A program made the translations under genes and the position numbers. From a virus: a stretch of 64,000 bases of DNA. The number at the start of each line of letters is the position of its first letter. Position 1 is the stretch's first letter. The stretch lies in IMG/VR virus record IMGVR_UViG_3300035034_002581. One strand, written 5' to 3'. The notes beneath the pieces are model-generated. The model worked only from the letters and a program-made list of their open reading frames with translations, did no database searches and was not told the origin of the DNA. Positions 1 to 64,000 of the stretch are shown here, piece after piece.

Positions 1-194
1 TTGTGAGGCAAGAAGTTCTTTAACAGTCTCAGGGCTTCTTGGGTAGTGATACCCGCGGTGAAGTCGAAGTTGATTTACGCGAGAAGCTGCTGTAAGAATA
101 TCTCCTGACTTTTCAAATAGGTGTATATCACCAAACTGCTGTAATTTTAGTGCTGTTGTTACACCAAAGAGTCCTGCACCGACTACTGCTATTT
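1..194 (-). CDS. FAD/NAD(P)-binding oxidoreductase, N-terminal part (gene continues beyond window start)
   Basis: Minus-strand translation from ATG at 192-194 gives MKIAVVGAGLFGVTTALKLQQFGD..., i.e. a GxGxxG Rossmann dinucleotide-binding motif at the N-terminus; not in ORF track because truncated by window edge. Confidence 0.45.
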
Positions 195-1079
195 TCATAA
201 TGCTTCCTTAATTTGATCTAAAAATTGTCTAGTAATGATCGGTACTATCGGATCGGTCAGGCTTTTGCTTTGAATCTCGCTTGAAAAGTTGTCTATCATG
301 ATTGCGACCGTATTTGTTGAATCAACTCCGCCTTGATAATTGATTTTGCAATCATCAATAAAATAGCTAGTCATATACTTGTTGATGTTTTCAGTATCTT
401 TTTTGATTAATGTTATGTGTGCAGTATATTCTACATCTTTAGAATCGCTATCACCAAAAAAAATACCGCATATTTTCATTGATAGAGTTAAAACGTCAGC
501 ATGAGGACCCTTTGTGTTTTGAGCATTGATATCGCTAACTGTTATGCGTTCTGATATACTGATGCTTCTTAACAAAGATATTGTCTTTGAAATATCGTGA
601 CAGAGTAGATTGTCAACAATATTTCCTCTTGTCTTCTGTTTAGTCCATTGATGGTGGATCTTAAACTTCTTAGGTGCTTTAAGTTTACGACAGAAATCAG
701 CTATCTTACTTGAATCCTTATCAAGTCCTCTATGATAGTTGATTGTCAAAGTCAGATCTTTTTTACGAGCTAACTCATAGAGTGAGATTAACTCTTCGGA
801 ACTTTGCGCGCCTGGCTTTTCAAGAAGAACATGTTTGCCATTTTGAAGCATTTTTCTTGCAACACATGATAGTTGATCGATAGGAACTGCGATGATTGCA
901 GCATCAAAATCTGCTTTTTCTAATTCTTCCATTGTTACCCATCGGATACCGCTTAAAAAGCTTTTCTGGGGGCTTCTGGATGCAATACAGACCACTTCTA
1001 CACCATCAGAATCGATTGCATTCTTCAGCATAATTTGAGCCCATCTTCCGGCTCCGATAATTATAGTCCTAACTGCCAC
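195..1079 (-). CDS. Gfo/Idh/MocA-family NAD(P)-dependent sugar oxidoreductase
   Basis: N-terminal IIGAGRWA Rossmann motif and conserved EKP motif (LLEKPGA) typical of the GFO_IDH_MocA family; 294 aa. Confidence 0.6.
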   Translation of the reverse strand: MAVRTIIIGAGRWAQIMLKNAIDSDGVEVVCIASRSPQKSFLSGIRWVTMEELEKADFDAAIIAVPIDQLSCVARKMLQNGKHVLLEKPGAQSSEELISLYELARKKDLTLTINYHRGLDKDSSKIADFCRKLKAPKKFKIHHQWTKQKTRGNIVDNLLCHDISKTISLLRSISISERITVSDINAQNTKGPHADVLTLSMKICGIFFGDSDSKDVEYTAHITLIKKDTENINKYMTSYFIDDCKINYQGGVDSTNTVAIMIDNFSSEIQSKSLTDPIVPIITRQFLDQIKEAL

Positions 1080-1407
1080 ATGCTTCCTTTATGATGTCAA
1101 AGTATTCTACAGCTACATCGTCCCAGTTTTTAACTTCCATTGCCGAGTTTTTCGTGTATGCCTTTGATTCAAGGATCTCAGCTAGCTCTTCAAATGTTTT
1201 GTAAGCGTGATCTCTACCAGCCATCTCTACTGCTCCGCCGCCTTGGTGGTGAACATAAGTCGCCAAATCACATGCTAAGCTTTCAACAATATGATTCGGA
1301 CCCGGATCCCATCTTGAGGCTGAAACGTATACGTGATTCTCTGATAAGCGATCTCCCAGCTCTTTTCCAAATGTTGGCTTTACAACAGTGTTCTTGAAAG
1401 AGCCCAT
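1069..1407 (-). CDS. GT-B fold glycosyltransferase, C-terminal (Glycos_transf_1-like) portion; probably part of a disrupted gene with 1380..1895
   Basis: HVYVSASRWDPGPNHIVESLACDLATYVHHQGGGAVEMAGRDHAYKTFEELAEIL matches the GT4/GT1 C-terminal donor-binding consensus (E..G....EAma.G.PV). Confidence 0.45.
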   Translation of the reverse strand: MGSFKNTVVKPTFGKELGDRLSENHVYVSASRWDPGPNHIVESLACDLATYVHHQGGGAVEMAGRDHAYKTFEELAEILESKAYTKNSAMEVKNWDDVAVEYFDIIKEACGS

Positions 1408-1895
1408 CTGCCTTCCGATGTATACAAACTCAAAGTCGTCTCTTGTTCCAACCCATTCGTCAAGCTTGTTGTAAATGTCTTCTTGTCTGTGCCATTGAGG
1501 ATTACCCTAGAATCTTTGCATTCCCATTTTCCATCAACATGATGATGATCAAGGAGCCAGTGTGATATAAAGATGGAGACATCAGAGGCTTGACTAGTCG
1601 CTCTGAGTAGTGGGTCATTTTTTTCATGATCGCCCTTTCTCATATCACATTCGTTTATTCTGTGGATAATTTTTGTTTTTGGATTTCTACGCTTATATTG
1701 AAGTATTTCGCTAATAGAGATTCTTAATTCATCGTACCTAGGATCAATTACGAGTATTGCATCAATATCAGTCTCGAGAGATGTCGTCAGATCAACATTA
1801 TTGTTCTTTGCATTGCGAAAGATTGCTTTGATAAAATGATTTCCGCCACCCCAAGGTCCATCAACGGGTTTTCTATTTATTAAGAGTTTCAACAT
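1380..1895 (-). CDS. Putative N-terminal half of the same glycosyltransferase (frame differs from 1069..1407; frameshift or in-frame stop between halves)
   Basis: Adjacent, same orientation; reading frames switch around 1500-1540, where the downstream frame carries TAG (1507-1509) and TGA (1534-1536). Confidence 0.35.
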   Translation of the reverse strand: MLKLLINRKPVDGPWGGGNHFIKAIFRNAKNNNVDLTTSLETDIDAILVIDPRYDELRISISEILQYKRRNPKTKIIHRINECDMRKGDHEKNDPLLRATSQASDVSIFISHWLLDHHHVDGKWECKDSRVILNGTDKKTFTTSLTNGLEQETTLSLYTSEGRWALSRTLL

Positions 1896-2604
1896 AACCT
1901 CGACTTCTTAGAAATTCTGCTTCGCCTTTCTGAAACTTGGCATCATCTGTCTGGAATGTCTCTGGTGAAGCGTCTATTGTGTAGTGATAGGCTACAATGG
2001 GTTCAAAATGCCAGTTACCCTTAGCGTTTCTTAGGGCCGGAAGATACAGCGCTTGATCACCAATTCTTTGGAAGTACTCTCCATCTTCTCCTCTAAAGTT
2101 TTCATCTGCGACATCTTCAATAAGGGCTTTCCTAAATGTCTTAAAGTGAGACGCACACCACTTATGCTCGTAAGGATCAGCGTCTTTTCTCATTGGAGCA
2201 GAGATGTTATGGTTTGAGAAGCTCCATCTGTGTCCAGTCCATATTGCGTCATAGCCGTCAGTCGTGTATCTATGGTTTAGTATTGCTAGTGCATCAAGGT
2301 CACAAAGCCAATCGTCTCCGTCTAATCTACACACGATTTCATCAGGCTTAATTTCTTTGAGAGCCTCGACAATATTTCTAACTTCCCAATGTTTCTCGGT
2401 ATTGACTGTTAAACTTACTCTGTCATGAATGCCCAATCCTGTTGTTAAGTTCTTGATTAACATGACTGTCCCGTCAGTTGACATGTCATCTCTAATAATG
2501 AGTCTCCAATCTGAATATGATTGTGATACGATTGACAGTAAACATTGCTGAATTGTCTTTTCTGCATTGAATGTTGGAATTATGAATGCGAATGTGTTGC
2601 CCAA
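1873..2604 (-). CDS. Family 2 glycosyltransferase
   Basis: N-terminal FAFIIPTFNAEKTIQQCLLSIVSQSYSDWRLIIRDDMSTDGT is the classic GT2 (GT-A, DxD) signature. Confidence 0.7.
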   Translation of the reverse strand: MGNTFAFIIPTFNAEKTIQQCLLSIVSQSYSDWRLIIRDDMSTDGTVMLIKNLTTGLGIHDRVSLTVNTEKHWEVRNIVEALKEIKPDEIVCRLDGDDWLCDLDALAILNHRYTTDGYDAIWTGHRWSFSNHNISAPMRKDADPYEHKWCASHFKTFRKALIEDVADENFRGEDGEYFQRIGDQALYLPALRNAKGNWHFEPIVAYHYTIDASPETFQTDDAKFQKGEAEFLRSRGYVETLNK

Positions 2605-2612
2605 TTTATTTC

Positions 2613-4577
2613 CTACTTGTTGTTCTTTGTGTTTCTATCAATCCACTGCTTTGTTACTTGAGGATGAGAAACATGTGAAGTAATATGAGGTGTCTTGGCA
2701 TCAAAATTAACAGGAGAATGGAAAATCCATCCACCCATTTCTGAACCTAATCGATCTGCTAGCTCTGATATGTTCTTGTCAGTTACTTCAGACCACTTTT
2801 TCTGGAAAAACATATTGTTCTCAGGTGTGTCCTCTTGTTCAATATCATACAGGCTTTGCCAATGTCTACTCCAGTAAGTTTTGTATGTTCTGATCTTTCT
2901 CTCGAGATTAAACCAAGAGTAATGATGAACGCCAGGTAATTGATCTACCGCTGCATTAAACCATTCTTGATACTTTGTAAGTGCTTCTTGGTTAGACATT
3001 GCATGTCGCCTTAAGTTATCAACCTCTTGTGTATAGAATGTGCTGTGCGGGATAACTTGATGTGTTTCTTTATGAATGTAGTCACAACCATCCGTACCTA
3101 AGTTTGCATAAATGCTGCCATCCTCATCGATTACTCTTAGGTGACCAGGTATTCCATGTGTAATGTAGTTTCTATTTCTACTCAACCTCCATTTCCAAGG
3201 GTTGACGTCCACTCTAATTTTGCCTGGCCCTCCCCAATATTCAATTACTGGAAGCGCTACAATGTCAGCGTTACCAGGGAATTGCTTCACAAAGTTTCTA
3301 ACTTTGAGGTAATCTCTTTCGTGCACTACTTCATCTGCATCTTGCTGCCAACAGAAGTCTTTTGTGCAAAAACTTCTTGCAACTGCTTTTTGCTCACCAT
3401 CATAAACAGCGAATCTTTTGTTATTCCAGTCACGGATATTCTTGTGAATGACAAGTCTTCCGTCATTACCATCAAGATCAAGTTGAGTTGCTAAAGTTTT
3501 AAGTTCTTCCCATGTACCATCTGTTGACCCTCCATCTACAACTACGACCTCTTCACAGAATCCTAGCATTGATGTTATAGACTCGATGAATGGATAGTCG
3601 TTTTCAATGCAGTTTAAAGTTGTAGTGTAACCTGAGATTGTAGGTTCATTTTTCATGTCATTCTTTATGCCATTCCAGAATCTAGAGGGACCTTGTGAAA
3701 GATAAGCTTCAATCAGATCAAGTCTTTCTGTATCAAACCAGGCTTCTTTTGAATGTTGAACATTTTCATTGTCAACAATTTCGCAGTTTAGAAGCTTAGC
3801 TTCAATCACTATTCTAGGGCATGTATCTTTTCCTTGTGGGAGAAAGACCAGCCCCTGAGATTGTGCAAGCTTTTCTAGCATTTGGGCATATGGAAGGTTA
3901 GTTAAAACTTCATAATCCTTCTCATTATCCTCACACCACTTCTTAGCGGTATCTGTACCCTTAATCCAAGAATTAGATCCTAGTACTGCCCACTTCTTCT
4001 TTTTATGATCTTTGTATTTTTCTCTAAGGGCACTAATCTTTTCAAAAAATTCGCTACTGAATACTGATGATAAGACTGTGTTCTGAGGTGTATCTAGAAA
4101 TGGAAATGCGTCATAATATACACCTTGCTGTGCTTCTGACATCCACCAGACTGATCTTGCACCATGATAAAATGCAGAGATCAGTTTTCCCGTCATCTGG
4201 TTTTTGCAGTCACAATCCGATCCTTCAGCAACTTTATGTTTTTCTGGAGATCGGTACTTACAGAACTTATAGTCATATTCAATAACAGAGTATGACATAT
4301 TTGCAATGATCGATGGAATAAGTTCAGGATTGATTCCTGAAAAATTACCAAAGATCCAATATTTTTTATGACCACGCTCTAACAGATCTAATGTTACGTC
4401 TTTTGAATAGATCTTAGTAATATTAAGATCTGACGATCGTATCAGCGCGTCAGTAGTAAGTTCGGCACCGCCGATATGATCTTTAATAAAAAGATCAGAT
4501 ACGAACACGATATCTGTATCATGCGGTATCGTATGTGCACTAAAAGTATTAGATTTAGATGAAAAATCTGACGACAT
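2613..4577 (-). CDS. Large two-domain glycosyltransferase (C-terminal GT2 domain; N-terminal domain of unknown GT type)
   Basis: C-terminal half contains YPFIESITSMLGFCEEVVVVDGGSTDGT (GT2 motif); 654 aa; TAG stop. Confidence 0.55.
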   Translation of the reverse strand: MSSDFSSKSNTFSAHTIPHDTDIVFVSDLFIKDHIGGAELTTDALIRSSDLNITKIYSKDVTLDLLERGHKKYWIFGNFSGINPELIPSIIANMSYSVIEYDYKFCKYRSPEKHKVAEGSDCDCKNQMTGKLISAFYHGARSVWWMSEAQQGVYYDAFPFLDTPQNTVLSSVFSSEFFEKISALREKYKDHKKKKWAVLGSNSWIKGTDTAKKWCEDNEKDYEVLTNLPYAQMLEKLAQSQGLVFLPQGKDTCPRIVIEAKLLNCEIVDNENVQHSKEAWFDTERLDLIEAYLSQGPSRFWNGIKNDMKNEPTISGYTTTLNCIENDYPFIESITSMLGFCEEVVVVDGGSTDGTWEELKTLATQLDLDGNDGRLVIHKNIRDWNNKRFAVYDGEQKAVARSFCTKDFCWQQDADEVVHERDYLKVRNFVKQFPGNADIVALPVIEYWGGPGKIRVDVNPWKWRLSRNRNYITHGIPGHLRVIDEDGSIYANLGTDGCDYIHKETHQVIPHSTFYTQEVDNLRRHAMSNQEALTKYQEWFNAAVDQLPGVHHYSWFNLERKIRTYKTYWSRHWQSLYDIEQEDTPENNMFFQKKWSEVTDKNISELADRLGSEMGGWIFHSPVNFDAKTPHITSHVSHPQVTKQWIDRNTKNNK

Positions 4578-4659
4578 ATTTACATTCCTTGATGATTCTC
4601 ATAAGGAATAGTTCACTGTAATGCCTGTCTTGTTTAAATTTCAAATGTTTTTGTAAAAA

Positions 4660-6045
4660 TCATAGTAGATCATTATAGTCATCTAACCTTCCAGCAAAAA
4701 CATTCTCTGCAAAATGAATTGCTTGATATAATGATACACTGCTAATAGCGCCTGCAAGTGATGTCACACTTGCAACAAAAGCACCTTTACCATCTGATGG
4801 GACTGATCCTGTTATTACTCCGCTGCCCCTCTTCACACCGTCATTATCTCTAATTTCCCAATATACAAAATGAGTCCCACTAGAACTTCTTGCTTTAATA
4901 AGCACAAAGTCTTCACCTTCTGATGTATTAGGTGTCAAACCCGTATCAGTTAATACTTGTGTTGTGCCATTATGAGTTAAAACCTGCCAGTTAGTATCAC
5001 TTCTACTGCTGGCAAATTGAAATCCAACTGCCCTCCCTGTAAAGTTTTCAAGTGTTCTATCTGTTGGATTGTCAGCTGAACCTATGAAGCAAACTACATC
5101 TGTTGTTGTTGTAAAATACGCTCTACTGTATTGACTATAGATGCCTTTAAGATAAAATGCTATATCAACAGTTGACATGTGCGCAGCAGAACCGCTTGTG
5201 TTTGATAACATATAGAAATACAGTCCGTCGTCTTCACCAGATAATCCCGAGCCATTGTCGGACGGGAATACATTTCCGAAGACGCCACCTGTGTTTAAAA
5301 AACCTGATGAGTTATGTGGCATTATGAACCCAAATTGCTTACCTGTTTGTACAATTCCAGGCGGTGAAAAATCTGCCATAAAACTTCTATTTTGTGTTCT
5401 AAAAGGGATCTTAGGTGACCAAACAGGTCTAGAAAATGTATTTCCAGCACCGTCAGAAACACCTGATAAGACAAGAGCGTGACCATCAGTATCTACAGAA
5501 CTATCGGGTGTTACACTAGCCCAACTAAGTGAATCAGAATCAACTGTGTAAGGGACTGTCAGGTTAAGGCTGCCACTTCTAAATAGAATCGAACCGTAAT
5601 CAGCATCGATAGACAATCCTGTAACAAAAGTGTCAGCGATTGTTCCGCTTAGATCTCCACCATCAAGATATTCGTATGATTCGTCGAAGCTTCCCGTACT
5701 TGCTGCGCTTAATTCTTTAAAACCAAGAGTACTATCTGTAAACCAAAGTGATGTCGGTGAAGTCTGTGATACAAACAAATACCCACCTTGCGGAGCTGTC
5801 ATTTCTAATTCATTTGAACTTGTTTGCTCAAACGAAGTGTATCCATTTATGCTTACGATGTGTGTATCTATCTTACCAGTCACAGGCAATAATGTGTCTC
5901 TAGTTCCAGTAACACTAGACGAGACAGATGTTATTGTATTTACATATAGATCTTGTGTTTTGAATGGTGATGTCATTAGACTTGTTATCCTATTATTTGA
6001 ACGAACACAGTACCAGTAATGTCCATTGATGTGTTTATTACACAT
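4660..6045 (-). CDS. Ser/Thr/Gly-rich putative virion structural protein (fibre or tail-associated?)
   Basis: 461 aa, low-complexity S/T/G-rich composition with beta-rich character; followed by three small co-oriented ORFs; no catalytic motifs. Confidence 0.3.
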   Translation of the reverse strand: MCNKHINGHYWYCVRSNNRITSLMTSPFKTQDLYVNTITSVSSSVTGTRDTLLPVTGKIDTHIVSINGYTSFEQTSSNELEMTAPQGGYLFVSQTSPTSLWFTDSTLGFKELSAASTGSFDESYEYLDGGDLSGTIADTFVTGLSIDADYGSILFRSGSLNLTVPYTVDSDSLSWASVTPDSSVDTDGHALVLSGVSDGAGNTFSRPVWSPKIPFRTQNRSFMADFSPPGIVQTGKQFGFIMPHNSSGFLNTGGVFGNVFPSDNGSGLSGEDDGLYFYMLSNTSGSAAHMSTVDIAFYLKGIYSQYSRAYFTTTTDVVCFIGSADNPTDRTLENFTGRAVGFQFASSRSDTNWQVLTHNGTTQVLTDTGLTPNTSEGEDFVLIKARSSSGTHFVYWEIRDNDGVKRGSGVITGSVPSDGKGAFVASVTSLAGAISSVSLYQAIHFAENVFAGRLDDYNDLL

Positions 6046-6209
6046 CCCGTAGTACCTTTCTCTGTAATGTAAGTATTAACGTTTTGAGATACGGGAGTAA
6101 TTAAAACTGTCGGCGCCGATGAATATGTTAGCTCAAACACAAGTTCTTTAGAAGACTCATTTGTGAAATTCACAACTTGTGTTTCAATTTTTAGATTTGT
6201 AATCAGCAT
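5985..6209 (-). CDS. Small hypothetical protein (possible structural module)
   Basis: 74-aa ORF co-oriented and tightly packed with neighbours. Confidence 0.25.
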   Translation of the reverse strand: MLITNLKIETQVVNFTNESSKELVFELTYSSAPTVLITPVSQNVNTYITEKGTTGCVINTSMDITGTVFVQIIG

Positions 6210-6221
6210 TAAACTCTCACT

Positions 6222-6602
6222 TTATGAAAACTCTATAATATGAAAGTGTACTCTTCCAGAAAATATCGCAGATGCTCTAATTGTAAGAGATGTCCCTGAA
6301 ATAGGCTCAGCCCACAAATTTACATTGTCTTGATCTTCGTCATTGCTTGTTTCAAGTGTCAAAGTGACGTTGGGATTTCGTGCCCCATAATTGTTTGCAA
6401 GTGAAACAATTGCAATGTCTGCATCAAACTCAACAACACCAGTTTCAATACTAAGTTCATAAAGTAGAGTACTGTCTTCAAGAATTTTCCCGCGATCTTT
6501 CCGCAAAAAATTGTATGTATTCCTAAATCTGTTTTGGTCGATGACTGAACCCGGAAAGAGTTCGTTAGTCGACTTAAAACTTGAACTTATAATAGTAGAC
6601 AT
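6222..6602 (-). CDS. Hypothetical protein (possible structural module)
   Basis: 126-aa ORF, same frame as neighbours, separated by single codons. Confidence 0.3.
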   Translation of the reverse strand: MSTIISSSFKSTNELFPGSVIDQNRFRNTYNFLRKDRGKILEDSTLLYELSIETGVVEFDADIAIVSLANNYGARNPNVTLTLETSNDEDQDNVNLWAEPISGTSLTIRASAIFSGRVHFHIIEFS

Positions 6603-6605
6603 TGA

Positions 6606-6950
6606 TTACAACTCCAAGGCATGAAGTGAAACCTTTCCAGTAAAAAACTGAGAGGATCCTATCGTCACGCCAGTAACGTCAATATTCTTTATGAAGACAT
6701 TGACGTTCGCATCATCGTTATTTTCACTATCTACTACAGTAAGGACGACAACAGGTGACTCTACAAACGACTCAGAAAATGTGTAAGTTTCTTCGTTTGA
6801 GTTGGTAAAAGTTACATCTGCTACTTCTGACAAAAATGCTATTGTATTTGTATTCTTTGAAACTTTAACGTTCATCTTTTCAAATCGTCGAAAAGAATAC
6901 ACTTTTGCACGGCGACGCCTATCTCTAGATGAAAATGTTGTAGACGCCAT
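6606..6950 (-). CDS. Hypothetical protein (possible structural module)
   Basis: 114-aa ORF, tight packing. Confidence 0.3.
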   Translation of the reverse strand: MASTTFSSRDRRRRAKVYSFRRFEKMNVKVSKNTNTIAFLSEVADVTFTNSNEETYTFSESFVESPVVVLTVVDSENNDDANVNVFIKNIDVTGVTIGSSQFFTGKVSLHALEL

Positions 6951-6985
6951 GTCGTCAGTCTCCTATACTATATGTATGCTAAAGC

Positions 6986-8413
6986 TTACAAAATTTTAGA
7001 AGCTAGAGTTGCAAGCTCAGATCGCTCTCCCTTAGGTAGGCGAATATGCCCAGCAATCTCTTCGCCTCTAAACCTATCAATTGTGATTGACAAACCGTTC
7101 GACAATTCGTCAAGGTAGGGAGTATCAATCTGTTCAACGTCACCGAGCAAAACAATCTTTGAGTTCTGCCCAACACGCGTAATCACAGTCTTCAGTTCAT
7201 GTATGGTCGCGTTTTGAGCTTCGTCAACGATGATAAATGCGTTGTTAAAGGTTCTACCCCTTATGTAAGGAAGTGGAGCTATTTCAATTTCATTCTTAGA
7301 TCTCATCGTTTCAAAATAAGCTGATCCATGCTCCGAGTCATTTGATCCATCTCTAAAGTTGTCAACTATGGGCTGAATCCATGGCGCCATCTTATCATTG
7401 AGATCTCCCGGTAGGAAGCCAAGATCTTTACCCACAGCTTGAATCGGCCTTGTTATAACGATTCGAGAAAACTTCCCATCATAGAATCCAGACAATCCTG
7501 CCATAAGTGCCAAGAAAGTTTTTCCAGAACCAGCGATTCCTGTAAGTGTCACTAGCTTGATTGCATCGTCTAGCAGCATGTCAATTGCAAAGGTCTGCTC
7601 TTTGTTCTTGGGCTTGACATTAACCATGTCATTCATTTTAGAGTTTGTTGCAAGTTGCAAGTGTCCCTTATGTGCTATCACAAGGCTGCTAGCGTTTTTG
7701 TTTATCTCGCCCTTAAATACTAAAGGCTCACATGGAAAAAAGCTATCCAGTGGTACGTCTATATCATAAAACGATACCCTTTTCTTGCTATGAAGCATAT
7801 TAATGACATCATCTGGAACAAACACTTCTCTGACATCATTTTGAATTGTCGATGGCTCTACTTTGTCTTTGTAGTAGTCTTCTGCCAATACATTAACAGC
7901 ATCACACTTGACTCTAAAGTTGATGTCCTTTGTGACCATTACGACTGTTCTATCTTTATAGAGCGAAGTAAGTGCATGCGCCATTAGGATTATTTTGTTG
8001 TCACCCTGAGAATTGTCAAAGTCAAGAGGCAGTGTTTTAGCCTCTTGCTCTAGATCAATATCTTTAGTTGAGAGCACCCTGATGTTGATGTCGTGCTCTT
8101 CGATATACACACCCTTCGACAAGCTACCTTTCGTTCTAAGACCATCAAGGTAACGATTGATATACCTTGCATTCTCTCCGACTAAACCCTTTCTTTCTTT
8201 GTGCCTGTCGAGTTCATCAAGGACGACCAGAGGTAAGGCAATGTCATTTCCTTTGAATGTGTGAATTGAGTGCTTATCGTATAGCAGAACTGACGTATCA
8301 ATTACAAAAATCTTTCGGTCATTTTCTTCTTTGTTCACGTGTACATTCCTGTTTTTTTGTTTAGGTTTAATGCATGGAGTCATAATAATGAAAGACAATA
8401 TCTTAAAGGACAC
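6986..8413 (-). CDS. phoH: PhoH2-type protein (N-terminal PIN-like domain + PhoH P-loop ATPase)
   Basis: Walker A LTGIAGSGKTFLALMAGL and Walker B/DEAQN region (IIVDEAQN) of the PhoH family; N-terminal KIFVIDTSVLLYD resembles a PIN domain; start is a non-ATG (GTG) codon per sequence. Confidence 0.8.
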   Translation of the reverse strand: MSFKILSFIIMTPCIKPKQKNRNVHVNKEENDRKIFVIDTSVLLYDKHSIHTFKGNDIALPLVVLDELDRHKERKGLVGENARYINRYLDGLRTKGSLSKGVYIEEHDINIRVLSTKDIDLEQEAKTLPLDFDNSQGDNKIILMAHALTSLYKDRTVVMVTKDINFRVKCDAVNVLAEDYYKDKVEPSTIQNDVREVFVPDDVINMLHSKKRVSFYDIDVPLDSFFPCEPLVFKGEINKNASSLVIAHKGHLQLATNSKMNDMVNVKPKNKEQTFAIDMLLDDAIKLVTLTGIAGSGKTFLALMAGLSGFYDGKFSRIVITRPIQAVGKDLGFLPGDLNDKMAPWIQPIVDNFRDGSNDSEHGSAYFETMRSKNEIEIAPLPYIRGRTFNNAFIIVDEAQNATIHELKTVITRVGQNSKIVLLGDVEQIDTPYLDELSNGLSITIDRFRGEEIAGHIRLPKGERSELATLASKIL

Positions 8414-8639
8414 TACCTGCTTTAATGAGCATGCTAAAAGAAGTTTATCATGCCAGAAATCATCGTGCAGGTGTTGGTTTAAAGATCAAGACAATTTAAA
8501 CTGTGTTTTACTTGCATCAAAAAATGGCCCACGAACTCTACAAGAGATCGGTGACCATTTCGGAATCACAAGAATGCGTGTATGCCAGATCGAAAAAAGC
8601 ATAACACAGAAGATAAGAAAAGAAGTCGAAAAAGACTAA
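8388..8639 (+). CDS. Small sigma-70 region 4-like HTH protein (stand-alone)
   Basis: TLQEIGDHFGITRMRVCQIEKSITQKIRK aligns well with sigma-70 region 4.2 consensus TLEEVG..F.VTRERIRQIE.KALRKLR; GGAG RBS 8 nt upstream of ATG at 8388; too short (83 aa) to contain region 2. Confidence 0.45.
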   Translation: MKDNILKDTTCFNEHAKRSLSCQKSSCRCWFKDQDNLNCVLLASKNGPRTLQEIGDHFGITRMRVCQIEKSITQKIRKEVEKD

Positions 8640-8648
8640 CAAGAAAGA

Positions 8649-8993
8649 CTACTTCTTAGCTACAGTCTTTTTCTTGCTAGAAGTCTTCTTCGAAGGTGCT
8701 TTCTTAGCCGCAGTCTTCTTAGAAGCAGACTTTACAGGCTCAACCTTCTTCTCGGGCTCGGGAGTAGATTCAACCTTCTTCTCTGGAGCTTCTGCTTCTT
8801 TCTTTGCAGGCCTTGATACTACAGGCTTTTCAGGTACTTCTACCTCAGCCTTCTCCTTCTTTACTTCAACTACTTCTTTCTTTACAGAATCATCGGTTTT
8901 TTTGTGTCCAATTCTTCCTTTAGTAACTGTATGTGGTACTGTCGGGTCTAGATCAAAGTCTTTAATGTCTTTTAAAATGTGTCTACGGGCCAT
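8649..8993 (-). CDS. Lysine/alanine-rich basic protein with histone H1-like tail
   Basis: C-terminal KKTAAKKAPSKKTSSKKKTVAKK and repeated PEKK/AKK units; 114 aa. Confidence 0.4.
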   Translation of the reverse strand: MARRHILKDIKDFDLDPTVPHTVTKGRIGHKKTDDSVKKEVVEVKKEKAEVEVPEKPVVSRPAKKEAEAPEKKVESTPEPEKKVEPVKSASKKTAAKKAPSKKTSSKKKTVAKK

Positions 8994-9070
8994 TGGAAAT
9001 TAATCCTCCTAGTGATAAGTATTGCTTAAAAAGAAAAGCATGGAATAATTTCCATGCTTTTCTGTGTATG

Positions 9071-9437
9071 TGGTGGAGGCGGTGGGAATTGAACCCACGT
9101 CCAAAGCAACACTAATATCTAGTCATTCACAAGCTTAGTAAACATTTTTGAACAGTCAGTTTACAAGATCTGTCATCATTCTAACCCTCAAGCTAATGAA
9201 GTAAGCTTGACCACCCGTAGGGACTCCATTTAGTTTTTTGTTTTCGCAGGATTGCTACCTGTTATCTTAAGTTGAAAAACAAGGTCTTAAGAAACCCCGC
9301 CATTAAGCAGCTAGTGCTGTCTGGAAGTGTGAGTTGTTGTTTGCAACTAACGTTTTAAGCAAAGATTAAAGTCATTTACTCATTAGACTGCTTGCACTAT
9401 CAATTAGACTATCACCCTGTCGAAACCGGTGCGCCCC
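9071..9437 (-). ncRNA. ssrA: tmRNA (SsrA), one-piece, with encoded CCA
   Basis: Minus-strand 5' end GGGGGCGCACCGGTTTCGACAGGG resembles the tmRNA 5' acceptor/D region. The 3' end is ...GGTTCAATTCCCACCGCCTCCACCA (T-arm plus acceptor plus CCA). An internal tag ORF GCA AAC AAC AAC TCA CAC TTC CAG ACA GCA CTA GCT GCT TAA encodes ANNNSHFQTALAA (canonical ALAA ending) at 9303..9344. Confidence 0.8.
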
Positions 9438-9473
9438 CTTGCTCGTGTCACAAAAGTGACACGAGGTTTAAAG

Positions 9474-9692
9474 TTACTCTTCCTTAGCAGTCTTTGAAGC
9501 TGCCTTTCGAGCCTTATCATCAGCCAAAGACATCTTAACGACCTCTGAAGCCCACTTCTTAAGCTCTCTAAGACCCTTACGTGCTCTAGTACCCGCTGAC
9601 TTGTTTCCCTTAATAGCATTCTTGCGAACATCAAGATCAATCTTCTCAATCAAAACGCGCATCTCGTCCCATTTCTCAATTGTTGCAGACAT
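9474..9692 (-). CDS. Hc1-like (chlamydial histone H1-like) small basic DNA-binding protein
   Basis: 72 aa; KGNKSAGTRARKGLRELKKWASEVVK resembles Hc1 KGNKAAAQRVRTESIKLEKIAKVYRK; lysine-rich C-terminus. Confidence 0.4.
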   Translation of the reverse strand: MSATIEKWDEMRVLIEKIDLDVRKNAIKGNKSAGTRARKGLRELKKWASEVVKMSLADDKARKAASKTAKEE

Positions 9693-9750
9693 CGTTATAT
9701 CTCCTGTGTGTGCAATAAGCTATATATAACACGCTGAAGGAGAAAGTTAA

Positions 9751-11376
9751 TCACGTCTTTTGAATTGTGTCCTTAAAAGATTGCGGAAAGAGCTTTTTGT
9801 TCTGCCCGTAAAACCTTCCCCAATCTTCATCTAGAATGTACGTTATAGCTGTATCGTCAACACTTCTGATGCTTCTACCAACTGCCTGAACAATAACCTT
9901 GGCAGTTTGCGTCGGATACCACCAGGACCATTTGTGCATTCTTTTTCTGCAAAGCTTATCGCCAAGATATGGGAATGGAATCTTACACACGATCTGGAAT
10001 CGACTTGAATCACCCTTAAGGTCGACACCCTCTGTCATTGATGGAGAGATAAGAACTGTGGGTTTCTTGCCATTAATGTGCTTGTTAAGGATCTCTTCGC
10101 GATTATTGCTATCATGGATCAAGATCCTTCTACTTCTTAGAGCTTTCTTGATGTAGTGGGCAATCTTAAACGTGTGTGCATGAATAATGCCTTTTTCGTT
10201 TGGATGGTTTTCCAAAATTGCCTTAACAGCTTCTGCAAGTTTAGGAAGTGTTTCATCAATTCCGCCTCGACTCATTCTTCCCACAGGAGCATAAAGAATA
10301 GGTCTATTTGCAACGGGAAATGGCGAAGGGATTGAGATGAAAGCAACCTCATTCATTGGAATACCAAGTGACTCACAAAACGACTCGTGATCAAGGATTG
10401 TCGCAGACATCATAATGACCTTTTGACCCATCCTGAAGAGATACTGCTCTGAGAATGGTGCAACATCAATTGCTTTAAATTCAATTCTCCTCTTTGCTCG
10501 GCCTTCGCCCTGATTGATATTCATCACCCAGTTGTCTTTCTCATAGACACTAAGGAATGTTGACAACTTTGTCTTATGACCCTTTAACAGATCGATTTGT
10601 CGAGAAGTATTGCTGAACTCTGTGATCTTCTCTGCAAGTCCTTCGTACTTGGCCATAAGCATTTCAATATTTAGCAGATGAGAATTAAGCTTAGCCATAT
10701 ATGGACCCTTGATCCAGTCTAGACACTGCTTTTGAGTGTTGATATGCGGCATATCAATCTTTAAGACTTTCTGTGCAAAGTATTCAGACACAGAGATCTC
10801 AATGAATCGACTAAGTTCTGGCTCAATGTTATGTGCCTCATCAACAATAAGCACTTGACGTGGTTCTGTCTTACCCGAGAAGGTAGATTCGGTCATAAAA
10901 TAAGGAAAGTTTGTTACACTCTCTGGTGAGGCTAAGAATTCTGCCTTTGCCAATTTGTACTTGCAGTTAAAAGCACACGCCTTAAAGTGCTTTGAACTCT
11001 TGTCAGCACCCTTTAGCTCTTGTTGGCTTTCATTGCAATTCTTGTCTTTGTGAAAGTTACATCGGTAATTCGTGCTTGACTTAATAGAACGCATAGTTCC
11101 ACCAGCACCAGGACCAAAGTCTTTTACATACTGATCTTGAAGGATCTTCTGTGTTGTTAAGAAGTAAGCGCCAGGAAGAAAGCCTTCTTCAACAGCAAGC
11201 TGCTCTCTAAGTAGTCGGCCAAGTGTAAGGCCGACTCCAGACTTACCGCATCCAGTTCCAAGCTCAAGAATAACAAATCTCTTGCCGTTGTCAACAAGAT
11301 TTTCCATTGCAAAGCGAATCGCCTCATCCTGTTCTGCTCTCACAGTAGGATAAGGGAAGAATTTCTCAAAGTCCAT
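9751..11376 (-). CDS. DinG/XPD (Rad3)-family superfamily-2 helicase
   Basis: Walker A-like LGTGCGKSGV, DEAH box VLIVDEAHNI, and a Cys-rich insert (CNFHKDKNCNE...CAFNCKYK) consistent with the Fe-S domain of XPD/DinG helicases. Confidence 0.65.
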   Translation of the reverse strand: MDFEKFFPYPTVRAEQDEAIRFAMENLVDNGKRFVILELGTGCGKSGVGLTLGRLLREQLAVEEGFLPGAYFLTTQKILQDQYVKDFGPGAGGTMRSIKSSTNYRCNFHKDKNCNESQQELKGADKSSKHFKACAFNCKYKLAKAEFLASPESVTNFPYFMTESTFSGKTEPRQVLIVDEAHNIEPELSRFIEISVSEYFAQKVLKIDMPHINTQKQCLDWIKGPYMAKLNSHLLNIEMLMAKYEGLAEKITEFSNTSRQIDLLKGHKTKLSTFLSVYEKDNWVMNINQGEGRAKRRIEFKAIDVAPFSEQYLFRMGQKVIMMSATILDHESFCESLGIPMNEVAFISIPSPFPVANRPILYAPVGRMSRGGIDETLPKLAEAVKAILENHPNEKGIIHAHTFKIAHYIKKALRSRRILIHDSNNREEILNKHINGKKPTVLISPSMTEGVDLKGDSSRFQIVCKIPFPYLGDKLCRKRMHKWSWWYPTQTAKVIVQAVGRSIRSVDDTAITYILDEDWGRFYGQNKKLFPQSFKDTIQKT

Positions 11377-11385
11377 CAGGACTCC

Positions 11386-11628
11386 TTACGTAATTAGTGT
11401 AGGTTTCTCGGGAATGGAAGTGTCATTTTCTAGTGCCTTCACTGCACCAGTCATTGTTTCAAAAGCTTTTCTATCAGTCAAATTCAGAGATAAGATTTTG
11501 ATAATTTTCAAGATTTGCTCTTGATCTACACCAAAGTCCAATATCTGATTAACGATCTGCCTGCACTGAAACATTTTCTCAGCATGCTTTTCGCTGTCAG
11601 TTGACCCATACTTTTTAACTTCTGACAT
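11386..11628 (-). CDS. Hypothetical protein
   Basis: 80-aa ORF in operon-like arrangement. Confidence 0.3.
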   Translation of the reverse strand: MSEVKKYGSTDSEKHAEKMFQCRQIVNQILDFGVDQEQILKIIKILSLNLTDRKAFETMTGAVKALENDTSIPEKPTLIT

Positions 11629-11669
11629 ACATCTTCCTACTACAACTTTACAGTTTGATTAGTAATTGT

Positions 11670-12137
11670 TCAATCAATGAATTCATCTCTAATAAATGAT
11701 TCAATCTTGATATTGTGCGGTGGCGAAACTAGCTTTAAGATTTTACCTTGTGTTACGCCGTCGACTTCTTCTTTAGTCAGTACAATTACCTTACCCCACT
11801 CATTGTTCTCAAGTGAGAATTGCACTTCTTCCCATGTCGGAACACCAACACTATAACTTTTAAGCACCGATGCTACATTTGTAGGCATACTAAACTTCAT
11901 GTCTTCAATAGTAACAGAAGAAGCAACCGAGTCTTTCCCGATTGCTATCTCTGATTTTCCTAGTTCATTTACTTTGTGCGCAGCTCCACAGTTATTACAC
12001 TCAACAATCTTAGGGATAACTTCGTCTTTATCATCGACGATAGAAAACACAACAAATTTATGAAAAATTGGCTGTGCAGCATCTCTAAACTGTGGAAGTA
12101 TGCAGTGACATGGAACTAAATGCTTAATACCGTACAT
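11670..12137 (-). CDS. Hypothetical protein with possible Zn-binding Cys/His cluster
   Basis: 155 aa; CHC...CNNC pattern. Confidence 0.3.
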   Translation of the reverse strand: MYGIKHLVPCHCILPQFRDAAQPIFHKFVVFSIVDDKDEVIPKIVECNNCGAAHKVNELGKSEIAIGKDSVASSVTIEDMKFSMPTNVASVLKSYSVGVPTWEEVQFSLENNEWGKVIVLTKEEVDGVTQGKILKLVSPPHNIKIESFIRDEFID

Positions 12138-12148
12138 GACTATATGTA

Positions 12149-12376
12149 TTACTTAGTGTGTGCTTTGACGACAGATTGAAGCTGCCTAGTTCCATTCTGA
12201 AGCGCTGAATTTATTGACGACCTGACAAGATTATCAAGCTGTCGAAGATCAGTATCAGACAACCTTTCGATCTTGCCCTCAGCGCTAGCCTCAATAATTG
12301 TCTTCATAACTGTGTCCTTGACAACATCGCCAACCATAAACACACTTCTCATAACATCACGTTCTAAATTTGACAT
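12149..12376 (-). CDS. Hypothetical protein
   Basis: 75-aa ORF. Confidence 0.3.
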   Translation of the reverse strand: MSNLERDVMRSVFMVGDVVKDTVMKTIIEASAEGKIERLSDTDLRQLDNLVRSSINSALQNGTRQLQSVVKAHTK

Positions 12377-12438
12377 GTGGTGACTCCCTTAAAAAGTATC
12401 CATATCAAATTTTAGACACTAAGTTAGAAATGTAAACC

Positions 12439-12939
12439 CTATCGAGCGTGTTTATCAGCAACTCCACCCGCAGCCCAGTCTCCAGGCTTTAGCACACACT
12501 TGAAACCATAGGCTTCAACCAAACCCTTAAACCCAGACGCAAACTTGCTAGACCCTTCACCATCGAATGAACTTACATTGACGTGAATTGCTTCGACAGG
12601 TAGCTTAAGTTCGTCTCTAATTGTTACAGCAGCGTCAATGGACTCTTGTACTTCGTGGTAAAGTCTACCGTACAAGTTGGAAAACTGCTTTTTTGGAATG
12701 TGAGTCCTGTGAAATACGTACCAACCACCACGAGGATTCTCTCCGTTCCAGACACATAACGCAGTTGCGCAAGCAATGTGACGAGACTTACGACCCCTGT
12801 GTGAGTCTGTACCTACAATAATTGTCTGCCCGAGAGTTTTCATTCTGTCGACAAAGATTTCTTTGACTTGATCTAACGTGTAGTGATTTCCTCTACCGTC
12901 AATCCAAGAAACTTCTGCTGCTTCCATTTTATTCTCCAT
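12439..12939 (-). CDS. Hypothetical protein (possible RNase H-like/nuclease fold)
   Basis: 166 aa; IIVGTDSH motif; no confident family assignment. Confidence 0.3.
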   Translation of the reverse strand: MENKMEAAEVSWIDGRGNHYTLDQVKEIFVDRMKTLGQTIIVGTDSHRGRKSRHIACATALCVWNGENPRGGWYVFHRTHIPKKQFSNLYGRLYHEVQESIDAAVTIRDELKLPVEAIHVNVSSFDGEGSSKFASGFKGLVEAYGFKCVLKPGDWAAGGVADKHAR

Positions 12940-14317
12940 CTATCGTTAGTGCAGCATTAATACTCAACAACGAAATTGCTGCTTGTGTTCCATGCTTAAT
13001 AGTTGCTAACAGTGTTAGGGTCGGCAATATGTTATTGTTAGTTGTGTTTAATACAGTCTTGAGAGACGATTCAAATAACTTTGGAGTTATTTCTTGAACC
13101 GCAGATAAATCTACCACACCATTACTTAAAATTGCACGCGATGTTCTTAAAATAAGATCAAGATCCTGAACATGTGGATAGAAGGCTTTGTCATATCTAA
13201 TCCTAACACTCTGACTCGTAAGTGATCTTAAGCGAAAATCCAGCAAGTTTATCAAAGCATCAGACTGAGCTGTCTGTCTTCTTTCCGTCAACTCTTTGCT
13301 TAGGTGTTTTGCGCCCATAATGCCTTTAAGGTTCTCTATCTTTGTCTTGCCCATCTCAAATGTTAACTTTTCAACAGTACCTAAGTTGTCGAATTCAATT
13401 TGAGAAATTAGATCACCCGTTAAAGAGCTTACGACTGGTGTATCACAAACAACAGAGAGATCTTTGATAGTGTTGGCAGAAAACTCATCAAAAGGCACAC
13501 GAACAGGAATGACATTAAGTGTCTTTCTTGCGAAGTTAACAGACAGTGTGCCGATAACTTCTTCTGCAAATGCTCTAGCAAAGATAACGACCGGTGCATT
13601 GTCTTTGTTTGCACCAGTAAGAATCTTATCAATTTCTGACACGGTTTCTATCATGCCGTCGATTATCGCAACTTTTACATTGCTATGAATCCACTTCTTG
13701 CTTCCGCCAACCATATCTTCGTATGGAGTAACGTCAAACACGAAGCCACGATTTAACTCAACAATACATTCATCTGATGACTCTGCGTCAACAAAAATTC
13801 GACTTTCCATTCCCGCCAATTTAATTGCGTTCCAGACCATTCCGGCTGCTTTAGGATGAACAGGAAGCTGCTTAATTTGCTGCTGGAAGGCATTTTCCTG
13901 TAACCAGTTGGCAACTAATCGGTTATCATTTAAAAAACCTCCAGCAGCCTCCTGCAACATCTCTTCGATCCCTCTAGAATCTTGTCCAGATATGATCTGC
14001 GGCAGAACTTCTTTTACTAGAGAGGTTGTCCATCTAAGTACAAGATCACTAGAACCTGGGCCTAGAGCTTCTGAACGCTTGCACGCGTCAAGAACAACTC
14101 GTCTTACAATTCCGGGTAATCCTCCTCTAACAGTTCTTCCTACAACAGCAGGAGACCAATTGATAGTCTTGTGTGAGCTTCCATTTTGTGCTAAACAAGG
14201 AAGTCCCTGATGAAGTATGCTGCTAATGAGCTCAACCTCGTCAAGGACTTTTTGTCTGATTTCATTAGGCTTGCTTATAATGTGAACATTTTGTAACATG
14301 AACTCATTATAATTCAA
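12929..14317 (-). CDS. Divergent chaperonin-like protein (Cpn60/TCP-1 fold?)
   Basis: 462 aa; RSEALGPGSSDLVL resembles the GroEL/TCP-1 TLGPKG signature region; weak overall. Confidence 0.3.
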   Translation of the reverse strand: MNYNEFMLQNVHIISKPNEIRQKVLDEVELISSILHQGLPCLAQNGSSHKTINWSPAVVGRTVRGGLPGIVRRVVLDACKRSEALGPGSSDLVLRWTTSLVKEVLPQIISGQDSRGIEEMLQEAAGGFLNDNRLVANWLQENAFQQQIKQLPVHPKAAGMVWNAIKLAGMESRIFVDAESSDECIVELNRGFVFDVTPYEDMVGGSKKWIHSNVKVAIIDGMIETVSEIDKILTGANKDNAPVVIFARAFAEEVIGTLSVNFARKTLNVIPVRVPFDEFSANTIKDLSVVCDTPVVSSLTGDLISQIEFDNLGTVEKLTFEMGKTKIENLKGIMGAKHLSKELTERRQTAQSDALINLLDFRLRSLTSQSVRIRYDKAFYPHVQDLDLILRTSRAILSNGVVDLSAVQEITPKLFESSLKTVLNTTNNNILPTLTLLATIKHGTQAAISLLSINAALTIDGE

Positions 14318-14358
14318 TTCTGCCTAAATGTTTCGCATTTGTCTCTACTTTGTTTATT

Positions 14359-14435
14359 TGGTAGATCCCGCGAGGGTTGAACTCGCATCTGTCCGTTTAT
14401 GAGACGGGGGCTTTTACCTATTAAGCTAGGGATCC
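14359..14435 (-). tRNA. tRNA with CAT anticodon (candidate tRNA-Ile2 lysidine substrate, or Met)
   Basis: Cloverleaf read by eye: acceptor GGATCCC/GGGATCT, D GCTT/AAGC, anticodon loop CTCATAA, T-arm GCGAG-TTCAACC-CTCGC, encoded CCA; lies immediately downstream of tilS. Confidence 0.65.
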
Positions 14436-14448
14436 TCTTCTAACTATA

Positions 14449-15096
14449 TTAAGCTTTGACTTCTTGTTTCAAAAATGCTTCTTTTGTCTTCTTGTACAAG
14501 GTCTTGTGAAGTCCAGGATTGACAATCATAGCTTGTGGAACGATGTTGTGTCGAATATGATTTCTCATATATTTTGTGTCACAGTTGCTAGGATCAGTTA
14601 CAAACGGGACGTTCTTACGCCTGGCCCAATCGGAAAAATCCTTTTTCTTGGTGAGTAAGAACGGGCGGATAATATGTCTGCCTCTTTTGGCCGGGATTGT
14701 TTTTGGTTTTCCGTGCATAGCGGAAAAGATCCAGGTTTCAATTTGATCGTCCAGGTGATGACATGTAATTAGGGGAACATCGTCATAGATTTCAATTACA
14801 CTTTCAAAAAAAACGTATCTTGCATCACGCCACTCTGCCTCTGTTGACTTGCCAGGCTCTAGTTCACACTTGAAGAAGCCTACATGTAAAGGCAGACTAA
14901 ACCGATCAGCGTACTTCTTGACAAAATCCCTTGCCTTACTGCCATGCTCTGTACCATGATCAAAGTATGCAAGAATAACCTCTCTGCCACCAGCTTGCAA
15001 GAAGTCAACTACAGCCATAGAGTCAACTCCTCCAGAGCATGCAATAATTACCTTGTGAGGAATTTTACCAAGAATGTTGATCATACATACTTCCAA
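14449..15096 (-). CDS. tilS: tRNA(Ile)-lysidine synthetase (TilS)
   Basis: PP-loop SGGVDS motif (IIACSGGVDSMAV) and TilS-specific HHLDDQIET motif; 215 aa. Confidence 0.75.
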   Translation of the reverse strand: MEVCMINILGKIPHKVIIACSGGVDSMAVVDFLQAGGREVILAYFDHGTEHGSKARDFVKKYADRFSLPLHVGFFKCELEPGKSTEAEWRDARYVFFESVIEIYDDVPLITCHHLDDQIETWIFSAMHGKPKTIPAKRGRHIIRPFLLTKKKDFSDWARRKNVPFVTDPSNCDTKYMRNHIRHNIVPQAMIVNPGLHKTLYKKTKEAFLKQEVKA

Positions 15097-15323
15097 ATCA
15101 TCAAATTCCCTGGGACACTATCTGCAGACTTTCTTTCGCCACCAACTGTGATAATGTCCCAAATTGTATCGCTTACTCCATCTTCTAGCGTCCCAAGGTT
15201 AATCATAATTCCGGGAACGACTTCAATTTTATCGATCTCCTCTGGAATCCAGGCTACCTTATTGACAAGCGCTTCGCTTGCACTTGAAATCATTAGGCAC
15301 TTACGATACTTAACTTCACTCAT
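15081..15323 (-). CDS. Hypothetical protein
   Basis: 80-aa ORF overlapping tilS start by a few codons. Confidence 0.3.
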   Translation of the reverse strand: MSEVKYRKCLMISSASEALVNKVAWIPEEIDKIEVVPGIMINLGTLEDGVSDTIWDIITVGGERKSADSVPGNLMIWKYV

Positions 15324-15547
15324 TTTTCACCCAATAGTTTGACTAATCTTTCGATCTCTTCAAGATCGATTTCTTTCTTGGATTTTGACATTTCATTGTC
15401 CAGATCTTTTGTCACTGCAGACTTGTCAGTTCGTCTTGAGAATATTTCTATTAATCTTTCATCAATATCTTCACCAATCTTATTTGCCATGTGCCTAATA
15501 AGAACTTCTGCGTCGTAACTCTTAGGATCCAGCTTTTCCATTAACAC
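15320..15547 (-). CDS. Hypothetical protein
   Basis: 75-aa ORF, 4-nt overlap with downstream gene. Confidence 0.3.
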   Translation of the reverse strand: MLMEKLDPKSYDAEVLIRHMANKIGEDIDERLIEIFSRRTDKSAVTKDLDNEMSKSKKEIDLEEIERLVKLLGEK

Positions 15548-15642
15548 TCCCTAAAAAGTTGCCCACTATACAACGACTTGTCTTATCGCTAATGTTCTAG
15601 AAACAAAAGGAACATTGCCTTTAAGACATGGTGAGGATTAAA

Positions 15643-15736
15643 TGGTGTGCGGAGATGGATTCGAACCATCGACTACCTAGACTCCCACCGGTTAAGGCTA
15701 CATTCCACGTCTTCTACCAACTGAATTATCCGCACA
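15643..15736 (-). tRNA. tRNA-like gene, long (about 91 nt + CCA); isotype unresolved (long variable arm or intron?)
   Basis: Clear 7-bp acceptor GTGCGGA/TCCGCAC + A + CCA, T-arm GATGG-TTCGAAT-CCATC and D-loop AGTTGGTAG, but anticodon arm cannot be folded canonically by eye. Confidence 0.35.
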
Positions 15737-15740
15737 TAAA

Positions 15741-15815
15741 TGGTGTTTCCGGCAGGATTCGAACCTGCATTTAGCGCTTAGGAGGCGCTTGCTCTATCCA
15801 TTGAACTACGGAAAC
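15741..15815 (-). tRNA. tRNA-Arg (anticodon CCT)
   Basis: GTTTCCG acceptor, D-arm TAGTTCAATGGATAGAGCA, anticodon stem AGCGC/GCGCT with loop CTCCTAA, T-arm GCAGG-TTCGAAT-CCTGC, CCA encoded. Confidence 0.75.
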
Positions 15816-15920
15816 GAGTATGTTTTATCTTGCAAGACTAGTATAACATAAATCTATACGCAAATGCACAAAAAGGGAGGAATTTATTTCCTCCCTCAAA
15901 ACTTGCTAAGTTTTTAGCTT

Positions 15921-17858
15921 TTACGAATCACGCCAGAGGTTGTTTGCTGCGTAGGTCAGCACCTCTTCGGCACTTACTTCATTGTAGCCGTACTCTTCAA
16001 TGAGTGTCTTCACCATCTCATTGTACTTGCCCTTCTGCTCGTCGTCTCTGGTACGTGCCTTAGTCACAACACGTGCCATCTTGCGGACATTAGACATCAT
16101 GTAAGACTCGATAGCTTCCTTGAGAGGAGCGTAAGACGTGTAATCAACCGTTCCACCCTTTCTTACCGTGCGGAACATGTAGGAAGTTACATCCTGCCTG
16201 AATCCATCACGAGAGCTTCCTGTGATACCGATTTGCTCTTCGATAGATTGCATGAACTCTTCATCTGGGTAGCGCTCTTCTTTCGTAATGCTATCCTTGA
16301 GCATAATGTTGTTTGTATATGCCTCAGCGCTGTCAAGATACAACTCAAAGATATTCGCTGCATTCTCTTCAAATGCTGTGATGAAAGCCTTCGAGATTTC
16401 CTTTTCAAGCACACTTAGGTACTCTTCACGAATTGTCTTCTGAAGGAGACTTAGGTAACGTTCCTTGGATTCCTCGTTTGTGATTTGCTCCTTGACTTTT
16501 CGAATCATGGCATCAATTACGGAGATTGGTGTGATAACATCTTTGTCAGAAGTTGTCAAAGCGTCATCGATCGCCTTCATGATAAATCTAGTCGAAATAC
16601 CAGTCATACCCTCATTGTTAGCTTCTGCACGAAGATCCTTAATGTCAACCTTCTTGACATGCCCAGCCTCAATGACTTCTTCGCCATTGTAAAGCTTAAG
16701 CTTAGTCATTAGATCACACTTGTTACTTGGTGCAAGTCGCGTTAGAATCGAAAACATACTTGCAATTCTCAAAGTATGAGGTGCAATGTGTACGTCGAAG
16801 TCAGACTCTGCCATTCGCTTCTTGTAAATCTTGATCTCTTCATCGAGCTCAAGCACATATGGAACGTTGATCTTGACGATTCGGTCCATCACAGCTTCGT
16901 TTAAGTGATCTGACTTAAACTTGTTCCACTCTGCTTCGTTACAGTGTGATATGATAAACACATCATGATAAATCATGGGGTGCTTACCAGGTGCTGGAGA
17001 ATGCTTCTCCTGGGTAACTGTAATTGCTGGGTGGAGAAACTCAACTTCATTCTTAAAAATCTCTACGAATTCAACCAGACCTCTGTTTCCTACATTGAAA
17101 GCACCATTTAGAGACAAGATTCGAGGGTCGTCATCTGAATAGAGATCTAGCTTAGAAATGTCTTCCGAGCCGATCAAGATACTCACGTCCTGCGTGTTAG
17201 GATCAGTTGGAGGAACTACACCGACACCCTTTCGGCCTCGAGCAGAGAAGGATCCCTCAACTACCTCAAACTTTTCGTAGTCACCATCGTACTCTTCGAT
17301 TAGCTTCATTCTACAGATTGGGCACAAGTCTCCTTCGATATGAGCACCCAAAATCTCCTTGAATTCTGATCGTAAAGATCTAGGTACAAGGTGCAAAGGC
17401 TCCTCTCGGATTGGGCATCCCTTGAGGTAGTAATAAGGCTCGGCAGCTTCAAGTGCCTTCTTGACATGTTCTGTTAGCGCTGACTTACCCGCACCAACTG
17501 GTCCCATAAGCAAGAGAATCTGTCGACTCTCTTCTCCCTTTAGCGAGGCAGCCTTCAAGAACTTCATTAAGCGAGAAACTACTCTCTCGGCGCCATAAAA
17601 GTCCTTCTGGAAGAAGTCGTAAGTCTTTAACTTGTCCTCTTCGAAGAGCTTTCTAAATCTATCATTTGAGTCATCTAGCGTTTGAACGCCCTGAGACATA
17701 ATAGAATCATACACTCTGCTATGCGATAGCTTTGCGATGCGTGGATTCTCTTCAACAAGCTCAAGATATTCAATGAAGGTTCCTGACCACTTCTTGGCCT
17801 TTACCTTCTTCTTGTGCTTCTTAATAAGAGCAAGATAGTCTTTACGATTTGATGTCAT
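15921..17858 (-). CDS. prkA: PrkA-family serine protein kinase (YeaG-like, AAA+ N-terminal domain)
   Basis: 645 aa; P-loop LLLMGPVGAGKSALTEHVK and overall PrkA architecture. Confidence 0.8.
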   Translation of the reverse strand: MTSNRKDYLALIKKHKKKVKAKKWSGTFIEYLELVEENPRIAKLSHSRVYDSIMSQGVQTLDDSNDRFRKLFEEDKLKTYDFFQKDFYGAERVVSRLMKFLKAASLKGEESRQILLLMGPVGAGKSALTEHVKKALEAAEPYYYLKGCPIREEPLHLVPRSLRSEFKEILGAHIEGDLCPICRMKLIEEYDGDYEKFEVVEGSFSARGRKGVGVVPPTDPNTQDVSILIGSEDISKLDLYSDDDPRILSLNGAFNVGNRGLVEFVEIFKNEVEFLHPAITVTQEKHSPAPGKHPMIYHDVFIISHCNEAEWNKFKSDHLNEAVMDRIVKINVPYVLELDEEIKIYKKRMAESDFDVHIAPHTLRIASMFSILTRLAPSNKCDLMTKLKLYNGEEVIEAGHVKKVDIKDLRAEANNEGMTGISTRFIMKAIDDALTTSDKDVITPISVIDAMIRKVKEQITNEESKERYLSLLQKTIREEYLSVLEKEISKAFITAFEENAANIFELYLDSAEAYTNNIMLKDSITKEERYPDEEFMQSIEEQIGITGSSRDGFRQDVTSYMFRTVRKGGTVDYTSYAPLKEAIESYMMSNVRKMARVVTKARTRDDEQKGKYNEMVKTLIEEYGYNEVSAEEVLTYAANNLWRDS

Positions 17859-17913
17859 TTACTTTCTCCATTTCAATTTAATCTTACAAAGTAGTTCTAT
17901 ATGTGTTTCACAT

Positions 17914-27397: not shown

Positions 27398-27451
27398 AGG
27401 GGTTGCGATGGGAATATGTGTAAAAACTCACACTTCATCATCGCAACCCCT
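27398..27451 (-). terminator. Strong hairpin (13-bp perfect stem AGGGGTTGCGATG/CATCGCAACCCCT), probable terminator downstream of PP2C gene
   Basis: Perfect inverted repeat seen directly in sequence. Confidence 0.45.
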
Positions 27452-27622
27452 ACAAATCTGTAACATAGACGACTTTAGTTACTAGAACATCCTTAATTTC
27501 AAATCTCTAAAGAGAGAACGAATCGAACTTTCACTTTACAAAGAGAGGTCAAAACCCACTCAATCTGTCGCTTTATACTATGTCACAAAAATGGAATCTT
27601 CTTTAGAAAAATTACAGAAACG

Positions 27623-28258
27623 TCACCTCGAAAGGTCGACAACGATAGCAGTACAGTTGTCACTCGAGCCGTTTCGAAGCGCTTTGTCGCAAAGTGCTTT
27701 TGCAGGATCTTCACCACATTCAATTGCGTTAGTAATCTCTGTGTCCATCTCTTTAAGATTCATAAAGTCGTGGACACCGTCAGATGAGATGACAAAGCAC
27801 CCTGGATATATAGGAAGCTCAAAGTTGTCCACCACGGATAGAAATCCAACAGCATTTTTTAGCATGCTTCCTATGCCATGATCTACTGTCAAGAAACCAG
27901 CAGAACCCTGAGGATCTGACGGGAAATGGCTTATCCTTGTATCACCTGCGTGTGCAACTGAGATTGTGTTTTTGTCAGTGTCGAATAGACAAACTGTTGC
28001 AGTTGCTCCTCTATGATCTTTTTCTGCTAGGCATTCTATATTAGCTGCCCATAAAGCACCAACAATTTCGTCAAGGTTTTTTGCAGCTAATCCAACGTGA
28101 AAAACTACTTTCTCGGCAGCTTTATCACCATTTGGGTGACCGCCCATTCCATCAGAGACTGCACAAATTGTTCTAGTTTTTTCTTCCAACGGTTTGACGA
28201 GAAATCGATCTTCTTGATATCCTCTCTTGCCTTGCTGGGAATTTGTATAGACCTTCAT
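27623..28258 (-). CDS. PP2C-family Ser/Thr protein phosphatase
   Basis: RGYQEDRF..., AVSDGMGGH, GATATV and DG motifs of PPM/PP2C phosphatases; 211 aa. Confidence 0.75.
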   Translation of the reverse strand: MKVYTNSQQGKRGYQEDRFLVKPLEEKTRTICAVSDGMGGHPNGDKAAEKVVFHVGLAAKNLDEIVGALWAANIECLAEKDHRGATATVCLFDTDKNTISVAHAGDTRISHFPSDPQGSAGFLTVDHGIGSMLKNAVGFLSVVDNFELPIYPGCFVISSDGVHDFMNLKEMDTEITNAIECGEDPAKALCDKALRNGSSDNCTAIVVDLSR

Positions 28259-28311
28259 AGTTTTGTCCGTGTTACACTTTAAAATACCCTGCAGGTATCT
28301 TTGTGTTTAAA

Positions 28312-28388
28312 TGGAAGACCCCTAGGGATTCGAACCCTAACCTACCTGATTCAAAGTCAAGTGCTCTGCCGATTAAGCTAGAGGTCCA
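28312..28388 (-). tRNA. tRNA-Gln (anticodon TTG)
   Basis: Anticodon stem CTTGA/TCAGG, loop CTTTGAA; T-arm TAGGG-TTCGAAT-CCCTA; CCA encoded. Confidence 0.65.
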
Positions 28389-28392
28389 TTTG

Positions 28393-28668
28393 TTAACTTT
28401 CTTTGTTTTTTGATGCCAATCTTTCAAGTTCGAGTTCAAGGTCAGCATTCATCTGCTTTCGAATCCATCGCATGAATGTAATACCTTTTTCGTTTGCAGA
28501 AAAAAGTGGCGATGATCCTTGAGAATTAGTTGTATCACTAACTGGGATTGGGAACTTCCAGCCATCTTCACATTCATACCAAAGTGTACTATCTCGGAAG
28601 AATGAAAACTTGACATTTCCCTTTACTCTTGTCTTTAGTAGCGACTTATCACTTAATGAATCGGACAT
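28393..28668 (-). CDS. Hypothetical protein
   Basis: 91-aa ORF between tRNAs. Confidence 0.35.
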   Translation of the reverse strand: MSDSLSDKSLLKTRVKGNVKFSFFRDSTLWYECEDGWKFPIPVSDTTNSQGSSPLFSANEKGITFMRWIRKQMNADLELELERLASKNKES

Positions 28669-28681
28669 GTTATCTCCTAGA

Positions 28682-28755
28682 TGGTGCCAGAGATCGGACT
28701 CGAACCGATGTCGATGAGCGTATGAAGCTCACGAACGACCTACGAACAATGGCAT
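28682..28755 (-). tRNA. tRNA-Met-like (anticodon CAT), weak D-arm (possible elongator Met or degenerate copy)
   Basis: Perfect anticodon arm TGAGC-TTCATAC-GCTCA and T-arm ATCGG-TTCGAGT-CCGAT, acceptor 5/7 paired. Confidence 0.4.
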
Positions 28756-28762
28756 GTTAAAA

Positions 28763-28838
28763 TGGCGATCCCCGGCAGATTTGAACTGCGATCTCTTCAT
28801 AGACAGTGAAGTATGTTAGCCATTACACCACGAGGACC
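28763..28838 (-). tRNA. tRNA-Asp (anticodon GTC)
   Basis: Anticodon arm CTTCA-CTGTCTA-TGAAG, T-arm GGCAG-TTCAAAT-CTGCC, CCA encoded. Confidence 0.65.
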
Positions 28839-28844
28839 TTAAAA

Positions 28845-28916
28845 TGGAGCGGAAAACGAGAGTCGAACTCGCCTGCAACAGGGTGGAAACCTAGAGCGTC
28901 GCCATTGACCTTCCGC
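28845..28916 (-). tRNA. tRNA-Gly (anticodon TCC), short
   Basis: Acceptor GCGGAAG/TTTCCGC, anticodon loop TTTCCAC, T-arm GCGAG-TTCGACT-CTCGT. Confidence 0.55.
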
Positions 28917-29300
28917 AAAAGTTGCTGTCTCTCCAGCAGTCACGACTAGATCTGAAAAACGTCCGTCGTTCGAGGTTGTAAGTTACTGATGTGTCGAATT
29001 GTTATCTTTGTGCTCCAGGATTTCCAAACGTGCGAGTCTCATTGTTACTTGAAATGCCAGATTTTCCATTGTCTCTTTCGTACCTTCTAGATTTTGAACC
29101 ACTGGAAGCTCCAAAAAAGCCTTAGCTCCGGTAGTATCATCAATACCTTCATCCTCACACTTCCTTAGATGTAACTTTGCTTTGTTAGCTTCATCACGTA
29201 AAGTACGAAAATGACTACAGATGGAGCTCCATCCCGTATCGAAACGAGCATGCTGCAGTACAAAAGCAGACTAGGTGCCTACATGGAGCATTAGATTGGA

Positions 29301-29363
29301 TTAGGCAGCTGCCAAACCCATAACGATTACAATTACGATGAGTGCGATTGAAATACCAACCAT
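29301..29363 (-). other. Possible 20-aa hydrophobic micropeptide ORF (MVGISIALIVIVIVMGLAAA) with purine-rich RBS
   Basis: ATG preceded by GAGAGAGAAAAA; lies in 475-bp ORF-free gap between tRNAs; speculative. Confidence 0.15.
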
Positions 29364-29392
29364 TTTTCTCTCTCTTTGTTTTTTGTTAAAAG

Positions 29393-29467
29393 TGGCCGGC
29401 TCCGGCGGTTACGATCCGCATACTCCGGGGTGACAACCCGACGTGTTCCCATTACACCACGAAGCCG
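29393..29467 (-). tRNA. tRNA-Asp-like second copy (anticodon GTC), GC-rich, atypical T-loop ATCGTAA
   Basis: Anticodon arm TCGGG-TTGTCAC-CCCGG; acceptor CGGCTTC/GGAGCCG; CCA encoded. Confidence 0.45.
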
Positions 29468-29475
29468 AAAAATTG

Positions 29476-29766
29476 TTACTTAATAGGAAGCTTTCCGAAC
29501 TTTAACACAGCTTTCTCTTTCTTGCTGAGCCATACTGGTCGCCAGCCGCTTTCTGCTGTGAAGTTGTTCGTGGGCTTGTTCATGAACTCTTGAGCTTCTT
29601 TGCAAGTTTCAAACTGTACTATGTTTGGATCTGAAGATGATTTAGCGTAGTCAAAACTTGGTCCCCACGGCTCAGATGCATCGTAATTAGCTCTAAGGAA
29701 CTTCTTGCGCTCTTCATGGTACAACGTCCAAAACTCGATTGAATTTTCAAACTCAAGATCATTCAT
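29476..29766 (-). CDS. Hypothetical protein
   Basis: 96-aa ORF. Confidence 0.35.
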   Translation of the reverse strand: MNDLEFENSIEFWTLYHEERKKFLRANYDASEPWGPSFDYAKSSSDPNIVQFETCKEAQEFMNKPTNNFTAESGWRPVWLSKKEKAVLKFGKLPIK

Positions 29767-29784
29767 TTTCTTTCCTGATTAAAT

Positions 29785-29856
29785 TGGTTGCAGCGGTTGG
29801 AATCGAACCAACACCAGTAGGGTTATGAGCCGTACTTGTGACCTTCACTCACTGCG
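29785..29856 (-). tRNA. Initiator-like tRNA-Met (anticodon CAT) with C1xA72 mismatch and short D-loop
   Basis: Anticodon arm TACGG-CTCATAA-CCCTA (GG/CC pairs next to the loop, as in fMet), unpaired C1/A72 with A73, T-arm GTTGG-TTCGATT-CCAAC; D-arm irregular. Confidence 0.4.
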
Positions 29857-29862
29857 ATAAAA

Positions 29863-29938
29863 TGGTAGGATGCCTCGGCAACGATCCGAGATCTGACGGT
29901 TTAAAAGACCGGCGCTCTGCCAATTGAGCTAACATCCT
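29863..29938 (-). tRNA. tRNA-Lys (anticodon TTT)
   Basis: Acceptor AGGATGT/GCATCCT, D GCTC/GAGC, anticodon loop CTTTTAA, CCA encoded. Confidence 0.6.
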
Positions 29939-29944
29939 ACAAGA

Positions 29945-30020
29945 TGGTAGACAGCCAGGGTAACGATCCCTGCACAAATACCTTATCAGAGTACTCAGCA
30001 CAACCTGTGACTCACTGTCT
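29945..30020 (-). tRNA. tRNA-Ile (anticodon GAT)
   Basis: Anticodon arm GTACT-CTGATAA-GGTAT (with G-U pairs), T-arm CAGGG-ATCGTTA-CCCTG. Confidence 0.5.
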
Positions 30021-30024
30021 AAAA

Positions 30025-30101
30025 TGGGGTCCATGACGAGGATCAAACTCGCAACCTCCGGGGACACAACCCAGCGCTCTTTCACTTGAGCTTCATGAAC
30101 C
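30025..30101 (-). tRNA. tRNA-His (anticodon GTG) with encoded G-1 opposite C73
   Basis: Extra 5' G before acceptor GTTCATG, discriminator C, anticodon loop TTGTGTC. Confidence 0.65.
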
Positions 30102-30114
30102 ATAACTGTTAAAG

Positions 30115-30189
30115 TGGTACTGACGACGGGGTTCGAACCCGCACAGCCTTGGGTGAAAACCAAGGAGACTTACATTATCCTACGTCAGC
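30115..30189 (-). tRNA. tRNA-Glu (anticodon TTC)
   Basis: Anticodon arm CTTGG-TTTTCAC-CCAAG perfect; T-arm GCGGG-TTCGAAC-CCCGT. Confidence 0.65.
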
Positions 30190-30195
30190 ATGAAA

Positions 30196-30270
30196 TGGAG
30201 CCCCCGAACGGATTCAAACCGATGACCTGCGCGTTACAAAGGCGCTGCTCTATCACTGAGCTACAGGGGC
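30196..30270 (-). tRNA. tRNA-Thr (anticodon TGT)
   Basis: Acceptor GCCCCTG, D GCTC-AGTGATA-GAGC, anticodon loop TTTGTAA. Confidence 0.6.
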
Positions 30271-30366
30271 ATAAGGTGAGTTAGGAAGCATTTAAGCTTG
30301 TCCTAACTTGTTTATTATATCTTCTTTAGAAGATTTTTACATTTTTCTGTCATTTTATTTTTGAGA

Positions 30367-30443
30367 TGGTGTGAGCGGTGATAATCGAAATCACAACCTT
30401 CGGGACCACAACCCGGTGCTCTGCCACTTGAGCTACGCCCACC
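30367..30443 (-). tRNA. tRNA-His second copy (anticodon GTG), G-1 encoded but discriminator A73
   Basis: Acceptor GTGGGCG/CGCTCAC, anticodon loop TTGTGGT, T-arm GTGAT-TTCGATT-ATCAC. Confidence 0.55.
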
Positions 30444-30517
30444 ATATGCGCGTTTTTGATTAAGAGGCCCTTATGTAACCAAGGGGCTAGATGACCAAAA
30501 ACGCCAATTTGTTTAAA

Positions 30518-30593
30518 TGGAGCAGGTAGCGGGCCTCGAACCCGCAACATTCAGCTTGGAAGGCTGACACTCTACCAATTGAGTTATACCTGC
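30518..30593 (-). tRNA. tRNA-Gly (anticodon TCC), second copy
   Basis: Anticodon arm TCAGC-CTTCCAA-GCTGA perfect; T-arm GCGGG-TTCGAGG-CCCGC. Confidence 0.6.
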
Positions 30594-30599
30594 AAAGAA

Positions 30600-30674
30600 T
30601 GGTTACCGACCTGGGATTCGAACCCAGACAACACAGATTCAGAGTCTGTAGCACTGCCAATTATGCTAGTCGGC
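30600..30674 (-). tRNA. tRNA-Gln (anticodon CTG)
   Basis: Anticodon arm ACAGA-CTCTGAA-TCTGT perfect; one extra A before CCA. Confidence 0.55.
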
Positions 30675-30689
30675 ATTAAAGATGAAAAA

Positions 30690-30765
30690 TGGAGCTGCGA
30701 ACGGGTTACGATCCCGTCTCTTCCTGGCTGAGAACCAAGACGAATTCCCAATATTCGACCGCAGC
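30690..30765 (-). tRNA. tRNA-Glu (anticodon CTC)
   Basis: Acceptor GCTGCGG, D GAAT/ATTC, anticodon arm CTTGG-TTCTCAG-CCAGG, T-loop ATCGTAA. Confidence 0.5.
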
Positions 30766-30772
30766 ATGAATT

Positions 30773-30843
30773 GCTAAGATATTCAAAGGAGTCGAACCAA
30801 CATCGAGGAGCTACCTCGCCCGCCTTCGGGTTATTATCTTAGC
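30773..30843 (-). other. tRNA-like structured element without encoded CCA (9-bp closing stem GCTAAGATA/TATCTTAGC enclosing three hairpins and a GGTTCGACTCC T-loop-like motif)
   Basis: Long-range inverted repeat and internal hairpins (CCCG-AAGG-CGGG; CGAGG-TAGCT-CCTCG) seen in sequence; no canonical cloverleaf. Confidence 0.3.
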
Positions 30844-30847
30844 AAAA

Positions 30848-30924
30848 TGGCAGGCCCCCTGGGAATCGAACCCAGCACACTCGGATTTGGAATCCAAGTC
30901 GCCTTGCCTTGGAACATGGGGACC
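30848..30924 (-). tRNA. tRNA-Trp (anticodon CCA)
   Basis: Anticodon arm TTGGA-TTCCAAA-TCCGA, T-arm CTGGG-TTCGATT-CCCAG. Confidence 0.65.
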
Positions 30925-30929
30925 TAAAA

Positions 30930-31010
30930 TGGAGCAGGTGACGAGAATCGAACTCGCCATGCTTTCGCGCCGGACTGGCAGACCGGACCCTCACCTTGAG
31001 GAACACCTGC
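30930..31010 (-). tRNA. Atypical tRNA, Gly-like GCC anticodon in 9-nt loop between CCGG/CCGG stem, with small GCGAAAGC variable hairpin
   Basis: Perfect acceptor GCAGGTG/CACCTGC and T-arm GCGAG-TTCGATT-CTCGT; anticodon region irregular. Confidence 0.4.
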
Positions 31011-31016
31011 AAAAAT

Positions 31017-31100
31017 GGTATGGGTGATGAGATTTGAACTCATACTAAGCAGCTTCCAGTGTTTATCTTCTAAATCCATTGCTGCTTGTTCTCTTTTCTT
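31017..31100 (-). other. tRNA-derived fragment / pseudo-tRNA (3' half intact, no matching 5' acceptor strand)
   Basis: Encoded CCA, acceptor 3' strand and T-arm ATGAG-TTCAAAT-CTCAT present, followed by GCAGC...GCTGC stem with 27-nt loop. Confidence 0.3.
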
Positions 31101-31104
31101 AAAA

Positions 31105-31194
31105 TGGCGGGACGGATAAGATTTGAACTTATGATGGGGATTTCTCCACGAGAGGTTAACAGCCTCTTGCCTTCGACCGCTCGGCCACCGACCC
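31105..31194 (-). tRNA. Type-II (long variable arm, Tyr/Ser-like body) tRNA carrying Asn anticodon GTT, discriminator G73
   Basis: D-arm GCCGAGCGGTCGAAGGC (class II type), perfect anticodon arm AGAGG-CTGTTAA-CCTCT, about 18-nt variable region, T-arm ATAAG-TTCAAAT-CTTAT. Confidence 0.55.
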
Positions 31195-31204
31195 TAAGAT
31201 TTTT

Positions 31205-31438
31205 TTATGACTCGTATCGTTTTCTATTTGACTTAATCCAAGCTTTGGCACGCCCTCGAGTCTTAAACCCTTGACTTGTCATTTTTGGAAAGCATTCTTT
31301 TAAAGACCCTGAAGAATCTAGCTGATAGATAAACCACATGTTGGTGTCATGGTCAAACTCGATGTAGGCATTGAACTTATCACTACCTGACGACATGTTT
31401 CCGTCTGTCCAATCGGGTTCTAACTTATTGTCGAACAT
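31205..31438 (-). CDS. Hypothetical protein
   Basis: 77-aa ORF between tRNAs. Confidence 0.35.
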   Translation of the reverse strand: MFDNKLEPDWTDGNMSSGSDKFNAYIEFDHDTNMWFIYQLDSSGSLKECFPKMTSQGFKTRGRAKAWIKSNRKRYES

Positions 31439-31456
31439 TTTGTTCTCTTGTTAAAA

Positions 31457-31532
31457 TGGTGGACTGCATGGGGTTCGAACCCATCATTTCTCGGTTAAGA
31501 GCCGAGTGCCTCGCCACAGATGCGTGCAATCC
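31457..31532 (-). tRNA. tRNA-Lys (anticodon CTT)
   Basis: Anticodon arm CTCGG-CTCTTAA-CCGAG perfect; T-arm ATGGG-TTCGAAC-CCCAT. Confidence 0.65.
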
Positions 31533-31538
31533 AGAAAA

Positions 31539-31611
31539 TGGTCGAAGGTCTGGGTGTCGAACCCAGCAAGAGAAGCTTCCAAGGCCCCGCCCGCACCCCG
31601 CTGTACCCTCG
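31539..31611 (-). tRNA. tRNA-Pro (anticodon TGG), G-rich D region
   Basis: Anticodon arm GGGGC-CTTGGAA-GCTTC (G-U pairs), T-arm CTGGG-TTCGACA-CCCAG. Confidence 0.5.
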
Positions 31612-31618
31612 AGGAAAA

Positions 31619-31693
31619 TGGCACACCCACAGGGATTCGAACCCCGATCGACCGGTTCGTAGCCGGTTACTCTATCCATTGAGCTATAGGTGC
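31619..31693 (-). tRNA. tRNA-Arg (anticodon ACG)
   Basis: Anticodon arm ACCGG-CTACGAA-CCGGT perfect; D GCTC-AATGGATA-GAGT. Confidence 0.7.
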
Positions 31694-31699
31694 ATGAAG

Positions 31700-31773
31700 T
31701 GGTAGAACGAATCAGATTTGAACTGATATCTGCTTGGATGTCGACCAAGCGCTTTCCATTAAGCTATCGTTCC
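31700..31773 (-). tRNA. tRNA-Val (anticodon GAC)
   Basis: Anticodon arm CTTGG-TCGACAT-CCAAG; acceptor GGAACGA/TCGTTCT. Confidence 0.6.
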
Positions 31774-31838
31774 ATGATGTTGTTTTGATGTATCTATTAT
31801 ATCAGGATGCTGATTAATTTACACATCTTCGATTATTT

Positions 31839-32207
31839 TTATTCGTCAAAAAGTGTTCTGAAGTTCGGGCTTGTGAGTAATGCGCTGAACATTTGTTCTA
31901 TTTCACTTTCTGATACGCGCTTGCCCTGCTTGAGAATCTTTTCAAAACTACCTAGTAATCCAGTGTAGCCGGCAGAATGATGACCAGAACTGAGTATTCC
32001 TTGATAAATAGCGTCTACCAAAATTGCGAACTTTTCACTTGAACGAGCAGCTGCTTGTGAAGATGCTCCTCTTTGAACTTTTTCGCCATAATCTGCGGGC
32101 ATTTTTGAGTACCCACGAGTTTTATCAAACTCTGAATCGCCGACAGCTTCTAGAACTTCTAGTTCTTCCTTAATGATCTGTCTTAGCTTCCCTCTGGATA
32201 TCTTCAT
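31839..32207 (-). CDS. Small protein, member of N-terminal K..L..IIKEEL motif family
   Basis: Starts MKISRGKLRQIIKEELEVLEAV; shares N-terminal motif with 37631..37987, 51467..51832, 51848..52213, 52885..53520, 54170..54496. Confidence 0.5.
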   Translation of the reverse strand: MKISRGKLRQIIKEELEVLEAVGDSEFDKTRGYSKMPADYGEKVQRGASSQAAARSSEKFAILVDAIYQGILSSGHHSAGYTGLLGSFEKILKQGKRVSESEIEQMFSALLTSPNFRTLFDE

Positions 32208-32278
32208 TGTTTACAACCTTTGTTGTTGAGTTCAATGATACATATCTTTCTTTTTCGCAAAGGGCGAAACTTTTAAAA

Positions 32279-32354
32279 TGGTACACTCGCTAGGAATCGA
32301 ACCCAGATCTGATCGGGTAGAAACCGACCGCATTATCCCTTATGCTACGAGTGT
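32279..32354 (-). tRNA. tRNA-Arg (anticodon TCT)
   Basis: Anticodon arm GTCGG-TTTCTAC-CCGAT; T-arm CTGGG-TTCGATT-CCTAG. Confidence 0.6.
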
Positions 32355-32361
32355 ATATGTA

Positions 32362-32721
32362 TTATATATCAATAAAATCGCTTTGATCAAGTCGCATAGC
32401 TTCTTTCTCGTCATCAATTCTACTTTGTATGTATGCTTGCTGTTCCTCTTCACCAGCTCTAATCTCTCGATTTGATGCATCAAGATACTCTTCATAATCC
32501 CATCCGAGATTAGCAGCCACAGCTACTTGATGGACTCGAAGCTCTTTAGGGGTCATTTCTCCTGTTGCTAATTTTGCTGCTTTTTCGATGTAAAGATCAA
32601 GAAGCGCATCTCGTAGTTCGTCAAGAGATCCTTTTCTGACAAGCGCGAGGCTTTCAATTGTCTCTCTAATTAGCATGCGAACTCGATTCTGTGTTGTATT
32701 GTAGCTCATACATCTAAGCAT
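32362..32721 (-). CDS. Hypothetical protein (weak member of the IIKEEL-like family: RMLIRETIESL)
   Basis: 119-aa ORF between tRNAs. Confidence 0.35.
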   Translation of the reverse strand: MLRCMSYNTTQNRVRMLIRETIESLALVRKGSLDELRDALLDLYIEKAAKLATGEMTPKELRVHQVAVAANLGWDYEEYLDASNREIRAGEEEQQAYIQSRIDDEKEAMRLDQSDFIDI

Positions 32722-32749
32722 ATCTACATCTGGCTTGTTTTGGTTAAAA

Positions 32750-32824
32750 TGGCGCGCCGAGCGAGACTTGAACTCACATCTTTTAGGTTAACAGCCTAAC
32801 GTTTTGCATTAATACTATCGACGC
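32750..32824 (-). tRNA. tRNA-Asn (anticodon GTT), canonical class I
   Basis: Anticodon arm TTAGG-CTGTTAA-CCTAA perfect; acceptor GCGTCGA/TCGGCGC. Confidence 0.65.
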
Positions 32825-32904
32825 ATCTCGGAATGGAACCAGTTTTTAAGTGGATTGACTAGCACAAAGTCAACTTACGTCCTAAAGGGTCTCCGCAACC
32901 TTAA

Positions 32905-32979
32905 TGGTACTCCGTAGGGGAATCGAACCCCTCTTACCGGTGTGAAAAACCAGCGTCCTAGCCGCTAGACGAACGGAGC
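32905..32979 (-). tRNA. tRNA-Glu (anticodon TTC), second copy
   Basis: Glu-like D-arm GTCTAGCGGCTAGGAC, anticodon arm CTGGT-TTTTCAC-ACCGG, T-arm AGGGG-TTCGATT-CCCCT. Confidence 0.65.
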
Positions 32980-33104
32980 AAAAAGTAGCTGATCGCGCCG
33001 CGACGTCCCTCACCGAGAAATGGTAAGGCTGTTCGACCACCAGCACTGGCTAACCACCAGCTGTTTCTGTAATTATTCGTATAGAGATGTCAAAGAAGCG
33101 AAAA

Positions 33105-33195
33105 TGGTGGGCCGCCTGGGATTCGAACCCAGGATGGTGCTTTCACACGTCGGATTAAAAGTCCGGACCCTTCGGCCAACTCGGGACAGCGACCC
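33105..33195 (-). tRNA. Type-II (long variable arm) tRNA carrying Lys anticodon TTT, discriminator A73
   Basis: Class II D-arm TCCCGAGTTGGCCGAAGGG, anticodon arm CCGGA-CTTTTAA-TCCGA (4 bp + C.A), long variable region CGTGTGAAAGCACCATC, T-arm CTGGG-TTCGAAT-CCCAG, acceptor GGGTCGC/GCGGCCC. Confidence 0.5.
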
Positions 33196-33570
33196 ATTAG
33201 TTGTCTGCATTGTTAAATGCAAGTCGTTTTAGTATCTAAGTATCAAAGAACGGTTCTAGCTTAGCTAGAGGTGAGCTTTCTTGATTGGCCGTGAAGGCTA
33301 TCTAGCTCTTTATCTGGTCCTGCCGGGATTCGTAATTCGCTTTCGCGTTTTATTCCCCGGCCAGGTATCAGTATGTTCTTTGCCTTGATTTGTCGGTTGC
33401 ATAGACTCAAGGAACATACCGGGCTGGCGTTCATCATTCCAGCGATTTGTTCCTTGAAGTGTCATGTTGCTTCCGTTTTTAATTGAGTTACTAGAAGGTT
33501 TGTTGTTACCCTTCCAATAATGTAACTATATCCTAACCATATCAAAAGTACATAAAAATTTGCAAAAAAT

Positions 33571-33612
33571 GTGGGTGAGTGGAAAAATTTTGTAGTAGTT
33601 CCACTCACCCAC
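33571..33612 (-). terminator. Rho-independent terminator downstream of MVP-like gene (12-bp stem GGGTGAGTGGAA/TTCCACTCACCC followed on the minus strand by ATTTTTTGCAAATTTTTAT)
   Basis: Perfect inverted repeat plus T-rich tract on the transcribed strand. Confidence 0.6.
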
Positions 33613-33630
33613 GAATAGCAATTGGCTCCC

Positions 33631-41997: not shown

Positions 41998-43225
41998 AAA
42001 GGACTTGCTTTAAAGTATGAACGATCTCTACGAGATCTTTTTGTGCTGCCATTACATCATCAATCTCTTTGTATGCTGCAGGTGTCTCGTCGATAACACT
42101 CTTATCCTTCTTGCATTCAACACCCTCAGTTGCATCACGGTGCATCTTTAGTGTGAAGGTCTTGCGTGCTTCACCTCTAGACATTTTTCTTCCTGCTCCG
42201 TGGCTACAAGAATCGAAAGATTCCTTGTTACCCAATCCACGAACGACGTAAGACTTATCTCCCATCGAGCCAGGAATGATACCGAGCTTACCCTTTGCAG
42301 CACACACAGCACCCTTTCTTGTCAAGATCACATTCTTTCCGAAGTGCTTTTCACGGGAGATGTAGTTGTGGTGGCAGTTAACTGCAGTCAAGGATGCATT
42401 GAACTTACGCTTAAGTACCTTCTTCATTGCCGCTATGACCTGATCCATCATCAGTTCACGGTTGACTCTAGCATAGTTCTGTGCCCATTCAACAGCCTCA
42501 ACGTAATCGTTGAAGTGTGCAGTACCTTCAGGCAAATATGCAAGATTCTCGTCCTTCAAGTTGATGAAGTGACGTCTCATATCTTCCTTGGCAAGTCGGA
42601 TAAAGTAGCTACCAATTTTGTTTCCAATACCACGTGAGCCTGAGTGGAGCATGACCCAGACTCTGTTACTCTCGTCGAGGCAAACTTCGATGAAGTGATT
42701 CCCAGTTCCCAACGTTCCTAGGTGACGGAATGTATTACCGCCTGCAACTTTAGGATGCTTAGCAACGATGCTATTAAACGTTACTTCAAGTTCAGACCAC
42801 GCATTCGCCTGTGCTACTGGGATCTTGTTCTCATCCCAACCGCCCTTATCATACTTTCCTCCATTGTTTGTCCTGCCGTGTGGAACAGCAGCTTCAATAG
42901 CAGTACGCATTGCTTTCAAACTAGAAGGCAGATCCTCAGCAGTTAGATCAGTCATTGCTGCACACATGCCGCATCCGATGTCAACTCCAACTGCGGCAGG
43001 AATTACTGCTCCGACAGTCGGAATGACGCTACCAACAGTAGCTCCCATACCCCAGTGAACGTCAGGCATAGCTGCAATCCACTTGTGAATGAAAGGCATT
43101 TCTGCAGCATTAATTAGCTGTTGCTTTGCAGCATCTTCAACAGGGACACCTTTTGTCCACATCTTGATTAGACCCTTCTCAGTCTTTAAAATTTCATAGT
43201 TTGATTTGTTCTTGCTGTTTGACAT
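41984..43225 (-). CDS. rtcB: RtcB-family RNA 3'-phosphate/2',3'-cyclic phosphate ligase
   Basis: 413 aa; conserved RtcB metal/GTP-binding motifs (MGATVGSV, GCGMCAA, HSGSRGIGNKIGS, NCHHNY, SCSHGAGR). Confidence 0.85.
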   Translation of the reverse strand: MSNSKNKSNYEILKTEKGLIKMWTKGVPVEDAAKQQLINAAEMPFIHKWIAAMPDVHWGMGATVGSVIPTVGAVIPAAVGVDIGCGMCAAMTDLTAEDLPSSLKAMRTAIEAAVPHGRTNNGGKYDKGGWDENKIPVAQANAWSELEVTFNSIVAKHPKVAGGNTFRHLGTLGTGNHFIEVCLDESNRVWVMLHSGSRGIGNKIGSYFIRLAKEDMRRHFINLKDENLAYLPEGTAHFNDYVEAVEWAQNYARVNRELMMDQVIAAMKKVLKRKFNASLTAVNCHHNYISREKHFGKNVILTRKGAVCAAKGKLGIIPGSMGDKSYVVRGLGNKESFDSCSHGAGRKMSRGEARKTFTLKMHRDATEGVECKKDKSVIDETPAAYKEIDDVMAAQKDLVEIVHTLKQVLCVKG

Positions 43226-43324
43226 AATTTACCTCGCGATTGATCTTTCCTTAGATCAGTCACGTTAATTTGTTCAAGCATGTTTTGCCTGACTCTATTC
43301 TATCTCATCTGCAATCAATTTGCA

Positions 43325-43564
43325 CTACATTTTTGAATGAAGTTTTGTTATTTCTTCATTGAGTGAAATCAAGTCCTCTTCAAGGTCTGAGATCCTCTCA
43401 TTTAGTGATTGATTTTCTTGTTCGAGCTCTGAAAAGGATAGGATCTTGTCGAGCTTGTTTTCATCAATAGATAGTAGTTTAAATAGAATCTTAGTTGCTT
43501 TTTCTACTTTTGATAGTCGACTCATAAAGTCTACGTCTTGTCCAGGATACCACATAAATGCCAT
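43325..43564 (-). CDS. Small coiled-coil protein
   Basis: 79 aa, heptad-rich C-terminus. Confidence 0.3.
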   Translation of the reverse strand: MAFMWYPGQDVDFMSRLSKVEKATKILFKLLSIDENKLDKILSFSELEQENQSLNERISDLEEDLISLNEEITKLHSKM

Positions 43565-43603
43565 GGCTGGGCTCCAAATTATGATTTGGTTTGAGTGATC
43601 TGC

Positions 43604-43873
43604 TCAAGAGAAGTTGTCTCTTTGTATTTTGTCGCTGATTGTTCGTGCCCAGTGTTTAGCTTCTTCTTCACTTGGCAACCCTTTAGTCTCAGTCTCGCCA
43701 GTAGAAAGATTTTCTACAGTCGTCAAATACTGATCATTCTGAATGTCGAAAATGATTGTAATTCGAGATTCTTCTGATATCCATGGGTAGTGATCAACGC
43801 GTTCACCGCGCCTGAGGTTTCTGGCAATTTCTTCTCTTAGAAACGTTCTAAGGAGCTTTATGGAGTGTGACAT
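43604..43873 (-). CDS. Hypothetical protein (N-terminus KLLRTFLREEIARNL resembles IIKEEL-family motif)
   Basis: 89-aa ORF. Confidence 0.35.
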   Translation of the reverse strand: MSHSIKLLRTFLREEIARNLRRGERVDHYPWISEESRITIIFDIQNDQYLTTVENLSTGETETKGLPSEEEAKHWARTISDKIQRDNFS

Positions 43874-43935
43874 TGTCTATAAATAGGTAAGTCTAGACAT
43901 TGTATATTTTCTTCACAAAGTTATTCGTGTCTACC

Positions 43936-44508
43936 TTAGAGGTTCTCAATCTCATTTAAGATCTTGTCAGTTTTTAAGTGATCTTGAAAGTCAATCTTTT
44001 TGAGATTTTCTTTTAAGTCGATGAATGACTGTGCTGTATCCTTTATGACACATTCTGTGCTACCAAAGACAGTCATTAAATCAGCAGACATTTTTGAAAT
44101 CTGTCGACATAATGCTGCAAATCTTTCGTCCATGTTTGGCGTACCTTCACCCATATCAATCAGTTTGATATCTGTGTCTAATGCAATATATACGGTTCCA
44201 GATTTGTGATGCAGCATTTTGCATATAGAACCTCTAGATGATTTCAATATCTTTTTTGAAATCTTGTCAACAGTCAGCTTCTTAAATGGATGTGTTTCTA
44301 AAACAGTAGAAGGACCTTCATACGACAGTGATTTTATCCAGGGTGTACTTTCTTTACTAAGATATTCAAGTGTACCTTTGTCAAAGAAAGTAAGATCGAT
44401 TTTGTCGTTCTTCAATATTTCTCTAAAGTCTTTGCTTTTAGGTACTGTAAAATCACTGGCGACGACAAGGTCACCCTTGTAAAAAAGTGACCTTGTCGAT
44501 TCTGACAT
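43936..44508 (-). CDS. Hypothetical protein
   Basis: 190-aa ORF. Confidence 0.4.
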   Translation of the reverse strand: MSESTRSLFYKGDLVVASDFTVPKSKDFREILKNDKIDLTFFDKGTLEYLSKESTPWIKSLSYEGPSTVLETHPFKKLTVDKISKKILKSSRGSICKMLHHKSGTVYIALDTDIKLIDMGEGTPNMDERFAALCRQISKMSADLMTVFGSTECVIKDTAQSFIDLKENLKKIDFQDHLKTDKILNEIENL

Positions 44509-44726
44509 TACACTGCCTCATCCAAAGCATTGATTACTGCATCAACAAGATCCTCATCCATTTTTGCTCTAATCTTAAGAATTCTAATGGCCGCTTTTAC
44601 TGCCTTAATGTCGATCTGCTCTTTGTAATCGGCATCAATCTCCTTTCTATCGTCCCTGAGAAGGGCCATTTCATTTTCATTTTCTTTTACCTTGCTAACA
44701 TACTCTCTAATGAGTTTATTTTGCAT
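44508..44726 (-). CDS. Hypothetical small protein
   Basis: 72-aa ORF, start/stop overlap with neighbours. Confidence 0.3.
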   Translation of the reverse strand: MQNKLIREYVSKVKENENEMALLRDDRKEIDADYKEQIDIKAVKAAIRILKIRAKMDEDLVDAVINALDEAV

Positions 44727-45009
44727 TTGGGATCTCCTTTTTGTTGGTCCACTTCTTATATTCTACAATCCTTCTCGGTTTTTCATCTTTTTCTGTCGGG
44801 CGATACCATGTTTTTGCACACTTTTTAGTACAGAATGTATCAAAGTGATGTGGTGGTAGCCATCCAGTTTCATTTATGACGACGAAAACCTTGAGAGAAC
44901 TATTTGAATGACAACAGGCACATGAAGCCTCCAGGATCGGAGGCTCTTCAGGTAAACCTGGCTTTTCTGTCGAGAATTTAATCTCAATGTTTTTCTTTCT
45001 TCTTCCCAT
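44716..45009 (-). CDS. Hypothetical Cys-rich basic protein
   Basis: 97 aa; CACCH...C..C pattern. Confidence 0.3.
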   Translation of the reverse strand: MGRRKKNIEIKFSTEKPGLPEEPPILEASCACCHSNSSLKVFVVINETGWLPPHHFDTFCTKKCAKTWYRPTEKDEKPRRIVEYKKWTNKKEIPNAK

Positions 45010-45272
45010 AAATCATAATATCCCATTCAGATCTGATTTACAATAAAATTATTTTTTAAACAATACACGTACTATGTGAATAATTGTTTGTATGAAGAAA
45101 TAAAAAAATACGCGCGCCTTGCGCAAGTAAGATCTAAATATATTAACATAGAAGATTATTACGCTAATAATCTGTATAGTGTATTTCATACCGAAAATTC
45201 CTATGTGATCTGTTATAAATATTGATCAGTGCACTATATAGTTACAAATAGCTTATCTTCAAGGAGAAGAAC

Positions 45273-45560
45273 ATGGACGTGTATACGCTAGGACAGGATA
45301 TCAGAGTTAAGGCATCGGGCGGAGACGCAATGATCGTAAACCCCTCTAACATGGAGGTTCTATCTAACGACTATGCGACAGATAGCTGGCTAAGACTTCA
45401 GGCTGGACAACAGCTAATGTTATCAGGAATGTACAACAATGATGTATTCCTAGTAGTAGTTGAGTCATCAGAAGACTTTGCTAATACAGAAGGGACTTTC
45501 GGAATCGTTCTACGAAAGGCGTCTTGGAACAAAGTACTAGAGGCCTCAGTAGTCGGGTAA
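45273..45560 (+). CDS. Hypothetical protein (one of very few plus-strand genes); AAGGAG RBS
   Basis: caaggagaagaacATG context; divergent from 44716..45009 across a 260-bp AT-rich intergenic region. Confidence 0.45.
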   Translation: MDVYTLGQDIRVKASGGDAMIVNPSNMEVLSNDYATDSWLRLQAGQQLMLSGMYNNDVFLVVVESSEDFANTEGTFGIVLRKASWNKVLEASVVG

Positions 45561-45562
45561 TC

Positions 45563-45865
45563 TTAAGCACATAGTTTAGAAGACATTTTAGACATGACAA
45601 GGTTAATAGCTTTGTCATGTTTTTTAGCGTAAGCAGAAAGTTCACTCACACTCAATCCTATGAATTTCTGAAAGCCGTCAGTTATTTCGACAATCTTATC
45701 AGAGACTACTAATGCACCTGACGGCACACCAAACTCTGCAGGCGTGATTGAATAGAGTTCCATACTGCTTTCGCATAATTGACACGGAAGAGACTTCGGT
45801 GGCTTTTTAAAGTCACCACTTGCTTCAAAAGTTGAATTACAGTATGGACATGACACATTATGCAT
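45563..45865 (-). CDS. Hypothetical zinc-ribbon protein
   Basis: CPYC...CQLC four-Cys pattern. Confidence 0.35.
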   Translation of the reverse strand: MHNVSCPYCNSTFEASGDFKKPPKSLPCQLCESSMELYSITPAEFGVPSGALVVSDKIVEITDGFQKFIGLSVSELSAYAKKHDKAINLVMSKMSSKLCA

Positions 45866-45982
45866 TAAAGTAGCTCCTAATCTTCATTCTGACGTATCTA
45901 GAATGTCTGTGAAATGCTTTTGGTGCTTGTAGCAATAAAACATGTGGCAACGAATTTAAAAACTTCTAAGATACCACACAAT

Positions 45983-46306
45983 CTAATTAATATCGTTATC
46001 AACTGGAACATTGTACGTAAGAAGTCCGGCATTGTGACACCTTAAAACTTCATCCGACACGACATTCCTTGGGTACAAAAACTCTACATGATTAAGACCT
46101 TCACAATAGAAGACCCATCGTTGCTCTTTGATCATTGGCACATTGTTTCTAAATGGAACTGCAGCATACCTGTAAATGACAAGGGTTTTACCCTCTACTT
46201 CTTTGCACTTAATTGCGACGGCATTTCCGTGTCTTGTTTTAATCCAGCATCCCGGTTCAATCTTGGACATGTTATCAATCCTCTTCTGAGTTTGTGAATG
46301 ATGCAA
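45983..46306 (-). CDS. Hypothetical protein
   Basis: 107-aa ORF. Confidence 0.35.
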   Translation of the reverse strand: MHHSQTQKRIDNMSKIEPGCWIKTRHGNAVAIKCKEVEGKTLVIYRYAAVPFRNNVPMIKEQRWVFYCEGLNHVEFLYPRNVVSDEVLRCHNAGLLTYNVPVDNDIN

Positions 46307-46649
46307 TTTTTATTATACAGACCATGATGGTGGGTATGATCATTAATGTGTATTGACCAGAGAAAAAATGGGTCCCGAATGCTACAAGCATCAAGATGGC
46401 CAAAACAACGCTAGACATTTTGCGTGTACTGACTGGAAGCATACCAAAAGCACATACAATTTCAATGATACCCACAATCTGCATAACAGGGTCGAAATAG
46501 CCCCATTGTGCAAATTGAACTGCAAGACTCGGAAATGAGTTAAACTTGAGTGCACCCATAATTGCAAATGTAATAGAAGCGAAAAACATGCAGAACATTG
46601 CTAGTCTTTCTTTTTCCACTACATCTCCAACGATTAATTGTAACAACAT
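46275..46649 (-). CDS. DoxX-like small integral membrane protein
   Basis: Four hydrophobic segments in 124 aa. Confidence 0.4.
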   Translation of the reverse strand: MLLQLIVGDVVEKERLAMFCMFFASITFAIMGALKFNSFPSLAVQFAQWGYFDPVMQIVGIIEIVCAFGMLPVSTRKMSSVVLAILMLVAFGTHFFSGQYTLMIIPTIMVCIIKIASFTNSEED

Positions 46650-46673
46650 GATGAAGGATTTACAATAAACTTT

Positions 46674-48485
46674 TCACTTTCTTGACGAAATCATCTGTTT
46701 TAAGACATTCCGCAAGAAAGCTTCAGACATGTTGTCTGTTGTGTTTAAGTAAGCTTCTACTTCTGCTTTGTCAAGTGCCTTTCCAAGCTCGCCACCCTTG
46801 ATGCCTTGTGCCATAAGATCTTTTGCACTTGACGCAGGCGGGCTTTCTGCAAAACTAACAAACTTACGGGCATCAGACGGGCTGAGAGAAGAAGATGGCG
46901 AATTGTTTGAAAAATCGATCACGTCCTGGCTCGAAAGCTTGTACTTCTTTCCAAACTTGATGTATTCTTTCTTTAAGTTCACAACATTATTGATGTCAAT
47001 TGAGCTTAATCGGATCAAGAAAGAAACGATGTCACCAACTGAATTCTTAAATCGCATTCTCTTCAACGTCTTCAGGGTGGCTGACGGATCATTAGCTGAC
47101 AACATTGTAGCAATTTGAACCTCAATACTTCCACCTAGAGAAATTCCACTCTCAGGACCCAGAACCCTCAGCCCAGGAAATATTTGGTCAGTTACAGAAA
47201 GTTCAACTGCCCAATCAATGTACTCTAGCGGATCTACTGCGGTGAGAATGCCCTTTACAAACTCATCTTGAATTCGGTCAGGAGACACACCCTTTAGGCC
47301 GCTCTTTGCTACCTGAGTAACAGCGTCTTCGGTCTCTTGATCAAGTCTTGATCCCATTCTCGCAGCAAATCTTATCGCTCGTAGCACACGAAGTGGATCT
47401 TCATTAAATCTTTCAATGGGATTGCCTACTGCACGAATCACTCTGTTTTTGATGTCTTCAATGCCACCTACGAGGTCAACAATTTCTTTCTCATCAATAT
47501 CGTAAAAAAGTGCGTTAACTGTGAGATCTCTTCTTTTAACATCGTCTTCGATAGAGGCCCACCTAACTTCGTCAGGACGCCTACCAGATCCAATATCTTC
47601 ACGGAATGTAGCGATCTCGTACTCGTTACCTTCGTCAGTCCAAACACGAACAACACCAAAGTCCTTGCCTGTTAGATCGATCTTAAAGTTGAGATTTGAC
47701 AGCACTTCAATTACACGGTCGGGTGTAAGATCAGTTGCAAGGTCATAGTCCTTTGGCGTTTTGTTCAGAAGTGTATCCCTAACAGCGCCACCAACTACAA
47801 AGAGGTCGCCGTATCTTTTAATTACATTGTGGATCGCAATGAGATCTTCTGGTAGATCCATTGACATGGGCCTTCGAATCTCTTCACTCTCTTTGATCAT
47901 AGAACTCATTTTTGACTCTTTAAGATCGAGGATGTCTTGATAGTTACAATTTGCAATCTTTTGAAACCTTTCCACTGGGTGCCCAACGCCTTCGACTCCA
48001 TAAAAATCAGCAGCATTTTCAAATGAACTTAAGTGATGATGCCTATCATCCCAAAAGTGAGCTTCTGATATCACTGGATGTTGTGCAAGGATCTTTTTAA
48101 TCTGTGACACCTTAAAGGATTCTGTGTCATTGGTCGTTTTCAAGTATACAGCGTCAAAATTAAGACCAGCTTGATGCAAAAGTTCAGCAACTCTGTATCT
48201 AATTGCGGCATTTGAGTTCGGCCTCCCAGTCATTAACACACAGAGAATGTTAGGATCAGCAATTGATTGCTTAGCCAAAGCAACAATCTCAGTATTCCAC
48301 CAATCCTTACTCGGAACTTCAGGAACACAAGGCTCAGATAAAGAAGCTGGGTAAGTCCACCAGCGACCAGGACCTTTATGTGCAGGCCAATCTGTTGGGT
48401 AAGTTGGACTTCCGAAAAGTGTTCCATCGAAGTCAAAAACATGAAGTATTAGTGTCATCTTGGTATCTCTGTAATTGATCCGCAA
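46674..48485 (-). CDS. Fusion protein: N-terminal HAD-superfamily (polynucleotide 3'-phosphatase-like) domain + class II tRNA nucleotidyltransferase (CCA-adding enzyme) head/neck
   Basis: HVFDFDGTLFG (HAD motif I) and HFWDDR (motif IV) in first about 190 aa; then LFVVGGAVRDTLL, DYDLATDLTP (DxD) and RRDLTVNAL motifs diagnostic of class II CCA-adding/polyA polymerase family. Confidence 0.75.
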   Translation of the reverse strand: MRINYRDTKMTLILHVFDFDGTLFGSPTYPTDWPAHKGPGRWWTYPASLSEPCVPEVPSKDWWNTEIVALAKQSIADPNILCVLMTGRPNSNAAIRYRVAELLHQAGLNFDAVYLKTTNDTESFKVSQIKKILAQHPVISEAHFWDDRHHHLSSFENAADFYGVEGVGHPVERFQKIANCNYQDILDLKESKMSSMIKESEEIRRPMSMDLPEDLIAIHNVIKRYGDLFVVGGAVRDTLLNKTPKDYDLATDLTPDRVIEVLSNLNFKIDLTGKDFGVVRVWTDEGNEYEIATFREDIGSGRRPDEVRWASIEDDVKRRDLTVNALFYDIDEKEIVDLVGGIEDIKNRVIRAVGNPIERFNEDPLRVLRAIRFAARMGSRLDQETEDAVTQVAKSGLKGVSPDRIQDEFVKGILTAVDPLEYIDWAVELSVTDQIFPGLRVLGPESGISLGGSIEVQIATMLSANDPSATLKTLKRMRFKNSVGDIVSFLIRLSSIDINNVVNLKKEYIKFGKKYKLSSQDVIDFSNNSPSSSLSPSDARKFVSFAESPPASSAKDLMAQGIKGGELGKALDKAEVEAYLNTTDNMSEAFLRNVLKQMISSRK

Positions 48486-48931
48486 ATATCAACAGGATCG
48501 ATTGTCTCAAAGTCGCTTAATAGAAAATCATTTGAGTCTCTAGGTTTCGCGTCTAATTCTGGGTTGATTGCAATTGTAACGTGAGGAAAGTTAGGTCCCT
48601 TCATCGGGACTGGAAAGTTTGACGTATCAACAAAAGCCGTGATTATTTTATCATTTCGAGCGATCTTAGTTACTTTCAAACACTCATCGGCGCCGAGCCA
48701 CCTAGGAGGAGTTCTAAAACTCTTTCCCTGCTCAACGGGAGAAATGATGGTCATATGATGGCTATTAACTTTCCATCCTTGCGGCGCGAGAGACGCTAAT
48801 TTGCTTTGAGAATCTTCGTCTAGAACAAATGCTGTATAGTAGATCGACTTATCAGGGTTTAAGGTCATTTCCCTCAATAGTGCTCTTACTACTTCTCTAA
48901 CTAAACTAGACATTAATCTAACCCTAGGCAA
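48455..48931 (-). CDS. Hypothetical protein
   Basis: 158-aa ORF. Confidence 0.35.
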   Translation of the reverse strand: MPRVRLMSSLVREVVRALLREMTLNPDKSIYYTAFVLDEDSQSKLASLAPQGWKVNSHHMTIISPVEQGKSFRTPPRWLGADECLKVTKIARNDKIITAFVDTSNFPVPMKGPNFPHVTIAINPELDAKPRDSNDFLLSDFETIDPVDICGSITEIPR

Positions 48932-49542
48932 AAATGAACTCTTTCTCTAGCCCGATCTATTGCAGCTGATTTGCACGAAGAGCCTAAGTCATAAACAGCT
49001 ATGTGATCTTCGATGCCTATAATGTGACCATACTCATGGCACAAAATACCAAAAGCGTCAGGTTGTACCGCGGCGATCATTAGATTTGCTTCTTCACAGT
49101 ATGTATTTTCTTCTGTGACTTCTCTATTAAATTTTTCATAATTCTCTGTAATGAAAATCCAAAACTCAGTTGAAGAGTAAATTCTGATCGTACCTCTCCA
49201 AGGTTGTGCGTCAGCGATTCGTGTCCACTTTTCGCCAGAGCCTGAATGGCCAGTTATTACTTGATTGTCAACAGCTCGAACTTCTACACGTCCAAACCCA
49301 TCTCTGATATGGTTTAGATGACTGCGGTCTAAACCGTTGGGAAGATAAAACTCAATGTCTGACATACTCACTGAGAACCAGTCTTCAAAATCAGAAACAA
49401 TGGAGACTTCTACGACATTGAGTGCTCTTGTTCCGGGTTGTTGAAGCGAGAAGATATACATGCACATCACAATAGCGACACAGATTGTTGTAGCCTTGAG
49501 GACCCTAGTAGAATGTGCATTTTTTCTACGTATCTTTGTCAT
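48913..49542 (-). CDS. Membrane-anchored metzincin-type zinc metalloprotease
   Basis: HEYGHIIGIEDH = HExxHxxGxxH metzincin motif; hydrophobic N-terminal anchor TTICVAIVMCMYIFSL. Confidence 0.55.
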   Translation of the reverse strand: MTKIRRKNAHSTRVLKATTICVAIVMCMYIFSLQQPGTRALNVVEVSIVSDFEDWFSVSMSDIEFYLPNGLDRSHLNHIRDGFGRVEVRAVDNQVITGHSGSGEKWTRIADAQPWRGTIRIYSSTEFWIFITENYEKFNREVTEENTYCEEANLMIAAVQPDAFGILCHEYGHIIGIEDHIAVYDLGSSCKSAAIDRARERVHFCLGLD

Positions 49543-49554
49543 TGCACAATCTTC

Positions 49555-49797
49555 CTAGAAATCAAAAAGTTCTTTTATGCTTCCCGGGCACACGAGATCA
49601 TCTTCTTCTTCTAATTCATCATCATCATCGACGTCCTGAAATGGTGCTTTGCCTAAGAGTCCATGTTGTGGACCGCCACTTTGATTGATTGTCTTACTCA
49701 TTCCTCGGCCAAAAACACCATGCTCATAAAACTGCTTTGAGTAAATTCGTTTTGTATGCTCTCTTAGCAGTCTTTTGTCCATTCTATATCTTGCCAT
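49555..49797 (-). CDS. Hypothetical acidic protein
   Basis: 80 aa, DDDDELEEEDD stretch. Confidence 0.3.
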   Translation of the reverse strand: MARYRMDKRLLREHTKRIYSKQFYEHGVFGRGMSKTINQSGGPQHGLLGKAPFQDVDDDDELEEEDDLVCPGSIKELFDF

Positions 49798-49947
49798 ATG
49801 ATTCTCTCTATAGAATACATATCAAAGGACCGGAGATTTAGTCGCTTTCAAATTTTATCACACAGGCAAATTTTTTGCACAGCATATTGCGTTCACAAGC
49901 TGACGTTGCAGATGGAACATCTGCACCGCAGATGTTTCCTCTCAACG

Positions 49948-50310
49948 CTATTTCTTCCATTTTGTGTTTCCATTGACATCAAGCACAATAGTCACATGTG
50001 ACCAGAGTGATTTTTCGATCTTAAAGCGGTAGTCGGGAACTTCAATGACACTACAAGATATGCTCGACAGTAAGTGAACTAGGCATAATGCTCGAGCAGT
50101 CGGTCCAAACGGCGATCCTTTAACATTAGTCTCAGTAATTTTACTGACCATAAATGAGGAAACAATTTGCAGTTTTTCACCATTCCAGTCTGTAACCTCC
50201 GAGACAATTAGTGCATCTCCTCTGCAAATAGGGATATTGTCAAAAGTGCCTAATCGTATCGAATCCACTTTGTGCTCCCATTTTTGTCGACAACACACAT
50301 GACTTTGCAT
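49948..50310 (-). CDS. Hypothetical protein, paralog of 50250..50648 (shared GD.I.V...NG.TKW pattern)
   Basis: Both end ...NGNTKWKK / ...NGSTKWIRYD and share GDALIVSEV / GDLIIVNGK motifs. Confidence 0.35.
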   Translation of the reverse strand: MQSHVCCRQKWEHKVDSIRLGTFDNIPICRGDALIVSEVTDWNGEKLQIVSSFMVSKITETNVKGSPFGPTARALCLVHLLSSISCSVIEVPDYRFKIEKSLWSHVTIVLDVNGNTKWKK

Positions 50311-50648
50311 CCAAAATTATAACCCCTTGCCAAAACATAATCATACACTTCAATACAGCGTTTTGCGTGAGAGTCTATAAGCGATATTATAGCAAAATTG
50401 TCTTTGTCATGGCTCATGCCTATAAACTTCGTAATTTTTGTAACAATGTAAGCATTTGTACACCGAAAGTCTTTTTCTTGTTTGCTTTTTTTGCCATTAA
50501 CAATGATAAGATCGCCTAAGACTAATTTGACTCTGTTGCTGACAGCTTTAGGAGGCTTAGTCTTAGGCGTACATCGCAAAAATTCAACAGGCAGGACTCT
50601 TAATTGTACTTGATTGAAAGACTCAAAGTACATATCATTACTTCCCAT
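50250..50648 (-). CDS. Hypothetical protein, paralog of 49948..50310
   Basis: See above. Confidence 0.35.
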   Translation of the reverse strand: MGSNDMYFESFNQVQLRVLPVEFLRCTPKTKPPKAVSNRVKLVLGDLIIVNGKKSKQEKDFRCTNAYIVTKITKFIGMSHDKDNFAIISLIDSHAKRCIEVYDYVLARGYNFGCKVMCVVDKNGSTKWIRYD

Positions 50649-50767
50649 TTGATCTATTCCACTTCAATTTCCCACTGCATCTTGCGATTGACTGCAGTCA
50701 TAAGTTTTGTTGTTTGACTGTAAAGAATGTCTAGTGAATGAACAATGATTTTTGAACTCACTATTCT

Positions 50768-51316
50768 CTACTTGGAGTTGATAAAAAACAGAATGTTCGT
50801 AGGTAGGCAGTATCGCTTACCATCTGCACACAGCACCCAAGTGTGTTCAAATGGTGGAAATGAACCTGGGGCTTCGCGATGCTTAAGAGTGATTCCAAAA
50901 GTTTTGTGTAGAAACGAAAGTGTACTCGGAATTGAAATATGTACACCGTATCTCGGCCCACACTCTTTGGTTCCAAATTTATTTTCACTTTCTTCTTGGT
51001 GAAATCGCTTTTTTGACTTTTTGTCGTCAAAAAGATTTTTTAGGCCCACACCGTTGATGTAAACTATTAGTCCTTCACCAAGCGCGTGACTTGGAAGGTC
51101 GTAAAAATCACTTCCAAGCAATTCGAGGTCAGCTAAAGTTAAAGTTGACACAGGAGTTGCATCACAATTACTCATATTGTCAATTCCAGGAAGGACAGAA
51201 AAACCATAAATATTCATGGTCTTATCTTTTAGCTCCGCTAGAAAAGACTCGCTATACATTTCATCGTCAGTGTAAGCAACCAGTCTTTTCTCTTCTTCTG
51301 ACAACAGATGTGACAT
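50768..51316 (-). CDS. Hypothetical protein
   Basis: 182-aa ORF. Confidence 0.35.
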   Translation of the reverse strand: MSHLLSEEEKRLVAYTDDEMYSESFLAELKDKTMNIYGFSVLPGIDNMSNCDATPVSTLTLADLELLGSDFYDLPSHALGEGLIVYINGVGLKNLFDDKKSKKRFHQEESENKFGTKECGPRYGVHISIPSTLSFLHKTFGITLKHREAPGSFPPFEHTWVLCADGKRYCLPTNILFFINSK

Positions 51317-51466
51317 GAAAAATCCTATACTTACAACATTACTGCATGAAGTATAAAATTACAAAAATACTATACAAAAAACAGAATTGATGAATACAGG
51401 ACAATAATGATCACAAGCAACACCATACACATCGTAAAGAATAGTTGTTGCTCGTAAGTCATTTGA

Positions 51467-51832
51467 TCACAAAATCATGCGATAAGAAACGTAACCTTCT
51501 GTAGTATCTTCGTCGAGGGCAGCATCTTTAACTAGTTGTGCTAAAGCAGTGTAAATAGCACTTTCTGGATGCTGATCCGACATTGAGCCGGCCTCTGCCC
51601 AGTCATATGCAAACTCAACGATCTCATCACGGGAGACTACTTGATCGGCTTTTTCAATGTACCCTTCCGCAGGGTCAAAAATCGATAAAATAACTTTCTT
51701 TAGATTGTCGATCATGTCAAGATATGTGCTACGATAGGAGTCAAAGTCCACGACTTCACCCTCATTCATAACTCTAGCAAGCTCTTCCTTGATAATCTTT
51801 CTAATTGTGGATTTCTTAACTTGTGTTTTCAT
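51467..51832 (-). CDS. IIKEEL-motif family protein
   Basis: Starts MKTQVKKSTIRKIIKEELARVMNEG. Confidence 0.5.
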   Translation of the reverse strand: MKTQVKKSTIRKIIKEELARVMNEGEVVDFDSYRSTYLDMIDNLKKVILSIFDPAEGYIEKADQVVSRDEIVEFAYDWAEAGSMSDQHPESAIYTALAQLVKDAALDEDTTEGYVSYRMIL

Positions 51833-51847
51833 GACTGGGTATCCTCT

Positions 51848-52213
51848 TTAGCGTCGTTTTGCTAGGTGTTGTTTAATAACTCTCATCGCTTCGTCTTGCC
51901 TATTGATTGATACATGAGCAAATGCCTTTCGTGCCACATTCTCTGGTATTGAGCGATCCTCATACATTCTTAAAATACGAACGCAAAGTAGCTTGTCATT
52001 CTCCATTGCACTTAAGAAGTTGGCTTCACCCAAAGAGTGAACCAAGATGTGTGTTCGCTTCTTGTCTTCGAATTGTTTTAAGATTGGAAAATCATCGTAA
52101 AGTGTCCGCATTAACGAAACAGGCTTATCCTCTCCAGATAGCCAATCCAGAATGCCTTCTCTTTGAAGTTCCTCTCGGATGATTTTAACGAGCTTGGCTT
52201 TTTTGATTTTCAT
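51848..52213 (-). CDS. IIKEEL-motif family protein
   Basis: Starts MKIKKAKLVKIIREELQREG. Confidence 0.5.
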   Translation of the reverse strand: MKIKKAKLVKIIREELQREGILDWLSGEDKPVSLMRTLYDDFPILKQFEDKKRTHILVHSLGEANFLSAMENDKLLCVRILRMYEDRSIPENVARKAFAHVSINRQDEAMRVIKQHLAKRR

Positions 52214-52382
52214 TTTGAGCTACTTCCGCGATTTAGCATTACAGTTCTATATATGCACAATCTATGTCAAGTAAACAGTAAAGGCGTCCAAAGGTCAAGC
52301 CATCTCGCCCATCATTTGGTAGCTTCTCATGAATCTGGTATGTATCTAGATGGTTTTTTGTTCTAAAAACCAGTGGATACCA

Positions 52383-52414
52383 ATCAAAAAAAAGAAAAGC
52401 CCAGGAGGGGCTTT
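52383..52414 (-). terminator. Rho-independent terminator (AAGCCC-AGGAGG-GGCTT hairpin followed on minus strand by TCTTTTTTTTGATTG)
   Basis: GC-rich hairpin plus 8-T tract on the transcribed strand, downstream of 52546..52884. Confidence 0.6.
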
Positions 52415-52545
52415 TGGAGCACATATGTGCAGAAGGTTCTTGTGCTTAGAAAGGTTTAGAGTTCGTCGTTTTTGACTCTCTCCAGTCATCAAACCTCTGA
52501 TGAAATCAGCTGTAATATCTCTCGGACTTCATATTTCAATTCTCC

Positions 52546-52884
52546 TTACTTGCTTTTTTGTATCTGCAAATGAAGTATAAGACTGCCTTTGCCTTTGATC
52601 ACTCTATGCCACATTGCAGGTTCTATGTAAATAACGTCACCTCGTGATAAGTCAATAGGTAATTCATTGTCACTTTGAAACTGCCATCCATCGGATTGAA
52701 TAACAGTCAAAATTCTGCACTCACGATCTCGATGCCAAATCAAGTCGTCCTTGTCAGTTGTCTCAGAGAACTCTCTAATAACTTGACGTTCGCTTAGTGA
52801 CTCACAGAACACTGTCTCTTCAAATGGTATATCATCTATTACGCTTGTAGACACGTCAGTAACAGAAAATGTATTTGCTAACAT
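52546..52884 (-). CDS. Hypothetical protein (possible cupin fold)
   Basis: 112 aa; GDVIYIEPAMWHRV. Confidence 0.3.
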   Translation of the reverse strand: MLANTFSVTDVSTSVIDDIPFEETVFCESLSERQVIREFSETTDKDDLIWHRDRECRILTVIQSDGWQFQSDNELPIDLSRGDVIYIEPAMWHRVIKGKGSLILHLQIQKSK

Positions 52885-53520
52885 TTACCACCATCCCGGA
52901 ACGTTTCTACCAAAGAACTTTGTGGCTCTGCACGACCAGTATCCAGCCTTCGTTCTGTCCTTCTTGTCCGCGCAGTTGTGTCTCGCTCCGTAGCTCTTGC
53001 GTCGCTTCTTGTGCTCCTCGCTGTCGCCCATCGCATCCGACATTTCAGAGCCAAATTTTACCTTGATGACATTACCTTTGTCATTTTTAACATAGACGTA
53101 GGCTTTTCCAGAACCACCGCCTCTTTTTGGCTTGCCAAGCTCAACCTTTTTGCCTTTGTACTCTGCTTCGTTTAATTCGCTGTTTCGTTCAGAGTTTTGA
53201 TTTTCAAGCAGCGGCCAATCCAGAGGTACACGCTGTCCTCTATACATGCCCCAGTTTCCCAAATCTGTCTCGAGGAGTTCGACCTCATTGGGATTTGCTT
53301 GGTACTCGTTATTTTCCCATAGATTTCTAACTTCTCTAAACAGTGCAAAAAACTTTCCCGAACCGGGCCGGTAAATATTGTTATCAACAGAAAGCTCATT
53401 GATTAAATGATAGCGTAAGCCTTCTGACAAGTTTTTTGGGTTTTGATCGTTGAGTATCTTGTGTTCTGTCTCAATTTCTTCTCTAATAATTGCCAAGAGC
53501 TTTCTAGCTGCTATCTGCAT
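52885..53520 (-). CDS. IIKEEL-motif family protein (longer member, 211 aa)
   Basis: Starts MQIAARKLLAIIREEIETEH. Confidence 0.45.
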   Translation of the reverse strand: MQIAARKLLAIIREEIETEHKILNDQNPKNLSEGLRYHLINELSVDNNIYRPGSGKFFALFREVRNLWENNEYQANPNEVELLETDLGNWGMYRGQRVPLDWPLLENQNSERNSELNEAEYKGKKVELGKPKRGGGSGKAYVYVKNDKGNVIKVKFGSEMSDAMGDSEEHKKRRKSYGARHNCADKKDRTKAGYWSCRATKFFGRNVPGWW

Positions 53521-53659
53521 TATTTACCATCCTTGTCTACAATTCATAAATATGCATCAAGATTGATAACCAACAAGTATTATAGCGACAGCGCTGTCGT
53601 AGTAATATCGTCTAGTGACAAATCATCAATCACATTCTTTCATTACTTGAGATCATTGG

Positions 53660-53965
53660 TCATACTCCAGGAAGAATCTTTTCTAGTGTCAGGTTCAAAA
53701 AGTCAAAGTTCCGAAAACGGCCTGGCAGATCTTCTGTATCTCTAACGTCTTGCGGTGTGTTAAACGCAACAGTGTTCTCTAGGTTATTTTTAAGACCAGG
53801 CATGACAAATATTTCTTCATTCCAAGCGGCGAGAAAAGTTCCGTAGAACGACAAAGTGATCGCAACGTTATTGTATGAAAACACTCGCTTAAATATGGAG
53901 GTCAAGATCATAGACACTAGATGTGTGTCCTCATCGTTGTGCTTAAAGATCAATGTGTCGCCCAC
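53660..53965 (-). CDS. Hypothetical protein
   Basis: 101-aa ORF. Confidence 0.3.
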   Translation of the reverse strand: MGDTLIFKHNDEDTHLVSMILTSIFKRVFSYNNVAITLSFYGTFLAAWNEEIFVMPGLKNNLENTVAFNTPQDVRDTEDLPGRFRNFDFLNLTLEKILPGV

Positions 53966-54169
53966 AGATATTCTCTGGAGAATATGCTTATTACAGCTGT
54001 ATTTTTTTCGCTCACGCCAGAAGCAGAAAAGAAGACCTCAATAGCGCCTAAGCTATTGGATCTTCTACTTCTTGAGTGTGTTGACAAAAATGTATTTTTG
54101 ATCTTATAAGACATGCCCAAATTTTACAGCAATGGCACGAATTGTATCAACCAACGTCTAGATCAAAGA

Positions 54170-54496
54170 TTAGAGCGCAGGAACGTGGAAATTGACACGC
54201 TCATAGCCCATTTCTTCGACAGATGCAAGCGCCTGCTTAAACGTAAGAGTTCTTGCAGCTTGACGATCGTGACCAGAAAGCCAAACAGCAGGTATTCCAT
54301 CCTGGGGTATAATCACAATTGTGCCATTGTTGACAGCGTAAGTACCCGGAGTTTCGTCCTTAAGCATCGCAATAGACTCGTCTTGGTCCGGAAAACGATC
54401 TAGACGAGTAAATCCCGTAGGCACAGAAACCTCAGACAATACACGCTGGAGTTCTTCTCTAATAATCTGCTGAATTCTGGTCTTCTTGAGCTGCAT
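54170..54496 (-). CDS. IIKEEL-motif family protein
   Basis: Starts MQLKKTRIQQIIREELQRVLSEV. Confidence 0.5.
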   Translation of the reverse strand: MQLKKTRIQQIIREELQRVLSEVSVPTGFTRLDRFPDQDESIAMLKDETPGTYAVNNGTIVIIPQDGIPAVWLSGHDRQAARTLTFKQALASVEEMGYERVNFHVPAL

Positions 54497-54550
54497 TTGT
54501 ATTTCCTCACGATGTTAGTACTATATATGTTACAACATAAGCTAGTTAAG

Positions 54551-54883
54551 CTATGAAGCTATTTGTGTGATAACACTTGACATCAATAAATAAGACAAGA
54601 TAAAAGCATCAACATTCTCTCCTGTTGTAACAATCAAAAACACGTCTTTCGACATCAGGTCGTACGTAAGCGGAAAACTCGGATACATTCGACAACCAGT
54701 CCTCAACCCAATTTTCAGAACAATGCCCCATTGTTTTGATTTATCAGCTGGTCTCATTAGGTTTCTAACCTGTATTAAATCTCCGGCTCTTATAGACCCA
54801 CTATTGTTATGCACAACGTCCAGCTGTCGATATTGAGTATGTAACCAATCAAACCACTCACCATTGTGTTCGATTTTCGTCAT
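54551..54883 (-). CDS. Member 1 of tandem paralog array (GDLI...WGIV family)
   Basis: IRAGDLIQVRNL...QWGIVLKIGLRTGCRMYPSFPLTYDLM. Confidence 0.4.
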   Translation of the reverse strand: MTKIEHNGEWFDWLHTQYRQLDVVHNNSGSIRAGDLIQVRNLMRPADKSKQWGIVLKIGLRTGCRMYPSFPLTYDLMSKDVFLIVTTGENVDAFILSYLLMSSVITQIAS

Positions 54884-55389
54884 TGTGCACCGATGTGCCC
54901 TTTAAAACCGACGTGATAGGGCACATTTATTTCGACACAATTCGTAGGGAACGAAACTTTCCCGGCCAGCGTAAAAAATATGATCTGGCTCGTGCGTACA
55001 CTCAAAGCACGAAAAGAAATCAATGAGATTGGTTCTAGTGTACTGAGGCTCTCATCTGATGTAGCATCCGCTAAAACATCCGTTCTTCTCATCTCAAGCA
55101 CCATAAGCCAGTTTGGTTCATAGCCAAACATCGACAGAAAGTCGAAATTCCAGGAGGTAATAGTATTTGTTGTAAAGAGGTTTTTTGCATCATATTTTAC
55201 TGGCCACTCGGAAATTCTAAACATCGCATCGAAAACGAGCGGAAAAACTATTTGAAGCAAATCACCCTTATTGACCTGAACTAAACGTCGATCTCTGGGC
55301 GCAATATTGTACATTGTGTTGCCTTTTTCGACGCTCTTAGGCTCTTGAATCAGGATCGAGTCAAGCGAGTTTGTGACAAGGTCAATCAT
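54880..55389 (-). CDS. Member 2 of tandem paralog array (more divergent)
   Basis: ATGA start/stop overlap with neighbour; KGDLLQIVFPLV. Confidence 0.35.
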   Translation of the reverse strand: MIDLVTNSLDSILIQEPKSVEKGNTMYNIAPRDRRLVQVNKGDLLQIVFPLVFDAMFRISEWPVKYDAKNLFTTNTITSWNFDFLSMFGYEPNWLMVLEMRRTDVLADATSDESLSTLEPISLISFRALSVRTSQIIFFTLAGKVSFPTNCVEINVPYHVGFKGHIGAQ

Positions 55390-55688
55390 TTCGACACCAC
55401 TTCGAGATCAACCAGTTCGACGACAAAAAACATGTCCCGCTTTCCAAATTGACTGACAAAAGTGACAAACAGGTTTCGATTCATCTCGTCTAGTGTGAGA
55501 GGTGGGTCGGGATAGCGACAATGGGTCTTCACTCCGATCTCACACACAATACCAAGCCCAGCAGGCTTGAGAAGGTTCCAGTTGTACACAAAACGTATGA
55601 GGTCTCCGGGTTTAACCTCTTCACCGAACAAATATGCTGACTCGACATGGAGACAGTCATCAGTCAGCATGAACAACATCCAGGACAC
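55386..55688 (-). CDS. Member 3 of tandem paralog array
   Basis: KPGDLIRFVYNW...GLGIVCEIGVKTHCRYPDPPLTLDEM closely parallels member 1. Confidence 0.4.
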   Translation of the reverse strand: MSWMLFMLTDDCLHVESAYLFGEEVKPGDLIRFVYNWNLLKPAGLGIVCEIGVKTHCRYPDPPLTLDEMNRNLFVTFVSQFGKRDMFFVVELVDLEVVSK

Positions 55689-56103
55689 GCAAGTGATGCG
55701 TAAACAATTTGACGCGCGTATCTGCTTCCGGGAGATGCCCCGCAGTCAATATCTGGATAAGCTCAACGTTGAACACCGATCGACCATTACTGGCCATGCC
55801 GTTGAAGTAACTCAATCCAAACGAGTCAGCGTCAATCCCGGTGCAATGCTTTTGACAACCGAGCATGATACCCGAGATTTGGCGTCGCTCCTCGAGGACT
55901 TCCGGGAGACGCTGCTGATCAGACATGCTAGCCGGATAAAATTTCTGCTTGACGATCTCAAACCTGACAAAATCTCCGACACTGATTTTTTCAAACTCAG
56001 CCTGGTGCCGACCCAACGCATCAGATGGCCACTCAGAATCAACATGACGTGTGGCCGCGCTGGAGCGAACAATCAAGCAGAATTGATCTGAACGTTGTCT
56101 CAT
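55660..56103 (-). CDS. Member 4 of tandem paralog array
   Basis: ISVGDFVRFEIV...SGIMLGCQKHCTGI. Confidence 0.35.
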   Translation of the reverse strand: MRQRSDQFCLIVRSSAATRHVDSEWPSDALGRHQAEFEKISVGDFVRFEIVKQKFYPASMSDQQRLPEVLEERRQISGIMLGCQKHCTGIDADSFGLSYFNGMASNGRSVFNVELIQILTAGHLPEADTRVKLFTHHLRVLDVVHAD

Positions 56104-56576
56104 TTTTGACCTCCATTTTCCGAAGACTTGATGACATGGGCTACTCGAAGATATGCATTGTTCCAGGTCACCCGATGTTTGCTGCCAAGAAGGAGTCTAA
56201 GATTGTATTCGCCATTTTCGGATTTGGCAATCTTGGGATTGAGATTGAGATCGGGATTGTCATATTCAAATGAAAGAAAAATGCTGTGCACAATTCCCCA
56301 TTGAAAATTCAGCAGTCTTAGGCCTGCTGAATCTATCTGTCCTTTCTTAGCATTTCTAACAGCATTGTCCCACAGAGGGTCGTAGTACACGAAGTAGATC
56401 ACATCACCTTTCTCGACAACTGCCAGCTCATCAAGGTACGCATTTTTTGCACCCACAGTCTTTGTTAGACTTTCATCAACCAGCCTGAACTGAACTGCGG
56501 CTTTGGGCGAAGTTTGTGTCATGTCAAGTCTGTTCCATGAAAGAATAGAACTTCGTCCTCTCTGTAACCATCGCAC
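56100..56576 (-). CDS. Member 5 of tandem paralog array
   Basis: VEKGDVIYFVYYDPLWD...QWGIVHSIF. Confidence 0.35.
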   Translation of the reverse strand: MRWLQRGRSSILSWNRLDMTQTSPKAAVQFRLVDESLTKTVGAKNAYLDELAVVEKGDVIYFVYYDPLWDNAVRNAKKGQIDSAGLRLLNFQWGIVHSIFLSFEYDNPDLNLNPKIAKSENGEYNLRLLLGSKHRVTWNNAYLRVAHVIKSSENGGQK

Positions 56577-56726
56577 TTCACCATGTCTCCTTGCCGGAGA
56601 GAGAGGATGGGGTTGAACGTAAAGTCCCGCTACATGTCAGAAAAGAATACACTGGTGGGTGTGGGTGAGATAAGTCGAATTTCGATACTATTCTGCTACT
56701 ATTACTAATAACTTTAACTCTCTGCA

Positions 56727-57179
56727 TCACTCAACCCCAGACGTTGTGATTACTTTTGCAATGACAATATTTCTCAGGTATTTTCCGTCTATAATACCTG
56801 AGTTAGCGCTGACAAGTCGAGCAAAAGAGTAGGTAGCGACGATTGGATTTGAAATTAATGTGCTAGGCACCGCTGGGGGCATCCGTGGCCCCCGGTTCCA
56901 CCACGGCAAAAATACTGCTGTTAAGATACCCCAACTAAACGCAGCTGACTTGTTGATGTCGACAATATAATCCGATCTCGATTTGTTACGCTCTTTTATA
57001 GTGTAATAACTTGCTGTGTTTGCATAGTAAATTAAGTCTCCGACGAAAATACCAATTGCATTCGAGTGCTCTGGATCTTGATTAGTCTTCACATCACTCC
57101 ATGTTTGAATGTCGTCGTCTGGAAATATAACTCTGCGCTTAAAACCGATAAATTCGACGTTTGCAGTCTTTGAACTCAT
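56727..57179 (-). CDS. Member 6 of tandem paralog array
   Basis: IFVGDLIYYANT...SWGILTAVF. Confidence 0.35.
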   Translation of the reverse strand: MSSKTANVEFIGFKRRVIFPDDDIQTWSDVKTNQDPEHSNAIGIFVGDLIYYANTASYYTIKERNKSRSDYIVDINKSAAFSWGILTAVFLPWWNRGPRMPPAVPSTLISNPIVATYSFARLVSANSGIIDGKYLRNIVIAKVITTSGVE

Positions 57180-57631
57180 GATCTACTCTGCGGTACATGT
57201 GTCTTGATCAGCATATTGCCAAGCCTTTTAATGCTTTTTTTGCCGGTGACACTGTTGACAAAGATAATATGTTTGTGCTGTTTGTCCTGCGTGATCAGGT
57301 CAGTGAGCCTGCTGTTCCGAACAATTACACTGTGGACAATTCCCCAAGTTAGGACGGCTGAATCTAGACCATGGTAGATGAAGTCACGAAACCCGATGAA
57401 CTCGATCATGTCTCCCACAAAAATCCGAGGGAAATTATCATCACCAGGACATGACCCACCGCGTATTAAGTCGTCGAACTGTTTTTCGCTGCGAGTAAGC
57501 ACAGTAAACTGATCCTTTTTCCAAAGTTCTGGCGCAATCACATGTGCAACGAAAGAGTCAGTCAGCATTCCGTATCCTGTCCTAAAGCTTGAGAAGGTGT
57601 AAAGTGTACTCCTACAATCATTATATTGCAA
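57176..57631 (-). CDS. Member 7 of tandem paralog array
   Basis: IFVGDMIEFIGF...TWGIVHSVI. Confidence 0.35.
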   Translation of the reverse strand: MQYNDCRSTLYTFSSFRTGYGMLTDSFVAHVIAPELWKKDQFTVLTRSEKQFDDLIRGGSCPGDDNFPRIFVGDMIEFIGFRDFIYHGLDSAVLTWGIVHSVIVRNSRLTDLITQDKQHKHIIFVNSVTGKKSIKRLGNMLIKTHVPQSRS

Positions 57632-57761
57632 AAGTAAAAAGTGTTCAAATTTTTCTCGAAGAAATTTTTTGAGTTAAGCTCTAATGGAAAGTCGACTTGC
57701 GCAGAAAAAAGCCAAAGCCAAAGTGATTCAAAAAATTCTGTGCTGTGTGAGGGGGTCAGGG

Positions 57762-57952
57762 TCCCCACCACGCGCCCAGCAGCCCCCAGTGAGGTGGTAT
57801 AGGCCCTGGAGCGCCCCTACCCTTTCGCAGGGCGCCCTTAAGCATATAGATGGCCCCGCCCCCCAGGGCCCTATTGTACTGCGCAGAGGGGGCGGGGCCC
57901 AGGGCCCTTGCAGAGGGCCCTAGCGCCCTAGCCTAGCGATGCCAATCTGTTG
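57762..57952. repeat. 190-bp island of about 70% GC, low-complexity (GGGCCC / GGCGCCC / CAGGGCCCT repeats) in an AT-rich genome
   Basis: Direct inspection: gggggtcagggtccccaccacgcgcccagcagcccccagtgagg...ggggcggggcccagggcccttgcagagggccctagcgccctagcctagcg; marks boundary to GC-richer 3' region. Confidence 0.6.
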
Positions 57953-58145
57953 CTGCTGCGTGCGCATCTAGAAATTCTGTTTCTACCCAGGTCGCGCCGC
58001 CATCTACAGACATAACGAACGCGCCGTCTGATGCGCCTGCAACAAGTTCGCCTGCTTCTGTCTGCATCGTGTACAGGACATCGCCCGTAGATACCATCTT
58101 AAGCTGCACGCCGTTCATAAGACCATCGAGTTCTGTTGGTTTCAT
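57933..58145 (-). CDS. Small hypothetical protein downstream of promoter-leader cassette copy 1
   Basis: 70-aa ORF, ATG about 60 nt downstream of TATAAT. Confidence 0.35.
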   Translation of the reverse strand: MKPTELDGLMNGVQLKMVSTGDVLYTMQTEAGELVAGASDGAFVMSVDGGATWVETEFLDAHAAATDWHR

Positions 58146-58204
58146 GGGCAGAACCGTTCCATATTGCTGTTACCCTTCTTTTGTGCAAGAGGCGACTTGC
58201 CTCT

Positions 58205-58242
58205 TGTAAGTATATTATACCACTTGCTGCAGCTTTTTGCAC
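58205..58242 (-). promoter_or_regulatory. Promoter-leader cassette copy 1 (minus sense GTGCAAAAAGCTGCAGCAAGTGGTATAATATACTTACAAGAGGCAAG), extended -10 TGGTATAAT
   Basis: One of nine or more copies of a conserved about 40-bp element placed 15-60 nt upstream of minus-strand start codons; here followed by a leader hairpin CAAGAGGC/GCCTCTTG. Confidence 0.55.
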
Positions 58243-58333
58243 TACACTGGCAAAAGAATGCCAGTTGCTTTTTGCAGTTGCCAGTGCTTCATGCTTCATT
58301 GGCAGCTCGTATTCGCAGACATCGCCATCAAGG

Positions 58334-58726
58334 TCAGTGCCCTACAAGTGCGTCAATCTCCTTCCACTTTGGCATGCCAGTGATGCCCTGGTTGTGTCTA
58401 CTGGTTTCGCCGATCGGCTGGACCAGACCCTTGCAGCCTTCCTCAGTCAGTCGAATCCCGTGGACCCAAAGGTATGCACCGGCCCAACGCCATCCGTCTT
58501 CGTACCTCTTTTCAGCAGAGCATCGCTCATTAGGTCCGTCCCACATGAAGTTGTCATTCCAAGCCGTCGCCAATTCCCAGATTCGCTTGTGGTTGGGACT
58601 GATGCCTGATTGTGCGTACAAGGCAGCTCGGCTCTCACGCCCTCGACGAGTCACCTCACTACTGTCTGACATACATGATGTCCAGTCGTGTCTGCGGACG
58701 GCTTTCGCGTATGCTTGAATATCCAT
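58334..58726 (-). CDS. Hypothetical protein downstream of cassette copy 2
   Basis: 130 aa; AAGGAAGGAACATC ATG context. Confidence 0.4.
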   Translation of the reverse strand: MDIQAYAKAVRRHDWTSCMSDSSEVTRRGRESRAALYAQSGISPNHKRIWELATAWNDNFMWDGPNERCSAEKRYEDGWRWAGAYLWVHGIRLTEEGCKGLVQPIGETSRHNQGITGMPKWKEIDALVGH

Positions 58727-58752
58727 GATGTTCCTTCCTTGGTTCTTGCCTC

Positions 58753-58791
58753 TTGTAAGTACATTATACCACTTGCAGTGGCTTTTTGCAC
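58753..58791 (-). promoter_or_regulatory. Promoter-leader cassette copy 2 (consensus copy: GTGCAAAAAGCCACTGCAAGTGGTATAATGTACTTACAAGAGGCAAGAACCAAGGAAGGAACATCATG)
   Basis: TGGTATAAT extended -10 on minus strand at 58763-58771, followed by conserved leader and AAGGAAGG RBS directly before ATG at 58726. Confidence 0.6.
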
Positions 58792-58795
58792 ACGA

Positions 58796-59824
58796 TCACA
58801 GACCGAATGTCAGATCATCCAGGTAGTTGAAGAACCACTTTCGTGCTGCACCCTGGACGGTCGCCGTCACTTCACCCTTTTCAAGCTCGCTACACTCGAT
58901 CGTGTCAGTCTCTTCCTTCAACACGTCCTTGACAACCCATCCTAGGAACTTACCAGTAGACTTGCGATCGAGTGGTGCCTTCATCATCTGTAGTGCTTCG
59001 ATGCCTTGGTTGAGACGCGCTTCAGTCACAACTGCTGCAGTGAAGTCCTCAATCGCAGCCAAACGTTCAGGTGCGACAGGAATCTTCTCACGTGTCTTGG
59101 ACACCTTATGCTTCTCACCCTTGGTCTTGAACCAGACGTCTGACAACTCCCAACCTGGTGTGACGCATGTCCAGACAACTCCTTCACCTACACCCTTGTG
59201 TCCTAGTGCTGCAGCGATTGGGCATTCACGCTCAACACTGTCAGTCACGTGTGAGAGTTCGTCCACAGACAACTTAGGATCGTTGAAGTTGATGGAGGTC
59301 GTGAACGTCTCGAAGTGATTGACGTTCAGGAATCGTGGGTCTTCACTTGTGACATCACTCATGTCCTCAGCACTCATCCAAGTGCAAGTCTCTTCTTCAC
59401 CTGGGTTTACGCAGTCGAGAACAGCGAATAGTACGAACACCTTCTCATGTTGATTGATTGCAACACCCTTCTGAATGCCCTTTCCACACCATTCTCCGAA
59501 GTAGGTTCGCACTACATCTGGGTCATCATGAGGTACAGCCCAATCCAGATTGGATTGTGACATAAGACCTGCAAACTGACAATTGTCGTTCCCTACTGTC
59601 AGTTCGCGAGTACGACTCTGAAACTTGATGGGCTGGCCTCGCTGTACTACAACACCTACGTTTGTCCCATGCAGCTTTACAGTGCCACGGAACTTGAGTG
59701 TTGGAATCGGCTTTGTGTCGTCATACAGCGGTACGTCTTGTTCGTCACAACCTGTGTATGTTGCCCGAAGACGGACTGTGTTGACAGCATTTCGAAACTG
59801 ATTGATGGATGGAAACTTGTTCAT
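58796..59824 (-). CDS. Rnl2-family (T4 RNA ligase 2-like) ATP-dependent RNA ligase / nucleotidyltransferase
   Basis: Motif I KLHGTN (T4 Rnl2 KIHGTN), motif IV GEGVVW, motif V FKTKGEKH; 342 aa. Confidence 0.65.
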   Translation of the reverse strand: MNKFPSINQFRNAVNTVRLRATYTGCDEQDVPLYDDTKPIPTLKFRGTVKLHGTNVGVVVQRGQPIKFQSRTRELTVGNDNCQFAGLMSQSNLDWAVPHDDPDVVRTYFGEWCGKGIQKGVAINQHEKVFVLFAVLDCVNPGEEETCTWMSAEDMSDVTSEDPRFLNVNHFETFTTSINFNDPKLSVDELSHVTDSVERECPIAAALGHKGVGEGVVWTCVTPGWELSDVWFKTKGEKHKVSKTREKIPVAPERLAAIEDFTAAVVTEARLNQGIEALQMMKAPLDRKSTGKFLGWVVKDVLKEETDTIECSELEKGEVTATVQGAARKWFFNYLDDLTFGL

Positions 59825-59834
59825 CTGTTGTATC

Positions 59835-60038
59835 TCACTTTCTGACGTTACATGATGCCTGATGAAAGGAACATAACATGGTCGAGATCACGTGAGCTCT
59901 TGTAAAAACTTGGTTCACCACCGTACTGTGGAATTGAGTACACTTCGTAGTCACCAGTGGATAGGTTTTGGTAGATTTCCAGGCCGGCTCGCCGATGACG
60001 TCTTCGGGTACAATGAATTGGTACTTGTTCATGTCCAT
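59835..60038 (-). CDS. Small hypothetical protein (start placed at MDMNKYQ after RBS AAGGAAGGAACAAC)
   Basis: ORF-track start at 60080 lies within the tandem repeat in the 5' leader. Confidence 0.3.
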   Translation of the reverse strand: MDMNKYQFIVPEDVIGEPAWKSTKTYPLVTTKCTQFHSTVVNQVFTRAHVISTMLCSFHQASCNVRK

Positions 60039-60045
60039 GTTGTTC

Positions 60046-60093
60046 CTTCCTTGTTTATGTGCAACCTTGTTTATGTGCAACCTTGTTTATGTG
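60046..60093. repeat. Tandem repeat, 16-bp unit CCTTGTTTATGTGCAA x3, inserted in the 5' leader between cassette copy 3 and its ORF
   Basis: cttgtttatgtgcaaccttgtttatgtgcaaccttgtttatgtgtaag seen directly. Confidence 0.7.
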
Positions 60094-60109
60094 TAAGAGT
60101 TCTTGCCTC

Positions 60110-60148
60110 TTGTAAGTACATTATACCACTTGCAGCGGCTTTTTGCAC
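60110..60148 (-). promoter_or_regulatory. Promoter-leader cassette copy 3
   Basis: ttgtaagtacattataccacttgcagcggctttttgcac. Confidence 0.55.
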
Positions 60149-60648
60149 TCGACATGAATGTTATTGCAGGTACAACAACAAAAGCATCCAGAGAGTTCTT
60201 CTGATACACACTACATGGTTGCTGAATGTCAGGTCAGGACTTGTTCTTTCGTTTCTCTTCTCGTGCCTCTTGAATCGCAGTTGTTAGTTCATCGAGAAGC
60301 TCCTCTGCCAGCTCGAGAGACAACACCCAATCGAGCACCTCAATCACACCCACTTCAGAATCATAAGTCACTCCTGGCACCATGTCGCCACTCCTCATTC
60401 GTGTGTCTTGTTATACGATGCCAGGGCACCAACTACCGTTTTACTGCTAGACGCACGACGCACGAAGTCGAGGTTGCAGGTTGTATCTCACTTTCTGACG
60501 TTACATGATGTCTGACGCTAGGAACTCTGCATATTCCAGTTCACGTGCACTCTTGTAAAAAACCGGCTCACCAATGCACTCTTCTGTTGTGATGAACTGG
60601 TGTGTTCGCCTGTTTGGTACTGATGACATGATGATTCCTTCCTTGGTT

Positions 60649-60684
60649 CTTGTCTATTATATCATCTGCTGCTGGTTTTTGCAC
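60649..60684 (-). promoter_or_regulatory. Promoter-leader cassette copy 4 (degenerate: TATAATAGACAAG...)
   Basis: ttgtctattatatcatctgctgctggtttttgcac; followed by AAGGAAGGAATCATCATG of an unlisted 47-aa ORF (about 60486..60629). Confidence 0.4.
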
Positions 60685-61014
60685 TTACTTCTTACGAGTT
60701 CGCTCACAAAGCGCCAACACGCAGGCTCGCTGCCTCTCACAAATCTCAGTCAACGTCTCGTCACTCTGCCAATGCGGTGTGTTGAGCTTCAGTCGCTTCA
60801 AGTTGACGAGCCTGCTGACCTCAGGAATAAGCTTGTTACCAAAAGTGTAGACTTCTTCATGCGTCATCTCTTTGTTCGGGTCGAAGTGGTCGCGTGCCTC
60901 TTTTGCAAGCACATCAATTTGTGCCTGGACATCGTCTAAGTTGATGCTGTCCCGTTCACGATCAAGGTCGTCCTGCGAGAGATTGAGGTCAAAGGGGTTT
61001 CGGTAGTAGCTCAT
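60685..61014 (-). CDS. Hypothetical protein downstream of cassette copy 5
   Basis: 109-aa ORF. Confidence 0.4.
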   Translation of the reverse strand: MSYYRNPFDLNLSQDDLDRERDSINLDDVQAQIDVLAKEARDHFDPNKEMTHEEVYTFGNKLIPEVSRLVNLKRLKLNTPHWQSDETLTEICERQRACVLALCERTRKK

Positions 61015-61027
61015 GTCTTCCTCCTTT

Positions 61028-61064
61028 CTAGTATATTATACCACAGGTGTCTGGTTTTTGCACC
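61028..61064 (-). promoter_or_regulatory. Promoter-leader cassette copy 5 (degenerate)
   Basis: ctagtatattataccacaggtgtctggtttttgcac. Confidence 0.4.
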
Positions 61065-61161
61065 TTCCTGCTAGATCCTCCTCAGCTTCTACCATCCTCT
61101 CCCAGCCATCTGAGGTGACATCACCGATATCACGACGAGTGCGACGACTCATGCCACCTCC

Positions 61162-61647
61162 TCACTTCTTCCGATTGTCAACGTGGAGCTCAGTCTCGAT
61201 GAAGCTGGACTTCAACTTGTTACAATCAATCACGAGGACCGCGACAGTGTTGCTCGACTCGTAATCCCACAGCAAGGTCTCAAAGTACATGCTGACCAAA
61301 CAGTCCTCACCGAGGCGCTTCACGATCTTGTCAATCATGTGCATCGAGATTCCCTTGCCGTCCTCCATCACCTTCACGACACAGCGGAAGCCATCTCCGT
61401 CTTTGAGGTCCAGCTCGAGGCTCTTGTCAATGCCGGTCCGACCACTGTGATGCTTGGGCAACTTATTGATGTACTTGTTAGGGGCATCACATACTGTCTC
61501 GGTGTCTCGGATGACGTAGCCGTCCTTGAACCGGAGCTTGTTGATTGCCTCGACCACCTTGCCAGCCTTGACGTACTTTGAACCGAAGGTCTCGAGGGTG
61601 CCGTCTGCGTCGAGGGTCTCGAAGGAGGTGTGAATCAAATCGGTCAT
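61162..61647 (-). CDS. Hypothetical protein (start at MTDLIHTSFE after AAGGAGGGAA RBS)
   Basis: ORF-track N-terminal extension runs into cassette copy 6. Confidence 0.4.
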   Translation of the reverse strand: MTDLIHTSFETLDADGTLETFGSKYVKAGKVVEAINKLRFKDGYVIRDTETVCDAPNKYINKLPKHHSGRTGIDKSLELDLKDGDGFRCVVKVMEDGKGISMHMIDKIVKRLGEDCLVSMYFETLLWDYESSNTVAVLVIDCNKLKSSFIETELHVDNRKK

Positions 61648-61707
61648 GTTATTGCCTATGATGTGTAAGGCTGGTTGATTCCCTCCTTGATGCAAGAGGC
61701 TTGCCTC

Positions 61708-61748
61708 TTCCACTTTGTTATTATACCCTATTCAGTCGACTTTTGCAC
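61708..61748 (-). promoter_or_regulatory. Promoter-leader cassette copy 6 (degenerate; with CAAGAGGC/GCCTCTTG hairpin as in copy 1)
   Basis: gatgcaagaggcttgcctcttccactttgttattataccctattcagtcgacttttgcac. Confidence 0.4.
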
Positions 61749-61966
61749 TAGCTGTCGAACATTTTCTGTGCTGGACAACGGTCTGCGCTGCCTTAACTTC
61801 TGAGACAGTTTCTGAACTGTTGATGGGTTTCCTATCAGGTCGAGCATCAAAAGCTGCTCTAAGCTACTTCTGGGTACTTTTTGGCAGCCACAGTAATGAG
61901 CTGCTCACCACCTTGGAGTAGGCAAATGAGTAGCTTGAACTGTACAGGTTTTGGCCTGTCGTTAAT

Positions 61967-62257
61967 TCACTTGAAAGTGATAATCGAGCAAGGCTTGCCG
62001 TCGTCGCGATGCTCATCGTCAATGCACACGGTGAAGCGACGAGTGTAGGACATGGACTCAAGAGCCTCATGAATTTCAGAGATTGACTCCAGGTCATCTC
62101 CCGAAATGCCGTCCACAACAATGGAATCAACCACACCGATACGCAGACGAACAAAGACATCCGTTGCGCCGTGCTTCCGTGCTGCGTTTCCAATTGCAGC
62201 CAGCGCACCGTCTTCAGCGTGAGAGATGGCGAAGCGGTATGACTTAAAGTCGTTCAT
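61967..62257 (-). CDS. Hypothetical protein (start at MNDFKSYRF after AAGGAAGGAAATA)
   Basis: ORF-track start lies inside cassette copy 7. Confidence 0.4.
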   Translation of the reverse strand: MNDFKSYRFAISHAEDGALAAIGNAARKHGATDVFVRLRIGVVDSIVVDGISGDDLESISEIHEALESMSYTRRFTVCIDDEHRDDGKPCSIITFK

Positions 62258-62269
62258 GTATTTCCTTCC

Positions 62270-62308
62270 TTGTAATATCATTATACCACTTGCAGACGCT
62301 TTTTGCAC
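62270..62308 (-). promoter_or_regulatory. Promoter-leader cassette copy 7
   Basis: ttgtaatatcattataccacttgcagacgctttttgcac. Confidence 0.55.
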
Positions 62309-62357
62309 TTAACATGAATGTTATTGCAGGTGCACCTTCAAAAGCCCACAGTCATGG

Positions 62358-62630
62358 CTACAGAACAATCTTCAGTGCACCCTGTAGGATGTCGTCAGCC
62401 TCTGTAGAGTCGTCAGACCTGATGGCCCGAAGTACTGCAACAGACATATCATCTAGCCTCATGCGCAGTCGTACAGAACACTCATCTGTCCTGATGAAGT
62501 GTCCGGAGTCGTGCATCACACACCAGCAGTACACACACTGTCCCTCTTCCCACTTGTGTTCGAATCGTGTGTCAGCCATCACCGCCCTCCTTGCGCGAAC
62601 TCTGCAGCTGCCTTTGCACGCCTGACACAC
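62358..62630 (-). CDS. Hypothetical Cys-rich small protein
   Basis: 90 aa; CQACKGSC...C..C pattern. Confidence 0.3.
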   Translation of the reverse strand: MCQACKGSCRVRARRAVMADTRFEHKWEEGQCVYCWCVMHDSGHFIRTDECSVRLRMRLDDMSVAVLRAIRSDDSTEADDILQGALKIVL

Positions 62631-62800
62631 TCTTCAACAGCATCTTCAAGGCACCAGACACTGAATGTCAGGGTGATTCCCATTACTGTGAAGGGCTTTG
62701 CTGCAGCATATGCCTCTGCTTCGTCTGTATACACCTCATCAAACGAGTAGATGCTTGGGTCGTTTGTGAGAACAACGAAAACTTCATATGAACGTAGCAT
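62579..62800 (-). CDS. Hypothetical small protein (start at MLRSYEVF after AAGGAAGGAGCTAC)
   Basis: Downstream of cassette copy 8. Confidence 0.3.
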   Translation of the reverse strand: MLRSYEVFVVLTNDPSIYSFDEVYTDEAEAYAAAKPFTVMGITLTFSVWCLEDAVEECVRRAKAAAEFAQGGR

Positions 62801-62812
62801 GTAGCTCCTTCC

Positions 62813-62851
62813 TTGTAAGTCTATTATACCATAACAGACAGGAAATTGCAC
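62813..62851 (-). promoter_or_regulatory. Promoter-leader cassette copy 8 (degenerate)
   Basis: ttgtaagtctattataccataacagacaggaaattgcac. Confidence 0.4.
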
Positions 62852-62933
62852 ATCATGTAAGTCGCAACCACAATTGCTGCCAAAGACATAAATGATACGA
62901 TGTTGACTATTTTCCTGAGCATTGCGACCTCAC

Positions 62934-63116
62934 TCACAGGCTCAACGTGCTTGCCTTCACACGCTTGTAACGCTCAGCGCGGAGGTGAGACAGATTGGCT
63001 TGAGCGACTCGCATCTTGCGACAGTCAAGGCTCCCACCTGCAGTCAAGACCTTGACGGTTGCCTCATATCTTGCAATGATGGTCTCGAGCTCTTCGTTGG
63101 TCTTGTTTTCGAACAT
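62934..63116 (-). CDS. Hypothetical small protein
   Basis: 60-aa ORF downstream of cassette copy 9. Confidence 0.3.
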   Translation of the reverse strand: MFENKTNEELETIIARYEATVKVLTAGGSLDCRKMRVAQANLSHLRAERYKRVKASTLSL

Positions 63117-63165
63117 GCGGGATGCCTCTGAATGAGTGATGCTTTGAAGCGGTAACCGTTACCTC

Positions 63166-63208
63166 TTCTCTACTTATGTATTATACCCTACCCGCACACT
63201 TTTTGCAC
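63166..63208 (-). promoter_or_regulatory. Promoter-leader cassette copy 9 (degenerate)
   Basis: cttctctacttatgtattataccctacccgcacactttttgcac. Confidence 0.4.
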
Positions 63209-63214
63209 TTACTT

Positions 63215-63412
63215 TTACTGCAAATCTCTCAATAGCTCTGCGAGTTGTTGTTGACTACCACCCAACTTGCCGAACGCATTATGTGCACTATAGATGATGA
63301 ACGCAATGTCTTCTAGGAGATTGTCGTGTGTGAGCTCGCCCACTGTCATCCCAATTAGCGAGAGCTCTCGCAACGCAGGTTTGACATCAATCTTCTCTTG
63401 TTTGTCTTTCAC
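63215..63412 (-). CDS. Hypothetical small protein
   Basis: 65-aa ORF. Confidence 0.3.
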   Translation of the reverse strand: MKDKQEKIDVKPALRELSLIGMTVGELTHDNLLEDIAFIIYSAHNAFGKLGGSQQQLAELLRDLQ

Positions 63413-63466
63413 ATTGTCTCCAGTGTTTCATGTGAGCACATCCACGCCCAGCACTCTGTAAGTAGC

Positions 63467-63799
63467 TTACTGATCGACATGTTTCATGTGCTTCTGCTTG
63501 GCAAACCACACCTGCCCTTCTGAGTCGATTACTTCCATACACATGCCAACCTCTCGGCTTCCCTTTGTCGCTCTAGATCGAGCTCGCTTCACAATGAACA
63601 GCTCGCCGAGTGCTACTGACTTGTACCTTGTCTGTGGAGGGAGTATCGTCTCACCTGCAGATGTCATACCTTTTGATGCATCTGATTTGAACCAGGAGTC
63701 AATCTCGCTACTTGTCAAAGGACGCCAGATGCGTATCGGACGAGCATTCACAAGCATTTTCTCGTTTACAGTGACGATGTCACCCTTCTTGAACGACAT
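63467..63799 (-). CDS. Hypothetical protein
   Basis: 110-aa ORF; further minus-strand ORF continues past window end. Confidence 0.35.
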   Translation of the reverse strand: MSFKKGDIVTVNEKMLVNARPIRIWRPLTSSEIDSWFKSDASKGMTSAGETILPPQTRYKSVALGELFIVKRARSRATKGSREVGMCMEVIDSEGQVWFAKQKHMKHVDQ

Positions 63800-64000
63800 C
63801 AGACTACACCGTCGTTGTACTCAGGAGTGGCAGCAGTGATGACTTTCTCGACTCGCTTCACCTTGAACTTGGTTCCGATTGTGGGACCACCCGCTGTGTT
63901 ATACACCCAAGGTCGATTGTAGTGATCAGCATCCTGAACCTTCCAGCAGTCGAACTGTGAGCTGTACGAACCCAGCATGACGACCGGTCCGTCGGGGCCG

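Follow-up and report, generated by a model that had tools for sequence, protein, structure and literature searches.

Why would a virus carry a ribosome-rescue RNA of its own? The question is raised by a short segment within a 64,000-nucleotide stretch of DNA (the window), IMG/VR virus record IMGVR_UViG_3300035034_002581, in which a first-pass annotation made from the letters alone had reported a phage-encoded tmRNA (SsrA) gene. Phage tmRNAs are recognized, but their function is essentially unstudied. Taken alone, the gene is a textbook tmRNA and no surprise to a specialist. As set out below, the segment is very likely a one-piece tmRNA gene that functions in an uncultivated jumbo phage. Direct support exists for what the RNA is and how it folds, for the conservation of its tag frame, for its residence on a phage-type contig, and for its persistence in a viral lineage.

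Identification of the gene

ARAGORN calls a one-piece tmRNA of 368 nt on the minus strand at 9071-9438, the sole tmRNA in the window. Rfam cmscan matches it to RF00023 over the full length of the model (positions 1-374) with 119.8 bits against a gathering score of 47 (E = 3e-46). The tRNA-like ends, the GCA resume codon, and the frame ending in ALAA and a stop, from which the gene had first been recognized, are all present in the RNA, and the tag read from them, ANNNSHFQTALAA, is exact. The span originally given, 9071-9437, is correct to within one base, its 5' end falling one base short and its strand having been left unstated. The Infernal score lies well above threshold and the pseudoknot modules are able to form, as the first-pass annotation had proposed checking. 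The gene is not of the permuted (two-piece) kind known from alpha- and beta-proteobacteria and cyanobacteria, in which the acceptor 3' part lies upstream of the coding part: ARAGORN reports the standard, non-permuted organization and RF00023 is the best member of its Rfam clan. The only permuted tmRNAs encountered belong to unrelated loci (L077, L078, and L080). The tmRNA sequence is identical in the IMG/VR contig 3300035698_022074, and more than 100 related loci carry this gene in versions that show compensatory changes. Together, the tmRNA features at 9071-9438 are far beyond what would be expected by chance. They are listed, with the neighboring features, in Table 1.

Table 1. Features of the tmRNA gene and its neighborhood
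Feature	Window coordinates	Strand	RNA positions	Description	Basis
tmRNA (ssrA) gene	9071..9438	-		one-piece, encoded CCA end	ARAGORN + RF00023
Acceptor stem, 5' strand	9432..9438	-	1-7	GGGGGCG; pairs with RNA 358-364 = 9075-9081 (CGCCUCC)	
Helix 2, 5' strand	9390..9419	-	20-49	partners RNA 305-337 = 9102-9134	
PK1	9356..9389	-	50-83	stems 50-53/66-69 and 57-64/76-83	finder + covariation
Tag frame	9303..9344	-	95-136	GCA resume codon, ANNNSHFQTALAA, UAA stop	ARAGORN + sequence
PK2	9265..9301	-	138-174	stems 138/140-146 with 153-161 and 147-153 with 168-174	covariation scan
PK3	9231..9261	-	178-208	stem 178-181/189-192 and weak 3-bp stem 182-184/206-208	finder
pk4 position	9138..9210	-		two tandem pseudoknot-like modules	finder vs shuffles
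pk4 module 1			229-263	229-235/245-251 and 240-244/259-263	
pk4 module 2			265-301	265-269/284-288 and 275-280/296-301	
T arm	9082..9098	-	341-357	GUGGG-UUCAAUU-CCCAC	sequence + covariation
Encoded ACCA 3' end	9071-9074	-			sequence
Intrinsic terminator 3' of tmRNA	9028..9063	-		14-bp hairpin and UUUU	RNAfold -19.4 kcal/mol
Lysine-rich gene	8649-8993			114 aa; downstream neighbor	no family match
Hairpin between Hc1 stop and tmRNA 5' end	9442..9465	-		10 bp; CUCGUGUCAC UUUU GUGACACGAG	sequence
Hc1-type histone-like gene	9474..9692	-		72 aa; directly upstream, co-oriented	Pfam PF07432, E = 4e-13
RF1-type class-I release factor gene	26367-26888			without domain 1; 17 kb from tmRNA	profile scores

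A conserved fold

Is the fold as well supported as the gene call? Homologues were gathered through the neighboring PhoH/PIN protein and scanned for tmRNAs, and 20 distinct copies were aligned with MAFFT. Across this alignment the predicted structure as a whole is 74.6% paired, compared with 37-54% when the partners are slid by one to three columns. Most pairs in the well-paired helices (the acceptor stem, T arm, helix 2, PK2, and the terminal stem) have changed at both positions. The 7-bp acceptor stem pairs in 98.6% of cells, with 3 pairs changed on both sides, and the T arm, whose loop is of the GUUCRANNC type, is 100% paired, again with changes on both sides at 3 pairs. The wobble G3:U362, the alanine identity pair, is G:U in all 20 aligned homologues. 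Within helix 2, segment H2a (20-27/330-337) is 95.6% paired with 6 covarying pairs and H2d (43-49/305-311) is 98.6% paired; the 3' strand of this helix contains a sequence, UGUGAAUGAC, that serves as a lineage signature. The predicted tRNA-like domain, the G3:U pair, helix 2, PK1, and PK2 are thus backed by covariation over more than 20 homologues.

The pseudoknots had to be approached differently. Whole-gene MAFFT misaligned the columns of PK1, PK3, and PK4; PK1 was therefore evaluated in a sub-alignment, and all of the pseudoknots with a per-sequence pseudoknot finder, whose real score was reached by 1 to 15 of 200 shuffles per region. PK1, which sits between helix 2 and the resume codon as the class requires, was recovered in 18 of 19 homologues evaluated one by one, with its loop geometry mostly unchanged. 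Its sub-alignment is 84% paired versus 28-43% in slid controls, and 9 of its 11 pairs have changed on both sides. The two stems of PK2 are 95% and 88% paired with many double changes, and the module is found in most relatives with loops of 0-1/0/6-9. PK2 is the weakest of the modules against shuffles (15/200), and the finder, which is unable to trim stems, picked another second stem. A drawing of PK2 with 154-161/176-182 was discarded because its loop lengths are sterically implausible; covariation favors 140-146/153-159. A possible stop-codon hairpin, H5 (129-133/138-142), overlaps and would compete with PK2 stem 1. Only 49-58% of cells pair in H5 among the homologues, and it has no covariation support.

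Further toward the 3' end, PK3 is marginal in the window copy, with 4 + 3 bp. Its first stem varies from CAGG/CCUG to GUGG/CCAC, and its second has 6 covarying base pairs in relatives (UUGAUC/GAUCAA, UUGGUC/GACCAA, UUAAUC/GAUUAA). At the pk4 position, the scores of the two tandem modules were matched by 1 and 4 of 200 shuffles, respectively. The terminal stem (275-280/296-301) is 81% paired with double changes at 6 of 6 pairs, and it is the only pk4 stem with clean covariation. Analogous pk4 modules, like the other pseudoknot modules, are present in relatives with differing sequences. The PK2-PK4 region has low posterior probability in the Rfam alignment. In the loops, two very short connectors on the 5' side are combined with a long one on the 3' side, as in the general pseudoknot design published for tmRNAs, and the number and size of pseudoknots differ among accepted tmRNAs (PMC1168896).

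The tag reading frame

The tag frame holds 13 sense codons before its UAA stop, and the hexamer UUAGUU lies just 5' of the resume codon, which is of the usual GCN type. This hexamer, or UUAAUU, is conserved in the lineage, a context that we take to correspond to the frame-setting nucleotides of E. coli tmRNA. Most of about 75 related tags keep the frame, begin with AN(N/D), and close with (A/R/Q)AA before a stop, and their lengths differ by whole codons. There are two main families, ANNNxHFExx(R/A)LAA, to which the window tag belongs, and ANDNVE(Y/F/V/L)DYALAA; lineage tags also share a conserved aromatic middle. A few of the ARAGORN tag calls among relatives are aberrant. A C-terminal LAA or AA is the element read by ClpX-type proteases. 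The tag frame, the resume context, and the LAA-type end have been conserved with compensation, as have PK1 and PK2, a pattern that points to selection on tagging itself.

Probable function and dependence on host SmpB

What would such an RNA do during infection? Its conserved parts point most likely to ordinary trans-translation, carried out with host SmpB, AlaRS, EF-Tu, and an LAA-reading protease. The tmRNA would probably share a transcript with the highly basic Hc1-like gene or be transcribed immediately after it, and host RNase P would trim its 5' end. With the CCA end already encoded, host AlaRS would charge the RNA with alanine via G3:U. Host EF-Tu and host SmpB, a partner that a tmRNA needs in order to work though not in order to be classed as one, would then deliver it to ribosomes that have stalled on an mRNA that is broken or has no stop codon. 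Translation would resume at GCA, adding ANNNSHFQTALAA, which has an ...ALAA-COOH terminus of the kind that ClpXP-like proteases recognize. The ribosome would terminate at UAA and be recycled. The phage may benefit from extra rescue while host mRNA is decaying or while nucleases attack the translation apparatus.

Does the phage supply the protein partners itself? The first-pass annotation had suggested so, pointing to ArfB-like and PTH2 genes as signs of a phage-owned ribosome-rescue machinery, and no complete set is visible. SmpB was found neither by Pfam on about 80 ORFs nor by tblastn on the window plus 2.5 Mb of related loci, the tblastn being of limited sensitivity with its E. coli and B. 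subtilis queries (checked against PDB 6q98). EF-Tu and AlaRS were likewise not found on the phage DNA examined. Neither PTH2 nor Pth was matched in the same Pfam scans or in tblastn searches. With no SmpB found on the phage DNA examined, the RNA would have to be accepted by that of the host, unless the phage gene lies elsewhere in the genome.

Other uses of the RNA can be imagined. A phage-specific tag could re-route rescued proteins, so that they are spared or sent to a particular protease or adaptor, or the sensing of stalled ribosomes could time lysis. The lineage does have its own tag types with their conserved aromatic middle, and the sensing of stalled ribosomes by phages through tmRNA is mentioned in PMC7162821. 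These uses are improbable: the retained LAA/AA end argues instead for ordinary degradation, and Pfam scans of about 80 ORFs identified no phage protease or adaptor in the window. The suggestion in the first-pass annotation that the phage may use the tag to modulate proteolysis is likewise speculative. Very improbable is that the RNA serves chiefly as a decoy, titrating host SmpB (or AlaRS/EF-Tu) and thereby shutting down host trans-translation. A similar idea exists for the TLD-only molecule of mycobacteriophage DS6A, whose inhibitory potential has been discussed (PMC4131195), and the lack of a phage SmpB among the searches just described would suit it. For a decoy, however, the tRNA-like domain alone would suffice, yet the resume context, frame, LAA end, PK1, and PK2 have all been conserved. 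Ordinary trans-translation stands as the best-supported reading.

A probable jumbo-phage replicon

The window has 42% G+C, carries nearly all of its genes on the minus strand, and contains 38 tRNA genes by ARAGORN plus 4 further Rfam tRNA matches. A 110-kb IMG/VR contig, 3300035698_022074, is 99-100% identical over the region, and PhoH/PIN homologues at 45-54% identity occur on about 60 further viral contigs of up to 318 kb. The helicase encoded near the tmRNA has a full-length match to a PHROG phage helicase (E = 6e-112), and its nearest cultured homologues belong to jumbo phages, namely, Tunturiibacter phage Tunturi_5 (36%) and Bacillus phage G (32%). No DNA similarity to cultured phages was found among 50,697 phage records, whether by blastn with the tmRNA or by megablast with the first 20 kb. 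When 20 proteins, the majority lacking any Pfam match, were compared with the PHROG families, no virion genes were detected in the 64-kb window; there is a weak match to a terminase large-subunit PHROG under the PhoH P-loop (E = 8e-5). Because the window holds no virion hallmark gene, the phage assignment rests on relatives and on membership in the collection. The near-identical contig, the roughly 60 viral relatives, the PHROG matches of the helicase and PhoH, the jumbo-phage homologues, and the many tRNAs all agree with the phage origin assumed at the outset. The replicon is very probably that of a jumbo phage, and the phage is probably of marine origin.

How widely does this type of tmRNA occur? 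A lineage pattern, consisting of the UGUGAAUGAC motif joined to the T arm and requiring exact matches, is present on at least 120 IMG/VR viral contigs (more than 120 among the matches listed), which probably derive from marine samples. In a collection of 185,579 species-representative genomes it is found on 14 contigs, all of them in metagenome-assembled genomes (MAGs), and on no contig of a cultured isolate. The labels of these MAGs are incongruent (Woesearchaeota, Pelagibacter, Halobacteriovorax, Flavobacteriales, Dehalococcoidia, and others). Nine of the 14 matches give tags of the same families and two show the phage synteny, so that these contigs resemble phage DNA that was binned wrongly. 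Because the pattern takes exact matches only, a donor lineage among bacteria whose motif differs slightly is possible. Within the collections scanned, the tmRNA lineage appears to be largely viral and nearly confined to viral contigs. The remark in the first-pass annotation that tmRNAs are uncommon in phages holds for cultured phages, but they are documented in several phages and this lineage alone is on at least 120 IMG/VR contigs.

Conservation of both structure and tag frame within the lineage indicates that viruses have retained the RNA under selection and that it is no recent capture from a host. The ssrA genes of bacteria are frequent phage integration sites. The least probable reading of all is that the segment is the host's own ssrA on a bacterial or prophage-junction contig, which would agree with the 14 signature matches in MAGs labeled bacterial and with the lack of a virion gene in the window, but which is contradicted by a tmRNA gene that is full-length and not a 3' att fragment, by a gene order shared among 21 viral contigs at about 50% protein identity with co-stranded flanks, by MAG labels that disagree with each other and two MAG contigs with phage synteny, by about 40 clustered tRNA genes, and by the finding of no rRNA, ribosomal protein, or SmpB gene nearby. 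As a gene kept by viruses, the tmRNA belongs to a defined family in which to ask why viruses need their own ribosome-rescue RNA and whether host SmpB is needed. A match between phage and host tags might also serve as a marker for host prediction.

Gene neighborhood and transcription

The tmRNA had been described as lying between two genes for histone-like basic proteins. This is accurate for the upstream neighbor, an Hc1-like gene with a clear Pfam match. The downstream protein is indeed lysine-rich, but it had no match in family searches, including Pfam, and has no counterpart in relatives. In 21 related loci the order is GroEL-like, RNaseH-like, orf155, orf80, Hc1, tmRNA, one to three variable genes, and PhoH/PIN, with protein identities of about 50% and the flanking genes on the same strand. 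The succession of Hc1 and then tmRNA is kept in these 21 IMG/VR loci and also in two MAG contigs. The window has its own peculiarities, in that Hc1 is preceded by an inserted helicase gene and separated from the tmRNA by a hairpin, and the tmRNA is followed by a strong terminator. The intervening hairpin is absent from relatives and the terminator hairpin is not conserved in them.

How might the RNA be expressed? In most relatives the 5' end of the tmRNA lies 3-37 nt past the Hc1 stop codon. This spacing leaves no room for a promoter and so suggests cotranscription with Hc1 followed by processing by RNase P. It is therefore probable that the transcription unit of the Hc1 gene delivers the tmRNA precursor. 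In relatives without a tmRNA at this place, the spot is taken up by Hc1 with a terminator and a small HTH gene in antisense orientation, and at least two such contigs have the tmRNA elsewhere. The adjacency was also considered as a general rule and rejected: present at 21 loci of the PhoH-linked subclade, it is kept in only 10 of 90 further loci of the same type and is thus specific to the subclade.

An RF1-like gene and other translation-related genes

The gene that had been labeled ArfB-like turns out to be something else. An ArfB would be a protein of about 140 amino acids, with a GGQ domain and a basic C-terminal tail, that scores above the NCBIfam cut-off. Here the ArfB profile NF006718 gives 40 bits against a cut-off of 100, and the best match is RF1 at 154 bits (residues 162-327), followed by RF2 at 96 and PrfH at 66, all of them below their cut-offs. 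The gene also contains a PCRF fragment, with more RF1 domain-2 sequence in an upstream frame. The two parts are split by a +1 frameshift. The upstream frame, MSTVIIEIRAGEGGDDAKDLVNKQFEIYKKVALRRSF, ends at an in-frame UAG, and the +1 frame goes on as SCQIVSNG...GGHRWQRIPPNDKKGRVHTS...GPGGQ. The junction reads GGAGG-UCA-UUU-UAG-C, that is, a Shine-Dalgarno-like element, a 3-nt spacer, a slippery run, the stop, and C. Two relatives with 43-44% protein identity have AAGGAG-CAU-CUU-UAG-C at the same place.

This architecture is that of the prfB frameshift site (PMC12421855). The layout is the same as in the bacterial site, but the stop in the phage gene is UAG, which is RF1-specific. In 12,753 surveyed genomes, prfA showed no programmed frameshift and the prfB motif never contained TAG; for these bacterial genes the survey describes neither the sensing of RF1 activity nor a frameshift gated by UAG (PMC12421855). 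Among the neighboring genes for translation and its repair, the RF1-like gene with its UAG-gated +1 site is the most unusual side finding and the one from which new insight in particular could come.

The same 64-kb window encodes RtcB, an RNA ligase, a CCA-adding enzyme fused to an RNA-repair HAD domain, a TilS homologue consisting of the N-terminal domain only, DnaJ, and a GroEL-like protein. This translation-related gene set would fit with upkeep of the translation apparatus during infection or under nuclease-based defense. One can speculate further that the tmRNA is part of a kit that keeps host ribosomes running and has long persisted in an abundant group of jumbo-phage contigs, probably from marine samples. 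The phage-specific RNA lineage would stem from one acquisition and have diversified into tag families, and the tmRNA would be made from the 3' part of a transcript that encodes a nucleoid protein. It would work with the RF1-like factor, whose prfB-style +1 frameshift at UAG would sense RF1 activity, and, together with RtcB, the RNA ligase, and the CCA-repair enzyme, it would counter host defenses that cleave mRNA, tRNA, or rRNA. That all of these elements hold jointly is unlikely, and the proposal is offered as a tentative one.

Comparison with known tmRNAs

How does the RNA compare with those already described? Like standard one-piece tmRNAs (RF00023, of the E. coli SsrA type), it has a tRNA-like domain with G3:U, a long helix 2, an encoded CCA, PK1 on the 5' side of the resume codon, a short tag with an ALAA end and a stop, and further predicted pseudoknots 3' of the tag. 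It differs in that its 3' domain is off the consensus, with a minimal PK3 and two small tandem pseudoknots at pk4, and in that it carries UGUGAAUGAC in helix 2, resides on a viral replicon, and has no adjacent smpB. The cyanobacterial one-piece tmRNAs also have pk4 resolved into two smaller tandem pseudoknots, pk4a and pk4b, and are without pk3 (PMC1168896). The likeness to them lies in the tandem pk4 architecture only, as the window lineage keeps pk3. Cyanobacterial tmRNA tags also begin with ANN.

Among phages, full-length tmRNAs are known from Bacillus phage G and the cluster C mycobacteriophages (Bxz1, Cali, Catera, and others), which are large, myovirus-type, and rich in tRNAs (PMC4131195, PMC12484599). 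The window RNA has no DNA similarity to these, and its lineage has LAA-type tags and a synteny of its own. The tag of phage G is AKLNITNNELQVA, and its tmRNA gene lies in another part of the genome, away from the helicase gene (PMC12484599). Metagenomic huge phages of more than 200 kb carry tmRNAs, tRNAs, release factors, and translation genes, according to Al-Shayeb et al. 2020 (PMC7162821). That survey also places SmpB on some of them, whereas none was found on the window phage DNA examined. In the text searched, neither PMC7162821 nor a marine jumbo-phage survey (PMC9123017) refers to the tag families, to the lineage signature, or to an Hc1-tmRNA-PhoH arrangement, and the latter survey does not refer to tmRNA. 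The size and coherence of the lineage, its tag families, and the Hc1-tmRNA-PhoH arrangement appear to be undescribed in the literature searched. The gene itself, phage tmRNAs being already known from phage G, cluster C, and the huge phages, is a further case of a known phenomenon.

tmRNA variants and relatives

Not all relatives of the window have a tmRNA at this spot. In those that lack one there (e.g., the PhoH-gathered loci L007 [9665-10001], L050, and L062), a terminator comes after the histone-like gene Hc1, together with a small antisense gene whose conserved motif RMRICQIEK resembles sigma-70 region 4. Three more distant PhoH loci (L077, L078, and L080) encode a permuted, two-piece tmRNA about 1.6-2 kb from PhoH, with the long tag G(N/T)SL(V/M)EYATRLHA...VAIAA. 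This RNA is unrelated to the one-piece lineage to which the tmRNA of the window belongs. Within the lineage itself, ARAGORN reported insertions or odd tags in some members, namely L024 (8163-8568), L104, L125, L134, L141, and L163. Examples are GDYQPTYAYAA at RNA position 166 and, in L024, a long frame. Such cases could reflect either variants of the tmRNA or miscalled resume codons.

How far does the phage tmRNA type extend? A search of species genomes found it on contigs (L081-L094) binned into MAGs labeled as Woesearchaeota, Pelagibacter TMED166, Halobacteriovorax, Methylococcaceae TMED69 (306 kb), Flavobacteriales, Dehalococcoidia, and others. These are probably jumbo-phage contigs misbinned into public MAGs.

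RNA repair, tRNAs, and other genes

The window also encodes an RNA-repair set (see the table). The HAD domain of its fusion protein is that of the RNA-repair proteins known as "Swiss army knife". The match to tRNA-ligase cyclic phosphodiesterase is weak. The tRNA genes called by ARAGORN form arrays (28-33 kb; 37-40 kb), and no suppressor anticodon was reported among the window tRNAs. One tRNA, with a CAT anticodon, lies 13 nt from the TilS-domain gene and, because of this proximity, could be tRNA-Ile2 rather than tRNA-Met.

Another group of genes encodes PrkA, a SpoVR-like protein, and DUF444 in a consecutive row, an arrangement that corresponds to the yeaG-yeaH-ycgB stress-response trio of bacteria; as called, the open reading frames (ORFs) for SpoVR and DUF444 overlap by 86 nt. 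A vault-like protein was unexpected on a phage-type contig. It also has a weak SPFH/Band 7 match and has no PHROG match. In the last 10 kb of the window (54000-64000), genes come to lie in mixed orientation and G+C, about 40% before, climbs to 46-50%; among the ORFs tested there, the RNA ligase alone had a Pfam match.

Features of the window, with positions and strand
Feature	Position	Strand	Remarks
TilS N-terminal PP-loop domain (lysidine synthetase) only	14359-15096		215 aa
tRNA genes (ARAGORN)	14359-39838	minus	38, all on this strand
Additional tRNAs (Rfam)	15646-15735, 25250-25308, 25324-25396, 30028-30100		four
PrkA (AAA and kinase domains), SpoVR-like, DUF444	15921-20434	minus	each E below 1e-110
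RF1-like release factor without domain 1	26367-27045	minus	two frames, +1 shift
Vault-like protein	33631-36309	minus	892 aa; Major Vault Protein shoulder, E = 1e-26; Vault_3 repeat domains
RNA-repair set: RtcB ligase; CCA-adding/poly(A) polymerase head-HAD fusion; cyclic phosphodiesterase match; RNA ligase	41984-43225, 46674-48485, 48455-48931, 58796-59824

A frameshifted RF1-like gene

The RF1-like gene, called ArfB-like in the first-pass annotation, is split at the junction GGAGG-UCA-UUU-UAG-C (window about 26930-26950). Its short 5' frame lies in the ~730 nt between it and the PP2C-like phosphatase gene (26890-27620), a stretch with no ORF of >85 aa on either strand. The viral relatives L096 and L097 (43-44% identity) conserve the motif in the form AAGGAG-CAU-CUU-UAG-C, and their stop-codon-reading tripeptide is PPT where that of the window gene is PPN. 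In bacterial prfA, a 2025 survey found no such frameshift site (PMC12421855). The layout of the phage site equals that of the programmed frameshift of prfB, the difference being the RF1-specific UAG in the phage gene.

Follow-up and report, generated by a model that had tools for sequence, protein, structure and literature searches.

A catalytic-domain-only TilS encoded beside its presumed tRNA-Ile2(CAU) substrate in a large uncultured phage

The lysidine synthetase TilS adenylates C34 of its tRNA and then replaces the AMP with lysine, and the resulting lysidine moves the tRNA from MetRS and AUG to IleRS and AUA. A 64,000-nt stretch of viral DNA (IMG/VR record IMGVR_UViG_3300035034_002581; hereafter the window) carries a tilS gene beside a tRNA with a CAT anticodon, which raises the question of whether enzyme and tRNA together form a self-contained AUA-decoding unit. 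That had been the original prediction for this locus, and it is supported by a TilS N-domain model that was passed, a TilS fold, Ile2 discriminators in the tRNA and a conserved gene pair. We consider it likely that the locus is a two-gene AUA-decoding cassette, composed of a catalytic-domain-only TilS and, 13 nt downstream, its presumed substrate tRNA-Ile2(CAU).

The tilS gene and the identity of its product

TilS together with its CAT tRNA had been predicted at 14359–15096, and an open reading frame at 14449–15096 on the minus strand indeed contains both ACSGGVDS and CHHLDDQIETW. Translation can start at a TTG at 15096, giving 215 aa, or at an ATG at 15084, giving 211 aa. The ATG is the likely start, at which tilS (14449–15084, minus strand) shares an ATGA overlap with the stop codon of a co-oriented 80-aa ORF (15081–15323, minus strand); this ORF is in turn overlapped by a co-oriented 75-aa ORF (15320–15547, minus strand). 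Neither upstream ORF belongs to a known family: both gave zero Pfam matches and both were absent beside tilS in the other phage loci compared. At the opposite end of the gene, direct reading of the sequence places 13 nt (14436–14448, minus strand) between the tilS stop codon and the tRNA; the predicted adjacency stands, but not its exact length, given as 14 nt. Promoter and terminator scans around the two genes returned hits at chance level only. A megablast search of 50,697 phage records with the 4 kb surrounding the locus gave zero matches, and the pair is carried by a large uncultured phage (IMG/VR contig 3300035698_022074) without a close cultured relative.

Judged by sequence profiles and a fold model, the ORF at 14449–15084 is a TilS catalytic (PP-loop) domain only. 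The lysidine_TilS_N model TIGR02432 scored 129.5 bits against a cutoff of 93.6, with profile positions 1–189 of 189 covered, and PF01171 scored 125.5 bits. A PDB sequence search returned TilS matches only, aligning residues 14–206 with residues 25–229 of the A. aeolicus enzyme. The AF2 model (pLDDT 94.3) had TilS structures as its top five Foldseek matches (2e21/2e89/1wy5/1ni5; E 9e-15 to 3e-13, TMq 0.78–0.85), and the next matches were TtuA/NcsA thiolases at E ~1e-10 and 16–18% identity. A TtcA/TtuA-like thiolase was ruled out, as the protein has the TilS-specific HHxDDQxET motif and no CxxC cluster motifs; the TtcA model reached 27 bits against a cutoff of 272, and TtuA structures only the E value and identity just given.

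Numbered from the ATG at 15084, ACSGGVDS occupies residues 14–21, and among 26 family members S17, G18, G19 and D21 were invariant and S22 nearly so. We took as core positions those with at least 85% conservation across 78 cellular TilS N-domains. There are 21 of these, including SGGxDS, R86, R89, Y90, H109, D113, E116, R140-P141, D164, N167, R174-N175 and R178, and at all 21 the same residue prevails (85% or more) among 71 phage proteins. The protein from this window keeps every one together with the motifs, so that a loss of TilS catalytic residues, which the original prediction had foreseen as a possible objection, is not seen. From the conserved motifs and core residues we infer that the predicted enzyme would carry out lysidine synthetase chemistry.

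Loss of the C-terminal domains in a short phage family

Cellular TilS proteins carry appended tRNA-binding domains, CTD1 in types I and II and CTD2 in type I. The phage protein shares the PP-loop catalytic domain of both type II (A. aeolicus, 1wy5/2e21/2e89) and type I (E. coli, 1ni5; G. kaustophilus, 3a2k) enzymes, along with the SGGxDS, HHxDDQxET, RPF, DxSN and RNxxR motifs common to cellular and phage TilS. It is only 24–37% identical to these enzymes, and differs in having neither CTD1 nor CTD2 and in being encoded next to its presumed substrate. It ends at about residue 229 of the 317 in the A. aeolicus enzyme, directly after the N-domain–CTD1 linker helix, and therefore both C-terminal domains are missing. 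The original prediction had passed over this absence of the C-terminal tRNA-recognition domains. The full-length equivalog model NF007942 gave 66 bits against a cutoff of 606. By comparison, 79 of the best 80 matches among 185,579 species genomes were cellular TilS with at least 94 aa beyond the catalytic domain. Profiles of the cellular CTDs recovered 67 of 67 positive controls; run on the 64-kb window and on about 70 related loci out to 3 kb from tilS, they had no match (best E 0.17). The 80- and 75-aa upstream ORFs were rejected as a source of the missing domains, having no CTD-profile match and not being conserved beside tilS.

The best 120 homologues were 186–232 aa long and had PF01171 only. 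The short proteins form, by sequence comparison, a large and essentially phage-only family with at least 970 clusters and relatives on at least 547 IMG/VR contigs, and they have invariant residues of their own (W85, W118, T45, A51, K198 and K199), the last two in a Lys-rich C-terminal helix. TilS of the Pseudomonas jumbo phages PA5oct and MIJ3, published in 2019 (PMC6892783), belongs to the same short family, as do those of the huge phages LR756502 and LR745206 (42–48% identity over at least 90%); PA5oct TilS, at 203 aa, likewise consists of the catalytic domain only. Unlike the locus described here, PA5oct and LR756502, the nearest phage records, lack a CAT tRNA in the 5 kb around tilS. In the portions of the 2019 paper available to us, TilS is the subject of speculation about host viability, and those portions are silent on missing domains or a linked tRNA (PMC6892783). 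The Ralstonia jumbo phage RsoM2USA is similar in combining a TilS (ORF84) with many tRNAs (44), but its TilS has 349 aa, a length that allows a type II-like C-terminal domain, and is not of the minimal form (PMC8504454).

The linked tRNA and the other CAT tRNAs of the window

ARAGORN and Rfam both place a CAT tRNA next to tilS, as had been predicted, at 14359–14435 on the minus strand (cat1; 57.1 bits, CCA encoded). Its acceptor stem has a G1·U72 wobble, G2-C71, A3-U70, U4-A69 and C5-G68, followed by A73; elsewhere it has C11-G24, U12-A23, C29-G41, a C27×A43 mismatch and the 7-nt anticodon loop CUCAUAA with U33, A37 and A38. ARAGORN calls it tRNA-Met on the anticodon alone. Nureki et al. (1994) reportedly named A73 and U12-A23 as IleRS determinants, and cat1 has both as well as C29-G41, all of them determinants established in E. 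coli only. A review lists C29-G41 and the 12-23 pair as IleRS determinants, printing the latter as U12-G23 (PMC9976931). A3-U70 is reported to be absent from bacterial Met and fMet tRNAs, G3 or A3 with C70 or U70 excluding both (PMC1635315), and because A3-U70 is such a negative discriminator cat1 should be neither; its C11-G24 also excludes the initiator D-stem signature. From these features cat1 appears to be an Ile2-type tRNA and is presumed to be the substrate of the adjacent TilS.

When related IMG/VR phage TilS proteins were clustered at 80% identity, a CAT tRNA lay within 100 nt of tilS on the same strand in 22 of the 53 clusters and within 3 kb in 34, with spacers mostly of 11–25 nt. 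Of approximately 32 loci with any tRNA within 100 nt of tilS, the nearest one was CAT in 26. It lies upstream of tilS in some loci and downstream in others, and the linkage has therefore outlasted rearrangement. In about 27 of 70 related loci no tRNA lies closer than 3 kb to tilS, tRNA-Leu(UAA) takes the downstream position in four, and some short-TilS loci adjoin tRNA-Lys. No protein neighbour is conserved with tilS in the related loci; what recurs is the tRNA. The only proteins to recur near tilS, ClpP and a trypsin-like peptidase, do so mostly at loci without a tRNA and show no evident functional link to it, and the idea of a conserved protein partner was rejected. Because about 14 kb separate cat1 from the main tRNA cluster (28–40 kb) and the adjacency recurs in many diverged phage contigs, the pairing of tilS with a CAT tRNA is not due to chance.

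Among 35 distinct tilS-linked CAT tRNAs, pair 3-70 was G-C in 28, A-U in 7 and C-G in none, and all 35 had A73 and the loop CUCAUAA. Pairing was 97.3%, with compensatory changes at 20 of 21 pairs. C28-G42, G30-C40 and the loop were near-invariant and a 27:43 mismatch was frequent, while acceptor stems varied. C4-G69 and C5-G68 are frequent in Ile2 tRNAs and are determinants for E. coli TilS, though not universal; they occur in 24 and 27 of the 35, respectively, and cat1 has U4-A69 and C5-G68. Although cat1 is only 57–68% identical to other linked tRNAs, a profile built from them without cat1 ranked it first among all tRNAs in the window (38.2 bits; next best 29.7). Blastn of cat1 against phage records gave three partial matches, all without annotation.

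ARAGORN called two further CAT tRNAs in the window, at 28682–28753 and 29785–29861, three in all, as had been predicted. The claim that they complete an Ile2/Met/fMet set is only partly supported. The tRNA at 28682–28753 (cat2, minus strand), whose anticodon stem had been described as elongator-like, is an aberrant CAT tRNA-like gene: it scored 27.7 bits, under the 29-bit Rfam threshold, and has U5×C68 and U6×U67 acceptor mismatches, no D arm and the loop UUCAUAC, and the MFE fold lengthens the anticodon stem in place of the D arm. With such a score and structure, it is doubtful that 28682 encodes a functional elongator tRNA-Met. The third gene (cat3; 29785–29856, minus strand; CCA encoded; Rfam 30.6 bits) was predicted to be initiator-like. 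Its 5' end appears better placed at 29856 than at ARAGORN's 29861: the ARAGORN register has a poorer acceptor stem, with 11-24 as U-A, whereas the 29856 register, in the Rfam alignment and the MFE fold, shows the expected C1×A72 mismatch, then G2-C71, C3-G70, A73 and CCA, and leaves a 6-nt spacer after the upstream CCA like other spacers in the cluster. The predicted G-C pairs next to the anticodon loop are present as G30-C40 and G31-C39, but C29×C41 breaks the run of three; the D arm is shrunken to 4 bp (GUGA/UCAC) with a 3-nt loop, not the normal initiator arm with A11-U24 and G12-C23. Two other viral contigs carry initiator-like tRNAs with the anticodon arm of cat3. Exact 15-mer scans of IMG/VR with the anticodon arms gave 54 matches for cat3 and 111 for cat2, by rough estimate about chance level, and after tRNA filtering the cat2 arm occurred in no tRNA in IMG/VR besides cat2 itself. 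Blastn of cat2 and cat3 against phage records found no matches.

The window holds 42 tRNAs, about three of them with a CAT anticodon; a tRNA-Ile(GAU) found by ARAGORN (29945–30020, minus strand) reads AUU and AUC and completes the Ile box. Genes for RtcB, a CCA-adding enzyme, an RNA ligase and tmRNA accompany the cluster of about 40 tRNAs, and a modifying enzyme of the phage's own fits these neighbouring tRNA-maintenance genes. The AT-rich codon usage that had been held to match an AUA-decoding unit is only moderate: G+C is 38–49%, and AUA, at 10.6 per 1000 codons, is about twice as frequent as in E. coli and accounts for 15% of Ile codons. tilS itself uses AUA for none of its 17 Ile codons where 15% would be expected, a deficit that is not significant (P ~0.06). 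The link between AUA usage and the cassette is a modest one.

Substrate choice and rival explanations

In the mechanism that we propose, the tRNA is probably freed from the 3' end of the tilS transcript, given the shared orientation of the two genes and the very short stretch between them. TilS would adenylate C2 of C34 with ATP and then swap the AMP for lysine to give lysidine. Since CTD1 and CTD2 are missing, the acceptor stem and tRNA body would not be readable as they are by type I and II enzymes, and the anticodon arm would have to suffice for substrate choice. Possible recognition signals are C28-G42, G30-C40 and the 27:43 mismatch, with G/A3:C/U70 perhaps contributing indirectly. A phage that encodes the enzyme as well as its substrate would depend on neither the amount nor the specificity of host TilS for AUA decoding. 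Against the cassette count the U4-A69 of cat1 in place of the common C4-G69, its G1·U72 wobble, its low identity to the other linked tRNAs, the related loci that have no tRNA near tilS or have tRNA-Leu(UAA) instead, the lack of a nearby CAT tRNA in PA5oct and LR756502, the effect of CTD2 deletion on B. cenocepacia TilS and the moderate AUA usage.

A short TilS might be inactive, or need a tRNA-binding partner such as host TilS or another phage protein, with host TilS modifying the phage tRNA-Ile2. Cellular TilS is described as always having at least one appended domain, deletion of CTD2 alone strongly cut the activity of B. cenocepacia TilS (PMC11947777), and host enzymes are thought to modify the tRNAs of a vibriophage, k2C34 included (PMC13191261). 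Moreover, similar Ile2-type tRNAs occur in more than 1000 phage records and a TilS match in only 33. We nevertheless find this account unlikely. The family is large and keeps every core residue, which implies that the short TilS is under purifying selection; the 64-kb window yielded no CTD-like ORF, nor did the 3-kb surroundings of tilS in about 70 loci, and the tRNA, not a protein, is the neighbour that recurs. TilS-like wobble enzymes that read the anticodon arm only do exist, for example MnmA and TadA.

The missing domains also bear on which tRNA is modified, as CTD1/CTD2-based discrimination against tRNA-Met is not available to the phage enzyme and B. cenocepacia TilS without CTD2 had relaxed 3:70 discrimination (PMC11947777). 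The target could then be host elongator tRNA-Met or other CAU tRNAs, so that host decoding is remodelled or sabotaged, or the reaction at C34 could be a different one, adjacency to cat1 only reflecting residence in tRNA-rich regions; the family members next to tRNA-Leu(UAA), tRNA-Lys or no tRNA fit such a view. We judge it very unlikely, given that Ile2-type CAT tRNAs make up 26 of about 32 adjacent tRNAs against about 3 of 42 in the window, and that truncated B. cenocepacia TilS still rejected tRNA-Met (PMC11947777). The near-invariant C28-G42, G30-C40 and loop beside variable acceptor stems are what a cognate reader of the anticodon arm would leave. That cat1 is simply an elongator tRNA-Met lying beside tilS by coincidence, as the anticodon-based ARAGORN label and the missing C4-G69 might suggest, is very unlikely: A3-U70 is reported missing from bacterial Met and fMet tRNAs (PMC1635315), CAT tRNAs with G3-C70 or A3-U70 hold the same tilS-adjacent place in dozens of diverged phages, and in the linked-tRNA profile cat3 (17.4 bits) and cat2 (6.0 bits) fall far below cat1.

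The favoured reading, a TilS and tRNA-Ile2 cassette, has precedents for its parts. T4-like and other phages encode tRNA-Ile2(CAU) with IleRS signatures, meant for AUA (PMC1524935), and lysidine was found on a phage-encoded tRNA(CAU) of a vibriophage (PMC13191261). The T4-like and other carriers have no tilS and presumably use the host enzyme, whereas the phage described here provides its own in cis. Phage tRNAs that match the consensus of the linked tRNAs are annotated as tRNA-Ile2 in a newer record; ARAGORN labels the linked tRNAs tRNA-Met by anticodon, as do many of the matched phage records, which matters for annotation. Phage TilS and phage tRNA-Ile2 are thus already known, each published separately, and we found no description in the literature of a domain-minimal TilS or of a conserved tilS-tRNA cassette.

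These findings suggest that large phages bring a tRNA-activating modifying enzyme as well as the tRNA. With both appended domains gone, every catalytic residue kept and an Ile2-type tRNA alongside, this large and conserved family lends itself to testing how little is needed for substrate recognition. We regard as evenly balanced the broader proposal that the short phage proteins constitute a third class of TilS, active alone, rejecting tRNA-Met via the anticodon arm and moving as a host-independent AUA cassette. If true, they would offer a naturally minimal system in which to ask how TilS discriminates against tRNA-Met when it makes no contact with the acceptor stem, and a ready-made orthogonal pair for codon engineering.

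The tilS-tRNA locus and its Ile2-type tRNA

The window belongs to the 110-kb IMG/VR contig 3300035698_022074, which a protein search retrieved at 100% identity. Almost all genes of the window (G+C 38-49%) are encoded on the minus strand. The original prediction, at 14359-15096, placed tRNA(Ile)-lysidine synthetase (TilS) directly upstream of a CAT tRNA, 14 nt away. ORF calling (14449-15096(-)), ARAGORN and Rfam recovered both, and the two genes are nearly contiguous, with a measured spacer of 13 nt between the tilS stop codon (14449-14451) and the tRNA at 14359-14435(-) (ARAGORN; Rfam, 57.1 bits). The TTG start of the longer ORF is probably unused; the ATG at 15084, which overlaps the stop codon of an upstream 80-aa ORF as ATGA, gives a gene of 14449-15084(-) encoding 211 aa. 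The window's RNA genes comprise 38 tRNAs and a tmRNA called by ARAGORN, to which Rfam adds four tRNA matches. Because nearly all window tRNAs fall within 28-40 kb, the tRNA beside tilS lies about 14 kb outside the main cluster.

The cloverleaf of this tRNA is regular save for a C27xA43 mismatch. Its acceptor stem consists of G1.U72, G2-C71, A3-U70, U4-A69 and C5-G68, with A73 and an encoded CCA; the D stem has C11-G24 and U12-A23, and C29-G41 accompanies an anticodon loop of CUCAUAA. G3 or A3 with C70 or U70 never occurs in bacterial Met or fMet tRNAs and so marks tRNA-Ile(CAU), and initiators are marked by A11-U24 plus G12-C23 (Silva et al. 2006, PMC1635315). By these rules, A3-U70 and C11-G24 assign the tRNA to the Ile2 type and not to the initiators. 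It also has A73 together with the 12-23 pair and C29-G41, which are among the E. coli IleRS determinants (review, PMC9976931); C4-G69, a frequent but not universal Ile2 feature, is absent. A profile of tilS-linked CAT tRNAs from related phage loci, built without the window tRNA, ranked it first in the window at 38.2 bits, with the next at 29.7, and a covariance model gave the same ranking. These features support the predicted Ile2 identity.

A full Ile2/Met/fMet set, which had also been predicted, was not established, because both other CAT tRNAs in the window have defects. The one at 28682-28753(-) scores 27.7 bits, under the Rfam threshold, and 6.0 against the linked-tRNA profile; it lacks a D arm, carries the mismatches U5xC68 and U6xU67, and an IMG/VR search by its anticodon arm found no relatives. 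For the one at 29785-29856(-) (Rfam, 30.6 bits; profile, 17.4), ARAGORN places the start at 29861 with a poor acceptor stem, but Rfam and RNAfold alike favor 29856, a register in which C1 faces A72, the acceptor stem has six good pairs with A73 and CCA, and the spacer has the 6 nt typical of the tRNA cluster. Its proposed initiator-like character is consistent with C1xA72, G30-C40 and G31-C39, but not with C29xC41 and a D arm reduced to 4 bp and a 3-nt loop. The same anticodon arm, including C29xC41, occurs in two other viral contigs (L103:1417-1492, on 363 kb, and L110), although the search pattern demanded this arm, so that its recurrence is no independent evidence of conservation. These two tRNAs have initiator-like ends (UGCGGG...CCCGCAA), U1-A72 and normal-sized D loops. 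The 29785-29856 tRNA appears initiator-like, with an uncertain function.

A TilS reduced to its catalytic domain

The TilS ORF matched TIGR02432 (lysidine_TilS_N) at 129.5 bits (cutoff 93.6) and PF01171 at 125.5 bits, with remaining PP-loop families marginal. A sequence search of the PDB matched only three TilS proteins, aligning query residues 14-206 with 25-229 of 317 in A. aeolicus, 20-222 of 464 in G. kaustophilus and 14-198 of 433 in E. coli. An AlphaFold2 model built from 26 homologues (mean pLDDT 94.3) retrieved A. aeolicus and E. coli TilS as top Foldseek matches (E 9e-15 to 3e-13, TMq 0.78-0.85), followed with much weaker scores by the TtuA and NcsA thiolases (16-18% identity). In an alignment of 71 phage proteins and 78 cellular TilS N-domains, the cellular set has 21 positions with conservation of at least 85%, and at each of them the phage set holds the identical residue (A15, S17, G18, G19, D21, S22, M23, R86, R89, Y90, H109, D113, E116, R140, P141, D164, N167, R174, N175, R178 and P183). 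Judged by these residues, the catalytic machinery of phage TilS is therefore intact.

The full-length TilS equivalog model was not passed (66 bits against a cutoff of 606) because the C-terminal half of the phage protein is missing. In six-frame translations of the window and of about 70 related loci from phages, profiles made from cellular C-terminal regions found no C-terminal domain (best E 0.17); as a positive control, these profiles recovered 67 of 67 type I proteins. The window protein is the TilS catalytic domain without both C-terminal domains, and this catalytic-domain-only phage architecture lies outside the published description of cellular TilS types.

The short TilS proteins constitute a family that is large and essentially confined to phages. 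Searching ~5.8 billion proteins gave at least 970 clusters at E <= 1e-10. Every one of the best 120 is 186-232 aa long, with PF01171 as the sole TilS-related domain, and they lie on contigs of up to 420 kb. At least 547 IMG/VR viral contigs encode a relative. The closest relatives from cultured or curated phages are 48% identical, in two huge phages (635-642 kb), and 42% identical, in the Pseudomonas jumbo phages PA5oct and MIJ3, where the annotated TilS has 203 aa. Among the best 80 matches in 185,579 bacterial and archaeal species, represented by one genome each, 79 were ordinary cellular TilS (27-37% identity), each running at least 94 residues past the aligned catalytic domain to a total of ~285-315 aa (type II) or 390-490 aa (type I). 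The one remaining match, a 200-aa protein with 45% identity and an Ile2-type tRNA 310 nt downstream, is encoded on a 7-kb contig (CACHXE010000024.1) of the Pelagibacteraceae single-cell assembly AG-430-L09. This contig is probably phage DNA within a SAR11 single-cell assembly, and thereby gives a hint of where some members of the short-TilS family find their host.

Conservation of the gene pair and of the linked tRNAs

The conserved gene pair is the strongest evidence. We fetched 80 IMG/VR loci with relatives 45-53% identical to the window TilS and scanned the 3 kb to the left and right of each. These loci encode 70 distinct proteins; 26 of them had a same-strand CAT tRNA within 100 nt of tilS, mostly 11-25 nt past the stop codon as in the window, and an additional 13 had a CAT tRNA within 3 kb; about 27 loci had tRNA-free surroundings. 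In L011, L059, L074 and L083, tRNA-Leu(UAA) takes the place of the CAT tRNA ~14 nt after tilS. Clustering at 80% identity left 53 clusters, 22 with an adjoining CAT tRNA and 34 with one within 3 kb; at 60% (single linkage) the counts were 6 and 12 of 18. Some lineages have the tRNA ahead of tilS and others have it behind, so the linkage has outlasted rearrangement.

Some loci had further features. In L054, L070 and L077 (2828-2985), a tandem of two differing CAT tRNAs immediately precedes tilS; each has G3 or A3 and is hence Ile2-type by the 3-70 rule. L054 also has an initiator-like CAT tRNA at 6421-6492 (A11-U24, G12-C23) with a degenerate acceptor stem. A ClpP protease gene lies ~0.8-1.5 kb downstream of tilS in 26 of the 70 loci (for example L009:4415-5032), mostly those without a nearby tRNA.

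The 35 distinct tilS-linked CAT tRNAs are functional and under selection: cloverleaf pairing holds in 97.3% of cells, with compensatory changes in 20 of 21 pairs, and shuffled and slid controls were far lower. All have A73 and the loop CUCAUAA; the 3-70 pair is G3-C70 in 28 and A3-U70 in seven, and C4-G69 occurs in 24 and C5-G68 in 27. Acceptor pairs 1-72 and 4-69 to 7-66 vary freely, whereas C28-G42 (32/35), G30-C40 (34/35), the D stem and the anticodon loop hardly change. Unlike the other stem pairs, which are almost always paired, the topmost anticodon-stem pair, 27-43 (columns 29/45 of tRNA alignment A3), takes the non-canonical forms U.C, C.U or C.A in 19 of 35 tRNAs, the window tRNA among them. 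This mismatch could be a recognition feature for a domain-minimal TilS. The linked-tRNA consensus matches more than 1000 phage records, annotated as tRNA-Met or, in a newer record, tRNA-Ile2.

Genomic setting and proposed AUA decoding

The cassette lies in a region rich in tRNA-supply and repair genes. Besides tRNA-Ile(GAU) at 29945-30020(-) (ARAGORN), the surroundings of the tRNA cluster hold genes that together make up a set for tRNA repair and translation rescue: an RtcB RNA ligase (41984-43225(-)), an enzyme of the CCA-adding/poly(A)-polymerase family with a fused HAD 'Swiss army knife RNA repair' domain (46674-48485(-)), a further RNA ligase (58796-59824(-)) and the tmRNA (9071-9438(-), tag ANNNSHFQTALAA). 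A second tRNA-His(GUG) with U37 at 30028-30100(-) (Rfam, 43.4 bits) was overlooked by default ARAGORN and found at a relaxed threshold. Two tRNA-like matches came from Rfam only, a partial one at 25250-25308(-) (model positions 8-63; loop UUCUAAC), whose anticodon would read CUA, amber-suppressor-like, and one at 25324-25396(-) whose loop is UUUUUGA and whose T loop is unusual. A long-variable-arm tRNA (15646-15735(-)) lies beside tRNA-Arg(CCU), about 500 nt upstream of tilS; with introns allowed, ARAGORN draws its anticodon loop with 8 nt and its anticodon with 4 bases, 'gtag' (Tyr/Leu). Just upstream of the tilS region, genes for PrkA (645 aa), a DUF444/YeaH-like protein (400 aa) and SpoVR (467 aa) stand in a row at 15921-20434(-), resembling the bacterial yeaG-yeaH-ycgB stress operon; PrkA is also near tilS in L032, L072 and L078. 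Within the tRNA cluster, an 892-aa ORF (33631-36309(-)) matches major vault protein shoulder and repeat domains (PF11978, 1.4e-26; PF17795), which is unexpected for a phage.

The originally predicted tilS-tRNA observation is sound, yet unsurprising in a huge phage. tRNA-Ile(CAU) was recognized in T4-like phages in 2006 (PMC1524935), and lysidine was detected on such a tRNA of a vibriophage (cited in PMC13191261). Phage TilS was reported for MIJ3 and PA5oct in 2019 (PMC6892783) and, at 349 aa, for RsoM2USA in 2021 (PMC8504454); a huge-phage survey treats tRNA-modification genes in general terms only (PMC7162821). In our literature search, no source described the common phage TilS as limited to the catalytic domain or as part of a conserved cassette with an Ile2-type tRNA.

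TilS adenylates C34 and then substitutes lysine to form lysidine, turning a MetRS substrate that reads AUG into an IleRS substrate that reads AUA. We propose that the linked tRNA would be excised from the tilS transcript and lysidinylated by the phage enzyme. Because nothing remains to reach the acceptor stem, the substrate would be recognized by its anticodon arm alone, in keeping with linked tRNAs whose acceptor stems vary while their anticodon arms stay fixed; we speculate that tRNA binding may pass to the phage-specific invariant residues W85, W118 and K198-K199 (C-terminal helix). The phage would gain AUA decoding free of host TilS level or specificity. AUA accounts for 10.6 per 1000 codons and 15% of Ile codons in 39 long window ORFs; a JBC 2025 table lists 4.9 per 1000 in E. 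coli, 2.9 in G. kaustophilus and 0.6 in B. cenocepacia. To a TilS specialist, the minimal architecture would be the feature worth testing.
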